Positions 1-64,000 of a DNA stretch of 64,000 bases are shown in pieces. The stretch covers positions 314,347 to 378,346 of the forward strand of contig JAAOMT010000777.1 of NCBI GenBank assembly GCA_016748015.1, in the 5' to 3' direction. A program made the translations under genes and the position numbers. Under the pieces are notes generated by a model. It was not told the origin of the DNA and ran no database searches. It saw only the letters and a list, made by a program, of their open reading frames with translations. Every line of letters starts with the position of its first letter. Positions within the stretch are counted from its first letter, which is position 1. This DNA is from Geosiphon pyriformis uo1. Its lineage: Eukaryota; Fungi; Glomeromycota.

Positions 1-590
1 TTTTTTGTACTGCTGCATAACTTTCTATATGTAGATAAAAGAATCAATGAAAAACGTTGCCAGAGAGAATTTCTATGTCATTTGAATCTATTGATCTGAT
101 AATCTCTATCTAGATTTTTTAACTTTTATTTTTTTGAACGCAGTTTTAGAACTCATAAAACGTTTTATGCGCAGTCATTTATCAAGTCCCAAAGCGGATG
201 GTTTTATCGAGTGTAAAATAAAGTTGTATGTACACTACAATCAGTACCAAAATTTCTACGCGACTAACTAGGTAGTTAATGTAATTTCGGTGTGGATGTA
301 GCGAAGCTATAGGCAGTTATCTAAACTTGGATAGTATAGTCTATGACGTTTCCTGCGTCGAAAAACCAGGCATTATATCACAAGTTGACTTGATTCAAGG
401 AAATCTAACAAGACTTGGTGTGTTGAGAATTGAATGTGATTCGTATTAGCTTTGAATTGTGGGATTTTATTTGCCCATTAAGAAAATAGTAATGAATAAT
501 TGTGCAAACATTAAATCCGCAGCTTGGGGCATATATAAACGACTGTCACAGAAAAACCTTCATGCTTACGCTGATTCTCCATTCTTCATA

Positions 591-3361
591 ATGGCCTTTA
601 CTCACAATTATCCCAAACTCAAATATGACCAGCGAGAGCAGGAAGAAGTTCATCAGCTCGTGGAGACTTTGCAACACAGTTTAGGCGGTGAGGTTGGTGA
701 TTCAAAGAGAAAACGCCATAAGTCTATTAAAAGGTCTTGTTTCGCTACAAAGACGTCGGGGACGATGATTTCCTCCTGGAGAATGAATGATTATGATTAC
801 AAAAAAGCAAATTTACCCACAATGGCAAGAGGCCTTTTCACTAGGGCGGGAGAGGGCGGAAAACACGAAATAGTCTTACGTGGCTATGATAAATTCTTCA
901 ATATTGATGAAGTCCAAGAGACAAAGGTAAAGCTTCAAAAACTCTAAAACAAAAGTATTTCTTACAATAACTTGATTGCTAAGCTTTATTCTAGTGGGAT
1001 AATATTGTCGCAAATACAATTGGCCCTTACGAAATAACCCTCAAAGAAAATGGATGTATTATATTAATCGGTGGTCTACAAGATGGGGAGATTGTTGTGG
1101 CTAGCAAGCATTCCCTCGGACCCAGGTCTGATAAACTTGTTTCACATGCTGAAAATGGAGAGCAATGGCTGGATAAACATTTGGCTAAAGTTGGCAAGTC
1201 TAAGAAAGATTTAGCGAGGTTTTTGAATGAAAATAAAATCACAGCTGTAGCAGAGGTACGTGAGAAGATATATTTATTCAGCAAAATTTCCTATGTATAA
1301 ATTTTTATTTTTCTTAATAGCTTTGCGATGATTCCTTTGAAGAACATATCCTACAATACGACACTGAGCGAAGTGGTCTTTACCTACATGGTGTCAATTT
1401 CAACACAGTAGATCTTAAGACCTGGCCTAGTGACCAAGTCACAGCATTTGCAGGTGAATGTGGCTTTTTCCCAACGAAATATGTAGTCAAAGGCACTGCT
1501 GAAGAAACTAATAACTTTATTGAAGAAATAAAAACAAAGGGAACATGGAATGATTTGGCGATTGAAGGTTTCGTTGTGAGAACAAAAACAAAGAAAACAC
1601 ACGAGGACTTTTTCTTCAAAGCCAAATATGATGAACCATATTTGATGTATCGTGAGTGGCGCGAGATCACCAAATGTATCCTCGCCAAAAAGCCACCTCG
1701 GTCAACCTATCCCCTTAGCAAACACTACATTGAATGGGTAACAGAAAAAATTAGATCCCAACCTGAGCTGTTCAAAGAATATTCCCAGGGACATGGTATA
1801 ATTAAGGTTCGTGAAATGTTCGTTGAGCAATTGGACGCCGAAGGAGGTCAAGACAAAGCAAAAAAAATCCCCAAAGAAGAACGCCATAATTTTAAGAAAA
1901 CTCTGTTAATGCCGGTTGGAACGGTAGGATGTGGTAAGTTCATAATAGAGAATCATTTGTCAATTTCAAGACATAATCCCATTACGTTGAAAAAATATAA
2001 AAAATTTCAGGAAAGACAGCACTCTCCCTAGTGCTTGCCCACCTGTTCAATTTCGGTCACGTACAGAATGATAATATAGTTCAGAAAAAACCTCGGGAGG
2101 TTTTTTATAAATCCATAATTGAAGAATTTTCCTTAAACGATGTCGTTATCGCTGACAGGTAATCTCGACTTAGAAAAAAGGATTTCTTGCGTTCTTAAAT
2201 TCTTATGTAAAACTTAAGTCAGGGAAATTTTTATATCTTCATAGGAACAATCATTTGATTGAACTCCGTCAAAGCCTTATACAAGCGGTTCAGACTGTTT
2301 ACCCAAAGATCAAAATTGTCGCCCTGTATTGGAATCCTAACGACCATCCTCATGAAGAAATCTTCGATGCAACTTCCCGGCGAATCATTTCTCGAGGGGA
2401 GAATCATCAATCTCTTACTCCTGGGAATCCCGCATTTGAACATGTAATATGGAGATTCCTACGTGATTTCGAGCCATTGGATTCTAATAATGGGGTAGAT
2501 GATCAGTACGTACATTTAATAGATTTAGATCCATTAAAAGAACTCGAAATCAATCTTGAGACTACTATCAATGAGTTACAGCCATTACTTGGATTTTCAC
2601 AACCAAGTAAGGAAGCTATTGATGAAGCATTACGAATTACTCATGAATATCAACCCTCAGTACGAAGGGCATATAACTCGAAACAGGAAAGAAGTAATAG
2701 CCGAGACATAAAAGGGAAAGGGAAAGGGAAAGGGAATGGTAAAGGTAAAGGTAAAGGCAAAGGTAAAGGCAAGGCGTCATATAAAAGCCACGGTGAACAT
2801 TCTCAAGATGAATATTTTATGGAGCCAGTATCAAAATCAAATCCTGTTGTTTCAAGTCAACAAGTGAAGCCAAAAAAACATTACACTTATTATGGGATTG
2901 CCGTTGATTTAAATGTCAAGGACTTTCTAGAAAAATATTTCGCTAGACACCCAGAATTGGATAATACATTATTTGAGGAACTTGTCCAAAAGAAACGCAT
3001 CCAGCCGAAACATCATATCACTCTGATTCACCGCCAAAAATCCAAAGAACATGATCTATGGGGTCATTACAAAAGCATGTGTGAAAACTCATCTGAAAAT
3101 AGTGTCAACGTATGTATTGATAAACTTGTTTATAATTCTGAGATTATGGCATTGGTCGTGAAAGATATATTGCCTGCTGAGATCAAGTATGTGAATCGGA
3201 TTCCACATATCACAGTCGCAACAATCACAGATAATGTTAAACCTAGACAATCGAATCAAATGCTTGAGGGTGCATTGGTCGAGGAAAAAAACGAGACAGA
3301 TTTGGTCGTACATCATCTTGATTCAGAATTGCATGTTACTGGAACTGTTAAGGGGTTCTAA
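591..3361 (+). CDS. TRL1: Fungal trifunctional tRNA ligase (ligase-kinase-cyclic phosphodiesterase), 5 exons: ~591-926, 995-1255, 1321-1933, 2011-2158, 2245-3361
   Basis: The spliced translation gives RGYDKFFN, motif I TLKENGCII, SKHS, ELCDDSFEEHI and EGFVVR/FFKAKYDEPYLMYREWRE (ligase); the P-loop GTVGCGKT, QNDN, ADRNNH and RGENHQS (kinase); and HHITL...PHITV (2H phosphoesterase). Introns are GT-AG. Confidence 0.95.
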
Positions 3362-3542
3362 TAAAAGTTAAACTATACTAATCAATGACTGATTACGCTT
3401 ATTGATAATTTATAAAAAAAATTTGCTCAGCGCTTAAACCATTGGACAGGTTCACCATGCTTAACTTTCTGGCAGTGGCTATAAAATAAATCAAATTTCC
3501 CTATTCTTTAGAAAAAAAAGTGTACTTTTTAAAATTACTATT

Positions 3543-6124
3543 ATGGCAGATAGGCTCACAAGAATAGCAATCGTAAGCACTGACAAGTGCAAGCCAAAAA
3601 AGTGTAGACAAGAATGTAAAAAATCTTGCCCCGTCGTAAGAATGGGTGAGTGGTATTAAAGAATTGAAATACATTAGGCTTTTGTTACCATTTTCAAGTT
3701 AGAGTGTTGATTTAAGGTGGTAGCATTATCATTTGAACTCGAACTCTCTGGGAAGCTAACCATACTTCAATAAATATTCACTTTTTCTAAAGTTTAATTC
3801 ACTCCTCATTTTTCAGGAAAACTCTGTATTGAGGTCACTCCTGATAGCAAAGTTGCATTCATTTCGGAGGAACTATGCATTGGTTGTGGAATATGTATCA
3901 AAAAATGCCCATTTGGTGCGATTATGATCATCAACCTCCCTACAAATTTGGAAAAAGAAGTTACACATCGTTACTCGGCCAATTCCTTTAAACTACATCG
4001 GCTGCCAGTTCCACGACCTGGTCAAGTGCTTGGCTTGGTGGGAACAAATGGTATCGGCAAGAGTACAGCAATTAAAATCCTAGCTGGGAAACTGAAGCCA
4101 AATCTTGGAAGATATGAGGTAACACATTTTTTTATTCAATACCTTTACGCAGGTTGCGTGTTGATTACAGTTAATACATATTTTTATATTGTCATTTTAA
4201 ATCAAAATAGGAACCACCGGATTGGCAAGATATTCTAAAATACTTCCGAGGATCAGAGCTCCAAAATTATTTCACCAAGATTCTCGAAGATAACTTAAAG
4301 GCATTTAATAATAGTGCAATTCGATTTTAAGTTTTACCCGTTTCCTTACAAGTAAAGCTAATGATTTTAAAAATTAGGCCATTATCAAACCGCAATATGT
4401 TGACCATATTCCTAAAGCAGTAAAAGGCTCGGTAACGAAGCTAATTGATGCCAAACTTGAAAGAGATAATAGACAGGAGATGATTGATGCGTTGGATTTG
4501 AAGGACGTTCTAAACCGTCAAGTCGAGGAATTATCAGGCGGAGAATTACAACGTTTTGCTATTGGTATTGTATGCATTCAGAAAGCTGATATGTAGGTAC
4601 TAAAAATATTTCTCTCATAATTCTTATTTCTCGAATTTCGGGTTGATCATTTTTTATTAATTAAGATATATGTTTGACGAACCTTCATCATACCTGGATG
4701 TGAAACAACGTTTGAAAGCAGCGAGAACAATAAGAGGCCTGTTGGCCCCTACGACGTAATTTGATAACTCATGGTATTTGTTACTCGTTGAACTACTTAC
4801 CAAAACTCTGGCTCTATTTTTTAGCTATGTTGTCGTAATTGAACACGATTTATCAGTCCTTGATTATCTTTCGGATTTTATATGTGTATTATATGGAATG
4901 CCGTCTGTCTATGGTGTTGTAACTATGCCATTCTCTGTTCGTGAAGGTATAAACATTTTTTTGGACGGTAAAGTTCCCACCGAGAATTTGCGTTTCCGTG
5001 AGGAGTCTTTGACATTCAAGTTAGCAGAAACGGCTGAAGATGAAAAGGAAGTAGAGAAATATCGAAGATACAGTTATCCAGATATGACCAAGACGCTAGG
5101 TAAACTTTTATTTCATGATGTAATATTCAGTTATCGACGCTATTGTAAATTGATATAAAATAAATATTTTAGGTGACTTCAAACTTGAGATCAAGGCAGG
5201 GGAATTTACAGATTCTGAAATTATTGTCATGCTTGGTGAAAATGGAACGGGAAAAACTACATTTATTCGTCTATTGGCTGGTGCCATACGACCTGATGGC
5301 GATGAATCTGTTCCAGAGTTAAATGTGAGCTATAAGCCTCAGAAAATATCTCCCAAGTTTCAAGGGACAGTACGGATGCTTTTTCTGAAAAAGATCAAGG
5401 CAGCTTTTATGCATCCCCAGTTCCAAACGGACGTCGTCAAACCCATGCAAATTGAAAGCATTGTTGATCAAGAGGTGATACATTTATCTGGTGGGGAATT
5501 GCAGCGTGTGGCTATCGTGCTCGCGTTGGGACAACCGGCAGACATTTATTTAATTGATGAGCCTTCCGCTTACTTGGACTCTGAACAACGTATTGTTGCA
5601 GCCAAAGTAATAAAAAGGTACGGAACAAAATTCGAAGAGTGGAGCTGCAAAAAATCCAACTGTAGTTGAAATTTGTCTACTCTTCTTTTCCAGATTCGTT
5701 CTCCATAATAAGAAAACAGCATTTGTTGTGGAGCACGACTTTATAATGGCAACTTATTTAGCTGATCGTGTCATAGTTTATGAAGGTGTACCTTCAGTAA
5801 CCGCAATGGCCAACACGTATTTATTATATTGAATTTATTTTTCTGCTTTTATGTAAAATTAAAAATTTCTTAAATCAATTTTGTCTCTATAGGCCTCAAT
5901 CTTTGTTGACAGGCATGAATGCTTTTTTGTCGAGTCTTGAAATTACGTTTCGACGCGATCCTACAAATTTCCGACCAAGAATCAACAAAGCTGACTCTTT
6001 AAAAGATAAAGAACAAAAACTTAGTGAGTAACTAAATTCTTGATTATTTTTCATATTCAATTTCTAAATCGCAATTTATTATAATTTAGGTGGAAATTAC
6101 TTCTTTTTGGAATCTGAAGCCTAA
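3543..6124 (+). CDS. RLI1: ABCE1/RNase L inhibitor, Fe-S ABC ATPase for ribosome recycling; multi-exon
   Basis: N-terminal [35 protein letters not shown] and [13 protein letters not shown] Fe-S motifs; two ABC cassettes ([26 protein letters not shown] x2); C-terminal [15 protein letters not shown]...[10 protein letters not shown]. Confidence 0.97.
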
Positions 6125-6374
6125 AATGCAGATTTGATGTATAATTTATTTTTGGTTAAAATACGTTGTTGTGTGCACAATATTCGAAGCTGACGTAAAA
6201 GTAATACTAGTATAATATATAACTTGAATCTATAAAATTTTGTACAGTATCGTTCCAATTAGGCTCTAAACAAATAGAAGATGTCTTCATAATAAATTAC
6301 CTTTTTAACGGTTGTCATTTTTTAAGGATAAGAAAAAACTGCATTAGCAATAAATGGGCAAATTGATCTATCCA

Positions 6375-7821
6375 TTATTCAAAATTCTGCAAAATCTTGA
6401 TCAACTTCTTATTAGTCATTTCAGTAAGGATAAAGTAATTATGATTCTTTGCAGGATCAAACATTGTGATATGAGCCTTAATTTCATTATTGAATTCGCA
6501 ATTGTAAGGCGAAAAGTATTGACGCATATGCGATGGTGGAACAGAAATAAAAGTCCGTGAAGTACCGAGCTTTTTGTCAGGAATCTAGTGAAATGGATAT
6601 ATTCATTAAATGAAAAATTCATTGAATTTGCTCAAGAGAAAATCAAGTTTATACTAGCTTCACCTGGGTATAATAACAATGAAAAGTTATATTAGAGTCC
6701 TCAACTAATTTTTCAACCCTGTATAAAGTAAAATTCCTGTATTAGATTCAGAATAAATATCAAAATCATAAGATAATCAAATATGAAACTTGTAACATTC
6801 CTCTTGATCATTTCTTTTTCATCAACCAATACGCCAACATATTTAAGATGGCTAGTCACCCACTCCATGCCTTCACTCACTTTCTCTCTGTACATATAAG
6901 TTGCAGCACCAATAGCACCAACCGCTGCTGCTGCCGTAGCCCATTTAAATAAAGTACCGGAACCTTTTGATGAAGACTTGGGTTTAGAAGATGATGACAT
7001 TGTAATTGATGGTTTTGAAGTGGTTTCATCTGAAGTACTACCCCACATCGTTTGAGCGAGTAAGGCGCTAGCAGTCAAGAAAGATATCGTAGTACTAGCC
7101 TTTTCCGACATATCGGCAGCATGGCTTTGAAGATTCGATGAATTTAAATTTTTAACGAAGAAAAGAATAATAATGACATGTTAAAATAACGAAAAATACC
7201 TATAGGCACCAGTCACCATGTTATGATGATCTAGTCCATAGTACGGTGTGTCGTATGCCAGGAGTCCTAATATTCTTGGAGTTGGTTCACCAAGTTCACC
7301 AAGTGATCTATATTTAAGAATAACATCGGCAGCTAGAAATGGGATTGTTATATTGAACGTAAAAGAAATGGTTGTAAAATTTAGGTGAAATGAGAGGGAT
7401 AGATTCTCTTCAAAATGGGCATAAGGTGAAAAAAACTCGTATACCTAAAATTCCACCCATGGAGTGGCCGAACAAACATACCCAAACAGGTAAATTAACT
7501 TTACTTTGTTCTTCTACGAGATTACTTAACCAAGTACAAAAATTTTCAACGGCTTGTTTCAAATCACCGCGTGTTTCATATTGTGGGTAGACAATGGACT
7601 CGGCCTGAATGTTTGGTACTTGAGACATGCTATTTTGGAGAAAATCTGGAAAACCCTATGGATTAACAGTTTACACCAAAGTTTTAGGGCAAGAGGATCT
7701 TGCAAAATATTGTGGTAAATAATAAAAGACAAGAGTTAAAAATGCATACTGAAAAAGTCTGTTCATCCCCCTTGAAACCGTGTATAAATATGAGCAAAAG
7801 TTTGTGAGCAAAAGTCGACAT
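6375..7821 (-). CDS. Alpha/beta-hydrolase (DUF676-like putative serine esterase/lipase), multi-exon
   Basis: Exons read MSTFAHKLLLIFIHGFKGDEQTF, nucleophile elbow GHSMGG, LAYDTPYYGL, a hydrophobic segment WATAAAAVGAIGAATY, WVTSHLKYVG, FHCYYTQ, RTFI and EIKAHITMF, ending ...ILQNFE*. Confidence 0.85.
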
Positions 7822-8259
7822 GGTGTCTAAAAATTGCGAGAATGCTTTTCACTAGAGAATAGAGGGGCTTTTTTTAAATTTTTGAGTTATTATGTTTTAT
7901 AGACACGTGTCACTTGATTTTTTAAACAAAAGGACTTTAGCGGTAAGATCACTAAGCAAAGAATTTCTGAATTTCAAAAATATGAATTTATCATTGGAGG
8001 ACATCCATCTTCTCAAAAAATTTGACAAAGTTAAAAAAAAGTAAAAAAAAAAAAATGCGCTAAAAGACTCGACTCTTTTAAACCAGTATGATAAATATTG
8101 AAAGCTTATATGAAATTAATTTTTAACCTTGGGAAGGAGCCTTAACTACAGAGATGAATTGATTAATTGATGAGAATGAATGAATGAATTATTTTTTAAT
8201 TATTTATGCAAGAAATAAAAAATAAAAAAAAATAACCACCAAAAAAAAAATATATATCT

Positions 8260-8788
8260 TAGAAAATGAAAATGTGAAAAGAAAAAAAAACTTACAATTG
8301 ACAAATTCTCCAGGACGATGGGACTGATCCGTAGCTTCAACAAAGCCAGACTATCAAATTTAAATAAGGTTAACAAAATATCGAGAAGGGATTTAGAAAA
8401 AATGTGTGTGGTGTGGAATGAGAAGAACCATCAGTTTTTACAAATATTTTTTTCATTTTTTTTTTTTTCATTTTTTACATACATGACGGGCATTTGGAGC
8501 CTCAATCCTATCTTGTGTTGGGATGTTCGGTTTATCACTTAGTGCCTCGTGAGCTCGCTGAAAGATGGGATAATATGAAATTTTTAATAATAATAAAAAT
8601 TTCCCCCCAAAGAAGAATGTAAAAAGATATGTTCTAATAGCGAACCTTAATAACAATCATTGACAAAAGTATAAAATGTTACTCACCTCAGTATATCCAA
8701 CAGGATTTTTGTGTAATACATATTTCTGAACATCTTCTTTGGTCTGAATAGGGGGACGAGTGGTAGAGCCAACGTTTTTTTGGGACAT
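8260..8788 (-). CDS. Small multi-exon hypothetical protein (~75-90 aa); 3' end uncertain
   Basis: ATG at 8788 opens MSQKNVGSTTRPPIQTKEDVQKYVLHKNPVGYTE, then a GTGAGT donor, TTCAG|RAHEALSDKPNIPTQDRIEAPNARH, a GTATGT donor, and GATAG|SGFVEATDQSHRPGEFVN. Exons are GC-richer than the introns and the frames are consistent. Confidence 0.6.
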
Positions 8789-9127
8789 TTTTGAAAATTC
8801 TTGAACTTTTTGCTCAGCTGTAGAGTTTTTTTTTAAAATGTTCTGGCAAGAGGATTTTTCTTATACCACATGTTCTTTTGATGATTTAATTTATACTTTA
8901 CATTTCGTCATTGATCCAAAGGATATCAATATCCATTATTAAAATCTTTAAATTTTTGAGATTTTTTAAGAGAACACTCAGTATATTAAAAATTTATTTT
9001 AAATTAGACAAAGCAGAAGAAAATTCAAATTTATAAAATGACGTGTTTTTACCCAGTATTCCCTATTTTATGTAAGAATCCAGTTGTAAATTATAGAGTA
9101 AAAAATATTGTTTATAAATTCGTTCAG

Positions 9128-9482
9128 CTAAGTTTCATTTGATAATATAACGTTCCCGGAAATGTCTTCTACTTTTTTAAAATACTTTGTGGATAATATA
9201 CCATCTATGCCCTTGGAAAGTATGACTCCATTAGCCGATTCAAAAAATTCAATTCCGTCTATGACAAAAATGTTTTTTTTAATTAAATATAGCCTATTAT
9301 TGTTGTTTAGTATAAAAATGAAATCCACTTTACCAGCTATGGCTTTTTCGAGATCCACAATGATAAATAAATCACAATTAGCACGGACCCCTATTGAAAG
9401 CAAAATCAGTATCCTGATACACATGTATTATGCAGTAAAAGAACACGAATCCACAAGAAACAATAACAACAACAATAATAAT

Positions 9483-9550
<68 letters not shown>

Positions 9551-10084
9551 CAACAACAACAACTACTACTACAAACAACAAATTTACCGCTTTTAACATT
9601 AGGATCACCCCATCGACCGTTAGCAAAGTGTATATGATTTCGACTCATTTTGGAAAGACCTTTGGATTCTAGAAGAGTGAACCGGAATTAGGATTTGGAA
9701 CTAAAATTACTATAGGATAAAAAGTCTTTTGAAATTTCTCACCTATACTTTTCCAATTTGTCATATAAGTACCATGTATAACTTGTGGGAACAAAGTGGG
9801 ATCCGTAATTCTTACCAACTCTAATTGTTCAACCTTGAAGGAATATTTCCAATTCGAACAAAGAAAGTTAAAAGATATTATTTTTGAATATGATCTAAAT
9901 TTAAAAACTCTGGGTCCAACATACTTGAATACTATGGCCTTGATTTGCACGAATGAACCATTTTGAGCCACCAAGCTCAGATACTTCTTCAACAAGCTTA
10001 TACCGTTGCTTATCATTGTTTTGAACAGCTTCTTTTATGTCAGCAAAACTTTTTCCCCTTAATTTAGGTAGATTCAACTTTGAA

Positions 10085-10159
<75 letters not shown>

Positions 10160-10381
10160 GATAATTTAGAAATTTCTCAAATCGATTAAAATTTATCATA
10201 AATAGAATATACGCGTTTTGTCATCACGTACCAATTCATCCAAACTAACAAATCCATCAGGACGAACATGAAGCCCTTCCTTTTCAGCACCATGACGTAA
10301 AATATATGCTAAAATCTTTGATAAACGAATTTTTGGATCTTCATTTTTTCTCTGCTTTTCATTTCGACGTGAGGAAGACAT
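9128..10381 (-). CDS. TPT1: tRNA 2'-phosphotransferase (NAD+-dependent; Tpt1/KptA family), 6 exons
   Basis: The spliced translation has the Tpt1 signatures LSKILAYILRHGA, RPDGFV, NDKQRY, IRANQGHS, VIHGT, GLSKMSRNHIHFA and FESANGVILSKG. All introns are GT-AG. Confidence 0.95.
9460..9571. repeat. Compound (AAC)n/(AAT)n/(ACT)n microsatellite in a TPT1 intron
   Basis: Trinucleotide tract visible directly in the sequence. Confidence 0.9.
10085..10158. repeat. (AAT)n microsatellite in TPT1 intron 1
   Basis: Directly visible. Similar tracts lie at ~11428-11479, 13742-13785, 13968-14071, 14291-14358 and 25371-25444. Confidence 0.9.
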
Positions 10382-11425
10382 TGGATGAATAAATTTAAGT
10401 TTGTGTATAATGATTTTATAAATCCCCAGTCCCCCGATTACGGTCTTTATATATATATATATATATAATTTCCAAGATATGTAGTAACATATGTCAAAAA
10501 TCACATGATTTATATTTGTTCAGAAAATGAAACTGCGGTTAAAAATTTTCGGGTATTTCTATACACACACAAAAACTCCACTTACTCAACTTAAAAGAAT
10601 AAATTGGGTAAGAGATTTTCAGTCGAGACTATTAAAGAGACACTGCGGTAACTGCTTTTTCTATTTTTAATGTGAAAAAAGGGATATGTGCTAACTTTCT
10701 TTTTTTGTACAACATGACCAATTATATTTTTTGTTTACGAGTCATTTCCCAGGTGGAGAGGAGGAGGAGGAGAGAGAGTGGGGCTAACTTAAAAAAAAGT
10801 CTAATATATATATATATTCAAAAAAGGTATCAGTAGTGTTTTGTTTTTTTCTTTTATAATTTGAAAAAATATTTCATATATATATATATATATATATGAA
10901 TAAACTTCCTCCCCTCTCCCCATTTTTTTTTTGAAATTATTTTTACATCAAAAATGCCTAATCGTGAAAATTTATCATAATTGTTTTTTTTTAACAAATT
11001 TATATTTAAAAAAAAAAACCTGTTTGAGGTTTTCAAAGATTTCTTATTTATTCTTGTCAAAGTAATTCATATCTATGATCCAAGGTCCCTGGTTACGAAA
11101 CTTGAATTTTTCTTGTCCCCAGAGTATAAAAAAAACTTTAATCGTTAAAATCTAAAGGTTCAAGAGTAACCAAAAAGACCATCATGAAAAAAAAAAGGAT
11201 CAAAATTCCCTTTGAAAATTGAGGGTATCCATTAAATTTTTATTTCGGTGAATTTTTAGTCTTTTCACCAATAAATACTAAAATCAAGCTTTGTCACATT
11301 CTTCTTAAATTCATAGGCCTTTATCAAGTTTTGAGGTGCTTGTCATTTTTCCTATGAACCACTAATGATTTCAAAATAACATACTGAAAGAAAGATACTT
11401 TCCGATGCCGGCTACCCTTCTCTTC

Positions 11426-11479
<54 letters not shown>

Positions 11480-12090
11480 GGGCCAATCCTAATCAAAAAT
11501 ATTTTTGTTACATCTGATTGGTTTTTAGGCATACACTGTTGACTATATATATGATAATCTCAGAATCTTATTATCGACGACAAAGCTTTCAAAATATCGA
11601 ATCTTTCAATGAAAGTGTTGATTATCATGACTCACTACTAACCAAATATTGTAAACACCTTTTATATTTTTCATGATTGTTATCAGAATTTAGGCCTCAC
11701 AGCTGATGGACCACTTATAATGGTCGATATACATCAAAAGATTAAACTTAAAAAAAAATTAAAAAAATGTGAAATAATCTATATCAACAAGATTTTAGGC
11801 AAATAGACTTTTAAACATGACACTTGGTTCTTTTTATTGAGTGAAATTTATGAAAACCGAAATCAAAATTATATAGATCAATTTGTCCTAATCTAGGATT
11901 CCCAAGTGAAACAACGCACAGAAATGTAAAATTATTATACGAGATTTCACGTATGTAAAAATATAAAAGAATCGCAAAATATAAAGCGAAAAGGGGATAT
12001 ATATTAACAACCATTAGCGAAAGGAAATTATCGCAGAAAAAAAATATTTAACATGAAAATCTTGGAATCTCCTCTCAATAACGTCAGATG

Positions 12091-12968
12091 TTAGTTTGAT
12101 GCTTTGGTGGGTGCAGTTTTTCCAACTTTGGAAGGTTTCTTCGGTGATGTGGTAGGTGGGACTCCTGGCTTTTCCCCTTTCTTCTTTGGCAACAATTCCA
12201 TATGAATATTTGGAAGAACACCACCTTCAGCGATATGTACATTTCTCAACAAAATGTTAAGTTCCTCATCGTTTCTTATGGCCAATTGTAGATGCCTTGG
12301 AATAATTCTTTGTTTCTTATTATCGCGGGCAGCATTACCAGCAAGTTCGAGCACTTCGGCCGTAAGATATTCGATCACAGCCGCGAGATATACAGGTGCT
12401 CCAGCTCCTACACGGTCAGCATAACGTCCTTTCTTAAGAAGACGTCCCATACGACCCACCGGGAATGTAAGACCTTAATTTCAAAAACACATTTTGCCAC
12501 AATATATTAGTGAACGGGATCCAATATATATATATTATATTTAGGTTGTGAATGAGCGAGCGAGCGGGCGGGCGGATGAATGATTGGACAAATTTAAATC
12601 ACCTGCTTTAACGCTCTTTGATGTTTTGGAAGAAGCAGATACGGCTTTGGCAGCCTTGGTGGCACTTTTTTTACTCTATAAGAGGGAAGAGATGGGAAAG
12701 CATGCTATTAAACGGTTTACTTTTTTTCATTTAATTTTTAATCATACTCAAATAAATTATTGATGCATAATATGATTGAGTAGCTTTTATGATGTTATCA
12801 GTGATAGGCGACTTTTTCACCCGATCGTTTTGAACAGATAAATATGTCTAACTAAATACATACCCGACTTTTAGTTGCTTCCTCACCACTTGGTGTCGGG
12901 TTTGGAGCTGTATTCTCGGCACCGCGAGCGCGAGAACTTCTTTCTGTAGCCTTATCAGTGGTTGACAT
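12091..12968 (-). CDS. Histone H2A variant, ~186 aa, 3 exons (12968-12864, 12675-12603, 12473-12091), with extended N- and C-terminal tails
   Basis: Histone fold [79 protein letters not shown]...GGVLPNIH. Two GT-AG introns join the exons in frame (105+73+383 nt). Confidence 0.93.
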
Positions 12969-13203
12969 TTTATTTGTTTAGTGATGTTTAACTTTGAGAG
13001 TAAAAAGTGGGGAGAAGTTTTTTTAAAAAAAAAAAAAAAAAAAAGCGTGTGTGCAGGTGGGAGCTGGGCTGTTGAGGTTGTGCTTAAGAATTGGACCGAA
13101 TTTGTACTGAATTTGTTATATGATGCGAGTTTCCTAAAGCGGTACAAAATTCTCTTTTTTTGGAGGAATGAATTTGAAACTAACCAATGAAATCCCGTCT
13201 TAA

Positions 13204-13341
13204 ACGCGTCTTATTTTGGTTAAACTGATGAGCATTAGTCGCGTGATCAATAATCAGGTCTTGTTTTTCAAGCGAAGAAACAATACGCGTTCCCCCAAGG
13301 AAATAAATTTTTGTCTAGCAATAATTTTTCCTAGAACGCGT
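13204..13341. promoter_or_regulatory. Cluster of three ACGCGT (MCB/MluI-like) elements upstream of the H2A gene
   Basis: ACGCGT at 13204, 13285 and 13336, a further CGCG near 13240 and CCAAT near 13184, all in otherwise very AT-rich DNA. MCB is the fungal G1/S MBF element. Confidence 0.5.
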
Positions 13342-13741
13342 CTAATAATCGAATGAGGATGAAGATGGGTGGATTTAATAAATTGTTTTCTATTAAGCTA
13401 TGTTGAATGTAAAAAATTTTTCTTTGTATCTGAATTGATATCATAAGAATAATTTATTTATTTTTTATTTAATGAATTTTGCTTCCATATTCAAGAATAA
13501 GTTTAAATATGAGAAATTTTCATTTTTTAACTAGGTCCAAGCTTAATACGAATTTAATATGTTTCGTTTTTTTTTTACAAAAGGCAAGGGGTAATCCAGA
13601 ACATTTTGCTCAATTTTTCAACCAATTAGAAAACTGTTTCATGGTGTTGATTATTTCCCGTTTTTAAAAACAGGCTTTTGAAATTTGTGCTTTTTTTTTA
13701 AAAAAAAGCAAGGGTTCGATTAAATTCTTAATCGATCATAA

Positions 13742-13787
<46 letters not shown>

Positions 13788-13963
13788 TATTATAATTTTT
13801 CAGTTATAATATTACAAAAAAAATAAAAATTTATTATTGAAAATTTTATATTAATTACTTGTAATTTTTTATTTTCAAAGTTTGAAAAAATATTTCATAT
13901 ATTTAATAATTTAATAAAATTTATTTATTGTTTAAATTTTGAAATTATTAATTTTATTATTAA

Positions 13964-14074
<111 letters not shown>

Positions 14075-14289
14075 AACACTTTTAAAAATCAATTTCTTGA
14101 AAAGCTTTCATGGTTTTTATAAAAAAATCAATTTTATAAAATTATTTCAACTGACCAAATGATTTTTATAGAATGAAAACGCAATTACGGAAAAACCCAG
14201 GTGATGAAAAGAAAAAAAAAAGAATTATAAAAAAAAAACAAAACCATTCTGTGCCATTTCTAATCTTGAAAATTTTTGATACGATTTCA

Positions 14290-14339
<50 letters not shown>

Positions 14340-16170
14340 TAATAATAATAATAATAATAAAGATTATTTTTTAATTTATTTAATAAAAATACAAAGAAAT
14401 GTGGTATTTCTTATATATACATCGTTTTTCTTTAATCAATGAATAAATTTGGTTAACAATAAGGAAAACTAAAAACACCGTATAAAACACTGTATAAAAA
14501 TGTTGGTTTTTAGTAGTATTCATAAACAAATACATATGCTTTGAAGCTTTAACTTAAAATAACAATATTTCTAAAAAAAAACACTATTAATACTATTAAT
14601 GATCATCAATCATGTTTTGAAATAAAAAAAAAGTAGTTGAAATTTATTATAAAAAACTCTTTTGTACAATATTTTTTTTTCCAATTGTTAAATTTTTTGA
14701 GAATTATACATGTTATCTTATATATATTAAGTACACATATACACATTAAAATTATGGATTATATTTTAAATAATAAAAAATTATTATTTATATTTTATTA
14801 TGTTTTCTTACAAAAAATTACGTTTAAATATTTTTTATGAAATTTTATTCAATTTTACAAATGGTTTTTTGTTAATTTTGGCAATTTTTTTTTATATCCT
14901 TTAATTTTAGTTTTGACTCCTTTTTTTCTGATTTTTAAAAACTTTTAATTAAATTTGTTTCATTTTTTTTAATTAATTAATTAATAAATTAATTATAATT
15001 TTTATAATTATAAATTTTGAATTAAAATTTTATTATAAAATATATTGAAATTATTTTAAATATATTATTATTATTATTATTTAAGACTTTGAAATTATTA
15101 AATCTTTTGTTTTTAATAATAATATATTTATAACAATATATATATACATATATCAATTTAAAGATAATATTTTAAAAAATAATTTTTAACACATTTTATT
15201 TTAATAATTTTTTTTAAAATAAAATATTAATAAATATTTATATTTATATTTATATTTTAATAAATAATAAATAATATCAATATATTAATAATAATAAATA
15301 CAAAGAATAAATAAATTTTAAATTTTTATTTGAATATTTTTTATTTGTATAAAATTCTATTTTTGATTTATTCTCAATTTTTATATTTTCGGAATTATTT
15401 AATTAACGATATTTTATTAATATGATAATTATTTATTTATTTATTGATTGATTTATTGATTTATTGTTTATTATTTTGTTTTTGTTTTTGTTTTTGTTAT
15501 TGATTGTATGATTATAATTATAAATTACGTAATAATTATTTTATTATATTATAAAATTAATTAATCTATTTATTTTATTGTTAATAAATTTATAACTATT
15601 AATAAAAATAAAAATAAAAATAAAAAAAATGCAAGAAAAAATTTTCACCAAATTTTAATTAAATTAAAAAAAAAACTTAAATCTTTAATTCAATTTTATA
15701 TAAAATTTAAATTTCTTAGAAAAAATATTTTAAATATTAAATATTGATTTATTATATAATAATTTGTATTTCATTAATATTTTATTATGATAATATATAT
15801 ATATATATATATGTATGTATTTTGGTTTAATTGTAAAAAAAAATTATATTAATATTTAATTATTGTATAAAATACTTTTAATTAACAATAAAATTTAATT
15901 TAATTTTTACCCATTATTTTATATATATATATATTAAAAAAAATAATTAAAACAATAACTTTTTTAATATTTTATATTAATTTATCATATTATTAAAACT
16001 GAGTTTTATGATTTAAAATTAATTGACAATTTTTTTGGATATGATTAACTAATTTTTTTCCCTTATATATTATTTAAAAAGCCCATTATAAAATTATTTC
16101 TCTTTATAAAATTTTTTTTTTACTTTTATAAAATAAATTTAATTAATGTTTCATTTTAAAAAGTAAATAT

Positions 16171-16209
<39 letters not shown>

Positions 16210-17355
16210 CTCAAATTATAATAATCTAAAAGATTTTCCATTCATTATTGTAGAATAAATTTATTTTTATTTTGAGATTCCGAGTTTCAAAAAAATTAGC
16301 CATATTTTTATTCATATTTTATTAATCCTTAATTTTTTTTCTTAATTTAATTTCAATTACTCTGAAACATTACCAAAATTATGGAATTTTTTGAAGTTAG
16401 CCGTTTCTAAAAAAATAAATTTAATGAACTATATTAATCAAACTAAATAATTTTATGAATTTGAAGAAATTCTATTTTTAGTATTCAAATCTAAAAAATA
16501 AAATCAAAAATAATTTTTAAGGGGTCTGTATTTAATGAAGCATTCCCTTCGATATATTTCATCCTTAAAAAACCTATCAGAAAAACAGTGAGAATAATTT
16601 AGAATTAATAGCGACCTTTTAAGTTTGATTTTCAATCAAGAGTTTTAGCCTCCACCTGATAAATATTAAGCTGTATGTTTTAGAAAGCAGTTTTTATTAA
16701 TAATCGATCGGTAGCACAATCAAATTTCTTTAGATGCCTATTAAAAGCAGGAAATTTCATCCAACATTAAAACTTAGACTTGAATAATTTTAAAATGGTT
16801 ATTGACTAGATTTATTAAAATCAAGAATTGGAAGGAAAACTTATCGAGATATAAGTCTTTAAATTTAATTTCGAATTAATAATTTTGACAAAATATTCAA
16901 AATCTACTAGCCTAATTCCCCATATTAAAAACTGGTATTGAGATATATTTAGTAAAGATATGAATTTTAAGTTAAGATATTTATCTTATTATTCATAATC
17001 AAGATTATAAAAAATAATACCAAAGTTCCGTACTGGATTAAAAAAGTTTCTTATATTTATTGATTTTTTTTAGCATTTAATTAAATCTCAGCTTTAAAAA
17101 TAATAGCTTGATGCGCATAAGTTAGATCAAGAAAACATTTAAAATTTATATAATAGCATGAAGGAAGTAAATCGTCTGCTAAAGATGATTTAAAAAAGTC
17201 TCTACATTAACAAAGAATTCAAAGCGCATAAGCAAAAAGGTGAATATTAAAAATGATAGCATTATCTAAAAAAACCTATTTATGAGCAAGCAAAGCGTTT
17301 CACCAGAAGAAGCTTCACAAGTCTAAAAATATATTCATTAAAAAGTTTTTCAAAA

Positions 17356-18315
17356 ATGATGAACATTGAAGCCAAGCTTATTAAACTTTTGTTCACTCTC
17401 ATTGCTCTTTCATCCCCTATCATCCAAAACTTTTACGCATCTGCAGCTCCTATTCAAACGCGTAATTTCGTGCCAGGTTTCAAGCCGGTAATTTTCCTTA
17501 ATACCGCTCAAGAAACTATTGCATCCAATGAAGCAGCCAACACAAATCAATTAGAAATTGAAGCAGCTAATGCAGCTCAAACTGCAAATACCTATGATAA
17601 TGAGGCTGCATCAACTTTACTTGTTAACAAACGCAATTTTCTGACAGGATATAAACCAGTCATCCTTCTAAATTCTGCACAAGAGACCATTGCGTCCAAT
17701 GAAGCAGCCAACACAAATCAATTAGAAATTGAAGCGGCAAATGCAGCTCAAACGGCGAATACATATGATAATGAGGCAGCATCGACTTTACTTGTTAACA
17801 AACGCAATTTTCTGACAGGATATAAACCAGTCATCCTTCTAAATTCTGCTCAAGAAACAATTGCATCTAATGAAGCCGCCAACACAAATCAATTAGAAAT
17901 TGAAGCGGCAAATGCAGCTCAAACGGCGAATACTTATGATAATGAAGCTGCTGCAACTTTCTTACTTAACAAACGCAATTTCCTAACAGGATATAAGCCA
18001 GTCATTCTTTTCAATACTGCTCAAGAAACAATTGCATCCAATGAAGCCGCCAACACAAATCAATTAGAAATTGAAGCGGCAAATGCAGCTCAAACGGCGA
18101 ATACTTATGATAATGAAGCTGCTGCAACTTTCTTACTTAACAAACGCAATTTCCTAACAGGATATAAGCCAGTCATTCTTCTTAATAATGCCCATGAAAC
18201 CATTGCGTCCAATGAAGCAGCCAACACGAATCAATTAGAAATCGTGGCGGCCAATGCAGCTCAAACGGCAAATACCTATGATAATGAGGCTGCTGCTACT
18301 TTTCTTTTTAATTGA
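17356..18315 (+). CDS. Secreted Kex2-processed repeat protein (KEP-like precursor), signal peptide + 5 x 57-aa repeats
   Basis: Hydrophobic N-terminus (LIKLLFTLIALSS), then repeats of NFLTGYKPVILLNSAQETIASNEAANTNQLEIEAANAAQTANTYDNEAASTLLVN separated by KR. Intronless, with many synonymous differences between units. Confidence 0.88.
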   Translation: MMNIEAKLIKLLFTLIALSSPIIQNFYASAAPIQTRNFVPGFKPVIFLNTAQETIASNEAANTNQLEIEAANAAQTANTYDNEAASTLLVNKRNFLTGYKPVILLNSAQETIASNEAANTNQLEIEAANAAQTANTYDNEAASTLLVNKRNFLTGYKPVILLNSAQETIASNEAANTNQLEIEAANAAQTANTYDNEAAATFLLNKRNFLTGYKPVILFNTAQETIASNEAANTNQLEIEAANAAQTANTYDNEAAATFLLNKRNFLTGYKPVILLNNAHETIASNEAANTNQLEIVAANAAQTANTYDNEAAATFLFN

Positions 18316-20558
18316 TTAGTCGTTTAACTTTCTATTAATTTAGGCTAGAAACTAAAAAATTAGTTATAATGTATATTATTATATTTTAAAAACAAGAATT
18401 CTAAAAATAATTAAAATCGAGTTTCTTTATAATTATTAAAGAAATTCATCAACTAAGTAAAGGCATAAGGGTTTTCCTTAATGCTAAAATTTTCAACATG
18501 AAATAATTAGAATCACAAGCTTTATTATCTAAAAAAAAAAGTTTGGAATTGAGAATATATCTTTTTCTTTAAGCTCGCTGAAAATTATTTGGGGCATAAT
18601 GTGATAATTTCATATCAAGCCGTGTTTGAGAGAAAACATTTGTGGATAGGCAATGAATTTAATTCGGAAAGTGATAGGCTCTGATGGGCCTTTACCGATC
18701 TCTCTTTTTAATAAAGCTTCCATGACTACATCCGAGCGAGATGTATTTTGTATAAATGCTTTAATTTCATTATCCAAATAGTACAAAAAAACTTTAAATT
18801 TTATTAAATTTCGGACAATCCAACATTGAGATTGTTCTTTAATTAATATATCTATTTTGAGAAGCCATTGAATTTTGTAAAATACGTTAGATCAAGCCAA
18901 AGAAGCGCTATATGTATACTTAACCAATTTTTTATTATCAGTTTTAAAATTTATACTTTTTACAAAAGGTATGAAAATACTGTACAAATTTACAATTAAA
19001 TTTTGCTCATGTTTTGATCAATTTTGCCCATATTCTTACACTAGCTGTTTTCAAAGTTTTATTTAAAGAAGACATATTTTTGATATGATTTAAAAACCAG
19101 CCTAATTATTTAAAACAAGCAATAATTAATTAAAATTAGTTGGAGTTAATAAAATTTATTAATATATTTAGTTTTAATTGAGTAATATCAAATAAGCAAC
19201 TAGAAAAGTTTTATTATTCACATTCAATTCTGTTTTATAAATTTATAGTTTTACAATATAAAGAAGTTGGTCAATACTAATCAATTAGCAAAAATTTTAA
19301 TCAATAAAAATAAGTCATGTATTTTAATTTTGGTATATTAACTTAAAACTAAATTAAATTAAATTAAATTAATTTTTATAATTAAGAATAAATATAATTG
19401 TTCTAAATTTCTTTTAATCATTTATTTTTAAGAACTAATCAAGAAAAATTAAAGCCAATTTGGTTAACAGTTAAATAAAACTTGAATAAAAAATCAGAAT
19501 TTATAGAAATTAAATATTTTAGTTATTTAAAAACAACTTTGATTAATAACTAATCAGATAATTTTAAATAAATTAAAAACCAGAATATAAAACTTAAGAT
19601 TTATAATAAATTATTTATTATAAAAAATTTTTAATATAAAAAAATTAACTTAAACAAAATAATATTTATTTCAATTTTTATATTTATTATATTAATTTTT
19701 TTATTATTTTTCATTTGTATTTTTTATAAAATATATCAAATAATAAGCACAATTAAAAAAATATTTACTTAATAAAAATTTTATTAAATTTAAATTTATA
19801 TTTTTTTATAAATTTTTGTACAAAAAAACTTAATACATATACAAATCAAATTATTAATCATAATTGTTCATATTTTTTTTGGTATATTGAATAAAAAATT
19901 TATTTTAATATAAATTATTATGGTTTTTTATTTATTTAATATGTTTATTAATAACTTTATATATTCTTTACGTTTTTTAAAATGTTTATTAAAACCATTT
20001 TGCATTATATATATTTTTACATTATATACATTAAGAAACCAAATTTTTACATTATGAGAATTGATTGCCAACTTTTTTTCTAATATATATAATAATATTT
20101 TATAATTGCAGTTTCAAAAAATATTTACCATTCAACAAAATAATGAAAAAAATATTCTCATTTTTTAGATTAAAATCAGACAAACTAAACTTGCTTAATA
20201 CTTTTTAATGATAAGTCAAACTTTTATTGAAAATTTATCAACTATAAAATTGGCCATTTGTAAGAATAATTAACTCCGAAAGATTACCTCAAAACTAACT
20301 TTTTAAGAAAAAGATATATTCTCAATTCCAAACTTTTTTTTTTAGATAATAAAGCTTGTGATTCTAATTATTTCATGTTGAAAATTTTAGCATTAAGGAA
20401 AACCCTTATGCCTTTACTTAGTTGATGAATTTCTTTAATAATTATAAAGAAACTCGATTTTAATTATTTTTAGAATTCTTGTTTTTAAAATATAATAATA
20501 TACATTATAACTAATTTTTTAGTTTCTAGCCTAAATTAATAGAAAGTTAAACGACTAA

Positions 20559-21347
20559 TCAATTAAAAAGAAAAGTAGCAGCAGCCTCATTATCATAGGT
20601 ATTTGCCGTTTGAGCTGCATTGGCCGCCACGATTTCTAATTGATTCGTGTTGGCTGCTTCATTGGACGCAATGGTTTCATGGGCATTATTAAGAAGAATG
20701 ACTGGCTTATATCCTGTTAGGAAATTGCGTTTGTTAAGTAAGAAAGTTGCAGCAGCTTCATTATCATAAGTATTCGCCGTTTGAGCTGCATTTGCCGCTT
20801 CAATTTCTAATTGATTTGTGTTGGCGGCTTCATTAGATGCAATTGTTTCTTGAGCAGAATTTAGAAGGATGACTGGTTTATATCCTGTCAGAAAATTGCG
20901 TTTGTTAACAAGTAAAGTCGATGCTGCCTCATTATCATATGTATTCGCCGTTTGAGCTGCATTTGCCGCTTCAATTTCTAATTGATTTGTGTTGGCTGCT
21001 TCATTGGACGCAATGGTCTCTTGTGCAGAATTTAGAAGGATGACTGGTTTATATCCTGTCAGAAAATTGCGTTTGTTAACAAGTAAAGTTGATGCAGCCT
21101 CATTATCATAGGTATTTGCAGTTTGAGCTGCATTAGCTGCTTCAATTTCTAATTGATTTGTGTTGGCTGCTTCATTGGATGCAATAGTTTCTTGAGCGGT
21201 ATTAAGGAAAATTACCGGCTTGAAACCTGGCACGAAATTACGCGTTTGAATAGGAGCTGCAGATGCGTAAAAGTTTTGGATGATAGGGGATGAAAGAGCA
21301 ATGAGAGTGAACAAAAGTTTAATAAGCTTGGCTTCAATGTTCATCAT
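20559..21347 (-). CDS. Second copy of the KEP-like precursor, 4 repeats
   Basis: Inverted, near-identical copy of 17356-18315 lacking one repeat unit. Confidence 0.85.
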   Translation of the reverse strand: MMNIEAKLIKLLFTLIALSSPIIQNFYASAAPIQTRNFVPGFKPVIFLNTAQETIASNEAANTNQLEIEAANAAQTANTYDNEAASTLLVNKRNFLTGYKPVILLNSAQETIASNEAANTNQLEIEAANAAQTANTYDNEAASTLLVNKRNFLTGYKPVILLNSAQETIASNEAANTNQLEIEAANAAQTANTYDNEAAATFLLNKRNFLTGYKPVILLNNAHETIASNEAANTNQLEIVAANAAQTANTYDNEAAATFLFN

Positions 21348-22974
21348 TTTTGAAAAACTTTTTAATGAATATATTTTTAGACTTGTGAAGCTTCTTCTGG
21401 TGAAACGCTTTGCTTGCTCATAAATAGGTTTTTTTAGATAATGCTATCATTTTTAATATTCACCTTTTTGCTTATGCGCTTTGAATTCTTTGTTAATGTA
21501 GAGACTTTTTTAAATCATCTTTAGCAGACGATTTACTTCCTTCATGCTATTATATAAATTTTAAATGTTTTCTTGATCTAACTTATGCGCATCAAGCTAT
21601 TATTTTTAAAGCTGAGATTTAATTAAATGCTAAAAAAAATCAATAAATATAAGAAACTTTTTTAATCCAGTACGGAACTTTGGTATTATTTTTTATAATC
21701 TTGATTATGAATAATAAGATAAATATCTTAACTTAAAATTCATATCTTTACTAAATATATCTCAATACCAGTTTTTAATATGGGGAATTAGGCTAGTAGA
21801 TTTTGAATATTTTGTCAAAATTATTAATTCGAAATTAAATTTAAAGACTTATATCTCGATAAGTTTTCCTTCCAATTCTTGATTTTAATAAAGTTAACCA
21901 ATTAATGTTTTTCACCAGGATTTGGATGAATCAACATACTAAACGTAGCAAAATCTAAATGATTTTAACATTGGAATAGCTGCTTGTTTCATTATCTTAA
22001 TTTGGTTACTTTTTAACATCATAACATAATTTTATCTTTTAATTAATAAGATTAATAACATAAATGGTTTGTTTATTATTTTTATTTAACAATAATCATT
22101 AAATCCAACTTCATTTATCACTCAAATTTCTTTGTTAATTAGCATTAATCAAATGTATTAACTAAATTCATAAAAAAAAGGGCTTGGCTTAAATCAGGAA
22201 ATAATTAATTAACCGAATCGGGTAACAGAAAGCGCATATCGTTACCTTTTTTGAGTGCTTCACAAAAGTTAAAAAATTAGTCGTACAAAAACCGGTTTTT
22301 GATTAAAATCTTTCACTATTATCTATCGCTTGTCAAGGAACAAGATTCAATTCATATATGAAATGGTTCACTTCTAATGAATAAAAAATTTTGATCGAAG
22401 CTTGGCTCGAATGAGATGATTATCGAAAAATATATCCTAAATTCGAGTTTAGCCTTTAAAAGCCCTCACCTTTTGTAATCATAATAAACCCTGAAGGTTA
22501 GAATGGCTTAAAAAAGTTCGAGGTGATTGGTGGGGATTTCTGTTCGCATTGACAATTTTGTATATCAGGCATGCATTAAATCCTCGTGGATATTTGATGC
22601 ATAATAGCGTCATGCTGAAAGCCGATCAATAATAGGAATTTATTACTCGGCCGCGTGGCTGGCTAACTATCGACAAAACACACACACTTTTTTTTTGCGT
22701 TTCAAAAGTTTTGTTGAACACCCCCCCCCCCAACTTCTTTGCGATATTCCTGTTTGTGCTATTGCGAGTATCTGGTATATTTTCCAAGGTCTTGAGCACG
22801 AGATCAATAGCAAACCTTCTTTACCCAAAAACTTTCTTCTTATTACGGTATAACAGCCCACTTTTTTGAAAAAAGACGGGAACTTTTCATTCCTTTTCAT
22901 TCTGTATAATAGAAGATAATTTTAAAGAAGCAACTTATTTTAAAAGCTTCAGTACAAAGCCTTTACCTTTAAGT

Positions 22975-24568
22975 ATGTCGCGACAACAAGAATATTCGGA
23001 ACATCCACAGAAGCAAGTACCTTCAGAGAGTCGACTGCAACAGCAGGAATATCAACAACAGGAAGAGGAATGTTCAGATAATCAACAACAGGAAGAGGAA
23101 TATTCCCACTATCCCCAACAACAGGAACATCCATATTATCCTCAACAACAAGAACATTCATATTATCCTCAACAACAAGAACATTCATATTATCCCCAAC
23201 AAGAAAATTCATATTATCTCCAACAACCAGAAAATTCATACTATACTTCACAACATGCACAATACCCACCCAATAATCAATACTCACAGCAACCCTATAC
23301 TCAGCCTCTACAAAGAGAATATAACGCCTCATCCCAAACGCAACCACTACCACCCCATTACGAGAGCGGAAGAAATACACCTATTAATGACCCCTATCTA
23401 CCACATTCTAATAGTAATAGTGAAGGTTATGGCTATTATCAGACTCCACCACCTGAACAGAGCCCTGAATACTCCCGACAGCCTGATCGTAATGGTAGTG
23501 ATAAAGGGGGTGATGATGATTTTGCGGATAAGTTGGGAAAAGAATCAATTCCTGAAGATGATGGATGGGAATATCGGCCACCTCATCATGGTCATATTAT
23601 TACCAGAGGAGAGATGATCAGTCGAATAGTACCATATTATGAAGTAAGTGATAAAAGATTTTGAATTTTGATGGAACATTAAATGTATTCGAGAAATCGA
23701 TCATGTAGAAATATTTAATTTATGAAATTTGAAATTTCACTTCTTTAGATGTTTGCTATTAACGTGTTTTTCTTGGGTTACAAAGTTCTTGATAACGCTC
23801 AGCGAGCCGTTGGAGGCAGTACTTATCGAATAGTATTATATGAAGCATGCACAGATCGTTGGAAAATTGAGGATTTCGATTTCTGTGCAGCATCTCGTTT
23901 AGTAAAGGGTTTGATCGGAGGTGCTATAATTTACTTTATAGTTACTGCACTATTTGCTATCGCAATAGCTATGGAGTTAAAAAGGAAAGGCTACCATGCG
24001 ACTTTTACAGCTCTATGGAATTCTCCATTTTTCTTGGTCTGTTTCTTCTTTCCGGACGTAAAACGTGTTGATATAATGAGCATACCCAATAAATATGTTA
24101 AATTAACCCTATGGACACGAGCACATATACAACGAATCTCAATGGCGGTCTATTGCTTTGTATGTGCGACCTTGGTACTCAATTCTTTGACCAACAAGTA
24201 AGATACATGAGATTAGATTAAAATTTTCTTTGGGATCGATTTATTAAATTCTTTCTCTTTTATTATAGAACAGCCGAATCTGCTAAAATCAGAGGAGAGA
24301 ATTTGAATGATGGAATAAAAAAATGTAAATATCTTGACCAAAATTTTATCTTGATTTCTAATATAAATTTTTTTTTAATCTTTCATCTATTTAATTTGGT
24401 ACAGACTACAATCCTTACTTGATCCCATATTACGTTGCCCTTTACATTTTCTTTAAAACACTATTGACGATGTTAATTGAGATCTTTCAAGACAAACATA
24501 TTCGAAACCAACCCGAATTAATTGGACGATCTTACGAGTCCATTAAGTTAAACGGAAAGAAAGAATAA
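22975..24568 (+). CDS. Hypothetical membrane protein with a Q/Y/P/E-rich repeat N-terminus and 3-4 predicted TM segments; exons ~22975-23643, 23749-24197, 24269-24324, 24405-24568
   Basis: 9-aa repeats QQQEHSYYP. GT-AG introns keep the frame. Hydrophobic segments LIGGAIIYFIVTALFAIAIAM, ISMAVYCFVCATLVL and PYYVALYIFFKTLLTMLI. Confidence 0.75.
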
Positions 24569-24972
24569 AATCAGGTTCACGTTCAAATGGACAATGATAT
24601 ATGTCATCACCTCTTTTAGCCGAATTATATCATTATCATAAACTTGTAATATTTGTACGAAATTAGATTTTCATAGATGATAATTATTTATTTCTGGACT
24701 TATAATAAATTTAACATTAAGTGCATTCTTTTTATGGCTGGCGATCTTCTAAATGTTTTCAATCTCTGAAACAACAATGGCAAAAATGTTCTATTGGAAG
24801 TGGTACAAATATTGATTGCAGTTGTACAGCTTGGAAAGAAATAATTATGCAACTACGAAACAGTGTTAAAACTGTACGACATTATGACCTAAAAAGTTCA
24901 GATTAGTAAACACGATTTCAAGACATCTTTTTTTTTTTTCGGGCAAGGGATTATTGAAAATGATAGAAAGAA

Positions 24973-25050
24973 NNNNNNNNNNNNNNNNNNNNNNNNNNNN
25001 NNNNNNNNNNNNNNNNNNNNNNNNNNNNNNNNNNNNNNNNNNNNNNNNNN
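24973..25050. other. Assembly gap (N run); further gaps at ~56611-56911, 57800-57819, 59709-59728 and 60778-60935
   Basis: N runs in the sequence. Confidence 0.99.
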
Positions 25051-25367
25051 CCCCCCCCAATTTTCTTAATTGTTATCTTCAGAGAGATATTGAATGATAA
25101 AAAATAAAATTGAAATTGAAAAAGGTAAAGAATTTTTAGAAATAATCTCGATATATATTTTTTTTTTACCGTACACACCAAAAAACTTTTTTCCTTTTAG
25201 GAATTATTATTATCATCATTATTATAATTATAATTATAATTATTATTATTATTATAAATTTTTTTTAAATTTCCTTTTTTTCAAAGAAAAATAATAATCT
25301 TATTAGGACAAACGTAGAATTTGATTTTCTTTTCTCGGTATACGCAAAGAATTTGATACGAAAAGAA

Positions 25368-25445
<78 letters not shown>

Positions 25446-26231
25446 CTTTTTTCTTTTTCTTTTTCTTTTTCTTTTTTCTTTTTTCTTTCCTTTTTTTTTT
25501 AGGAAATTATGTTTTTTTTAATTTTCTTTTTTGAAACGGAAAATTAAAAAATTTTAATACAAAACTTTTAATTACAAAAAATAAATTCCTTAATAATATT
25601 AAATGCGGGAAAAAGTATCTACCGCGATCTATATAGAATATGTATCATGTTAATCGGTTAATTAGAATATTATTAAATTTGATTAAAGACATTATGCATA
25701 CAAACCCCTACCCTTTTTTACCAAATGATTTATCAAATACTTTAAAAGTAAAAAATCAAAAAATAACCTTGGAAAAATCATAAGTGAGTTACTATGATCT
25801 GTGGATCATGTTACAAGTCCTGCAATCAGAAAGTCATAGTTGTTGTCGAAACCAAATACCAATATTTTGTATTTATTTCAAAGTGAACACCTTATTATCA
25901 AGGAATAGAGTCCTTCGCTCACGCGTTCAAATCTCAAATCCTGAGGTTTTCCCTATCAAAGATCACAAAATTTTCGCATTAATGAATCAGATGTTCCCAG
26001 ACTTTTTTGTTATTAAGGAGTGACCGTGCGATTCGACCTGTATATAAAGATTTAGGATTTTAAAAAAAAAACAACAACAACAACAACAAAAAAACTTTTC
26101 TTAATTCTTTACCTTCACTCCTTCAAATTGCCAGGCTGCAATCTATCAGGAAAGCTATTGAAGAGCTTCTTAATAATCAATATTGAAAAACAAAATTCAT
26201 TATCACTTCTTAAACTCGAACCAATTTCAAA

Positions 26232-27173
26232 ATGAGACAAGGCTTAATTCTTGTATTCTTCCTTATGACATTTGCTTTGACAGCTCTCGCGTTGCCTAAT
26301 ACACAGAGAAAGCATAGGAAACACAGATTTGGAAACAAGAAACAGGTGCAAAACACTTCACCAGCTACCTTAACCAAGAGTGCAGCATCCCCAATCTTAA
26401 CCAAGAGTGCAGCATCCCCAATCTTAACCAAGAGTGCAGCATCCCCAATCTTAACCAAGAGTGCAGCATCCCCAATCTTAACCAAGAGTGTAACATCCCC
26501 AATCTTAACCAAGAGTGTAACAAGTACTTCATCAAGAGTAACTTCCCAAGCTTCACCAGCACCAACTCAAACTCAAACTCAAACTCCCCCAATTAATAAT
26601 AATAATAATAATAATAATAACGATTTCCTTTCTGGAGGTCCCAGTGGGAAAGTCTGTGACGTCTCAAAACTTCCTGCAACAAATGGCGAGCAAAAAACTG
26701 GCGGTTCATGTTCAAATACTCAATTGGGTGAAATTCCTTCTGTTGATAAAATGGTTTCCTCGCTAATCACCTCCCCTGGAAATGGGGCTACTTTGAGCGC
26801 CAATAAACCATTCACTGTTACTGTTGTCACCTCTAATTTGATAACTGGAAACTTTGATGATCCTAATAAAGAATATTATTTATTCTCCCAACAACTTAAC
26901 AAAGACGGTTTCGTTAAAGGACATCAACATGTTACCGTTCAGGAATTGAGTTCTAATGGCCGACCACCATCCGCGAAAGAAGTTAAGTTTTTCAAAGGTT
27001 TGAATAATCCTGCGAATAACAATGGTGAACTTAGTGTTGTGGTCGATACTCCTTTGGGTCCTGGAACATATAGAATTTGTACAATGTCTAGTTCATTTGG
27101 GCATCAACCTCTTCTAATGACGGTTGCTAGACGTGGTGCTCAAGATGATTGTATTCGTGTCACCATGAAGTGA
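26232..27173 (+). CDS. Secreted protein: signal peptide, basic RKHRKHR segment, (LTKSAASPI)n Ser/Thr repeat stalk, and a Cys/His-containing C-terminal domain of a conserved uncharacterised fungal family
   Basis: Intronless 313-aa ORF with 27-bp tandem repeats at ~26370-26520. The C-terminal motifs TNGEQ..GSCS, GHQHVTVQ, FFKG, GTYRICTM and HQPLLM..ARRGAQDDC resemble a widespread fungal secreted family (recognised from memory). Confidence 0.8.
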   Translation: MRQGLILVFFLMTFALTALALPNTQRKHRKHRFGNKKQVQNTSPATLTKSAASPILTKSAASPILTKSAASPILTKSAASPILTKSVTSPILTKSVTSTSSRVTSQASPAPTQTQTQTPPINNNNNNNNNDFLSGGPSGKVCDVSKLPATNGEQKTGGSCSNTQLGEIPSVDKMVSSLITSPGNGATLSANKPFTVTVVTSNLITGNFDDPNKEYYLFSQQLNKDGFVKGHQHVTVQELSSNGRPPSAKEVKFFKGLNNPANNNGELSVVVDTPLGPGTYRICTMSSSFGHQPLLMTVARRGAQDDCIRVTMK

Positions 27174-28148
27174 TTTAAAAAAGTGTAAAGATTTTTTTTT
27201 GGTTTGAATTTCTCTCTGCTTTCCTTTTACAGGGATATCGGGAAGTAAAGGTTAAAACCAAGTTCATAGATTTGATAAAGCTCTCAAAAATTTCTTTTTA
27301 CATTAGTAAATAAATTTTTATTTAATGCTGGTAAAAATAAAGCTACGCCCAGTCGCGTAATGAATTTTTTTATTAAAGAATTTCTTTGGGATATTCGAGG
27401 AATTATACGTAATAGATATTAATTTAGCATATTAATATCAATATTTATTTCAATAATGAAAATTTGAGAATGTATAAAAAATATTATCAAACAGGAAAAA
27501 AAAAGGTACATTTTTAAAATCTTTGAGTGAAACGCGTATAACTGAAACCTATTAAAAAAAGGGAGATCAAACAAAGAAATTGAATACACATTGAAATGAA
27601 ATGAAAATAAATAAATGAAATCAAATGAAAAAAGAATAAATTTATTAAAATGAATCATTAGAATATTTTAAGAACAAATTAGTATTATCAACGGGATGAT
27701 GCATAAAATGGTTTTGATTCGGAATGATTCGATTACGTCAGAAGTCTCTAAACCTTTGAATGATATCTCAAAAGAATGAGGTATTAATGACATATGTCAA
27801 GAGAAAAGTGACATTTCGATTTCTTCTTTTCTTGGATAAATGATTTCTTAAATAAAAATTGAATTTGCTTGAAATTGAAGCAGCTATTATAGTTAACCCG
27901 CCAATCAGAATAAATTTGAGTGAAAAAGATTGTGAGAAAAAAAAAAAAAAGTAATGACCAAAAAACAGAGCAAAAATGCGGTAAATAGATATACAAGAAA
28001 GTAGTCTTTTTCATTTTACTTTTGAATTGATTTCAAAAATTAATTCAACTATTCAAAAATATATATATATAAAATTACCCTTTTATTGCAGAATATAAAA
28101 TTATATTATTACAATTTTTTAAATAAAAATATATTTGTGAATAAAAAT

Positions 28149-28930
28149 CTAATTAAAAAGAAAAGTAGTAGCAGCCTCATTATCATAAGTATTCGCCGTT
28201 TGAGCTGCATTTGCCGCTTCAATTTCTAATTGATTTGTGTTGGCGGCTTCATTGGATGCAATTGTTTCTTGTGGAGAATTTAGAAGGATGACTGGTTTAT
28301 ATCCTGTAAGAAAATTGCGTTTATTTAACAAGTAAAGTTGATGCAGCCTCATTATCATAGGTATTTGCAGTTTGAGCTGCATTAGCTGCTTCGATCTCGA
28401 GTTGATTTGTGTTGGTTGCTTCATTGGATGCAATGGTTTCATGGGCATTATTAAGAAGAATGACTGGCTTATATCCTGTAAGAAAATTGCGTTTATTTAA
28501 CAAGTAAAGTTGATGCAGCCTCATTATCATAGGTATTTGCAGTTTGAGCTGCATTAGCTGCTTCGATCTCGAGTTGATTTGTGTTGGTTGCTTCATTGGA
28601 TGCAATGGTTTCATGGGCATTATTAAGAAGAATGACTGGCTTATATCCTGTAAGAAAATTGCGTTTGTTAACAAGTAAAGTTGATGCAGCCTCATTATCA
28701 TATGTATTTGCAGTTTGAGCCGCATTAGCTGCTTCGATCTCGAGTTGATTGGTATTGGCGGCTTCATTGGATGCAATAGTTTCTTGAGCGGTATTAAGGA
28801 CAATTACCGGCTTGAAACCTGGCACGAAATTACGCGTTTGAATAGGAGTTGCAGACGCGTAAAAGTTTTGGATGATAAGGGACGAAAGAGCAATAAGAGT
28901 GAGCAAAATTTTAACTTCACTGTTCATCAT
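28149..28930 (-). pseudogene. Third, diverged KEP-like copy: intact 145-aa two-repeat ORF (28493-28930) followed by two out-of-frame repeats
   Basis: Same signal peptide and repeats. GTT AAC AAA CGC is altered to GTT AAA TAA ACG C (+1 nt, stop) at two successive Kex2 junctions (~28493 and ~28321). Confidence 0.8.
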
Positions 28931-29254
28931 TATTTACTTTTGAATTGTGAAAATTCTTATTTTTTAATAGAAAGTAAAATACTTTTAAAATTTATAAATA
29001 ACAAATTTAAATAATGCAATCACTTTGGCATTTTTTCTCCTGCTCATGTGCTTTTGATTATTACCCAAAGCTATAATCTTTTAAGATTTTTTTTTCGATG
29101 AGAATTATGCTATTATAACGATTTCATTATTTTATGCTATCTCCCTCCCTCCCTGAAAAAAAAAATTTATAAAGAAGAATCTTCTTATTTCTAGTATTTA
29201 ATATTAAAAAAGTCTTTTAAAAAAATAATTTTAACATTAAAAGTTTATTTCAAG

Positions 29255-29617
29255 ATGCCCTCTTTCAAAATTGTTTTTACTACGTTCTTTGGAATTCTCC
29301 TTGCTATCCAAATCCAATCAGCTCCAATTATTAATGATTCAAACTCCCATTTGAGCTTTTATAAAAGGGAACCCTTTGATGGGATTATCAATAAAGCCCC
29401 GATTGCTACTGCTTTGCCTGCCATGGCAGCTGTGAAGATTGGAACCATAGCTCCAGTTGGTTTAGGTCCTCTCAATCCTATTACCCCGATTAAAAATATT
29501 GTAACCCCACTTGCCGTTGGATATGATGGAATTATTGGAACCCCTCTTCAAAGTAATTTGTATGCTTCAATTGACGGTTATCTCGGCCGTGGTATTGGAT
29601 ATGGTAATTTCGGTTAA
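29255..29617 (+). CDS. Small secreted protein (120 aa) with signal peptide, pro-region and KR site; Gly/Pro/Ile-rich mature part
   Basis: MPSFKIVFTTFFGILLAIQIQS-AP signal-like N-terminus; dibasic SFYKR|EP; GC content higher than the flanks; divergent from the third KEP copy. Confidence 0.7.
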   Translation: MPSFKIVFTTFFGILLAIQIQSAPIINDSNSHLSFYKREPFDGIINKAPIATALPAMAAVKIGTIAPVGLGPLNPITPIKNIVTPLAVGYDGIIGTPLQSNLYASIDGYLGRGIGYGNFG

Positions 29618-30188
29618 GGCACTGGGTATATGATAAGACTATCCTCATTCCGGGGTTATGATAGACTTTACTAAAGGTTTACATAGAGTAAAAAGAACTA
29701 AATACTTTAATACTATTGTTACTATTTTCTCTTAGATTAAAATAATACTTTAATCAAAATTAAAATATTTGACCAAAAATAATTCCCACAAAAAATAAAA
29801 CTGAAAATCTTTTAATGAAAGTTTTTTGATTACTAATTAGTTTGTTCATTCTTTGCTAAAAAATAAACTTTTTCTTCCAATACAATACATTAATCTAAAT
29901 TAAAAAAGTATCAATTACTTAGTATTTTGACTAATGTTATATTATATATTCTTAATTTTAATAATATTAATATTAATTTCATAAAAATTGGTAATTAATT
30001 AGTTATTTATGTTTTTAATACAAATAAATAAACAATTTTTTAGTCAATTTAAACAACATATAAAATAATAAGTAAACTTTTTTAATGTTATAATAAACAA
30101 AAATTAATTAGTATTTTTTAAATTTAAGAAATAGTTTTAAAACATTAACATTTAAAAAATTTAGTTTTTATATTTAAATTATTAATTA

Positions 30189-30227
<39 letters not shown>

Positions 30228-31418
30228 GTTTAATAAAATTATTAAAAAAATTTTATTGTTTTAAAATTCATGTACAAAATTTGGTTTATATAAAAAATAA
30301 TTATATTATTCAAATCATAAAAAAAAATCCAAAAAAAATATAAAATTTTTTTTTATTCGGTTTTTTTTTTAAAAATATTTTTTTGTTTGTAAAATTAAAT
30401 ATTAATTTAAAACATGTAAATATATATACAAATTAAGAAATAATTATTAAAAACTTTTTATTTAATACTTTTAAAGTAATTATAAAATTGGTTTTTTTTT
30501 AAGTTTAATAAAATAATATCAATTAAATTATAACTTATTAATTTATAATAAAATTTGCTAATTATAAAATTATTAAACCAATAGTTTTTGAATAATTGAG
30601 TTTTTATTAAAAAAAATTAATATATATAATAAATATAATTATATATAATTTTTTTGTTTTTTTAATATTATATAAAAAAAAAAACTTGTATTATTAATTA
30701 AAATTTTATTATATATATTTGAATTAAATGTATAATAATTTGTTTTAATTATAAAAAAAACTTTGAAAAATATTTTTAAAACAATTTTATAATTTAAAAC
30801 AATTTTGTCTTATTATATTATTGTAAAATATAATTTTGTTAAAAATATTATGTTTTATTTTTTTAATACTGCTTTTAAAAAATATTAAATTAAAATACAA
30901 TTCTGTTGGTTTTAAAAAATAAATAAATAAATAAGTTAATAAAAAAACTATATTAATAGTTTTTTAATTTTATTTTAAATATAAATTATTACCTTTTTTT
31001 TTTATATATTTTAAATTCTTCAAAGAAAATTTTTTCAAAAAAAAGTTTTTTTATTTTTCCTAGTTATATTTTTTTAATATTTTTTAAGTTAATAATTCTT
31101 TTGTAATAAACTTAAATACTATTTTAAATAACAATATGTTTAAAAAAAAGATGTTCAAAGAAGCTCTTTATAGTTCTGTTAGTAGTATTTTCTCTTAGAA
31201 AAAGAAAGTTTTTGTGGACAATATTAAATACTTTGGTGATAAAAAAAAATTTTTTTGGTCAAACTTAGTCTTAATAATAATATATATTTAGATATAGATA
31301 GTAAGTTTAATAACAATAAAATTAATGATACTATAATAGAATCTGATAGTAGTTTTTTTCTTGGTTTAGTTGCAACAATTCTTAAAGCTAAGAGATTTAA
31401 TATTGGTTTAAATAATAG

Positions 31419-34400
31419 AAAAAAAATCTTTCTCTTGTTGATCCCCTAGTTATAACGAGAGATAAAATATACTGAAGAAATAATTTTCAATTATTCCTTT
31501 TTCCCTTTATTTTCACAGTTATTTCTTTCAACATATCTTTGTTTATGAGTATAGATCTAGTAGGCTTTTCTACTGATAAGTTGGTGTTACTCATAGAAAT
31601 ATAGGAAATATATTAGCATAATTATTAGCCAATCAGAAGTAAGTGTAGTAAATGTGGAATTCCAGAATTCCTCTCAGGAATTGCAAGATTCCAGGAATTT
31701 CAGGATTCCCAACAAAGAATTGCAGGATTCCAGAATTCCAGGATTCCTCTCAAAAGAATTGCAGAATTCCTGTTGTAAAGAATCGAGGAATTGAGGAATC
31801 CCAATTATGTATATATAGCAGTAGTGTTAGAAACAGAAAAGACAGAATCAATACCACAGAATCCTTAGCCAAGAAACCAATCATCAAATAAATAATTATT
31901 CTATATCTCAATCTACTATTTACTATTAACACTTCATGTTGATAGTAATTGCTACTTAATCACGCTGGAACAATAGCTCTTGATCACAGCTATTGATAAG
32001 ATACTAATGGACCAAATTGCCTTGGCTTATTTTCTTCATTTTCTTTATTTTTATTTTCTTTATTTTATTTCCTTTCTTTCTTTGATTTTGTTGTTGTATA
32101 CTAATTGATTAAAAAATTAAGCACTGAGTTATTGACGTCAAGGATAGCCTGGTAAAAGACCCAGAAATAAGGGTAGGATTTTATATATATTATCGGATAG
32201 CTTACCAGAAGGACATGACTGCCAGACTAAATCTGGCCACTATGCTGAGAAAGAAATTGAGAAAACCACTTGAGGATACAACCACTATCAACCTTATTGA
32301 ATCTCTGTCCATTATACAAAGAACTCCACAACAAAAACCTTCAGATCAAACAAAACCTTCAGATCACTATCAACTGCAATTAGCTTTGAGCACCAAGTTA
32401 AGAGTTTGTGATTTAATTCAACAGCAGAAATAATCACCTGTAACATTGGTGTCTGTTCTGGCTGGGTTGAGGATCTGGTCTGATGTCAAAACCAAACAGT
32501 TGGTGAGCACTCACTTGTGCAGTGCTTCTTACAAAAAACCCAAAAAACCTACTATCATGAACAATATGGTCAAGATATTAGCTGGCTCTCTATTTCTTGT
32601 GAATATAGTTATTAATGGTGACAAACCTGCAAGGTTCTGAGGCAGTAAAGTAAACAGCGAGACAAGTAGCATTAGCAGTATATTAAACTTGGAGAACATA
32701 AAGAATACAGTTGCAGAAGAAACCAGTTATGCAAATTCAAATACCTTGAAAGTCTATAATGCTATGAATGATGCAACACCCAAGAAAATTTGTACCAGGA
32801 CATATGTTATGAGCAGCAAGCCAAAGACTATTTCTTTCAACAACTTGAGCGATAACAATAATGATATTTTGATACTTCCAGTTCCTAAATTTTTCTGGTG
32901 CTAAGCATTTGCTATCTGTTGGGTTATATGTTATAAATAGGCAAAATTTTGAGCCAGTCAAATTTTTTGTATTAGATATTGAGCTATTTGCTGTGTTAGA
33001 CAAAACTAATAGTAATAAGTTAATTGTTATCAAAAAAATTTTTTATCGAATTGATGGTTTTGGAGGGACATCCATTTTTTCAAAATTTTCTAGAATCATT
33101 AGATCTTCATTTACATCTGAATTTAGTTTGTATAAGGCCAAAGAATTGGCAATCTGTGAGAAAATTATTATTAATAATGATTTAAGAAAAGTAAATAACT
33201 ATTCAGATCAGAAGGTGATTGTCAAGGAGATTCCAGTTGATCTTTCCAAATCAGCTATAGAATCTGTTTTTTCTAAGTTTGGCAAGATTGTGTCAATCAA
33301 GATGCAGCTGATTGGTCTATGGCAAAAAGCTTTGGTAGAGTTTGAGTCTTCTGAAATAGCTGGTTTGGTTGTAGCTAAATGGTCTGTTCTTATGAGAAAA
33401 AATTCTGTTTGTGTGGCAAAAGCTGTTAATAATAAACAATTATGGGTTTCCAGAGATTTGCATCAGACATTGTTTTATATCCTTCCAATTGGTACTATGG
33501 CTCATGATCTTTCAGATTTGTTGGAATTATATGGTAGGAAAACTTGCTTTATTGGCTGTAATCCCAGCTCTTATGTGTATGATAGATGTGCAATTGTGTG
33601 TTTTGCTGATGAGGCATCCAAATTGACTGCTATTGGTTCTATTTCAGTGTTTAAAAGTGTGAATTTGCAATGGGCTGGTCTTTCTCTGGCTTGTTGCACC
33701 AAATATAAACAATTTGGTCATATCTCTAATATGTGTTCAGTTGGTGGAAATTCTAGTGTTTGTGGGAAGTGGATGGTAACTGATCAAAATTGGGTCTACT
33801 TGGCTGGTATTTATAAGAAGAAACAGGCCCCTATTGTCCGTTCAGTTTCTTTTGGTAACAAAACTTGGGCTCAAGTAGCTGGTGGTTTCTCTTCTCATGT
33901 GGCTCTTTTGGTTCTTTTTAGTACTGGTCTGTTCCTTGTTGCTGAGACATCTATATTTGCTTCTGCTTCCCCTAGTGACCATGGCTTTTATGGTTATCTA
34001 GTATCTTTGGAATGCTCTCTTGAACTTTTGGCTAACCAGGTCTCTGGTATTTTGAAGAAATTGGGTTCTATAGAATTGGTGTTCCCAGTGGTCACACCTG
34101 TTGTTTTTTCTCTGGTGGTTTCTGTGTTTGTGGTCTCTAGTTTGGATATAAATATGGTTTTAGATAGTGTTTTAGTGATTTCTGTTCCTTCTTCTTAGGT
34201 CATTGATAATACAACTACTGGCTTGAGTTTGAGCAGTTCTAAGGTTTTGACCATCAAGGTCAGTGGTTTGGAATCCAAGATAATGGCTTTGGAAGTATCA
34301 GTTGAGTCTATTTTGGATAAATTAAACTGTTTGTGTTCAGGTTTGAGTACATCGGCTCTCTTTACTTTTCAATGAGTGTGTTAGTTTGGAAGATTACTAT

Positions 34401-37400
34401 GTGCAATGTTAGGGGCATAAACAATCCTGCAAAACAGGATGATATAATTCATTGGCATAAGGAACAGAACAATTTAATTACTGTTGTTACTGAGACTAAG
34501 TTAAAGGATAAAATTTGCCCATGGATTATGAATAAGTTTAATGGTATTTGGATTTTCACTTCTGGTCTGAACTCTAGCTATTTGGGTTCTGGTGTTGTGA
34601 TTATCATAAATGTTTCTTTGACAAAACATGTGTGTAAAATTTCCAAGGTTCCTGATTGGTTCATCTCTCTTAAGTTACTCTTCAAAAATAAACTTTCTGT
34701 TTCAATTCTGGGGCTCTATGCTGGTGCTTTTTTGGTGGCTTGGTTTTCTCAAGCTGGTAATATTAATTCTATAATTGCTAAAGCCATAAATGAGTCCTCT
34801 TTTGTAATTCTAGGTGGTGACTTCAATGAAAATAGCTCTCATAAGTGTGTCAGTTTTAAAAAGTGTCTGAATCTTGGTTTGGTCAATTCCTTAAGTAGAT
34901 GTTTTTATGTAAAAATACCAACATGGGCTAACTCTCATGGTGTGGCTAAGACAATTAATTTTTTGTTTATCTCTTTAAACTTGGTTAATGCTGTGGTGGG
35001 TCAAAATGTGTTTGACATTGGAGAATTTTTTGATACTGACCATCAGACTGTGTCTATGTCTGTGGGTTTGGGTGGACTTTTGAATATATGGCTAAACTCT
35101 TTTTGCAAGCAAGTGAATAAAGATTGTTGGAAGTTTGATTTCAAGGGTGCTGATAAAGCTAAATGGAAAGATTTTGGTAATGCTACATTGGCCAATGCAT
35201 TGATGTTCTCGGATGAGTTTGCCATAGCTGTAAGGTTTTTGGATCTGAATGTAATATGAGATGTTGTTCACAAGATAATAGTTCTTTTGGCTAATAAGGT
35301 GTTTAAGAAGAGATGATTTAAGGGCTTTAATAATGTTTTTACCAAGGAGTCTTCAAGGTATTACAAATTAGAACTTTTGGTTTCTAAAATTATTAAGGCT
35401 TTGTATGAGGAAAATGTTGTGAATTTTGATTCTCTTATAAAGTGCTAAGTTTCTTTAGACAATGTTAATACTTCAGTCATTCAAGATATTGTGAATTCTG
35501 GTGCAGGCTCTGGTCACATTTGTTCTGCTTTTTGTGGTGCTAAAAAGGCTTATTGCACATCCAAACTTGCCAAATCTTTGAGGGCTAAGAAGGTAACCAT
35601 CAGAGCTGCTATAGATAAGAAAATAGAGAGCTTTGAGGTAAATAAGAGTCATATAATTAGGAGTGTGCTGGAGCACCCATTTCACAAAGTGGTTCTCAAT
35701 CATCTAGTTGTTGATGATGAACTTATTCTGGAACCCGATTTGGTTAAATCTAAGGTGGACATTATTATGGAGGGTTGGACTAGAAAGCATTACATGGTTG
35801 ATGATGTTTTTGGTGATTGGTGTTGTTAATATCAACCTTTAGAGTATGTTTTTAATAAAGCTTTTTCTAATGTTATGTGTTCAATTGAGTTTGATAAATT
35901 GTTTGGGGTGATTTTTTCTCTGCTTAATGGCAAAGCTGCTGGTCTCTCAGGCATATTGAATGAGCTTTGGAAACATTGTGATAGAGCAGTTTTGGATATG
36001 TTTTTGGTGCTTTTGAACTCTTGTTTGTCTGGTGAATCTGTGCCTGATTCTTAGAAGGAAGCTTGGGTCTTAATAATTCCCAAACCATATGATTGGGAGA
36101 GTGTTCTTATGAATACTTGACCTATCACTTTAATCGAGACGGCTCATAAAATTCTCTCCAAAATTCTCTCTGATAGGATTTTTTTGGCATGCAGCACTTT
36201 TGACATTCTTCATGGGAACTATTTTTTGGTTCTAAAAGGTACAACAATTCAGTCTCCCATTTTTGCTATTGGCTTGATTATTAAGGATGCTTTGGAAAAG
36301 AATCAGGAACTTTAAATGGTTTTACAGAATATAAGGAAGGTATACAATTTGGTTGGCTGGAAGCATCTCAAAAAGAGTTTAGTTAGGATTAAGATGTATA
36401 GCAAGTTCATTTGTTTTTTCAGCAGTATTCACAAAAGTCATACCAATTGTATTATGACAGATTTTGATTTAACAGATGGTTATTAGGTACATGATAATTT
36501 AGACCAGAGAAAGATATTTTCTCCCCTTCTGTGGCACATATTTTATGATTCGCTGTTATGTAAAATCAAGCGTCAGGAGAGTGTATGTAGATATAGATTG
36601 AATTCTTATTTTGTTTCCAAAAATAGAAGTGCCAAATCTCAGGCTGAACTTTTTTTTTTTTTGCTGCTGGCATTTTTGTTGATGATACTATTTGGGTTGG
36701 TAGCAGTTAGAGTGCTACTCAACATATTCTTGATGTTGCTGGTGAATTTTTTCAGATAAATAACATTTCTATTAATAATAATAAGACAGTGGTCATTCCT
36801 ATCAATAGCAGAGTTGACAATCCTTCTTTGTATATCAATAGCTCACCAATATCTATTGCCAAAAAGAGTGAACCTTATCAGTATTTAGGTGTTTTTCTTT
36901 TAACTGAGGGTTTCTCAAAGCCTAGTCTGGCTAAGGCGAATTTGGACATTCATTTTTTCACCAATCTGATTCTGTGGAAGGTTGTCTCAGATAAACAGCT
37001 CTTATATCTGGTGTTGGTGGTTTTCCATCCTATTGTTAGTTATAGAATGCAGTTTAGCTTTGTTCCTGTTGGAGTGTGCAACAAATAGGATGCTTTTATT
37101 CACAAAGACTTAAAGCTTAAATCTGGTCTACCACTTGATTTTCCTAGTGATACAATTCACAATCTTTTTTTTTATGGTTTGAAACCTTTCTTCCAAGTTC
37201 AGTCTGAAAGTAAAGTTGCTTCCCTTGTTAGTTTTGCAAACTCTGATAGTGTTGTGAGTCACTTGTTTTTTCACAGGTCCCATGACCTGCAAGTTTTGTG
37301 TTAGAATTCTGTCCATCTACTGAGTTCTCCTATCTGTATTCATGTTAGTGCTTCTAATAATTTCTTGGCAGGCATGATTCGTGTTCTTCTTGATTACAAT

Positions 37401-39192
37401 TTATTTCTGAGTGGCTCTTTGGCCACTCTCTTCTAATTCCATGGTGAGATTTCAATGTTTGCTGTTCTGGGCAAGTCAAGATTTCTTAGGTTTCTCTTTT
37501 CTCTTCAGTAGCATAGTATTGCTTTTGTTAACCAACTTTGTGATCATTATAGTGCTGTATTTAATTGGTATACTTTCAAGTGTTGGAAAAAATTAGATTT
37601 CTATGGTTCCGTTCCTGAGTGGTTCAAGCTTTCTGTTGCATTTCTTAATAGTGTGAGTTTTTTTTCTACTCTTCTCTCAGTATTACATGGTGTTGGACTT
37701 TTGAATATTCTTGAATCTAGTAATTTTGTGTCTGTTTGTGATCATCTCTCACAGACTGGTACTAGCAGCTTGTTAGTGTACATGAATGGGTCTCTTAGTA
37801 ATCTGGGCACAGCCAGCTGTAGAGCTGGTGTTGCTGCTTATTTTGAGGACATTGGTTTGGGTTTGGGAGTTAGTATGTCAGGTTTGATGTCATCTACATT
37901 GGCAGAATTGCAGGCTATTGCACTGGCTCTGGAATATGTCCCCTCATTGAGCTCTATTCAACTGTTTTCGGATAATCAATCTGTTTTAGATGCTTGTAAG
38001 TTGGAATTGGGGTTGGCATGTTCTGACTTTTGTAATCAATGTTGGGTCGAACATTGTCATATAGTCAATGTTATTTATGGTAAGAATTTGAGAATTAGCT
38101 GGCATAAGATAAAAGATTACTCTGGCATTTCAGAGAATGAGTGCACTGACACACTCGCTGGTGCCGCTTCTCTCTCTGATTGGTATCTTCCTCCTTGCCT
38201 GGATGAGCACTTCTTGATTGCTAATGGTGGTATTGTTTCTGGCAATTTTAGACATTTTGTCTGTGACATTTATTGTTCAGTTTGCCATACATGCTGGGAG
38301 ATTAGTTCTGGTTCTAAGTTTTTGGCTGGCAGTTTGCTATTAGAGGTTGATTGGTGTTGCTCATTATTGGTGTGGCATTCTGACTTGAACATGACTACCA
38401 GTTTTACCAGTAAATTCTCAGCTGATGCATGCACATATTTCATAAAAGCTTTGCATCATTGGCTACTGGTTGCTGTTCAGAAGTGTCTTTATAATAGGTT
38501 GTACTTTAGTGTGTTGTGCTTATATTGTGATGAGCTGGAGGTATTGGATCATGTGTTCTCTTGTAAGATTGATGAATCTGCTTGGCATCATTTGTTGGAG
38601 TCTCATGTGAATTCCTGAAAGGCAGTTTCTGGTCTTTCTCATTCTTTTTTGGACATATTGCAGCTGTTGTCATCTTACATCTCTGATTTTTCTGTGTTCA
38701 TGGCTCTTTATAAAGGTTTTGTTTTTGATGATTGGTTTTGCAAAGTTGTTTCCATCTTCCATAATCCCAAGGTTGCCAGTTTGGAGATTGTCAAATTTGT
38801 GTGTTCTCTTGGTCTTGTGTTCAGAACTGGTGTCTGGTCAATTTGTGCTAAGCATCGTGCTTACATGGAGAAGAATGGGTTGATTCCAATTGATGGTTTG
38901 GCTGTCATCTCAGTTCCTGGTTTGGCTTCAAGGTTTTCTACTGGTGTGGTTAAATTACTTGGTATAGCTGATGCTGTTGGTGTTCATTTTGGCTTTTACA
39001 AGTCTTGTTTGTTTTTTTTGGTATAGATAATCTAGTGTCTGTTCATATAGCTGTGTAGTGTTGTTCTGATTGGCCCGAATGGCTGGTCACATGTAGAAAA
39101 TACATAATTTACACCTAGTTTAGATTATTTCTTTGATGTATAGCACTAGGTCATGTTTGGACCTTACTTGTTAAGCATAATAAAAAAAAAAA
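31419..39192 (+). mobile_element. LINE-B: near full-length non-LTR retrotransposon (ORF1 with RRM/zinc-knuckle-like region; ORF2 APE-RT-RNase H-CCHC), inactivated by stops and frameshifts
   Basis: APE motifs CNVRGINN, TETK, GGDFN and TDH; RT FVDDT; RNase H (Y.NGS, ELQAI, W.KIK.YSG...NE); C-terminal CLYC..DHVFSC; poly(A) at 39182-39193; putative TSD AAATAAT(A/G)G at 31410-31418 and 39191-39199. Confidence 0.88.
31585..32445 (+). mobile_element. Solo LTR of the same family as the Gypsy at 43967-54191, inserted in the start of LINE-B ORF1
   Basis: TGTTAC...GTAACA termini, 4-bp TSD TTGG on both sides, and homology to both LTRs of the full element. Removing it restores the LINE reading frame (DLVGFSTDK-LVSVLAGL). 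Confidence 0.9.
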
Positions 39193-42100
39193 ATAATGGT
39201 TTTTTTATTGGTATAATTAATTTTAGAATAAATAAAAATATAGGTCTCCTCTCCCTTCCTCTTAATATTTCTTTTAACAAGAAGTGAATTGACTTTAAGA
39301 TAATAAAAACTCAAGTTAAAATGACTGTTAAAATTTTTTTTACATTAAACATTAATTTTTCAGCTATAAAGGAAAAATTGGTGATAGCAAAAACTTAATT
39401 TATTAGAAAAAATTTTTCATTAATTAATGGTTTTAGAAGAGCCACTATTCTTTTAAAATTTGAAAAAATCATTAAATTGATATTTACTTTAGAAAAAAGC
39501 ATAAAAAAAACTGTATTATTGGTCAAAAAAAAAGAGATTATTGTAAACAACAATGTTAAAAACCAAAAATTTTATTCAAATTGGAGTGTAGTTATCAAAA
39601 AAATTCTCATAGATACACCAAAAGAAATGATTATTGTTATAGTATTTAAATTTGGTTAAATTGTGTTTATTAAATTGGAATTTATTAAGCTATAACAGAA
39701 AGCTATAGTGGAGTTTGCCAAATCAGTTTAAGCAGATTAATTAATAGTTAAATAATTATTTCTAATTGGAAAAGATTTAATGTACATAGCAAAAACCATA
39801 GAAGATCATAAAATTTAGATGTCAAGAAATTGATTTAAGATGCTTTTGTTTATTCTGTCTATAAAAACAACTGCTTATAATCTTAGAAGCTTGTTAAAGA
39901 AGACTGGTAAAAAAAAACTTGTATTATTAACTATTTATTTAAATTTGGCAATAGAGTTACTGTACAGTAATTGAATTTGATTCAAAAAAGAAGTTGGAAT
40001 CAGCTTTTTATACAGAGCCTATTCTAAATGATATTAAATTATCTTAGATTAGAATGAATTTGGTTTATTGTAAAAAATGTGAGTGTTTTGGTTATTTATC
40101 TTTTAAATATGATTCTTTAGACCCATCTGTCTTTACTTCAAAAAAAGTTTATAAAATAAATGTTTCAAATAAAAACTGTCTTTAGTTGGCCTATTTTTAC
40201 ATGAAAAAAATATTTTCATTATCTCTCTTGTTGTCTTTAATGGCAAATTCTAAACACAAATAGTCTTTTTAACTATCAGTTTTACAAGCTAAATGGTATA
40301 GAATTGGTACTTTTCATATCTGTTTTTTTTTTTTTACATTGGTAGATTTTTTGGCTTTTGATGTAAATATAACTTTGAATCTAATTACAAACATTCTTAT
40401 AATGTCTCTTTTTTACATAAAATTGAACATAGTTCCAAATAACTCACAAAATTTGTTTACTTTTCCTTTATTGGCAGTAACAGAAATTCTAGTTTTGGAC
40501 TTGAACAGTTCAAAAATTCTGACCACCAAGATTGGAGATTTGGAATCTAAAATGATTGCTCTTAAAGTTTTTATTAGCTTAGTTTTAACTAAGTTGAATC
40601 AGTTGTATGCTAACTTAGATTTTTTATTATTTTTATTATCTTAATAACTAATTTAATTTAGAAGTTTGCTATATGTAATATCAAAAACATAAACAATTCT
40701 GTTAAGCAAAAAAATATTATTTATTGATACAAAGTTAAAAGTAATTCAATATTTATTGTTACAGAAACAAAGCTAAAAGAGAAAATTCATTTCTAAATAA
40801 TAAACAAATTTAATAAGGTTAGAATCTTTATTTTAGATATTAATTTCAATTATCTGAATTCTGGTGTTGTTGTGATAATTAACAGTAATATTGTTAAACA
40901 TATTTACAAGATTTCAAAGATAGCTGGTCAGCTTTTGTTAATATATCTGCTATTTAAAAATAGTCTTTTTGTTTCTATTATGAGTTTATATGCTAAAACT
41001 ACTCTGAAAAAAAGGTTAACTCAATCTTATAAGATTAATTCAATGGTGGCTAAGACTTTAAAAAATAGTGTTTTTGTGGTTCCTGGTAATAATTTCAACA
41101 AAAATAATTCTGGTTACAGTGCAAATTTCAAGAAATTTTTGAATATAGAATTATACAACTCTTTGAATAGTTTTTTAGTGTATTAAACACTTATGTGATC
41201 CAACTTTAAAAATGCTAATAAGTGTATAAACTTTATTTTAATTAGTAATAGTCTTTAGAATTTATTTATTAATTAACAAATTTATAGTTTGGATGAGTTT
41301 TTTAATACTAATTATATGGTTGTTTTAATAAATATTGGTTTGAAAAAACTTCTGAGCTCTTAGCTTATTTTAATATACAAACAAACTATCAAAAATAGGT
41401 AAAAATTCAAAGTCAATAATATTAACAAAGAGGTTTAGAAGAAATTTAGAAATCTGTCACTAGTTATTGCTAATAATTTTAAGAGTTGTAAAAAAAATCT
41501 AACATTAATAGAATATAAAGATTGCTTAACCAAGTAGTAAGCTTTACTGCTAAAGCTGCTCTTTTGAAAATATAGTACAAAGATGAAAATATAATCAAAT
41601 ATGTCATATCTTTTAAGTTTTATAAGCTGAAATTGTTAGTGTTTAAGATATTAAAAGCATATAGATTGAATAATTTAAAAAAATTTTAGGCTTTATTTAA
41701 TAAATGATTTAAATTAAATTTTGATTAAATAGTTAAGTTTAGGAAATTTTTTGATGATAACTGCAGCAAATTTTTGATCAAACAATTATTAACCCATTTT
41801 AAAAAGTGTTATAAGTCTTATAAAATATGAAAAGCTAAGATAGTTGAAGATTCTTATATTAAGATTACTATTACTAAACACATAAAAACTTTTGTCAATA
41901 ACAAAAATCAGATAATAAAGAGTATACTAAAACAGCCTTTTAGAAAGATTGTACTGAATTATTTGGTCAATAATAGTAATTTAGTTTTGAAACTTAATTT
42001 GTTTAAGTGTAGAATTAATTCAATTATAAAAAATTGGACCAAAAAATATACTGTTAAGAATTCTATTTTTTTTAATTGGCAGAAACAATTAATACTTTTT

Positions 42101-43966
42101 GACTATATTGAGGATGAAACATTTTTTGGTATTATAAAAACTATTAGTCTTGATGAATTTTTGTTGATAATTAAAAATCTCTCTAATAGTAAAGCTGCTG
42201 AATTATCTGATATTTCTAATAAGATGTGGAAGCATTATAACAAATATATTTTGTTTCTTTTTTTAAGTTTATTTAATTTGTGTTTGATAATAAAATCTGT
42301 TTCTAATATCTGAAAAAAAATTTGGGTATTAATAATTTTGGAGTCTTATAAATGGAAAAGAGTCTTAACAAATACCAAACCAATTATTTTTATTAAAACT
42401 ATAAGAAAAATTCTGTTAAAAGTTTTATCTAATCAGATATCTAAAGTTTGTAATAAGTATAATGTTCTATAGGGAGACAATTTTTTGGTTTTAAAGAATA
42501 TATTAACTTAGTTTTTTATCTTTGCTGTTGGTTTTGTAATAGAAAATGCCTTAAAAAAAAGGAAAAAGATCTGATTAGTGCTCCAAAATATGCAAAAAGC
42601 TTATAATTTAGTAAACTGATTACATTTAAAAAAAAATCTGAAAAGAATCAAAATGTGTGCAAAATTTATTAAATTTTTTGGTCATATTCACAATAGCCAC
42701 AAGAATAAAGTAATGATAGATTTTGGTTTGTTTAAAAATTATATGATTAATAATAGGTTAAATTAGAGTAAAGTTTTTTCACTTTTTTTCTGGAGAATTT
42801 TTTATGATCTTCTTTTATATAAAATAAAAAAGCATAACTTAATTTTTGGATACTGCATAGATTCCAAATTTGTTGTTAAAACTGGCAAAATTAAATTTAA
42901 TACAAATTTGATCTTTTTTTTGGCTGTTAATACTTTTGTGAATAATATGATCTGAATTGGTAATTGTTATACAACTACACAGAATATCTTAAATATTGCC
43001 AATAAGTTTTTAATATTATAAACATTTTAATAAACACAAAAAAGACAGTAGCTATTCTAATAAATTCAAGATCTAATAATGCTTTTTTGAATATAAGTGG
43101 ATTTTTTATTTTGATTACTAAAGCTAATAAAACTCATTAGTATTTGGATATCTTTTTGTTAATTAAAGATTTTTTTAATCTAAATATAAAAAAAAGCAAT
43201 TTAAATATGAAGTTTTTTTTGTTGATAGTCTTGTATAAAGCCATATTAGACAAATAGTTTTTTTACTTGGTTATAGCAGTTTTGCAACTAATTATTGAGT
43301 ACAAAACTCAGTTTAGTTTTGTTAATAAAAGTATATATAACAAATAAAACTGTCTAATTAAAAAAGATTTAAAAGCCAAAACCAATTTATTAAGTAATTT
43401 TTTTAATAAAGTTATATACTATTATTATTGTACAATTTAAAATCTTTTGAGCAGATCTAAGTAAAAGAAAAAGTGGCATTAGTTATGCGTTTTATTAATA
43501 CTAAAGATATTTTAAGTTGGCTTTTTTAACATAAATTGCTAAACTTACAGATATTAAGTTGGGTTTCTTAGAATTTTTTCAATTTTTTATTAGGTTAAGA
43601 GTTAATTTTGCAAACAATTTTCTTGCTGGGATAACTTGAACTTTTTTATGCAATAATATTTCTCTGAATAATAGTTTGTTTAATGCTTTTTATCTTAAAA
43701 AAGAGTTCTTGTTATAGATATTTTGGGTCAGGTAAAATATTTTCAGATTTTTAAATTTCTTAAGCATTTTGGCATAATTTTTGCAGATTAGTTTTTGAAC
43801 AGCCATGGTAAATGTTTTTTATGGAAGAATTTTTACCATTAAAAGCAATTAAATCTTAGGGGTTTAATTTTTTTTTAGTTTATATAAGTTTTAGAGTTTG
43901 TTAAAAATAGTAATTTGGTTTGTGGTCTTTTGGCTGTTCTTAAACTTTATTCTAAATTGTGCATGT

Positions 43967-44899
43967 TGTTACAAGTGATTATTTCTGTTGTGGAATTGAG
44001 TAACAAACCCGTAATTTGATGCTCAAAAGCTACTTTTGTGGATGATGTGCAGAAGGTATGGTATCTGAAGGTTTTGGTTGATCTGAAGGTTTTTGTTGTG
44101 AAGTTCTTTGTATAATGGACAGAGATTCAATAAGATTGATAGTGGTTGTATTCTCAAGTGGTTTCCTCAATTTTTTTCTTAGTGTGGTGGCTGGATTTAG
44201 TCTGGCAGTCGTGCCCTTCTGGTAAGCTATCCGATAATATATATAAAATCCTACCCTTATTTCTGGGTTTTTTACCAAGCTATTCTTGATGTCAATAACT
44301 CAGTGCTTAATCTTTTAATCAATTAGTATACAACAACAAAATCAAAGAAAGAAAGGAAATAAAATAAAAAAAATAAAAATAAAGAAAATAAAGAAAATAA
44401 GCCAAGGCAATTTGGTCTGTTAGTATCTTGTCAATAGCCGTGATCAAGAGCTATTATTCCAGCATGATTAAGTAGCAATTACTATCAACATGAAGTGTTG
44501 ATAGTGGATAGTGGATTGAGATATGGAATAATTATTTATTTGATGATTGGTTTCTTGGCTAAAGATTCTGTGATATCGATTCTGTTTTTTTCTGTTTTTA
44601 ATACTACTGCTATATATACATAATTGGAATTCCTCAATTCCTCAATTCTTCATGACAGGAATCCTGGAATTCTTGGAATCCTGCGATTCCTTTGAGAGGA
44701 ATCCTGGAATTCTGGAATCCTACAATTTCTCATTGGGAATTCTGAAATTCCTGAAATCCTGCAATTCCTCATTGAGAATCCTGAAATTTCTGGAATCCTG
44801 TAATTTTTGAGAGGAATTCTGGAATTCCACATTTACTATGCTTACTTCTGATTGGCTAATAATTATGCTAATATATTTCCTATATTTCTATGAGTAACA
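43967..44899 (-). repeat. 3' LTR of the Gypsy element
   Basis: TG...CA ends; direct repeat of 53309-54191. Confidence 0.9.
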
Positions 44900-47800
44900 T
44901 TATTCTCTTCTTTTAATATTGAGCTCTATCAAAATCTAACTCATGTAATTTCCCCTCTTGAAGTATTTCCTGGATTTTATTTTCGAGAATTACTTGTGTT
45001 ATTTGGGTCTGTAATTCTTCAAATTGAGCATTGGTGATTTTTCCCAATTGATTACTGGTAACCCTATCCATTGCTCTATTGAGCAATATTTCTGGTTTAT
45101 CTTGAAATGCTGTATGTATTCGGTATATAGCTCAGGCTTGTGTGGATAAGTTGTTCTTTTCCAAAAAATATTCTAATTGTTGTAGTATTTTTTTGTTGAA
45201 TAATTGCTTTGTTTTATCCGTATATAGATTCTGGATATTTATGTGTTGTCCCAAGTAAAAATAACAATAGTTTCGTGGAAATTGTTGTATCCACCAATTC
45301 CAAGTTTCTTTAGTCAACTCTTGATATAGTGACTCTTTTGTCGATTTTTTTATTGCTACTTTTACTTTTGCCATGATTTTGTCCACAGTATTTTCAGTTT
45401 TCTTCTGTGTTCTGAGTTGAAATGTCTTTCTAGTATTTTGATATCGAATGGTTTGTTGATTGATTGTAATCTCCATTTCCTGGTGTTGGATTAATTGAAA
45501 GAATTGTTGTGCTAGTGAGTGAATGTTGTCTGTAATTTCCATTTTTTTGATATTTCCTGTTGCATCTACCATGTCTTTATATATTCTTTTAATGGATCAA
45601 TTTAACATGTTGTTGTTGATAATAATGATTGGTTCCAGATCTTGTGGAATCTCATCTGGTTGAACTAGTATTCTCTGTACTCCTAATTGTGGAATATTAC
45701 TGGTAGATGGTAGTGTGATGTTGTGATATGGTTTCAGTCGATCTCCATGTGCTGCTTTGGTTAAAATTTTGTTATCCAATCTTAATTTGTAAGCTCCATT
45801 CCTAGAATTTCTTTTATGTGAAATGGTCCGTTCCATTTGGAGTCAAATTTTCCATTTCATTGTTTTTCTGCTTTAGTACGATGTAGTAATAATTTGTCTC
45901 CGATCTTGAATTCAACTGATTTGTCTGGTAGTTGACTATTGTGTCTTTCTTTCTGTGTTTTTTGTGACTTTTGGATATTATCAGCTGCTCTTTTTTGTTT
46001 GTTTTCCAATGTTTCCATTAAGTTATATGTTCTTCTTAGCAATATTTCTTGAAAATTTTTCTCTGTTATTGGTTCAGCTGGATATGTATTAATTTCTCTT
46101 TCTATTGGTAATGTTGCTATTCTTCCATATACTAATTTAAATGGTGTTGCTTGTGTAGTATCCTGTTTTGTTGTCCAATAAGCAAATAGTACTGATGGTA
46201 TGAACAAATCCCAATCATTCTGGTTTTCTTGGCTGAGCTTGGCTATTGCTTTACACAATGTTCTGTTGAATCTTTCTATTAATCCATTGGTTGTGGATGG
46301 TATGGTGATAATAATGGTCTCTTGATTCCAAATCTTTGGCTCAATTCTGTTAATGTTCTGTTTACAAAATGAGTTCCTTGGTTTGATAATAATTCTTTTG
46401 GACATCCATGTCAACAAATCAAATCCTGATGAATAAATTCGGCAACGGATTCTGCATCCACTCTTTGAATTGCTTTTGTCTCTGGCCATTTAGTGAGATA
46501 ATCCATAGCTATTGCTATGTATCTGTTTCCTCTGCTGGTAATTGTTAATGGTCTGACTAAATCAATTCCCATATGGTCAAATGGTTGTCCTACTTTAATT
46601 GGTCTTAATGGTTTACTGGGTCTTGTTCCTCCTTTTCGCTGACAATCATCACAATTTTGAACATATTGAATGATGTTTGGGTACATTGATAGCCAATAAT
46701 ATCTTTTTCTAGTTCTTTTCATGGTTGCTTCTTTGTGAAAATGTCTTGCTGTTGGATTTGAGTGCATGTTAAATAATATTGTTTTTTTTTCTGGCTCCGT
46801 AATTATTCTGGTTGGTTGATCTGGATCCCTTCTATTTTTCTGATAAAGTATATTTTGGTGAGTGATAAAATATTTTGATTGTTGTTTGATACTCCTTCGT
46901 TCCATATGAGATAAATTCTCCTTAAACTGTTGAGTGTTTAAATAATGTTGCAATTGTTGATATTTTTGTATGTTCATCTTTTGTTGTATTTTTCCATTGG
47001 TATTGTTCTGGTTTTATTATATTTTTGGGTTGAAATGTTCTTAGATTTGTCTTATTCGCAATAAACCGTCAGCATTTCCATTGTCTTTTCCTTTTTTGTA
47101 ATGTATAGTATAATTGTATAGTGCGAGTGCTATTTTCCATCTTGACTGTCTTCCATCTCCAAATTCTTGTTTTTGGAGTGATGTTAATCCCTTGTGATCT
47201 GTGTATACTTCAAACTTCTGGCTCAAGTATTCTTTCCATTTCATGATGGCCCAGTATATTGCTAAGTGTTTATGTTCCAGTGTTCCATAGTTCTTTTCAG
47301 CTGGTGTTAAACTTCTGCTGGCATATGCTACTAGATGTTTTCTGCCGTCCAGTTCTCTTTGAGATAATACTGCTCTCAATGCTTGGCTGGATGCACGGTG
47401 GTAATGATGAATGGTTTGCTGTAATCTGAATAGATCAGTACTAGAACTTGGATGAGCTTTTTCCTTAGAATATTAAAAGTTTCTTGTTGACTTTCTGTCT
47501 ATTCATATTTCGCATTTTTGTTTTGCAGTTGATTGAGTGGCTGTGCTATCTTAGAAAAGTTCTTGATAAAACGATGATAGTAACTGGTGAATCCCAAGAA
47601 TGATTTCAGTCCTGTTATATTAGTTAGCACTAGAAAGTTCTTTACTATCTCTATTTTCTCTGGATCCATTTTGATGCCATCTTTGCTAACTATGTGTCCC
47701 AAGAATTTGAGTTCTGTCTTGTCAAAGAAGCACTTTGTTGCATTTAACTTTAGTCCTGCTCTTCTTAGTCTTTCAAACACTTGTTGAAGATGATGAAGAT

Positions 47801-48859
47801 GATCATTAAACATCTTTGAGAATACATTGGTGTTGTCTAAGTATACAACTACTGATTTCCACAATAAGCCAGTATAAATAATTTCTATTAGCCATTGGAA
47901 AGTTGCTGGGGTGTTGGTTAAGCTGAATGGCATCACTTCAAATTCAAAATTCTCTTCTCTAGTAGTAAATGCCATTTTCTCTTTGTCAGCTGAATTCATG
48001 GCTACTTGCCAGTAACCACTATCAAAATCTAATGTAGAGAACTATTTGTTCCCACCAAAAGCATCAAATAATTCCTGTATTCATGGAGTTGGATAACTGT
48101 CTCCACGAGTTACATCATTGAGTTTCCTGTAGTCTACACAAAACTGGATTTTTTCATTTTTCTTTCGGACGAGTACCACTGGTGACGACTATAGACTCAT
48201 TGATGATTGAATTACCCCATTGTCAAGCATTCTGTTTATTTCTTGACAAATAATCTCATGGCTGGCTAGTGGTATTCAGTATGCTCTTTGTTTGATTGGT
48301 ATTGCATCTCCAGTTTTAATCTGATGCTGGATGATGTCAGTTTGGCCAAACTCATTTTCGCTGGCAAAGATGTCATTAAAATTGTTGAGTAACATCTTGA
48401 GCTGCATATATTGGAATGGATCTAAGTTTCCCATGTTCATTTGTTCCAATTGTTCTGGTTGGAGCAAATAATATTTGTCTCATCCATAGATTGTTTGTGA
48501 TGTGATGTCAACATATCCACAAAATTGTGGAAAGTCTGAAATGGGGTTTGGTGGTTGGTTTTCTATTTCTGTGGTTAAATATCCGATAGTGGTTCCTTCT
48601 GGTATGCTGATAACATTGCCAGTATTGTTGTAGATGAGAATTTTTATGCTGCTATAGTTTTTGGCTGGTATATGGAGATTGATCAACCCAATCTCTCCTG
48701 ATTCACAAAGGGTTGTTTCCGCTTCAAAAATCTGTTCTTGCTCCTTTTCCTTTCTTTCTATTGTTAACATGTACTGGCTATATGGTGGAATGGAAATAGC
48801 TTGACCAGTTGAGATAATTTCTCCTTGGCCAATAATTTTTTTCTCCGTCATATTAACTA

Positions 48860-49290
48860 GTATGTTTGTTCTACCCATTGATCCGAATCCTTGTATTCCT
48901 CTTGCTATTAGTCCTAATTTCTCCCTCTTTTCCACTGACACTAACTGAGCTACTCTAATCAGAGGCAGGAATATTGCCTGTCCTATCTTTTCATTGGGCT
49001 CTATTATATAGGTCTTTTCTGAGTCATTTTGTAGCATAGCGATGATATTTCCTACATATTCCGCGTTAATTATTTCTTCTTTTATATTGATTCCTCTTTT
49101 CGCTAAGCTACTCCTTGATGCTAATTGAATCATTGTTGTTGCCGGAATCTCTAGTGCTATTTTCAGATCAATACAGGTGTGTGAATGCGGTTCTAATTTG
49201 ATGACATCTTTTCTTGGATATCTCAGATCAAACCTTGCATCTGTATCATGCGCACATTTTGGCATAATACCTTCTCCATTGTCACTATAC
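48860..49290 (-). pseudogene. dUTPase domain within Gypsy pol
   Basis: AHDTDARFDL, IQLASRSSLAKRGI, IINAEYVGNI, EKIGQAIF and RGIQGFGS match trimeric dUTPase motifs 1-5, partly decayed. Confidence 0.85.
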
Positions 49291-52200
49291 CATTTCAACT
49301 CTTGTTCCTTGGAGAGATCTGGTAATGTGATGTATTGTTTATAGTTCAAATCGGGTTTTGAATCTGAGTCTGAATTGTTTTCATTGTTATTGCCATTTTG
49401 AATGGAGCTAGAACTGTTGTTTTTGTCATCATCATTGGAGTCTGGATCATGATTGATCAGCAATTCTGTTTCCAATGCACAGCTGCTGATTGGTTCTTCT
49501 TCTTCAGGGATCGAGTAGATCATGCGTGGTGGTGGATTGTAAATGAGGTCACAATCATCACAATATTCAAAGTCACTGGGAATTAAACAATGATGACACA
49601 GTTTTGTATTTAACTGTGCTAGCCATTGTTTTTGCTCTTCTCTAGTGGGTGCCAAGTTTTGGTAGTGTTCATAAAACTCTTCTGGTTCTAGAAAATTTAT
49701 AACTGGCTCTGCATCCCAGTCAAGCTCGATGGGTTCTGGTGGGTTGTTTTTAATTGTCCGGATTTCTTCTGGCAACGCGCCTTCAATTTTGGCGGTTGCC
49801 ATTCTCCAAATTTTGTCATCATCATGTGGACAACTGTCTAATTGTTGCACTGCTCTTTGCCAAGTGGCTTCAATTGGTGTCCTCTTTTTAACCCAGTCAC
49901 TGATCAGAATTGTGTATTGACACTCTACATTATATGTTCCTCCCCATCCGGGAATGTCATGCCACATTTTTTCATCCAAGAGAGTCTCTCCACAAGCTAA
50001 GCATGGCTGATTGTCCTATTTCCCTACTTGTTTTGGTCTTCCAAAGTGTTCAAGGATGCATAGGTGGCAATAGAACCTAGTTGCCATTGAATATTCCTCA
50101 TTGTCCTCACAGCATGTGCCTATTGACGACAATTTCTTACCACAATCATCACATATAAGCTTAGGTCGACGATAGGTAGATTGTTGTGGTATAGTGTAGG
50201 TGTTATAAATAGTGGTGGTTTGGGTGGTCTTTTCTTCTTTCCCTTTTCTTTTATTTTTTTTGTCTTCTTCCCATTTCCAGCTTGATGTCAGTTTGCTCTT
50301 GTCATTGTCGGTCCATGTCAAGTCATCAGTTTCCCAGGTAAGTTTTTCTTTTTGTTTCCCTTTTCCCTTGTTGCTGTCATCTCAGAAGAGTATTGGCAGT
50401 AGTTCATTGTGCTCTTCATCTGCCCACAACACTTGGTAGGCTTCCCCAATAGGCTTTTCTTTCTCCTCCTCCAGTTCGATCAATAGTTTCTCTCTTGGAG
50501 GAGTTTTGAAGTGGCCACACGTGGCTGGAACACATATGTGTTGGCCCTGATACGTTAGTTGAAGTTCCTGGGTGTTTCAGTCTAACGTTGCATTGACTTT
50601 GGATAGCCAGTTATTACTAACGAGAGCTTGGTATTGAGTGGCTTCCATCACTAGAACTTTGATGAGAGTCATGATGTCATTGACTTTAAAAGGAAAGTCG
50701 TCAATTTCGCTGATTAGAGTTTTGGTTACTCCATTGGCTGTGATGATTCTGGCACTGGCAGCTCAATCAACTCGGCGACCTAATTAATCCATAAATTGTT
50801 TCATGATTATGCTGCTTGCAGAACCGCTGTCCAGGATTAATTTGATGAATTGTCCTTCTACTTTGGTATCAGTGTACATCACGGTGATTGGTTTGGCTTC
50901 AAGAGTGGCTCCACTAAATAATGGCATTGCAGCTGTTTCCTCAAATTCGAATGGGAAGATAGTGGCCAATGACTTGTCTTTGGTGATGGTAGCAGGTGGA
51001 ATATTACTGGTGAGTGGTTGTTTTTGGGTAAATACCAGGTTACTGGTTGAAGCGTCTTCTGGGGTGACCAGGAAACTTAAATAGTTCTGGGAATTCAAGT
51101 TCTGGAATTGACCAGTACCCGAATTCTGCTGGCATAATCCAGATGGTTGCTGTGAAGAACTGGGGATCGATTGATAGACTACTATCGCCAATCTCCAGCT
51201 CTATTGAGTCATTCTCGGTCTTTGAGTTCCATTGGGTGGTAAGCTTTGGGGTGGTGTTTGGATCTGTTGGGATTGATAGATTATTTGTGGCTGTGGTTGA
51301 TATATTACTTGTGGCTGCAGCTGATAAATCGGAGATTGATATACTGAAGACTGATAGACTGATGACTGCATCACTGGTAGGTAAGCGGGTGGGTTTTGAT
51401 TTGGGTACTGATTCAGAGTTTGGAACTGGCGATCGGGGTTTTGATATTGATTTTCCGATCATTGGTTATTTAAACGCTGGCGACAGTTAATTTGAATATG
51501 TTTTTGTTTACCACAATAGTGGCAGATACATGTTTCCTGTTGTCACTGTTGATTGGTTGATGGAGATGGATGTGGTTGATTTTGGGCATGATTAGAGTTT
51601 CCTTGATTATTGCGTTGTTGTAGAGGCTGATAAATAGTGTGATTGTCAGCTAAGTATCCTTCCAATCTCTTATTGATTGATTTACTGAACTTCTCCAATT
51701 TGGAATCCAATTCAGATGATCCATTCATTACTAGATTAATAGCTTGGGCGTGGTTAGCCTCTAACTCAGCAGATTCAAAATTTCTGGTGTGTGTGACTGT
51801 ATCTTGAAGGGTGCCTGGATGCAACGGATGTACATGTTGCAAGATGCTGCTGTGCAGGCCACAGATAAACTGATTGAGTATCTGTGGTGCTGTGAAATAG
51901 TTGGTGTCAATTGCTTGAATTTGGTGTAGGTTTTAATGGAAGCATCCCAAGTAAGTGGTAACTGCTTCAGTTTCTCCTTGTTTTATGGTGGTGAATGCAT
52001 TGACTAGGCAATTGATGCTGTTATTGTTGCTGAAGTATCTTAGGAATTCCACTTTGAAGGCATTAAAATCTTGTGGTTTATTAATCAAGCTCTGGTACCA
52101 TGAATCAGTGGTATCTTTGAGAAAGTAGGGAATGGCTTGCATTGCTCGAGTGTCATTCCATCCATTGGCTATGATGGCCTTTTCTACATCATTCAGCCAT

Positions 52201-53308
52201 ATTTGAGTGTCATCCTCTTCCCCCATAAAGTTGTCAAGTTTTGTGATTGGTGTGTAGGCTATTGGATCTAAGTTAGGTGGTTGTGGTGGCTGTTGAAGCA
52301 GTTGTTGTTGTCCTGGCTGTTGAGGTGGTAGCTGAAGTGGCTGCTGTATGGGTTCGGCTATGGAATTAATCGGCGGTTGATTGATAACAATTACTGGAGA
52401 TAAGTTTTGCTGATTAATTAATTCAGGTTTTTGATTTCTTTAATTTGGTGGTGTTCGAATATTTGGAGTTTTGATTTCTGGATTTTCTAACTGTTGCTGA
52501 GTTTGAAAGTTTGGGGTTTCAACTTCTGGGTTTTCAGTGATCGGGTGCTGGTAAGTGAATTTTTGATCTTCTGATTCTTCTTTCTTCTTTTCTGATTCCG
52601 CTGCTTCCCATGGATCAGAGATTCCAAAATCTGGTAGAGGTGGGAATGATCGAAGTCCTGATGGGATTGATGATCGCGAATTAAATCCCTCAAAGTATTC
52701 GCTGTATGGTCCTAACAATTCTGTTTTCTTTTGTTTACTTTGGAATAGGAATCATCCAAATGTTGATGTCACAGTTGATGGAAATGCGTCTGTTAATGAT
52801 ATGTTGATGGCACTTCTAGGTGTATAGTGATAGGATAGATTGCTTGGAGATTCAACTCTGTTTTTCTTCCAAGCAGGTGGCTGTATTTTTCTGGGTGTTA
52901 CTGCTGGTGTTTGTAATTTTCCCTTGCCTTTACTAGCATATGTAATTGGATATCTTTGTTGAGTGTGGTGTTCAATTTCTTTGTTGATCTCAGTGATGAT
53001 GGATGCAAAATTATGGTTTGTTGGTAGGTTGATGTTTTGAATTAATTCCTTATAGAAAGTTTCTCTTGCTGATTTAATATTCACTGGTGTTCCTAATAAA
53101 GAGAAAATCTTTTTGTTAATGTAGAAATTGAAGGCTGATTTGGTGGATATATGATTGTGGTTTAATCCCAAGTATTGACAATAGTGTTGAAATAAGGATT
53201 TTGCAAATCCTAAATGGTTTGCTCCTATAATTTCTGATTCTGCCACTTTTAATTTGGTGTTGTTGGTGTTGGTTCTCTGTAGGATTATACCTTACAGAGA
53301 GCACCAAA

Positions 53309-54191
53309 TGTTACAAGTGATTATTTTTGTTGTGGAATTGAGTAACAAACCCGTAACTTAGTGCTCAAAAGCTACTTTTGTGAATGATGTGCAGAAGGTA
53401 TGATATTTGAAGGTTTTGGTTGATCTGAAGGTTTTTGTTGTGGAGTTCTTTGTATAATAGACAGAGATTCAATAAGATTGATAGTGGTTGTATCCTCAAG
53501 TGGTTTTCCCAATTTCTTTCTCAGCGTAGTGGCCAGATTTAGTCTGGCAGTCATGCTCTTCTGGTAAGCTATCTGATAATATATATAAAATCCTACTCTT
53601 ATTTCTGGGTCTTTTACCAGGCTATTCTTGACGTCAATAACTCAGTGCTTAATCTTTTAATCAATTAGTATACAACAACAAAATCAAAGAAAGAAAGGAA
53701 ATAAAATAAAAAAAATAAAAATAAAAAAAATAAGCCAAGGCAATTTGGTCTGTTAGTATCTTGTTAATAGCCGTAATCAAGAGCTATTGTTCCAACGTGG
53801 TTAAGTAGCAATTACTATTAACATGAAGTGTTAATAGTGAATAGTGGATTGAGATATGGAATAATTATTTATTTGATGATTGGTTTCTTGGCTAAAGATT
53901 TTGTGGTATCGATTCTGTTTTTTCTGTTTCTAACACTACTGCTATATATACATAATTGGGATTCCTCAATTCCTCAATTCTTCACGACAGGAATCCTGGA
54001 ATTCTGGAATCCTACAATTCCTTATTGGGAATCCTGAAATTCCTGGAATCCTGCAATTCCTCGTTGGAAATCCTGAAATTCCTGAAATCCTGCAATTCCT
54101 AAGAGGAATCCTGAAATTCCACATTTACTATGCTTACTTCTGATTGGCTAATAATTATGCTAATATATTTCCTATATTTTTATGAGTAACA
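53309..54191 (-). repeat. 5' LTR of the Gypsy element
   Basis: TG...CA ends; followed on the minus strand by a TGG-starting PBS. Confidence 0.9.
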
Positions 54192-55964
54192 ATGTTTTAT
54201 ACTTGTAACTTTAATACTATTTGTTTTCATATGAAAAAAATTTTATTGTTTGTAATCTCAATCTACACTAATAGTTCTGTTAAAAACTTTAGTTTTTTTG
54301 GTGCAGTTAAAAGTACTGCCACATATTTTTCTAATATGAATTTAAATATGAAGATTAAAGTTCATGGTTTATTTTTTTTTACTTTGGCTAAAATACAAAC
54401 TATAGTGTTAATTCTTAAATATATTTTAGTTTGTTTTAATGTTACAATTTTTTTAAACAGTCAAGCTTTTATAGATGTATGTTAAACAAAGTTAAAACTA
54501 AAGACATTTGATTTTTGCAACAAATGTTAGATTAAAAAGTGTTATATTAATAATTTAGTCAAAGACAAAAATATTTCTGTAAGATAAACTAAGATAAAAG
54601 ATCATTTTAGTGTGTTAAACAATAATATAGCTGATAAATTAGCTAACAGAACTACATCTTTGAAGCTTGTTTTACCAGTTAACAGTAGAAAATATTTCTT
54701 AAAAGTTAATAAAAGAGTGTTGTCTGACAATACTTAGCATTTTATTAAAACAGTTTGTAATACTATAAGGCATTTTTAATGAAAATTTGGATCTAATTTT
54801 AATGTAGTAGATTCTTTACATGTTGAAAACATAAATTAAAAGCTTATTATTTTGGTTTTGCAATTTGATTCTTACATAGTAGTTAAATACACAAGCAGAC
54901 AAACTGTTAACTTATATATATATTTGATAAAAGCACTACATAATAAATTGTCTATGACAATTAAGAAGTACTTATATAATTACAATTATCTAAATATGTT
55001 GTATAGTAACAAGATGAAATTTTTGGATTATAGTTTTGTTTGTAGTTTAAACTTGTCTCTTATTAAGATCTGCTAAAAAAATGCTTATTTTTTGACTGAT
55101 ACTACTTTGGTTATATTAGAAATTTTTTAGTTATTGGCTTTATGTATTTTTGATATATGTTTGTACATACTATTATATAAGAGATTTGTGTTTAATAGTT
55201 GGTTAGTAAAAACCAAGACTTTTTTTAAGAATACTAATTTTGTTACAAATAAGTTGGTTAAATTTGTTCAAAAGTTAGTTATTAATTACAAAAAATGAAT
55301 TTGAATATTTAATTTAAAGCTTTGAACTAATATGAATTGTAGAAATTTGTTACAAAAAGATAGTTTTTTGCTTGATATTATTCATGGCCTTTCTGTTAAA
55401 GTTTTAAGTAATGTTGCTTAGTTGTTAAGAATTAAAGAAGATTATATAGTTAGTTTTGGTTTAAGAATAGATAATTTGTTTTTTGTTAACATAGCTAAAA
55501 AAGTTATAATTAATATAGTTACATAATATAACTTTAATTGGCCAAATGACTGGTTACATATAGCAAGTATGTAATTTATATCTAATTTAAAATTCTATTA
55601 TTAAATTTTACTTATAAATACAATAAATAAATAAAAAATGATTAATAAATTTTTTTAAACAGAATATATAAAATATAATAATAAATTAAAAATATTAAAG
55701 ATTTAATAATAAAATCAATGATATATATAAATAGTTTAATTAATTTTTATTTAGATTTTAATTATTAAATTTTAAAATTTATAATTATTTTAAATAATAA
55801 TATAATTAAACATATATAATAAAATTTTTAAAATATTGAATTAAGTTTTATTAATTTATTTATTAATTTAAAAATAAGTTTTTAATTATAATTTTAAGTT
55901 TTTATATAAAAGTTTATTTAAATATAAAATTAGAATAAATTAATAATAATAATAATAATAATAT

Positions 55965-58900
55965 TTTTTTATTTTATTTTATTTTATGAGTGCAGCCCAA
56001 CCACTATCTAAGTACATAAATCAAACGAGGATCTAAATTAAGCATGGCTCACGCATTTTTTACATGTAACCAGCCACTCGGGCTAATCAAAGCAACACTA
56101 CACACCTACACAGCCTATAACAAGAACCCCATTCAGGAAACCAAAATCTAAACTAGACAAACATAGATACAGCCCAAAACTAACATGTATGCCTAATTTA
56201 ATACCAAAACCACAGATAACATCAGATGACCACAAGAAAGACAGACTTGAAACTGAGGGAATCAAAGAACCATCACGTGGCAAAAAATCATGTTTCTTAT
56301 AATACACCCTCAGCTTAGCAGCAGACAACCATATAAAAGAACAATGATTCTCAGCAAAATGTCAAACAAACTTGACAACAAACACACCATCATCAGAATT
56401 AGCACCCAACCAGTAACACACGTTGTTACGGAATGGTTTTCTTGTTATATTTAATTGCTGATATCCCGCTTTAATTGCAATCAGTCTTTCGTGAGTTCCT
56501 CAATTCTATTTGTGTGATAATGTCACTGTTACACTGAAGGCTTTCTTTTTACTGTTGCAATGTAAGTTATTCTTTAATTCTTGATTGTTGTGTGTGTTTA
56601 TGTACTCCTTNNNNNNNNNNNNNNNNNNNNNNNNNNNNNNNNNNNNNNNNNNNNNNNNNNNNNNNNNNNNNNNNNNNNNNNNNNNNNNNNNNNNNNNNNN
56701 NNNNNNNNNNNNNNNNNNNNNNNNNNNNNNNNNNNNNNNNNNNNNNNNNNNNNNNNNNNNNNNNNNNNNNNNNNNNNNNNNNNNNNNNNNNNNNNNNNNN
56801 NNNNNNNNNNNNNNNNNNNNNNNNNNNNNNNNNNNNNNNNNNNNNNNNNNNNNNNNNNNNNNNNNNNNNNNNNNNNNNNNNNNNNNNNNNNNNNNNNNNN
56901 NNNNNNNNNNNNGTATACATAGCAGTGATTGGGCATTTTTTGTCCAATGCTGCTCCACTGAACATAGTCTCGTTTTCTTCTAATTCAAAAGGAAAATAGC
57001 TGTGAGGCTGCTATTTTCAGTGGCAACTGCTGGTGGTATTGTCTGGCTCAATTTGGAGGAATTCTTAGTTCTGTTTATGTTTCTACTGTCATTGTTTCCG
57101 ATGATCAGGTTTTCCGGTATATTAAGGTAAGTTTGTTGATAATTTTGGTAGTTTGGATTGGTTTGCTGATTGGTTCTGGCGCGGTTTGGATTCCTCTGGA
57201 CCAACACGTTCTGGTTCCACATGGGCTGATTTCGGGCCTCGGGATGCCAATTCGGGTTGGCTATCATGGGCTGTTGCTGGTAAGCTCTTTGATTTTGATA
57301 TGTGGTGGGATATTGGCATGGTATTGGCGTGTACTGGTTTCTGAGCATTTGGGGTGGCGCGTAGTAATTATTTTCGCGTGCTTTCTGCATCATTTGCGTT
57401 CGACATTGACTAATCAAATGTCCTACACGTTTGCAAAAATGGCAGGCGCGTGTTTCTGTTCTGAATTCCTGGTGCGACGGGCGATTATTTCGACTGTCGC
57501 TGACTTCCTGGCTGCGTCTTTGGGGTGGTTGGTATGTATTTTTTCTCGGATCCGGGATGAGGTAACTTTCTATTTTCTTAGAGAGTTCCTCCCCTAATCG
57601 TGTTACTCTTTTCTCTAATGTTTCTGTCTTATTTTCCTCCATTACCATGTTAACCATTTGACTATGGTTAGCTTCTTTCTCAGCCGATTCAAGGGCTCTG
57701 GCGAGCGTAACGGCTTCTGGTAAGGAATTAGGGTGGGCAGGGCGTACTCTTCCTAAAATGCTGCTTTTTAATCCTCTAATAAACTGATTTAAAACCTGAN
57801 NNNNNNNNNNNNNNNNNNNAATTTCCAGTGTATCCGGAGTCAATTACTCTTCCTTGAACGCTTATTCCTTTTTTTGCGAGGCTTGATCGCGACGCCATTT
57901 GAACCATTATTCCTGGCGGAATTTCAACCGCTAATTTTAGGTCGATTTTGGTGATGCTCCTGGGTGGTAACGTTGTGGATTGGTCTTCCGAATAACATAG
58001 ATCGAATCCGGCGTCGGTTGGATGGGCTCTTTCGGGTATTATTCCTAAGTGCTCATTGTCGAAGTATCGGATGTCGGTCACCTGTTCTAGGTCGGTATAG
58101 GCTACAAATTTTTCTGACTCAGGACCGTCAGGTGAGTCTTGTTGATTTATTGATTGATTTTGAGACTGCTGATTCTCAATTTCCATTTTTTTTTCTAAGT
58201 CCCTTTCGTCTTAACACTCTTCACAGCACTGACTTTGGCATGGGATGAGACAGTTTTCGCAGAGGTAAGTGTTAATTTGGGCGAGGTATTGTTCTTGCTC
58301 TTGTCGAGTGGGGCATAATTGTTGGTAGTAGTCCTGAAATTCGTCCACTGGGTCGAACATGTTGTAGCTGGTGACTTCGTTGGCTACTTCAGCTGACTCT
58401 TTCCAACGTCGTATTTCTTCGGCGGTTCCTCCTCTTACTTTGGCTTGTGCGGTGTTGTACAACTCATCCTCGTCGTGTGGGTAGTGCTGTAGTCTTTTTA
58501 ACGCTCTGTTGAACGCTGCTTCGAACAGTGTTCCTCCTCTTACCCAGTCACAGATGAGGATCGTGTATTGGCAAGTTGCGTCACACGTTCCTCCTCTGTC
58601 TGGTAAGTCGTTCCAGTCGCACCCTCTTGGTAACAGTTCTCCACAAGTGAGGCATGGTTCCTTGTCCCATTTTCCGTGTCTTTCTGGGTAACCGTATTTT
58701 TCTTTGTTACAATGGTTACAATAGTAGTGGGTGGGGTTTCTTGGGTCTTTGTCCGGTGTGCTGCACGCAGTCATAGACGAGAGTTTCTTCTTGCAAACCG
58801 AGCATTCTAGCTTTGGTCTGCGTCACTGGTGGTTTCTTCGTGAACTTACCTGGTTCCATTCGGATCTTTCTTCACTGGTCCACGTTGGTACGGCTGGTAG

Positions 58901-61900
58901 TCCTGTTCTTTGGTCATCAGCCCAAGAGAGCTGATAGGTTTCGATGGCTGGTAGTGCTGGATTTTCCTCAAATTCGAAGGTAGGTCTTTGGTTGGCGCTG
59001 GGTTTTTGGAAGTGGCCACAGATGGCTGGAATTTTGGCCTGGTGGCCATTATAATTGATCAGAAGCTCTTGGGTGGTCCAGTCTAGGGTGGCGTTGGCTT
59101 TTGTTAGCCAGTCATTCCCTACTAATGCTTGATATTGTGTAGTGTCCATTACTAATACTTTTGTAGGTATTACTATGCCATTAATTTCGAAAGGGAATGA
59201 GTCGATTTCGTCATAAGGCAGCTTTGTACTTCCATCAGCTGTTATGATTTGGGACGTTGCAGCACGATCAACTTTGAAACCCAGTTGGTTTACTAGTTAA
59301 AGCGTTACAATGCTTCCAGCGGATCCACTGTCTAAGATAAGTTTGATTGGGATATTGTTTACAGTGGCTTCCGTATACATAGCAGTGATTGGGCATTTTT
59401 TGTCCAATGCTGCTCCACTGAACATAGTCTCGTTTTCTTCTAATTCAAAAGGAAAATAGCTGTGAGGCTGCTATTTTCAGTGGCAACTGCTGGTGGTATT
59501 GTCTGGCTCAATTTGGAGGAATTCTTAGTTCTGTTTATGTTTCTACTGTCATTGTTTCCGATGATCAGGTTTTCCGGTATATTAAGGTAAGTTTGTTGAT
59601 AATTTTGGTAGTTTGGATTGGTTTGCTGATTGGTTCTGGCGCGGTTTGGATTCCTCTGGACCAACACGTTCTGGTTCCACATGGGCTGATTTCGGGCCTC
59701 GGGATGCCNNNNNNNNNNNNNNNNNNNNCTGACGGCGAATTCGATTGAATCGAGCAAGGTATTGGGTGACAGTTTCACTGGTATTTTGCTTGATAGTATT
59801 GAATTCGTTCTGTAGTTGGATTACGGCGTTTGGGTTGCTAAAATACTCCAGGAGTGCATTTTTAAATTCGGCGAAGCTCATGGGTTTTGTTTCCAGGCTT
59901 TGATACCACGAGTCGGCTGTGCCTTTCAGGAAGAAAGGTAATGTTTGAATTGCTCTTTGGTCGTTCCAGTTATTTGCCTGGATGGCTTTTTGTGCTTCTT
60001 TGAGCCATGTGTGCACGTCCGTTTCTTCTTCCTCTCCTGAAAAATCTGTTAGTCTTGCAATGTATGGTGTGGTCATTTCGTTGCCATTTTCTGCTAGTGG
60101 GTTTATTGGTCTAAGAGGAGGTGGGATGATATTTCCTTGAGCGTTCCTAAAGGTGGCTTCCTTTATATCCGGTTCTTCCTCTTAATCACGAGTTTCTTGG
60201 TTTCTGGACTGGCTGCTTGTTCCAGTGACTGGTCTTGTGATTGTTTTTTCACTGGTCTCTTTTTCGGATTCTGATTCAGACTCCTCTTCACGGTTTTCAA
60301 ACCCCGTTCTAAATTTTGGCTGAAAAAGAGGGTTTTGGAATAGTGATGAATATCCTCCTGTAATTGGTATGTCTCCTCAGTTATGTTGTTTAATTTTATC
60401 AATATAACTAGGAATTCTTGGCGTTTGTGGAGTTGATGTTGATGATGATGCAGCTCCTAATGGAATTTGTATCTTATTTTCTGGTGAAAAATGGTATGAT
60501 TTATCTTCTGGTGAATAAATACGTTGTTTCTTTATTGATTAAGTGACAGTTTTCTTTGGCGTTTGAGCTGGTGTTCCTAGTTTTTGCTGGTTACTTTCCT
60601 GATTAGTTTCTAAATTTTCTTTGGTTTTGTTGGTGCGTTCCCTAGTGTTTCCTGTGGATATTGGAAAATTTTTGTTGGCGTATTGCTCAATTTCTCGATG
60701 GATTTTGACAATAGTTGCGGCTATTACTGCTACTTCTTTTGTAGTGTATTGTGATAATTTTCTATACAATCCAAGTTNNNNNNNNNNNNNNNNNNNNNNN
60801 NNNNNNNNNNNNNNNNNNNNNNNNNNNNNNNNNNNNNNNNNNNNNNNNNNNNNNNNNNNNNNNNNNNNNNNNNNNNNNNNNNNNNNNNNNNNNNNNNNNN
60901 NNNNNNNNNNNNNNNNNNNNNNNNNNNNNNNNNNNGAGAAAATACTTTCTTTTTGATATTTCAACCTGGTGCTTGCTGCTATCACCAGTTGGTGTTGGCT
61001 GCTATTGTGAACTGGTGCTTGCCACTATCGTGAGATGGTGTTTGCTACTATGTTAATCATTACCTTTCTAAGATTATTACTGTGCTATATTATGATTGAA
61101 TAGTTTGTATTATTTTTATGATTCTTTTTGCTAAATTCTTAAATCGTAACAACGTTATCAACCCAAGATTTTAACACAAAACCTTTAGCTAGTGCTATAT
61201 ACAGCTCAGTAGACACACCCGCCATTCCCAAAAAACAAAAAACCACACCACCATCAGCACAAACACCCAATAAGTCAGCCCAATCAAGAGCAGCAGCAGA
61301 CAGCAACTCCTTCCTAGCATTGTTATCAGAAAGGCAGGAGAAAGTGTGATCAGAATTCTCCAACAAGCCACACCTGATGCAAGCAACACTCGGATACTTA
61401 GAATTATACAATCTTTTCCTGGCAGCCACCAGCAAATGACAGTGCAGTGCTTTTATAAAATATGAGTGGAGCAAAGCCGACGTCGAGCTGGTAAAGCCAG
61501 AGCCAATCTTGCCATCGGAATGCCAAACACTAAAAGTCCTAGCCCTGTCAAAATCATCATAGGGAATTGCATCCACAAAAACACCCACATATCTGGCTTC
61601 CCAACCAACAAAGTTAACCGCATTGAATAAAGCCTTAACAAATTGGTGAGCATTTCCAGAAACAGGCCTTCCTTCCACTCTGAGAAAATAAAAAGGCACC
61701 ACAGGGGTCAAAATAAAGCTAGAGATAACAGCAGAATTGGTGTAGAAATTGGCACACTCATTTCCAACATCACCAGAATGGCCCTTGACCTTATTCCAAG
61801 TAACTGATAAACTTTTTTTAGAAATAATTTGACTAATATATTCCTTCTCAATCCAACATTTATTCCAAAAATCAGGACCAAACCCACCAAACCTAAAGCA

Positions 61901-63638
61901 GCACATGTCAAGTGACACTTGACTGTCCGTAAACAACACAACCAAACTAGAACCAGGCACACATTCCAATGCTAGAGCAATAGCTTGCAGCTCCACCAAG
62001 ATCAAAGAAAGCAACCCATTAACACTGACTCCAATGCTGGCATTAACTCCAGGAAAGTAAGCAGCCACACCTCCACAAGCACTCACTGAACCCATACATT
62101 TGACAGACCCATCCGTGTAAATAGTTACAGGATCCAAACCAGAAGCCAACAATTGGGTATGAACATAACTAAAGTCACAAGAAACACCAGCTGAAGTGAG
62201 ACAAAAAGGCACAAACCCACCACCCAACAAACCACCAGCACTGACAAAATTGACCAGAGTAAACCAAGCAGAAACCAGGTCTCTGGGGTCCAGTCTCTTC
62301 TATTGGTGAAAGGTGTTCCAGGAAAAACAGGAACCATTGTGGTCCAGAATCTGGTTTACAAACACTACACCATATTGTCTAAGATGCTTTGACACACACA
62401 AATAAGAATCAGAGCCCAATACATCTAGGACTATCACACCACCACCAGCCTGAAAGACATCAAACATATCACCATCCAGGGACAGGTTGCATAAAACAAG
62501 GGCACGTGTCATACCAGACAGAAAGCAGTTCATTGAATCTATCAGCAGTCTGATCGAAAACTGGAGAGGGTGCCTGGGCATTCAACTAGCGGTCTGCAAA
62601 TCCATTACCCTATGATCGAACAATCTGCCAAGAATTCCACCAGCATTAGCAAAACTAATTAAACTAGCCAGAAGATTCTCAGTAAGCACTTGGTCAAAAG
62701 TTCTTAAACCAAACAACTCAGGATGATGTAATGCATCACTAGGAAAGTCCTTAGGCAAGTTCGCTTTAAGCTTCAAGCCTTTTCTCAACATAACATCTTA
62801 CCTATCACAGACACTCTTCAAAACACAACTAAACTGAAGCCTGTAGGAAACAATAGGCTGGAAAATAGCAGAAACCAAGTACAAAAATTGCTTTTCAGTG
62901 ATGGTCTTCCTTAAAACCACATTCAAAAAAAATCTGACATTTGAATGGGCTTTGGCCAAGCTTGGTTTGGACAAGCCATCAGACGAAATAAAAATTCCTA
63001 AGTACCAATGAGATTCCTTCCTTTTCGCAACTAAGATATTAGAACCACTAATAGAAAGTGATACATCTTTGACTCCTTGGTTGATAAGAATAGCAACTGT
63101 TTTACTAGCATTAATAGATATGTCATTGACTGAAAAAAACTCACTCACAATGTCCAATATCTTCTGTGTAGTAGATAAGCAGTTACCAACCCAAATGGTG
63201 TTATCAACAAAAGCACTGGCTGCAAAGTATGAAGTCAAACCACTCCAAGCATCCATCTTACCAGTCTTAGTAAAAAATTTTGAACTCAATCTGTACCTAT
63301 ACAATTGCTCATGTCTTTTTACCTCACAAAGTAAGGGGTCATAAAAAATCCTCCACAACAGCAGTAAAAACACCTCACTTTGATCTAAGCCATCATGAAC
63401 AATATATCTACTAGTGAGCCCAAAATCAGTCATCACCTAATTGGTCCAACCATTGTGTATATCTCCAAAAAACTTAATGAAGCAAAGGCACATTTTGATC
63501 CTAGCCAGACTGGCTTTAAAGTAGAACCAATCAACTGAGTCATAAGTCTTATGCATATCTTGAAGAACTAACTAAAGCTCTCTATTCTTCTCCAAAGCAT
63601 CCTCAATTATTGAACCAATAGCAAAAATAAGAGTCTGT
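55965..63638 (-). mobile_element. LINE-C: 3' half of a non-LTR retrotransposon (RT-RNase H-CCHC, 3' UTR, (TAAAA)n tail), interrupted by Gypsy-2 and by an LTR at 63639
   Basis: RT motifs DMHKTYDSV, GLDQSE and AFVDNT; RNase H IYTDGS, ELQAI, TDSQ and KVKGHSGDVGNE; CIRC..DHTFSC. The frame continues across the Gypsy-2 insertion. Confidence 0.85.
56424..61151 (-). mobile_element. Gypsy-2: younger dUTPase-bearing LTR element, gapped and partly misassembled; RT and integrase not visible
   Basis: TGTTACG...CGTAACA termini with TSD ACGT; gag (W...QRAIQTLPFFLKG), CCHC CHFCKRVGHLISQC, protease LILDSGSAG, and dUTPase RAHPTDAGFDL/ASRSSLA/IDSGYTG; several N gaps. Confidence 0.8.
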
Positions 63639-63952
63639 TGTTACCAGAGGTTTTTGGTCTCTTTTCTGTAATGTTGTTGATACTTATTTGCTGCGAATTC
63701 ACGTTTTCTGGATGTGGTTGAACCTCCAGTAACTGAATTTATTTTCAAATTATTTCCTATAATTTGAACTTGCTGGGCTTATGAGTGGAATGGCCAATTC
63801 CATGCCAGTTGCTTTATGTAGTTATGTTGTAGTAAACGTCAACTCTTTCCCAGGAATTGCTCGTCTGGAAGCTTACTAAAAATGTGTAGTTACTTTGCTG
63901 TGAAAGTCAACTCTTCTATAGGAATCTCGTTTGTAGGCTACCCTAATGATTG

Positions 63953-63983
<31 letters not shown>

Positions 63984-64000
63984 AAATGTAAAAAAAATAG
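63639..64000. mobile_element. Start of another LTR (TGTTAC...) inserted into LINE-C RT; runs off the window
   Basis: LINE-C RT homology stops abruptly and is followed by the same TGTTAC terminus as the other LTRs. The other end is not visible. Confidence 0.55.

Follow-up and report, generated by a model that had tools for sequence, protein, structure and literature searches.

The fungus Geosiphon pyriformis carries, within the 64,000-nucleotide stretch of DNA analyzed here (the window), a gene for a histone H2A that is almost certainly a distinct, conserved, and expressed variant, and that is specific to the Glomeromycota. The variant joins an intact H2A fold to a doubled basic N-terminal tail and to a long basic C-terminal tail of the SPKK type. 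The explanation that fits it best overall, and toward which we lean, is a Glomeromycota-specific, linker-binding, basic-tailed H2A of fungal descent, and by analogy with plant H2A.W its reading as a heterochromatin histone is plausible.

Gene, transcript, and protein

The variant gene comprises three exons on the minus strand (12968-12091; Table 1), whose translations, each made and searched singly, join in order into the 186-aa database protein P0003 ("hypothetical protein G9A89_023660 [Geosiphon pyriformis]") at 100% identity; P0003 served as the full-length sequence for downstream comparisons. The first exon carries an R-S-S-R-x-R motif that is nearly invariant in the orthologue alignment, and the second supplies the rest of the N tail, which is basic and rich in S, K, and A. 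Transcription is evident in the public run X1, which contains 61% of the words sampled from the gene region. A 708-nt transcript contig of this run covers 11861-12471, 12601-12675, and 12864-12885; the two gaps, 12472-12600 and 12676-12863, have GT..AG borders in the orientation of the gene, so that both introns are confirmed. The depth of this contig (288) is a poor measure of expression and permits no ranking. A pseudogene is ruled out by the gene being spliced, expressed, and conserved. The gene is also solitary, with no histone gene within 5 kb on either side and no H2B gene adjoining it, and it is single-copy in a six-frame search of the Geosiphon assembly (128 Mb in 792 contigs), in which copy numbers are lower bounds.

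The GC content of the window is about 30%. Two of its segments, 14001-16000 and 30001-32000, fall to 11-17% GC, with long AAT-type runs between genes, and the ORFs at 9162-9596 and 14173-14442, which lie in AT-rich intergenic stretches, read as poly-Asn.

Table 1. Features of the variant gene (positions in the window) and other H2A-like loci of the Geosiphon genome (contig:positions)
Feature	Position	Strand	Remarks
Exon 1	12864..12968	-	ATG 12968-12966; 35 codons; donor GTATGT; residues 1-35 of P0003
Intron 1	12676..12863	-	188 nt, GT..AG, phase 0; absent from spliced transcript contig of X1
Exon 2	12603..12675	-	tatAG acceptor; 24 codons + 1 nt; residues 36-59 and first base of Gly60; covered by transcript contig
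Intron 2	12474..12602	-	129 nt, GT..AG, phase 1, within Gly codon of AGL
Exon 3	12091..12473	-	Histone fold, docking domain, C tail; TAA stop 12093-12091; Pfam Histone and Histone_H2A_C
L1-loop region K-K-G-R-Y-A-D	12415..12435	-	Residues 73-79; most H2A.W-like part (H2A.W L1 = GRYAQ, PMC6125630)
Docking-domain signature R-N-V-H-I-A-E-G-G	12220..12246	-	Residues 136-144; clade-specific
C-terminal tail after LLPKKK	12094..12177	-	28 residues, net charge +5
S-P-K-K	12136..12147	-	Residues 169-172
3' UTR	11861..12090	-	About 230 nt; extent of spliced transcript contig
Divergent H2A paralogues	C639:1599690-1599989 (L010); C650:141581-143781 (L011, L012); C639:1619340-1619567 (L014)		At least four in all
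H2A fragment	C639:1598131-1598193 (L006)

The product had been read as an H2A in the preliminary description, an identity that the searches bore out. Specifically, exon 3 alone matches Pfam Histone_H2A_C (2e-16) and Histone (3e-12), both above the curated cut-offs, and the best solved-structure matches of the variant are to yeast H2A (1e-51 to 2e-52). Across the alignment of 23 orthologues, E-x-x-x-x-E-L-A-G-N, R-N-D-E-E-L, and LLPKK are invariant, stretches that we take to be the acidic-patch residues and the LLPKK site. At the level of sequence, the histone fold, the acidic-patch residues, and LLPKK are all intact. A structure predicted from the same alignment (mean pLDDT 46.5, pTM 0.17) puts helices at the histone-fold places, and the model is too poor to use.

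Both tails of the variant are long and basic. The N tail before AGL measures 58 aa in Geosiphon and 49-64 aa across the orthologues, with a net charge of +8 in nearly every species, while the C tail runs to 19-42 aa at +4 to +6; canonical Glomeromycota H2A has an N tail of 26 aa (+5) and a C tail of 9-10 aa (0 to +1). The N tail had been described as about three times the canonical length. It is indeed long, and the threefold ratio holds only against the tail of animal H2A as generally known, the ratio to the lineage's own canonical H2A being 2.2. The extended basic C tail with its SPKK reads exactly as had been described. The sequence of the tails varies while their character is constant, and the core is almost frozen (23-sequence alignment). 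A pattern of R-S-S-R-x-R, an acidic pair, and a K-rich stretch is kept in the N tail, and a word search with residues 1-60 alone found matches in Archaeosporales relatives only, so that this tail is conserved as a pattern, not as words.

Relative to the canonical H2A of the lineage, the core carries 15 diagnostic substitutions, each present in at least 18 of 22 orthologues, which fall in alpha1/L1, alpha2, the docking domain, and the stretch just before LLPKK. The canonical counterpart in alpha1/L1 is R-I-H-R-L-L-R-K-G-N-Y-A-Q, from which the variant differs (Table 1), and the diagnostic stretch of the variant in alpha2 is V-I-E-Y-L-T-A-E-V. In the docking domain, canonical N-K-L-L-G-H-V-T-I-A-Q-G-G is replaced by a stretch with the signature given in Table 1. 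Every one of the 23 aligned orthologues has His139 and Glu142 in this signature, in place of the Thr and Gln of canonical H2A.

Distribution and the H2A complement of the Glomeromycota

Full-length relatives of the variant recovered by word search measure 168-204 aa, and orthologues occur in all four of the Glomeromycota orders sampled: Archaeosporales, Diversisporales, Glomerales, and Entrophosporales. The genera are Ambispora (from the same order as Geosiphon), Acaulospora, Diversispora, Gigaspora, Cetraspora, Dentiscutata, Racocetra, Scutellospora, Rhizophagus, Funneliformis, Glomus, and Entrophospora. Canonical H2A was also found beside the variant in Acaulospora, Gigaspora, and Diversispora, and the two are thus paralogues maintained side by side in the same species. 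The orthologue of Rhizophagus irregularis (P0030; locus L017:3001-3567) is intronless, whereas the Geosiphon gene has two introns, which implies gain or loss of introns during the history of the variant clade; the neighbors of the R. irregularis gene (Med4, CoA-binding, and LanC-like) also differ from those in Geosiphon.

Among the database proteins, P0034, filed under the plant Anthurium amnicola, is by eye a close match to the Glomus/Funneliformis variant and probably derives from fungal RNA in a root transcriptome, and P0044, with a canonical N half and a variant C half, looks like an assembly chimera. Full-text literature searches, with subscription journals outside their coverage, returned no description of the variant; a paper on a Glomeromycota H4 variant is evidence of further unusual histones in the lineage (PMC10878826).

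The six-frame searches found at least seven H2A-like loci in the Geosiphon genome. One of them, on contig C661, encodes an intronless H2A of 135 aa whose core is typical of fungi. This H2A has 81% identity to exon 3 of the variant and forms a canonical pair with an H2B gene that lies head to head with it; it is the one canonical H2A locus found in the 128 Mb. Another, on C710, is H2A.Z. The question raised in the preliminary description, whether a separate canonical H2A exists, is answered by this H2A-H2B pair, with the H2A.Z in addition. The variant is therefore not the canonical H2A. Nor is it any of three known variant classes: H2A.Z is a separate locus and a distant outgroup in the tree; H2A.X is ruled out by the missing SQ(E/D)-hydrophobic C-terminal motif; and macroH2A of animals is ruled out by a length of 186 aa with histone Pfam domains alone and no macro domain, the two having no sequence relation beyond the H2A fold. 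Among the remaining loci, C639 holds two divergent H2A paralogues and a fragment, and C650 a tandem pair. In three of the divergent paralogues an intron lies 12 nt ahead of the FPV codons, compared with 8 nt in the variant, and the paralogue at C639:1599690 has GRYAD, VIEYLT, and ELLP in common with it. The genome also contains a linker-histone candidate and C5-DNA-methylase loci, and the usual partners of an H2A.W-like system are probably present.

The lack of an SQ(E/D) motif had been presented as a feature of the variant. The motif is absent, but its absence says nothing about the variant, since all Glomeromycota H2As found are without it, making this a trait of the lineage. The canonical Geosiphon H2A (L009:1483-1887, on C661) ends in ...A-A-T-E-V, no Geosiphon H2A locus that was read contains an SQ(E/D) motif, and the SQ(E/D)-hydrophobic motif is likewise absent from all six of the other Glomeromycota canonical H2As retrieved (P0123, P0124, P0127, P0128, P0131, and P0133), the tails ending in A-A-(T/A)-E-(V/A) or a similar sequence. 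SQE(M/A/L) persists in Mortierella and in several Mucorales. Judged by these C termini, the Glomeromycota may be a lineage without a gamma-H2A.X site.

Likeness to plant H2A.W and the origin of the variant

SPKK-class motifs are known from H2A C tails of plants and bdelloid rotifers (PMC3380720, PMC2642717). In the Geosiphon variant, SPKK is internal, 14 residues from the C end, in the context T-S-P-K-K. A survey of its conservation, suggested in the preliminary description as a check on the heterochromatin reading, gave a divided result. The two lysines are invariant in 23 of 23 orthologues, while a proline precedes them in 16 and [ST]P, hence the full [ST]PKK, in 13; the others have STKK, SAKK, ASKK, TTKK, PPKK, APKK, or QSKK at this place, the last in the whole Funneliformis/Glomus group. 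Shuffling tails of equal composition yields [ST]P[KR][KR] in 1-8% of trials, and the recurrence of [ST]PKK at one aligned place is therefore not due to chance. Even so, 10 of the 23 orthologues do without [ST]PKK, and the motif as such may not be what functions; what is constrained looks more like "KK, then K-G-x-K" set in a basic tail rich in S, T, P, and A than like a proline turn.

The H2A.W class of plants is defined by its C-tail motif and by an L1 loop of GRYAQ, and its tail protects linker DNA (PMC6125630). Our H2A.W references were Tarenaya P0056, Apium P0069, and two fern proteins with KSPKK tails. Like H2A.W (Arabidopsis HTA6, HTA7, and HTA12; the SPKK-bearing H2A of wheat), the variant has an extended basic C tail, which in H2A.W is 20-25 aa long at +4/+5, and an S/T-P-K-K motif. 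The likeness in SVKAGL, LKKGRYA, and AEVLELAG that had been pointed out in the preliminary description is real against P0056 and P0069. As an overall claim, H2A.W-like features hold for the alpha1/L1 region and for the length and charge of the tail, and fail for the docking domain and for the position of the motif. The L1 loop of the variant, GRYAD (GRYAE in two Gigasporaceae), matches that of H2A.W at four of five residues and adds a negative charge; GRYAD is found in the C639 paralogues of Geosiphon as well. The H2A.W motif sits at the very C end, whereas that of the variant is internal and not preceded by K, and with its T-S-P-K-K context and its [ST]PKK in 13 of 23 orthologues, the C tail falls outside the H2A.W type. 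The docking domain is of the fungal type (RHLQLA...EELN) with its own VHIAEGG signature in place of the H2A.W states, and the N tail is twice the length of that of H2A.W. H2A.W and fungal canonical H2A differ at 20 core sites. Of these, the variant follows the fungal protein at 8, follows H2A.W at 5, every one of which lies in alpha1/L1 or alpha2, and has a residue of its own at 7; no H2A.W-specific docking-domain state occurs at core positions 62, 63, 73, 77, 78, 83, or 93.

Other lineages offer further comparisons. The bdelloid rotifer H2Abd1 resembles the variant in being a lineage-specific H2A with a long C tail and an SPKK-class motif, in a lineage whose H2As are without the H2A.X motif (PMC2642717); it differs in being an animal protein with an unrelated tail sequence and in replacing canonical H2A, which the Glomeromycota retain. 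The Endogonales, which are plant-symbiotic Mucoromycota, have H2As of 197-220 aa with long N and C tails (P0053 of Endogone, locus L018; P0063 of Jimgerdemannia) that have LKKGR(Y/F)A and LTAEV like the variant and a tail end of x-P-K-K-T-G-G-K. However, they carry 4 of the 15 diagnostic residues, their N tails are not alignable, their introns lie elsewhere, and they do not group with the variant in the tree. Long basic C tails with SPKK, TPKK, or APKK also occur in P0067, P0084, P0101, and P0114 (possibly protist, H2A.X-type), although each of these still ends in SQ(E/D)Y and has a core of the plant or protist type. In each of the four, a single protein unites tail features that mark two different variant classes, H2A.X and H2A.W, in plants.

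Two origins could account for the likeness to H2A.W. An origin within the fungal lineage, and hence convergence with H2A.W, is the one that we consider likely; a fungal H2A gene would have been duplicated before the extant arbuscular-mycorrhizal orders diverged, with the resulting variant under strong constraint ever since. Alternatively, a forebear of these plant symbionts could have acquired an H2A.W gene from a plant, and the variant would be its descendant. Arbuscular-mycorrhizal fungi have a very long history inside plant roots, which would have provided the occasion, and the best land-plant matches in the top 120 of 8000 scored H2As (P0056, P0069, P0086, and P0100) all have the H2A.W KSPKK tail. 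The K, R, and V of the variant recur in all four, its G at R-x-G-R in the two angiosperm proteins, and its GLTF in the Apium protein only. The tally of core sites given above, with 8 fungal against 5 H2A.W states and every H2A.W docking state absent, argues against such a transfer.

The phylogeny (99 core columns, 66 rows, LG+C20 PMSF; canonical land-plant H2A was not among the rows) places the variant in one clade (support 100/97) on a long stem (0.43) and H2A.W in a separate clade (97/95), with a backbone between the clades that does not fix the place of the variant. Forcing the variant and H2A.W together made the tree 6.9 lnL worse (p-AU 0.265), whereas an all-fungal tree, variant included, was 5.2 lnL better than the free-search tree (p-AU 0.705). 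A three-tree test under LG+G4 gave -1937.56 for the all-fungal tree, -1938.12 for the free tree, and -1946.07 for the variant with H2A.W, a sister relation that is 8.5 lnL below the best tree and that the AU test does not reject (p-AU 0.289). The earlier preference for convergence over transfer is thus upheld by the likelihoods, the all-fungal tree being the best, but not by the AU test, which the sister relation survives (p-AU 0.27-0.29), a point on the side of transfer.

Further evidence comes from residues and introns. The C639 paralogue has 6 of the 15 diagnostic residues of the variant, compared with 3-5 in H2A.W. Core identity is 81/99 to the organism's own canonical H2A and 79-80/99 to H2A.W, which leans away from transfer and does not discriminate. 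In the H2A.W gene of Tarenaya, a single intron interrupts alpha2 at codon 71, a position not shared with the variant, and the Endogone long-tailed H2A gene has three introns at other positions than those of the variant; introns are labile, and so they are weak evidence on origin. The repeated evolution of SPKK-type H2A tails in other lineages makes convergence the economical reading. Because the best tree is all-fungal, the C639 paralogue shares more diagnostic residues, and no intron is shared with the H2A.W gene, an in-lineage origin is favored, and we consider transfer from a plant highly improbable.

Possible roles in AT-rich fungal genomes

With its fold, acidic patch, and LLPKK intact, the variant should replace H2A in ordinary nucleosomes. 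Its C tail, about 20 residues longer than the canonical one and charged +5 to +6, should reach linker DNA, and it holds an SPKK-type turn, or at least the invariant KK followed by K-G-x-K. SPKK prefers AT-rich DNA (PMC2642717). By the precedent of plant H2A.W, for which this has been shown, such a tail should bind in the minor groove where the linker is AT-rich, shield additional base pairs, and make the DNA less accessible; we put linker-DNA binding by the C tail at slightly better than an even chance. With its length doubled and a charge of +8, the N tail probably modulates DNA contacts, homotypic pairing, and dimer stability, together with the changes in L1 and in the docking domain (His for Thr, Glu for Gln), and the L1 change may favor homotypic nucleosomes.

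Where in the genome the variant would act can be hypothesized on several grounds. First, on the analogy with H2A.W, a histone of constitutive heterochromatin deposited by DDM1, it could be enriched on TE-rich, methylated heterochromatin, a location that we hold to be possible but somewhat unlikely. Second, it could be a bulk, general-purpose H2A, deposited genome-wide or mainly on genes, that adapts all chromatin to a very AT-rich genome and marks no heterochromatin. An AT-preferring tail would find sites everywhere in a genome that is AT-rich throughout, the transcript contig is deep in the small run X1, and a single canonical H2A locus was found; yet canonical H2A is retained nearly unchanged beside the variant, and paired with H2B in Geosiphon, and neither the contig depth, which cannot rank expression, nor copy numbers that are lower bounds can carry much weight. 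We regard this general-purpose role as doubtful, though it deserves consideration. Third, the variant could be a stage-specific packaging histone that compacts chromatin in dormant multinucleate spores, much as the SPKK-bearing sperm histones H1 and H2B do in sea urchin sperm. SPKK is classic in sperm-specific histones (PMC2642717), and the solitary, spliced gene with its 3' UTR is of a kind with such a role, which we nevertheless rate as improbable.

In its most far-reaching form, the heterochromatin reading would have arbuscular-mycorrhizal fungi independently evolving a working counterpart of H2A.W, in which homotypic nucleosomes on TE-rich, cytosine-methylated, AT-rich compartments are compacted through linker-DNA binding, and which forms one arm of an expanded H2A set that partitions two-compartment genomes. 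Taken as a whole, this proposal is speculative and, in our estimation, unlikely.

Fungal chromatin is usually described with a canonical H2A that doubles as H2A.X, with H2A.Z, and with CenH3, and a review of fungal chromatin, in its passages on H2A and histone variants, names H2A.Z and CenH3 alone. The results herein add a phylum-level fungal lineage with a strongly conserved extra H2A, H2A.W-like tails, and further paralogues, in which canonical H2A has lost the H2A.X motif. Glomeromycota genomes are large, AT-rich, transposon-laden, and beyond the reach of classical genetics, and a variant-specific histone would provide an antibody handle on their chromatin compartments. Further, one more independent SPKK-type H2A tail, besides those of plants and bdelloid rotifers, would make a link between such tails and repeat-rich, AT-rich genomes testable.

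Follow-up and report, generated by a model that had tools for sequence, protein, structure and literature searches.

A family of predicted Kex2-processed repeat precursors carrying a conserved 55-residue peptide in Geosiphon pyriformis and other Glomeromycotina

The window, a 64,000-nt stretch of the Geosiphon pyriformis uo1 genome (contig JAAOMT010000777.1, positions 314,347 to 378,346, forward strand), contains three loci (copies A, B, and C; Table 1) with a hydrophobic N-terminal signal followed by repeat units of 171 nt (57 codons encoding 55 amino acids and the dipeptide KR). The ORF translations bear out the layout described in the first-pass annotation, with a signal, a first unit preceded by IQTR, and near-identical units separated by KR. 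While all three loci reported there are present, they do not represent a complete three-copy family, as this genome carries more copies (G9A89_021452/021454 and G9A89_008472); as for the unit numbers given (two, four, or five), copy A does contain five units and copy B four, but copy C contains four rather than two.

Table 1. Precursor loci and associated features, numbered from the first base of the window.
Feature	Position	Strand	Remarks
Left arm of inverted duplication	16811-18569	+	Copy A plus flanks of 545 nt (upstream) and 254 nt (downstream)
Copy A	17356-18315	+	319-aa precursor, five units; protein present in NCBI set
Predicted signal peptide, copy A	~aa 1-30
Short pro-piece, copy A	aa 31-36		Ends in IQTR
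Unit A1	17464-17634	+	55 aa and KR
Unit A2	17635-17805	+
Unit A3	17806-17976	+
Unit A4	17977-18147	+	Unit-length stretch missing from copy B
Unit A5	18148-18315	+	Stop codon occupies exact KR position of other units
Spacer between arms	18570-20304	.	AT-rich, 1735 nt; one 1795-nt read unitig (1735 + 2 x 30)
Right arm of inverted duplication	20305-21892	-	Read depth 173-187 vs. ~70 for single-copy DNA
Copy B	20559-21347	-	262-aa precursor, four units
Copy B units	21239-21069, 21068-20898, 20897-20727, 20726-20559	-
Assembly gap	24973-25050	.	Intergenic, belongs to no copy
Copy C	28149-28930	-	Signal and four units
Divergent neighbor of copy C	29255-29617	+	120-aa secreted protein: signal, pro-piece ending in KR, Pro/Gly/Ile-rich remainder

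Copies A and B are located in the two arms of one inverted duplication and are, therefore, not independent paralogues. Copy B is identical to copy A minus 171 nt, with no mismatches; this difference of one unit is given as assembled, and read contigs cannot tell the two unit numbers apart. An assembly artefact was rejected as an explanation for this duplication, as DNA reads support both arms. In copy C, the units span positions 28831-28149, while the open frame (28930-28493) encodes 145 aa and two units. A one-base insertion near position 28495, at the end of unit 2, puts a stop codon in place of KR, so that the two units counted previously represent the open part only; another one-base insertion is found near position 28323 (end of unit 3). 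Units 2 and 3 are 100% identical, and units 3 and 4 are out of frame. Sequencing error was rejected here, as the insertion occurs in the DNA reads. The assembly gap lies ~3.6 kb from copy B and ~3.1 kb from copy C, past the last exon of a neighboring gene; being intergenic, it leaves the reading frames of the family unaffected. None of the read contigs bridges this gap; the linkage of copy C to copies A and B, and that linkage alone, thus rests on scaffolding. The G9A89_021452/4 paralogue is flanked, in the same orientation, by an 85% identical copy of the secreted protein encoded next to copy C; other window neighbors among the ORFs scanned include housekeeping genes, small secreted proteins, and retroelements.

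The unit is rich in Ala, Asn, Thr, and Glu and contains one Gly per 55 residues. It corresponds to an acidic peptide of 5.8 kDa (pI ~4; calculated 4.05) with one basic residue; its net charge lies between -5 and -8, and its hydropathy is close to neutral. The initial description of the peptide as Cys-free holds for all units in the window, but some paralogue units outside the window carry one Cys. The signal peptide is predicted from hydropathy only (11-mer at aa 8-18, KD = 2.55); a scan of the precursor identified no later 19-mer above a hydropathy of 0.73, no second hydrophobic segment, and no GPI-like tail.

Over 78 pairs of Geosiphon units, dN/dS was ~0.08, with a core pN of 0.038, and units in the window differ mostly at synonymous sites (dS = 0.77 vs. 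dN = 0.059). This substitution pattern indicates strong purifying selection on the units, in agreement with the selection on the peptide proposed earlier, and the loci almost certainly represent a real, selected gene family. KR or RR follows 51 of 69 units and the C-terminus ends another 15 at the same position (66 of 69 in all); only two of the 69 contain an internal dibasic pair, and units begin with N/S/H-F-L immediately after KR. Double cleavage sites in Acaulospora would excise a spacer, leaving identical peptide ends; some junctions in Racocetra and Dentiscutata are degenerate. Kex2 has been shown to accept aliphatic P4 and LxxR-type sites (PMC8528282). Secretion of the precursor and cleavage at KR are thus predicted with considerable confidence; the original proposal of a Kex2-type repeat precursor in an early-diverging fungus is supported and now covers most orders of the Glomeromycotina.

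Homologues were found in Ambispora, Entrophospora, Acaulospora, Dentiscutata, Gigaspora, Racocetra, Diversispora, and Glomus cerebriforme, among them F8M41_005256 of Gigaspora margarita and C1645_769229 of Glomus cerebriforme; units vary little in length (55-61 aa) among these four orders of the Glomeromycotina. When profiles were searched against 1.84 billion representatives and a 90% set, matches were confined to Glomeromycotina, contigs of soil fungi, and a single bacterial protein; the latter is encoded on a high-GC, actinobacterium-like soil contig (Ga0376646_0465503) and carries the same unit at 65% identity. The fungal-bacterial tree does not settle the direction of transfer (AU p = 0.58). 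Searches of GTDB genomes, JGI metagenomes, IMG/VR, plasmids, and phages returned no further bacterial homologues; these blanks carry little weight because default low-complexity masking erases the fungal-bacterial match, and the known bacterial contig was itself not returned. Pattern matches L013-L028 were dismissed as chance (at most 20 bits vs. 62-87 for true units), and a feature search of the ESM Atlas gave no usable match, a 0.81 actinobacterial cluster for P0016 being a weak lead only.

No match to the 55-aa peptide was found in Pfam, in the PDB (including a sequence search with the peptide), or in the literature, and single units gave no consistent match in Pfam/NCBIfam. Full-precursor hits to CATSPERG, EF-Tu D3, DnaI, NSP4, and Psb29 in Pfam/NCBIfam were discarded, being sums of weak matches over the repeats in which no stretch passed or scores below the cut-off. 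Two further candidates, an 11-residue Thr pattern of the type I antifreeze kind and the coat repeats of Bacillus, were dropped for want of Pfam support. The precursors resemble Kex2-processed repeat proteins (KEPs; Le Marquer 2019, PMC6339444; Umemura 2020, PMC7329392), a class common in Glomeromycotina, in their predicted N-terminal signal, near-identical repeats bounded by KR or RR, and lack of a transmembrane segment or other membrane anchor; however, the present unit is long (55 aa), is kept in all four orders, and has a homologue in a bacterium. The family was not found in the text or the possibly incomplete supplements of these two KEP surveys. The family thus represents a lineage-wide new peptide family within a known class; while novelty lies in the peptide and in its occurrence in a bacterium, the suggestion of an undescribed system does not extend to the precursor class, of which these fungi have many well-documented examples (PMC6339444, PMC7329392, PMC8786786).

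Several known systems share parts of this architecture. Rep1 of Ustilago maydis is a pre-pro-protein with Kex2 sites that releases Cys-free peptides of 34-53 aa (vs. 55 aa here), which form amyloid in the wall (PMC3133707); amyloid and wall location, shown for Rep1, would be predictions for the present peptide, which is strongly acidic, and the profile searches (1.84 billion representatives and 90% set) indicated no homology between the two. GpRIC1-3 and the GN-rich IDPs of Geosiphon, Ambispora, and Paraglomus are likewise secreted, with KR sites and a proposed amyloid nature, but are Gly/Asn-rich (PMC8786786), unlike the present unit, and none was retrieved by profile searches with the family. 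Secreted repeat proteins with KEX2 sites in AM fungi also include the SP7 family, which the profile searches did not retrieve, and GrSP2479 and GrSP2488 (motif a) of Gigaspora rosea (PMC5293756). Gigaspora has members of the present family; GrSP2479 and GrSP2488 were compared by description only; should they belong to it, this family was already noticed once, with no function attached. KR-delimited repeats, of far shorter units, are also found in ascomycete alpha-pheromones, dikaritin RiPP precursors, and Candida Ece1; no dikaritin tailoring genes (DUF3328/UstYa and others) were identified among called genes at homologous loci or scanned window neighbors.

On the reading we prefer, the pre-pro-protein would enter the secretory pathway via its signal peptide and be cleaved in the Golgi by a Kex2-type protease, directly behind the first aliphatic-x-x-R site and behind every KR; the basic residues would then be trimmed off by a carboxypeptidase of the Kex1 type, steps suggested by established fungal processing and the conserved junctions. 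An intact chain would yield four to five copies of the peptide, and repeats together with gene duplication would raise its dose to a maximum, as a bulk material would need. The peptide would then most likely self-assemble extracellularly, at the walls of hyphae or spores, as a beta-rich layer or fibril, acting like the Ustilago Rep1 repellents with no homology to them; hydrophobic ends and alternating small, aliphatic, and Asn residues could form a packed face, and conserved Glu and Asp could tie assembly to pH or cations. We lean slightly towards a putative structural, self-assembling role; the reading as a whole, a Kex2-released, Rep1-like self-assembling wall peptide, is put forward tentatively, as close to an even call. 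The net charge and near-neutral hydropathy speak against its Rep1-like aspect, being atypical of a water repellent.

Between residues 13 and 50, conserved positions recur with a period of two (power 7-9 times the mean, permutation p = 0.001-0.01), a pattern that plausibly reflects the i,i+2 spacing of beta strands, while no 3.6-residue helix band was detected in conservation (p > 0.65) or in hydrophobicity. Conversely, AlphaFold2 predicted one 38-residue helix for the single unit (residues 11-48, pLDDT 71, ~80 mid-helix, pTM 0.34) and low-confidence helices for the precursor (pLDDT 32). AlphaFold, however, tends toward helices for Ala/Glu-rich monomers, and Foldseek, Atlas, and VIA-align searches with the helix model returned generic helices only (best Z = 5.1). 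Conserved Ala residues are found at positions 17/21, 31/35, and 34/38, along with D42/A46; such Ala-x-x-x-Ala motifs are also compatible with helix packing. The conserved Ala spacing, the high Ala and Glu content, and the AlphaFold2 model would all suit a peptide that is processed in the same way but forms an Ala-rich helix, which would oligomerise into bundles or filaments via small-residue stripes or bind cations via Glu/Asp as a wall or matrix component; given the missing helical period, we consider this unlikely. The self-assembling beta or amyloid peptide proposed in the first-pass annotation is thus plausible and partly supported by the i,i+2 conservation but contradicted by the AlphaFold single-helix model, and its threefold internal pattern, while visible by eye, does not exceed chance expectation (profile self-similarity p = 0.26). 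Assembly through beta structure, as opposed to helices, is a somewhat doubtful prediction.

Equally unlikely is a role as a diffusible signal or effector that a partner (plant, Nostoc, or wall-associated bacteria) or the fungus itself would perceive, with the bacterial copy as a mimic. On the symbiosis effector raised in the first-pass annotation, the findings weigh neither for nor against. Many Kex2 repeat products, including SP7-like proteins, are signals or effectors (PMC5293756, PMC6339444), the family is restricted to Glomeromycotina with a near-invariant core, and its expression is possibly stage-specific, as it was not seen in one RNA library. However, 55 aa is long for a pheromone, the units being far longer than those of ascomycete alpha-pheromones and without XA/XP STE13 spacers after KR; moreover, selection is purifying rather than diversifying, repeats give a high dose, and the peptide is retained both in Geosiphon, which has a cyanobacterial partner, and in plant symbionts. 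In the RNA library concerned (run X2), which contains spliced neighbor genes, no contig was found on copy B and none of the words of copy A, although contigs do not prove absence. This result, the frameshifted copy C, and the degenerate junctions in some Racocetra and Dentiscutata members would also fit an inefficiently cut precursor that works full-length as a repeat protein, or silent relics in the window; with conserved junctions, a stop codon at the KR position, strong selection, and intact copies A and B with identical upstream DNA, this is improbable. A candidalysin-like peptide that acts on membranes or microbes, suggested by Ece1-like precursor logic (PMC5784256) and the helical model, is more improbable still for a peptide that is acidic rather than cationic (net -5, pI 4.05, one basic residue), with a best 19-residue hydropathy of 0.73 and no amphipathic helical period.

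A broader version of the self-assembling wall peptide reading is predicted only as an unlikely combination. In this version, the unit would be an ancestral, self-assembling module on the surface of Glomeromycotina, forming a functional amyloid or comparable polymer in hyphal or spore walls, and would have crossed between kingdoms; a soil actinobacterium would carry it, fully adjusted to high-GC codon usage, as C-terminal domain in one of its secreted proteins, e.g., co-assembling with or binding fungal walls. If confirmed in a genome, the bacterial homologue would represent a rare transfer of a secreted peptide module between a fungus and a bacterium.

To our knowledge, AM fungi cannot be stably transformed, and only a small number of proteins have been described from their walls and surfaces. 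Being short, Cys-free, and chemically synthesisable, a peptide kept in four orders offers direct access in vitro and through peptidomics. If this family is merely another set of KEPs, the gain consists of a family definition and corrected gene models; should the peptide form polymers on hyphal or spore surfaces, it would become a named candidate behind the surface properties of AM fungi (adhesion, wetting, persistent soil protein) and behind their contacts with bacteria.

All three repeat-precursor loci in the window (A, B, and C) were found where the first-pass annotation had placed them, and each is intronless, with a repeat period of 171–172 nt (Tandem Repeats Finder) and a unit made up of a 55-aa peptide followed by KR; the translated loci also bear out the IQTR described before the first unit. 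In A and B, a stop codon occupies the position of the expected next KR. The proposed 2, 4, or 5 units per precursor hold for B (four) and A (five), while copy C has four units, reaching down to 28149, of which two form the open part; units 2 and 3 of copy C are identical 172-nt blocks, each closing with one extra base that puts a stop where KR would be. Copy B equals copy A minus 171 nt, with zero mismatches. A and B lie in the arms of an inverted duplication, so the three loci of the window amount to a single intact gene present twice plus a paralogue that is truncated.

Read contigs were compared with 20150–26100 (5951 nt; likeness 80). In the DNA run, which is possibly the assembly's own source, arm contigs ended exactly at 20305 and 21892 and had depths of 173 and 187, versus 68–71 in unique DNA; the spacer was recovered as a single 1795-nt unitig (1735 nt plus 30 nt per side), as expected from an inverted pair, and the extra base of copy C showed up, at a depth of 183, as an insertion relative to the corresponding position in B and is therefore genuinely in the genome. 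Loose contig ends at 20782 and 20879 represent more diverged family paralogues in the genome reads (e.g., a unit starting NFLQGGYA). No read contig bridged the gap at 24973–25050, both flanks of which are single-copy; it is located 3′ of the last exon of an unrelated gene, disrupts no family frame, and affects only the linkage of C to A and B, which rests on the scaffold.

Coordinates of the family loci, neighboring features, and related loci outside the window
Feature	Location	Strand	Description
Copy A	17356–18315	+	319 aa, intronless
Copy B	21347–20559	−	262 aa, intronless
Copy C open frame	28930–28493	−	145 aa, intronless
Left arm, inverted duplication	16811–18569		holds copy A
Right arm, inverted duplication	20305–21892		holds copy B
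Spacer	between arms		1735 nt
Four-exon gene	22975–24620	+	introns 23644–23748, 24198–24268, 24325–24404 (spliced RNA contigs)
313-aa secreted protein	26232–27173	+	5.5 copies of a 9-aa Thr/Ser/Ala/Pro repeat, Cys-containing C-terminal domain
Small secreted protein	29255–29617	+	divergent to copy C; signal, pro-piece ending KR, Pro/Gly/Ile/Tyr-rich remainder
85% identical copy of small secreted protein	L002 9083–9511	−	flanks G9A89_021452/4
Housekeeping genes	459–5669, 9669–10504, 12091–12968		tRNA ligase, RLI1-type ABC ATPase, tRNA 2′-phosphotransferase, histone H2A (by resemblance)
Element nest	31585–64000		decayed LINE-like and Ty3-like, with dUTPase
850–950-nt repeats	31585–32451 (inverted), 43967–44916, 53309–54208		
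P0016 gene	L006 909–1322		137 aa, unit at C-terminal end; 1575-nt contig (JGI 3300037258)

The four-exon gene encodes Gln/Tyr/Pro-rich repeats at the N-terminus and a C-terminus resembling a membrane protein, and the two exons scanned gave no Pfam match. Its three GT-AG introns are absent from contigs of read run X2 (listed as "DNA?"), which is therefore RNA. The 5′ region of the 313-aa secreted protein, which has no significant Pfam match, is transcribed in X2. The small secreted protein, also without a Pfam match, was not seen beside homologues of other genera. Beyond 56 kb, the window contains several N runs.

The best match outside the window (84%) is another Geosiphon pair, G9A89_021452/021454, also identical, inverted, and tail to tail (arms of 2968 nt, L001/L002 8432–11399), with a retroelement encoding reverse transcriptase/RNase H within the spacer. 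Profile searches found the unit in Ambispora leptoticha, A. gerdemannii, Entrophospora sp. SA101, Acaulospora colombiana, A. morrowiae, Dentiscutata erythropus, D. heterogama, Gigaspora margarita, Racocetra fulgida, and R. persica, and, in Glomus cerebriforme and three soil contigs, a form with just one unit ahead of other KR-bounded pieces; the family spans four orders. Glomeraceae-type members (P0020, P0025–P0027; L007–L009, L029) have one unit and, after it, two or three KR-bounded pieces of unrelated sequence, of which the final one is hydrophobic and Gly/Ala/Ser-rich, an arrangement that reads as a mixed polyprotein. The Diversispora epigaea match appears broken, with unit pieces in different frames (L030 4700–5600) and a called 55-aa model spliced around them. 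In the Entrophospora gene (L004 9783–11141), the genomic frame stops at the family's usual position and the model adds a spliced tail; these 25 extra residues are doubtful. Rhizophagus irregularis, Paraglomus, and other fungi gave no match in these length- and word-limited searches, which does not amount to absence. In trees, units cluster mostly by genus, as repeated local duplication would give.

Units in the window differ mostly at synonymous sites, as first noted (pairwise dS 0.77 vs. dN 0.059), and 78 Geosiphon unit pairs gave dS 1.0 and dN 0.078, in contrast to a leader dN/dS of about 0.47; the genes are intact and under selection, with a signal-like leader. Across the family alignment, peptide length is fixed and the basic junctions are conserved: KR or RR follows 51 of 69 units, the C-terminus ends another 15, and two contain an internal dibasic pair. 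In Acaulospora, double sites excise a short spacer, preserving the peptide ends. IQTR, IETR, and IKAR fit the aliphatic-P4/LxxR extension of the Kex2 motif (PMC8528282). From established biology, the peptide would be processed by Kex2/Kex1 and secreted.

The mature unit (5.8 kDa, pI 4.05) contains 11 Ala, 12 Asn plus Gln, six acidic residues, and one basic residue. The threefold internal pattern reported previously did not exceed chance in a self-comparison of the family profile over every shift (p = 0.26). Conserved residues alternate (N25-L27-I29-A31-N33 and E36-A38-T40-D42-E44-A46-T48-L50), and conservation had spectral power at 160–180 degrees 7–9 times the mean in three subsets (permutation p 0.001–0.01) and no power at 100 degrees, the helical value. 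Extended strands that pack on one face have this pattern, with possible turns where the register shifts at Ala-Ala-Asn; as the stretch is short and its sequences share ancestry, the pattern is a lead rather than a structure. One rival reading is a polymer that is helical or binds cations; AlphaFold2 modeled the unit as a single helix (pLDDT 71, pTM 0.34), gave nothing usable for the precursor, and fold searches with the helix returned generic helices only. Monomer prediction cannot reveal a fold that depends on stacking.

By analogy with Rep1 of Ustilago maydis, whose Kex2 products of 34–53 aa form wall amyloid (PMC3133707), the peptide may assemble into a wall or spore-surface layer. Instead, it could be a signal or effector; the many copies produced, the purifying selection, and the fact that Geosiphon and plant symbionts alike have kept the family make a structural role in the fungus more likely than action as a host-specific effector. 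A lytic peptide is a further alternative. An unprocessed or silent gene would agree with X2, where copy B had no contig and copy A nearly none of its words, a result that speaks against strong expression in the single tissue sampled but leaves expression elsewhere untouched.

One homologue, P0016, is bacterial. Its C-terminal unit is complete (65% identical to the Geosiphon unit across 52 residues; hhalign 98%; 69 bits vs. ≤14 among 5000 shuffles) and stops at the family's C-terminal position; it is preceded by a hydrophobic leader and by an Ala-rich, acidic stretch that contains two Cys, and KR is absent. The upstream half shows faint likeness to a degenerate unit. The gene has 69% GC and GC3 of 0.89 throughout, its intronless VOC-family neighbor GC3 of 0.88 (0.27 in the fungal gene), and an AGGAGG site lies upstream; it is therefore no chimera with fungal DNA. 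From composition, leader style, and the Nonomuraea-like neighbor, we infer an actinobacterial origin. Bacterial and metagenome searches, whose default low-complexity masking removes the fungal–bacterial match altogether, found no second bacterial copy. In trees, P0016 is placed close to Geosiphon and Ambispora, though weakly, and a topology in which the Archaeosporales exclude it was not rejected (AU p = 0.58). Fungus–bacterium transfer, in either direction, is the simplest reading of this one short metagenomic contig.

The unit fits no Pfam, NCBIfam, or PDB family, and neither its motifs nor the locus tags were mentioned in the literature searched. Identity as a pheromone, dikaritin precursor, candidalysin-type toxin, Rep1 homologue, or GpRIC/GN-rich protein was rejected. 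Two Gigaspora rosea KEX2-repeat proteins (PMC5293756) could belong here. The family falls within the sequence definition of KEX2-processed repeat proteins, a known fungal class frequent in Glomeromycotina, and is real and new within it. It is distinguished by one long peptide that is broadly and strongly conserved and also present in a bacterium, and whose putative function is directly testable.
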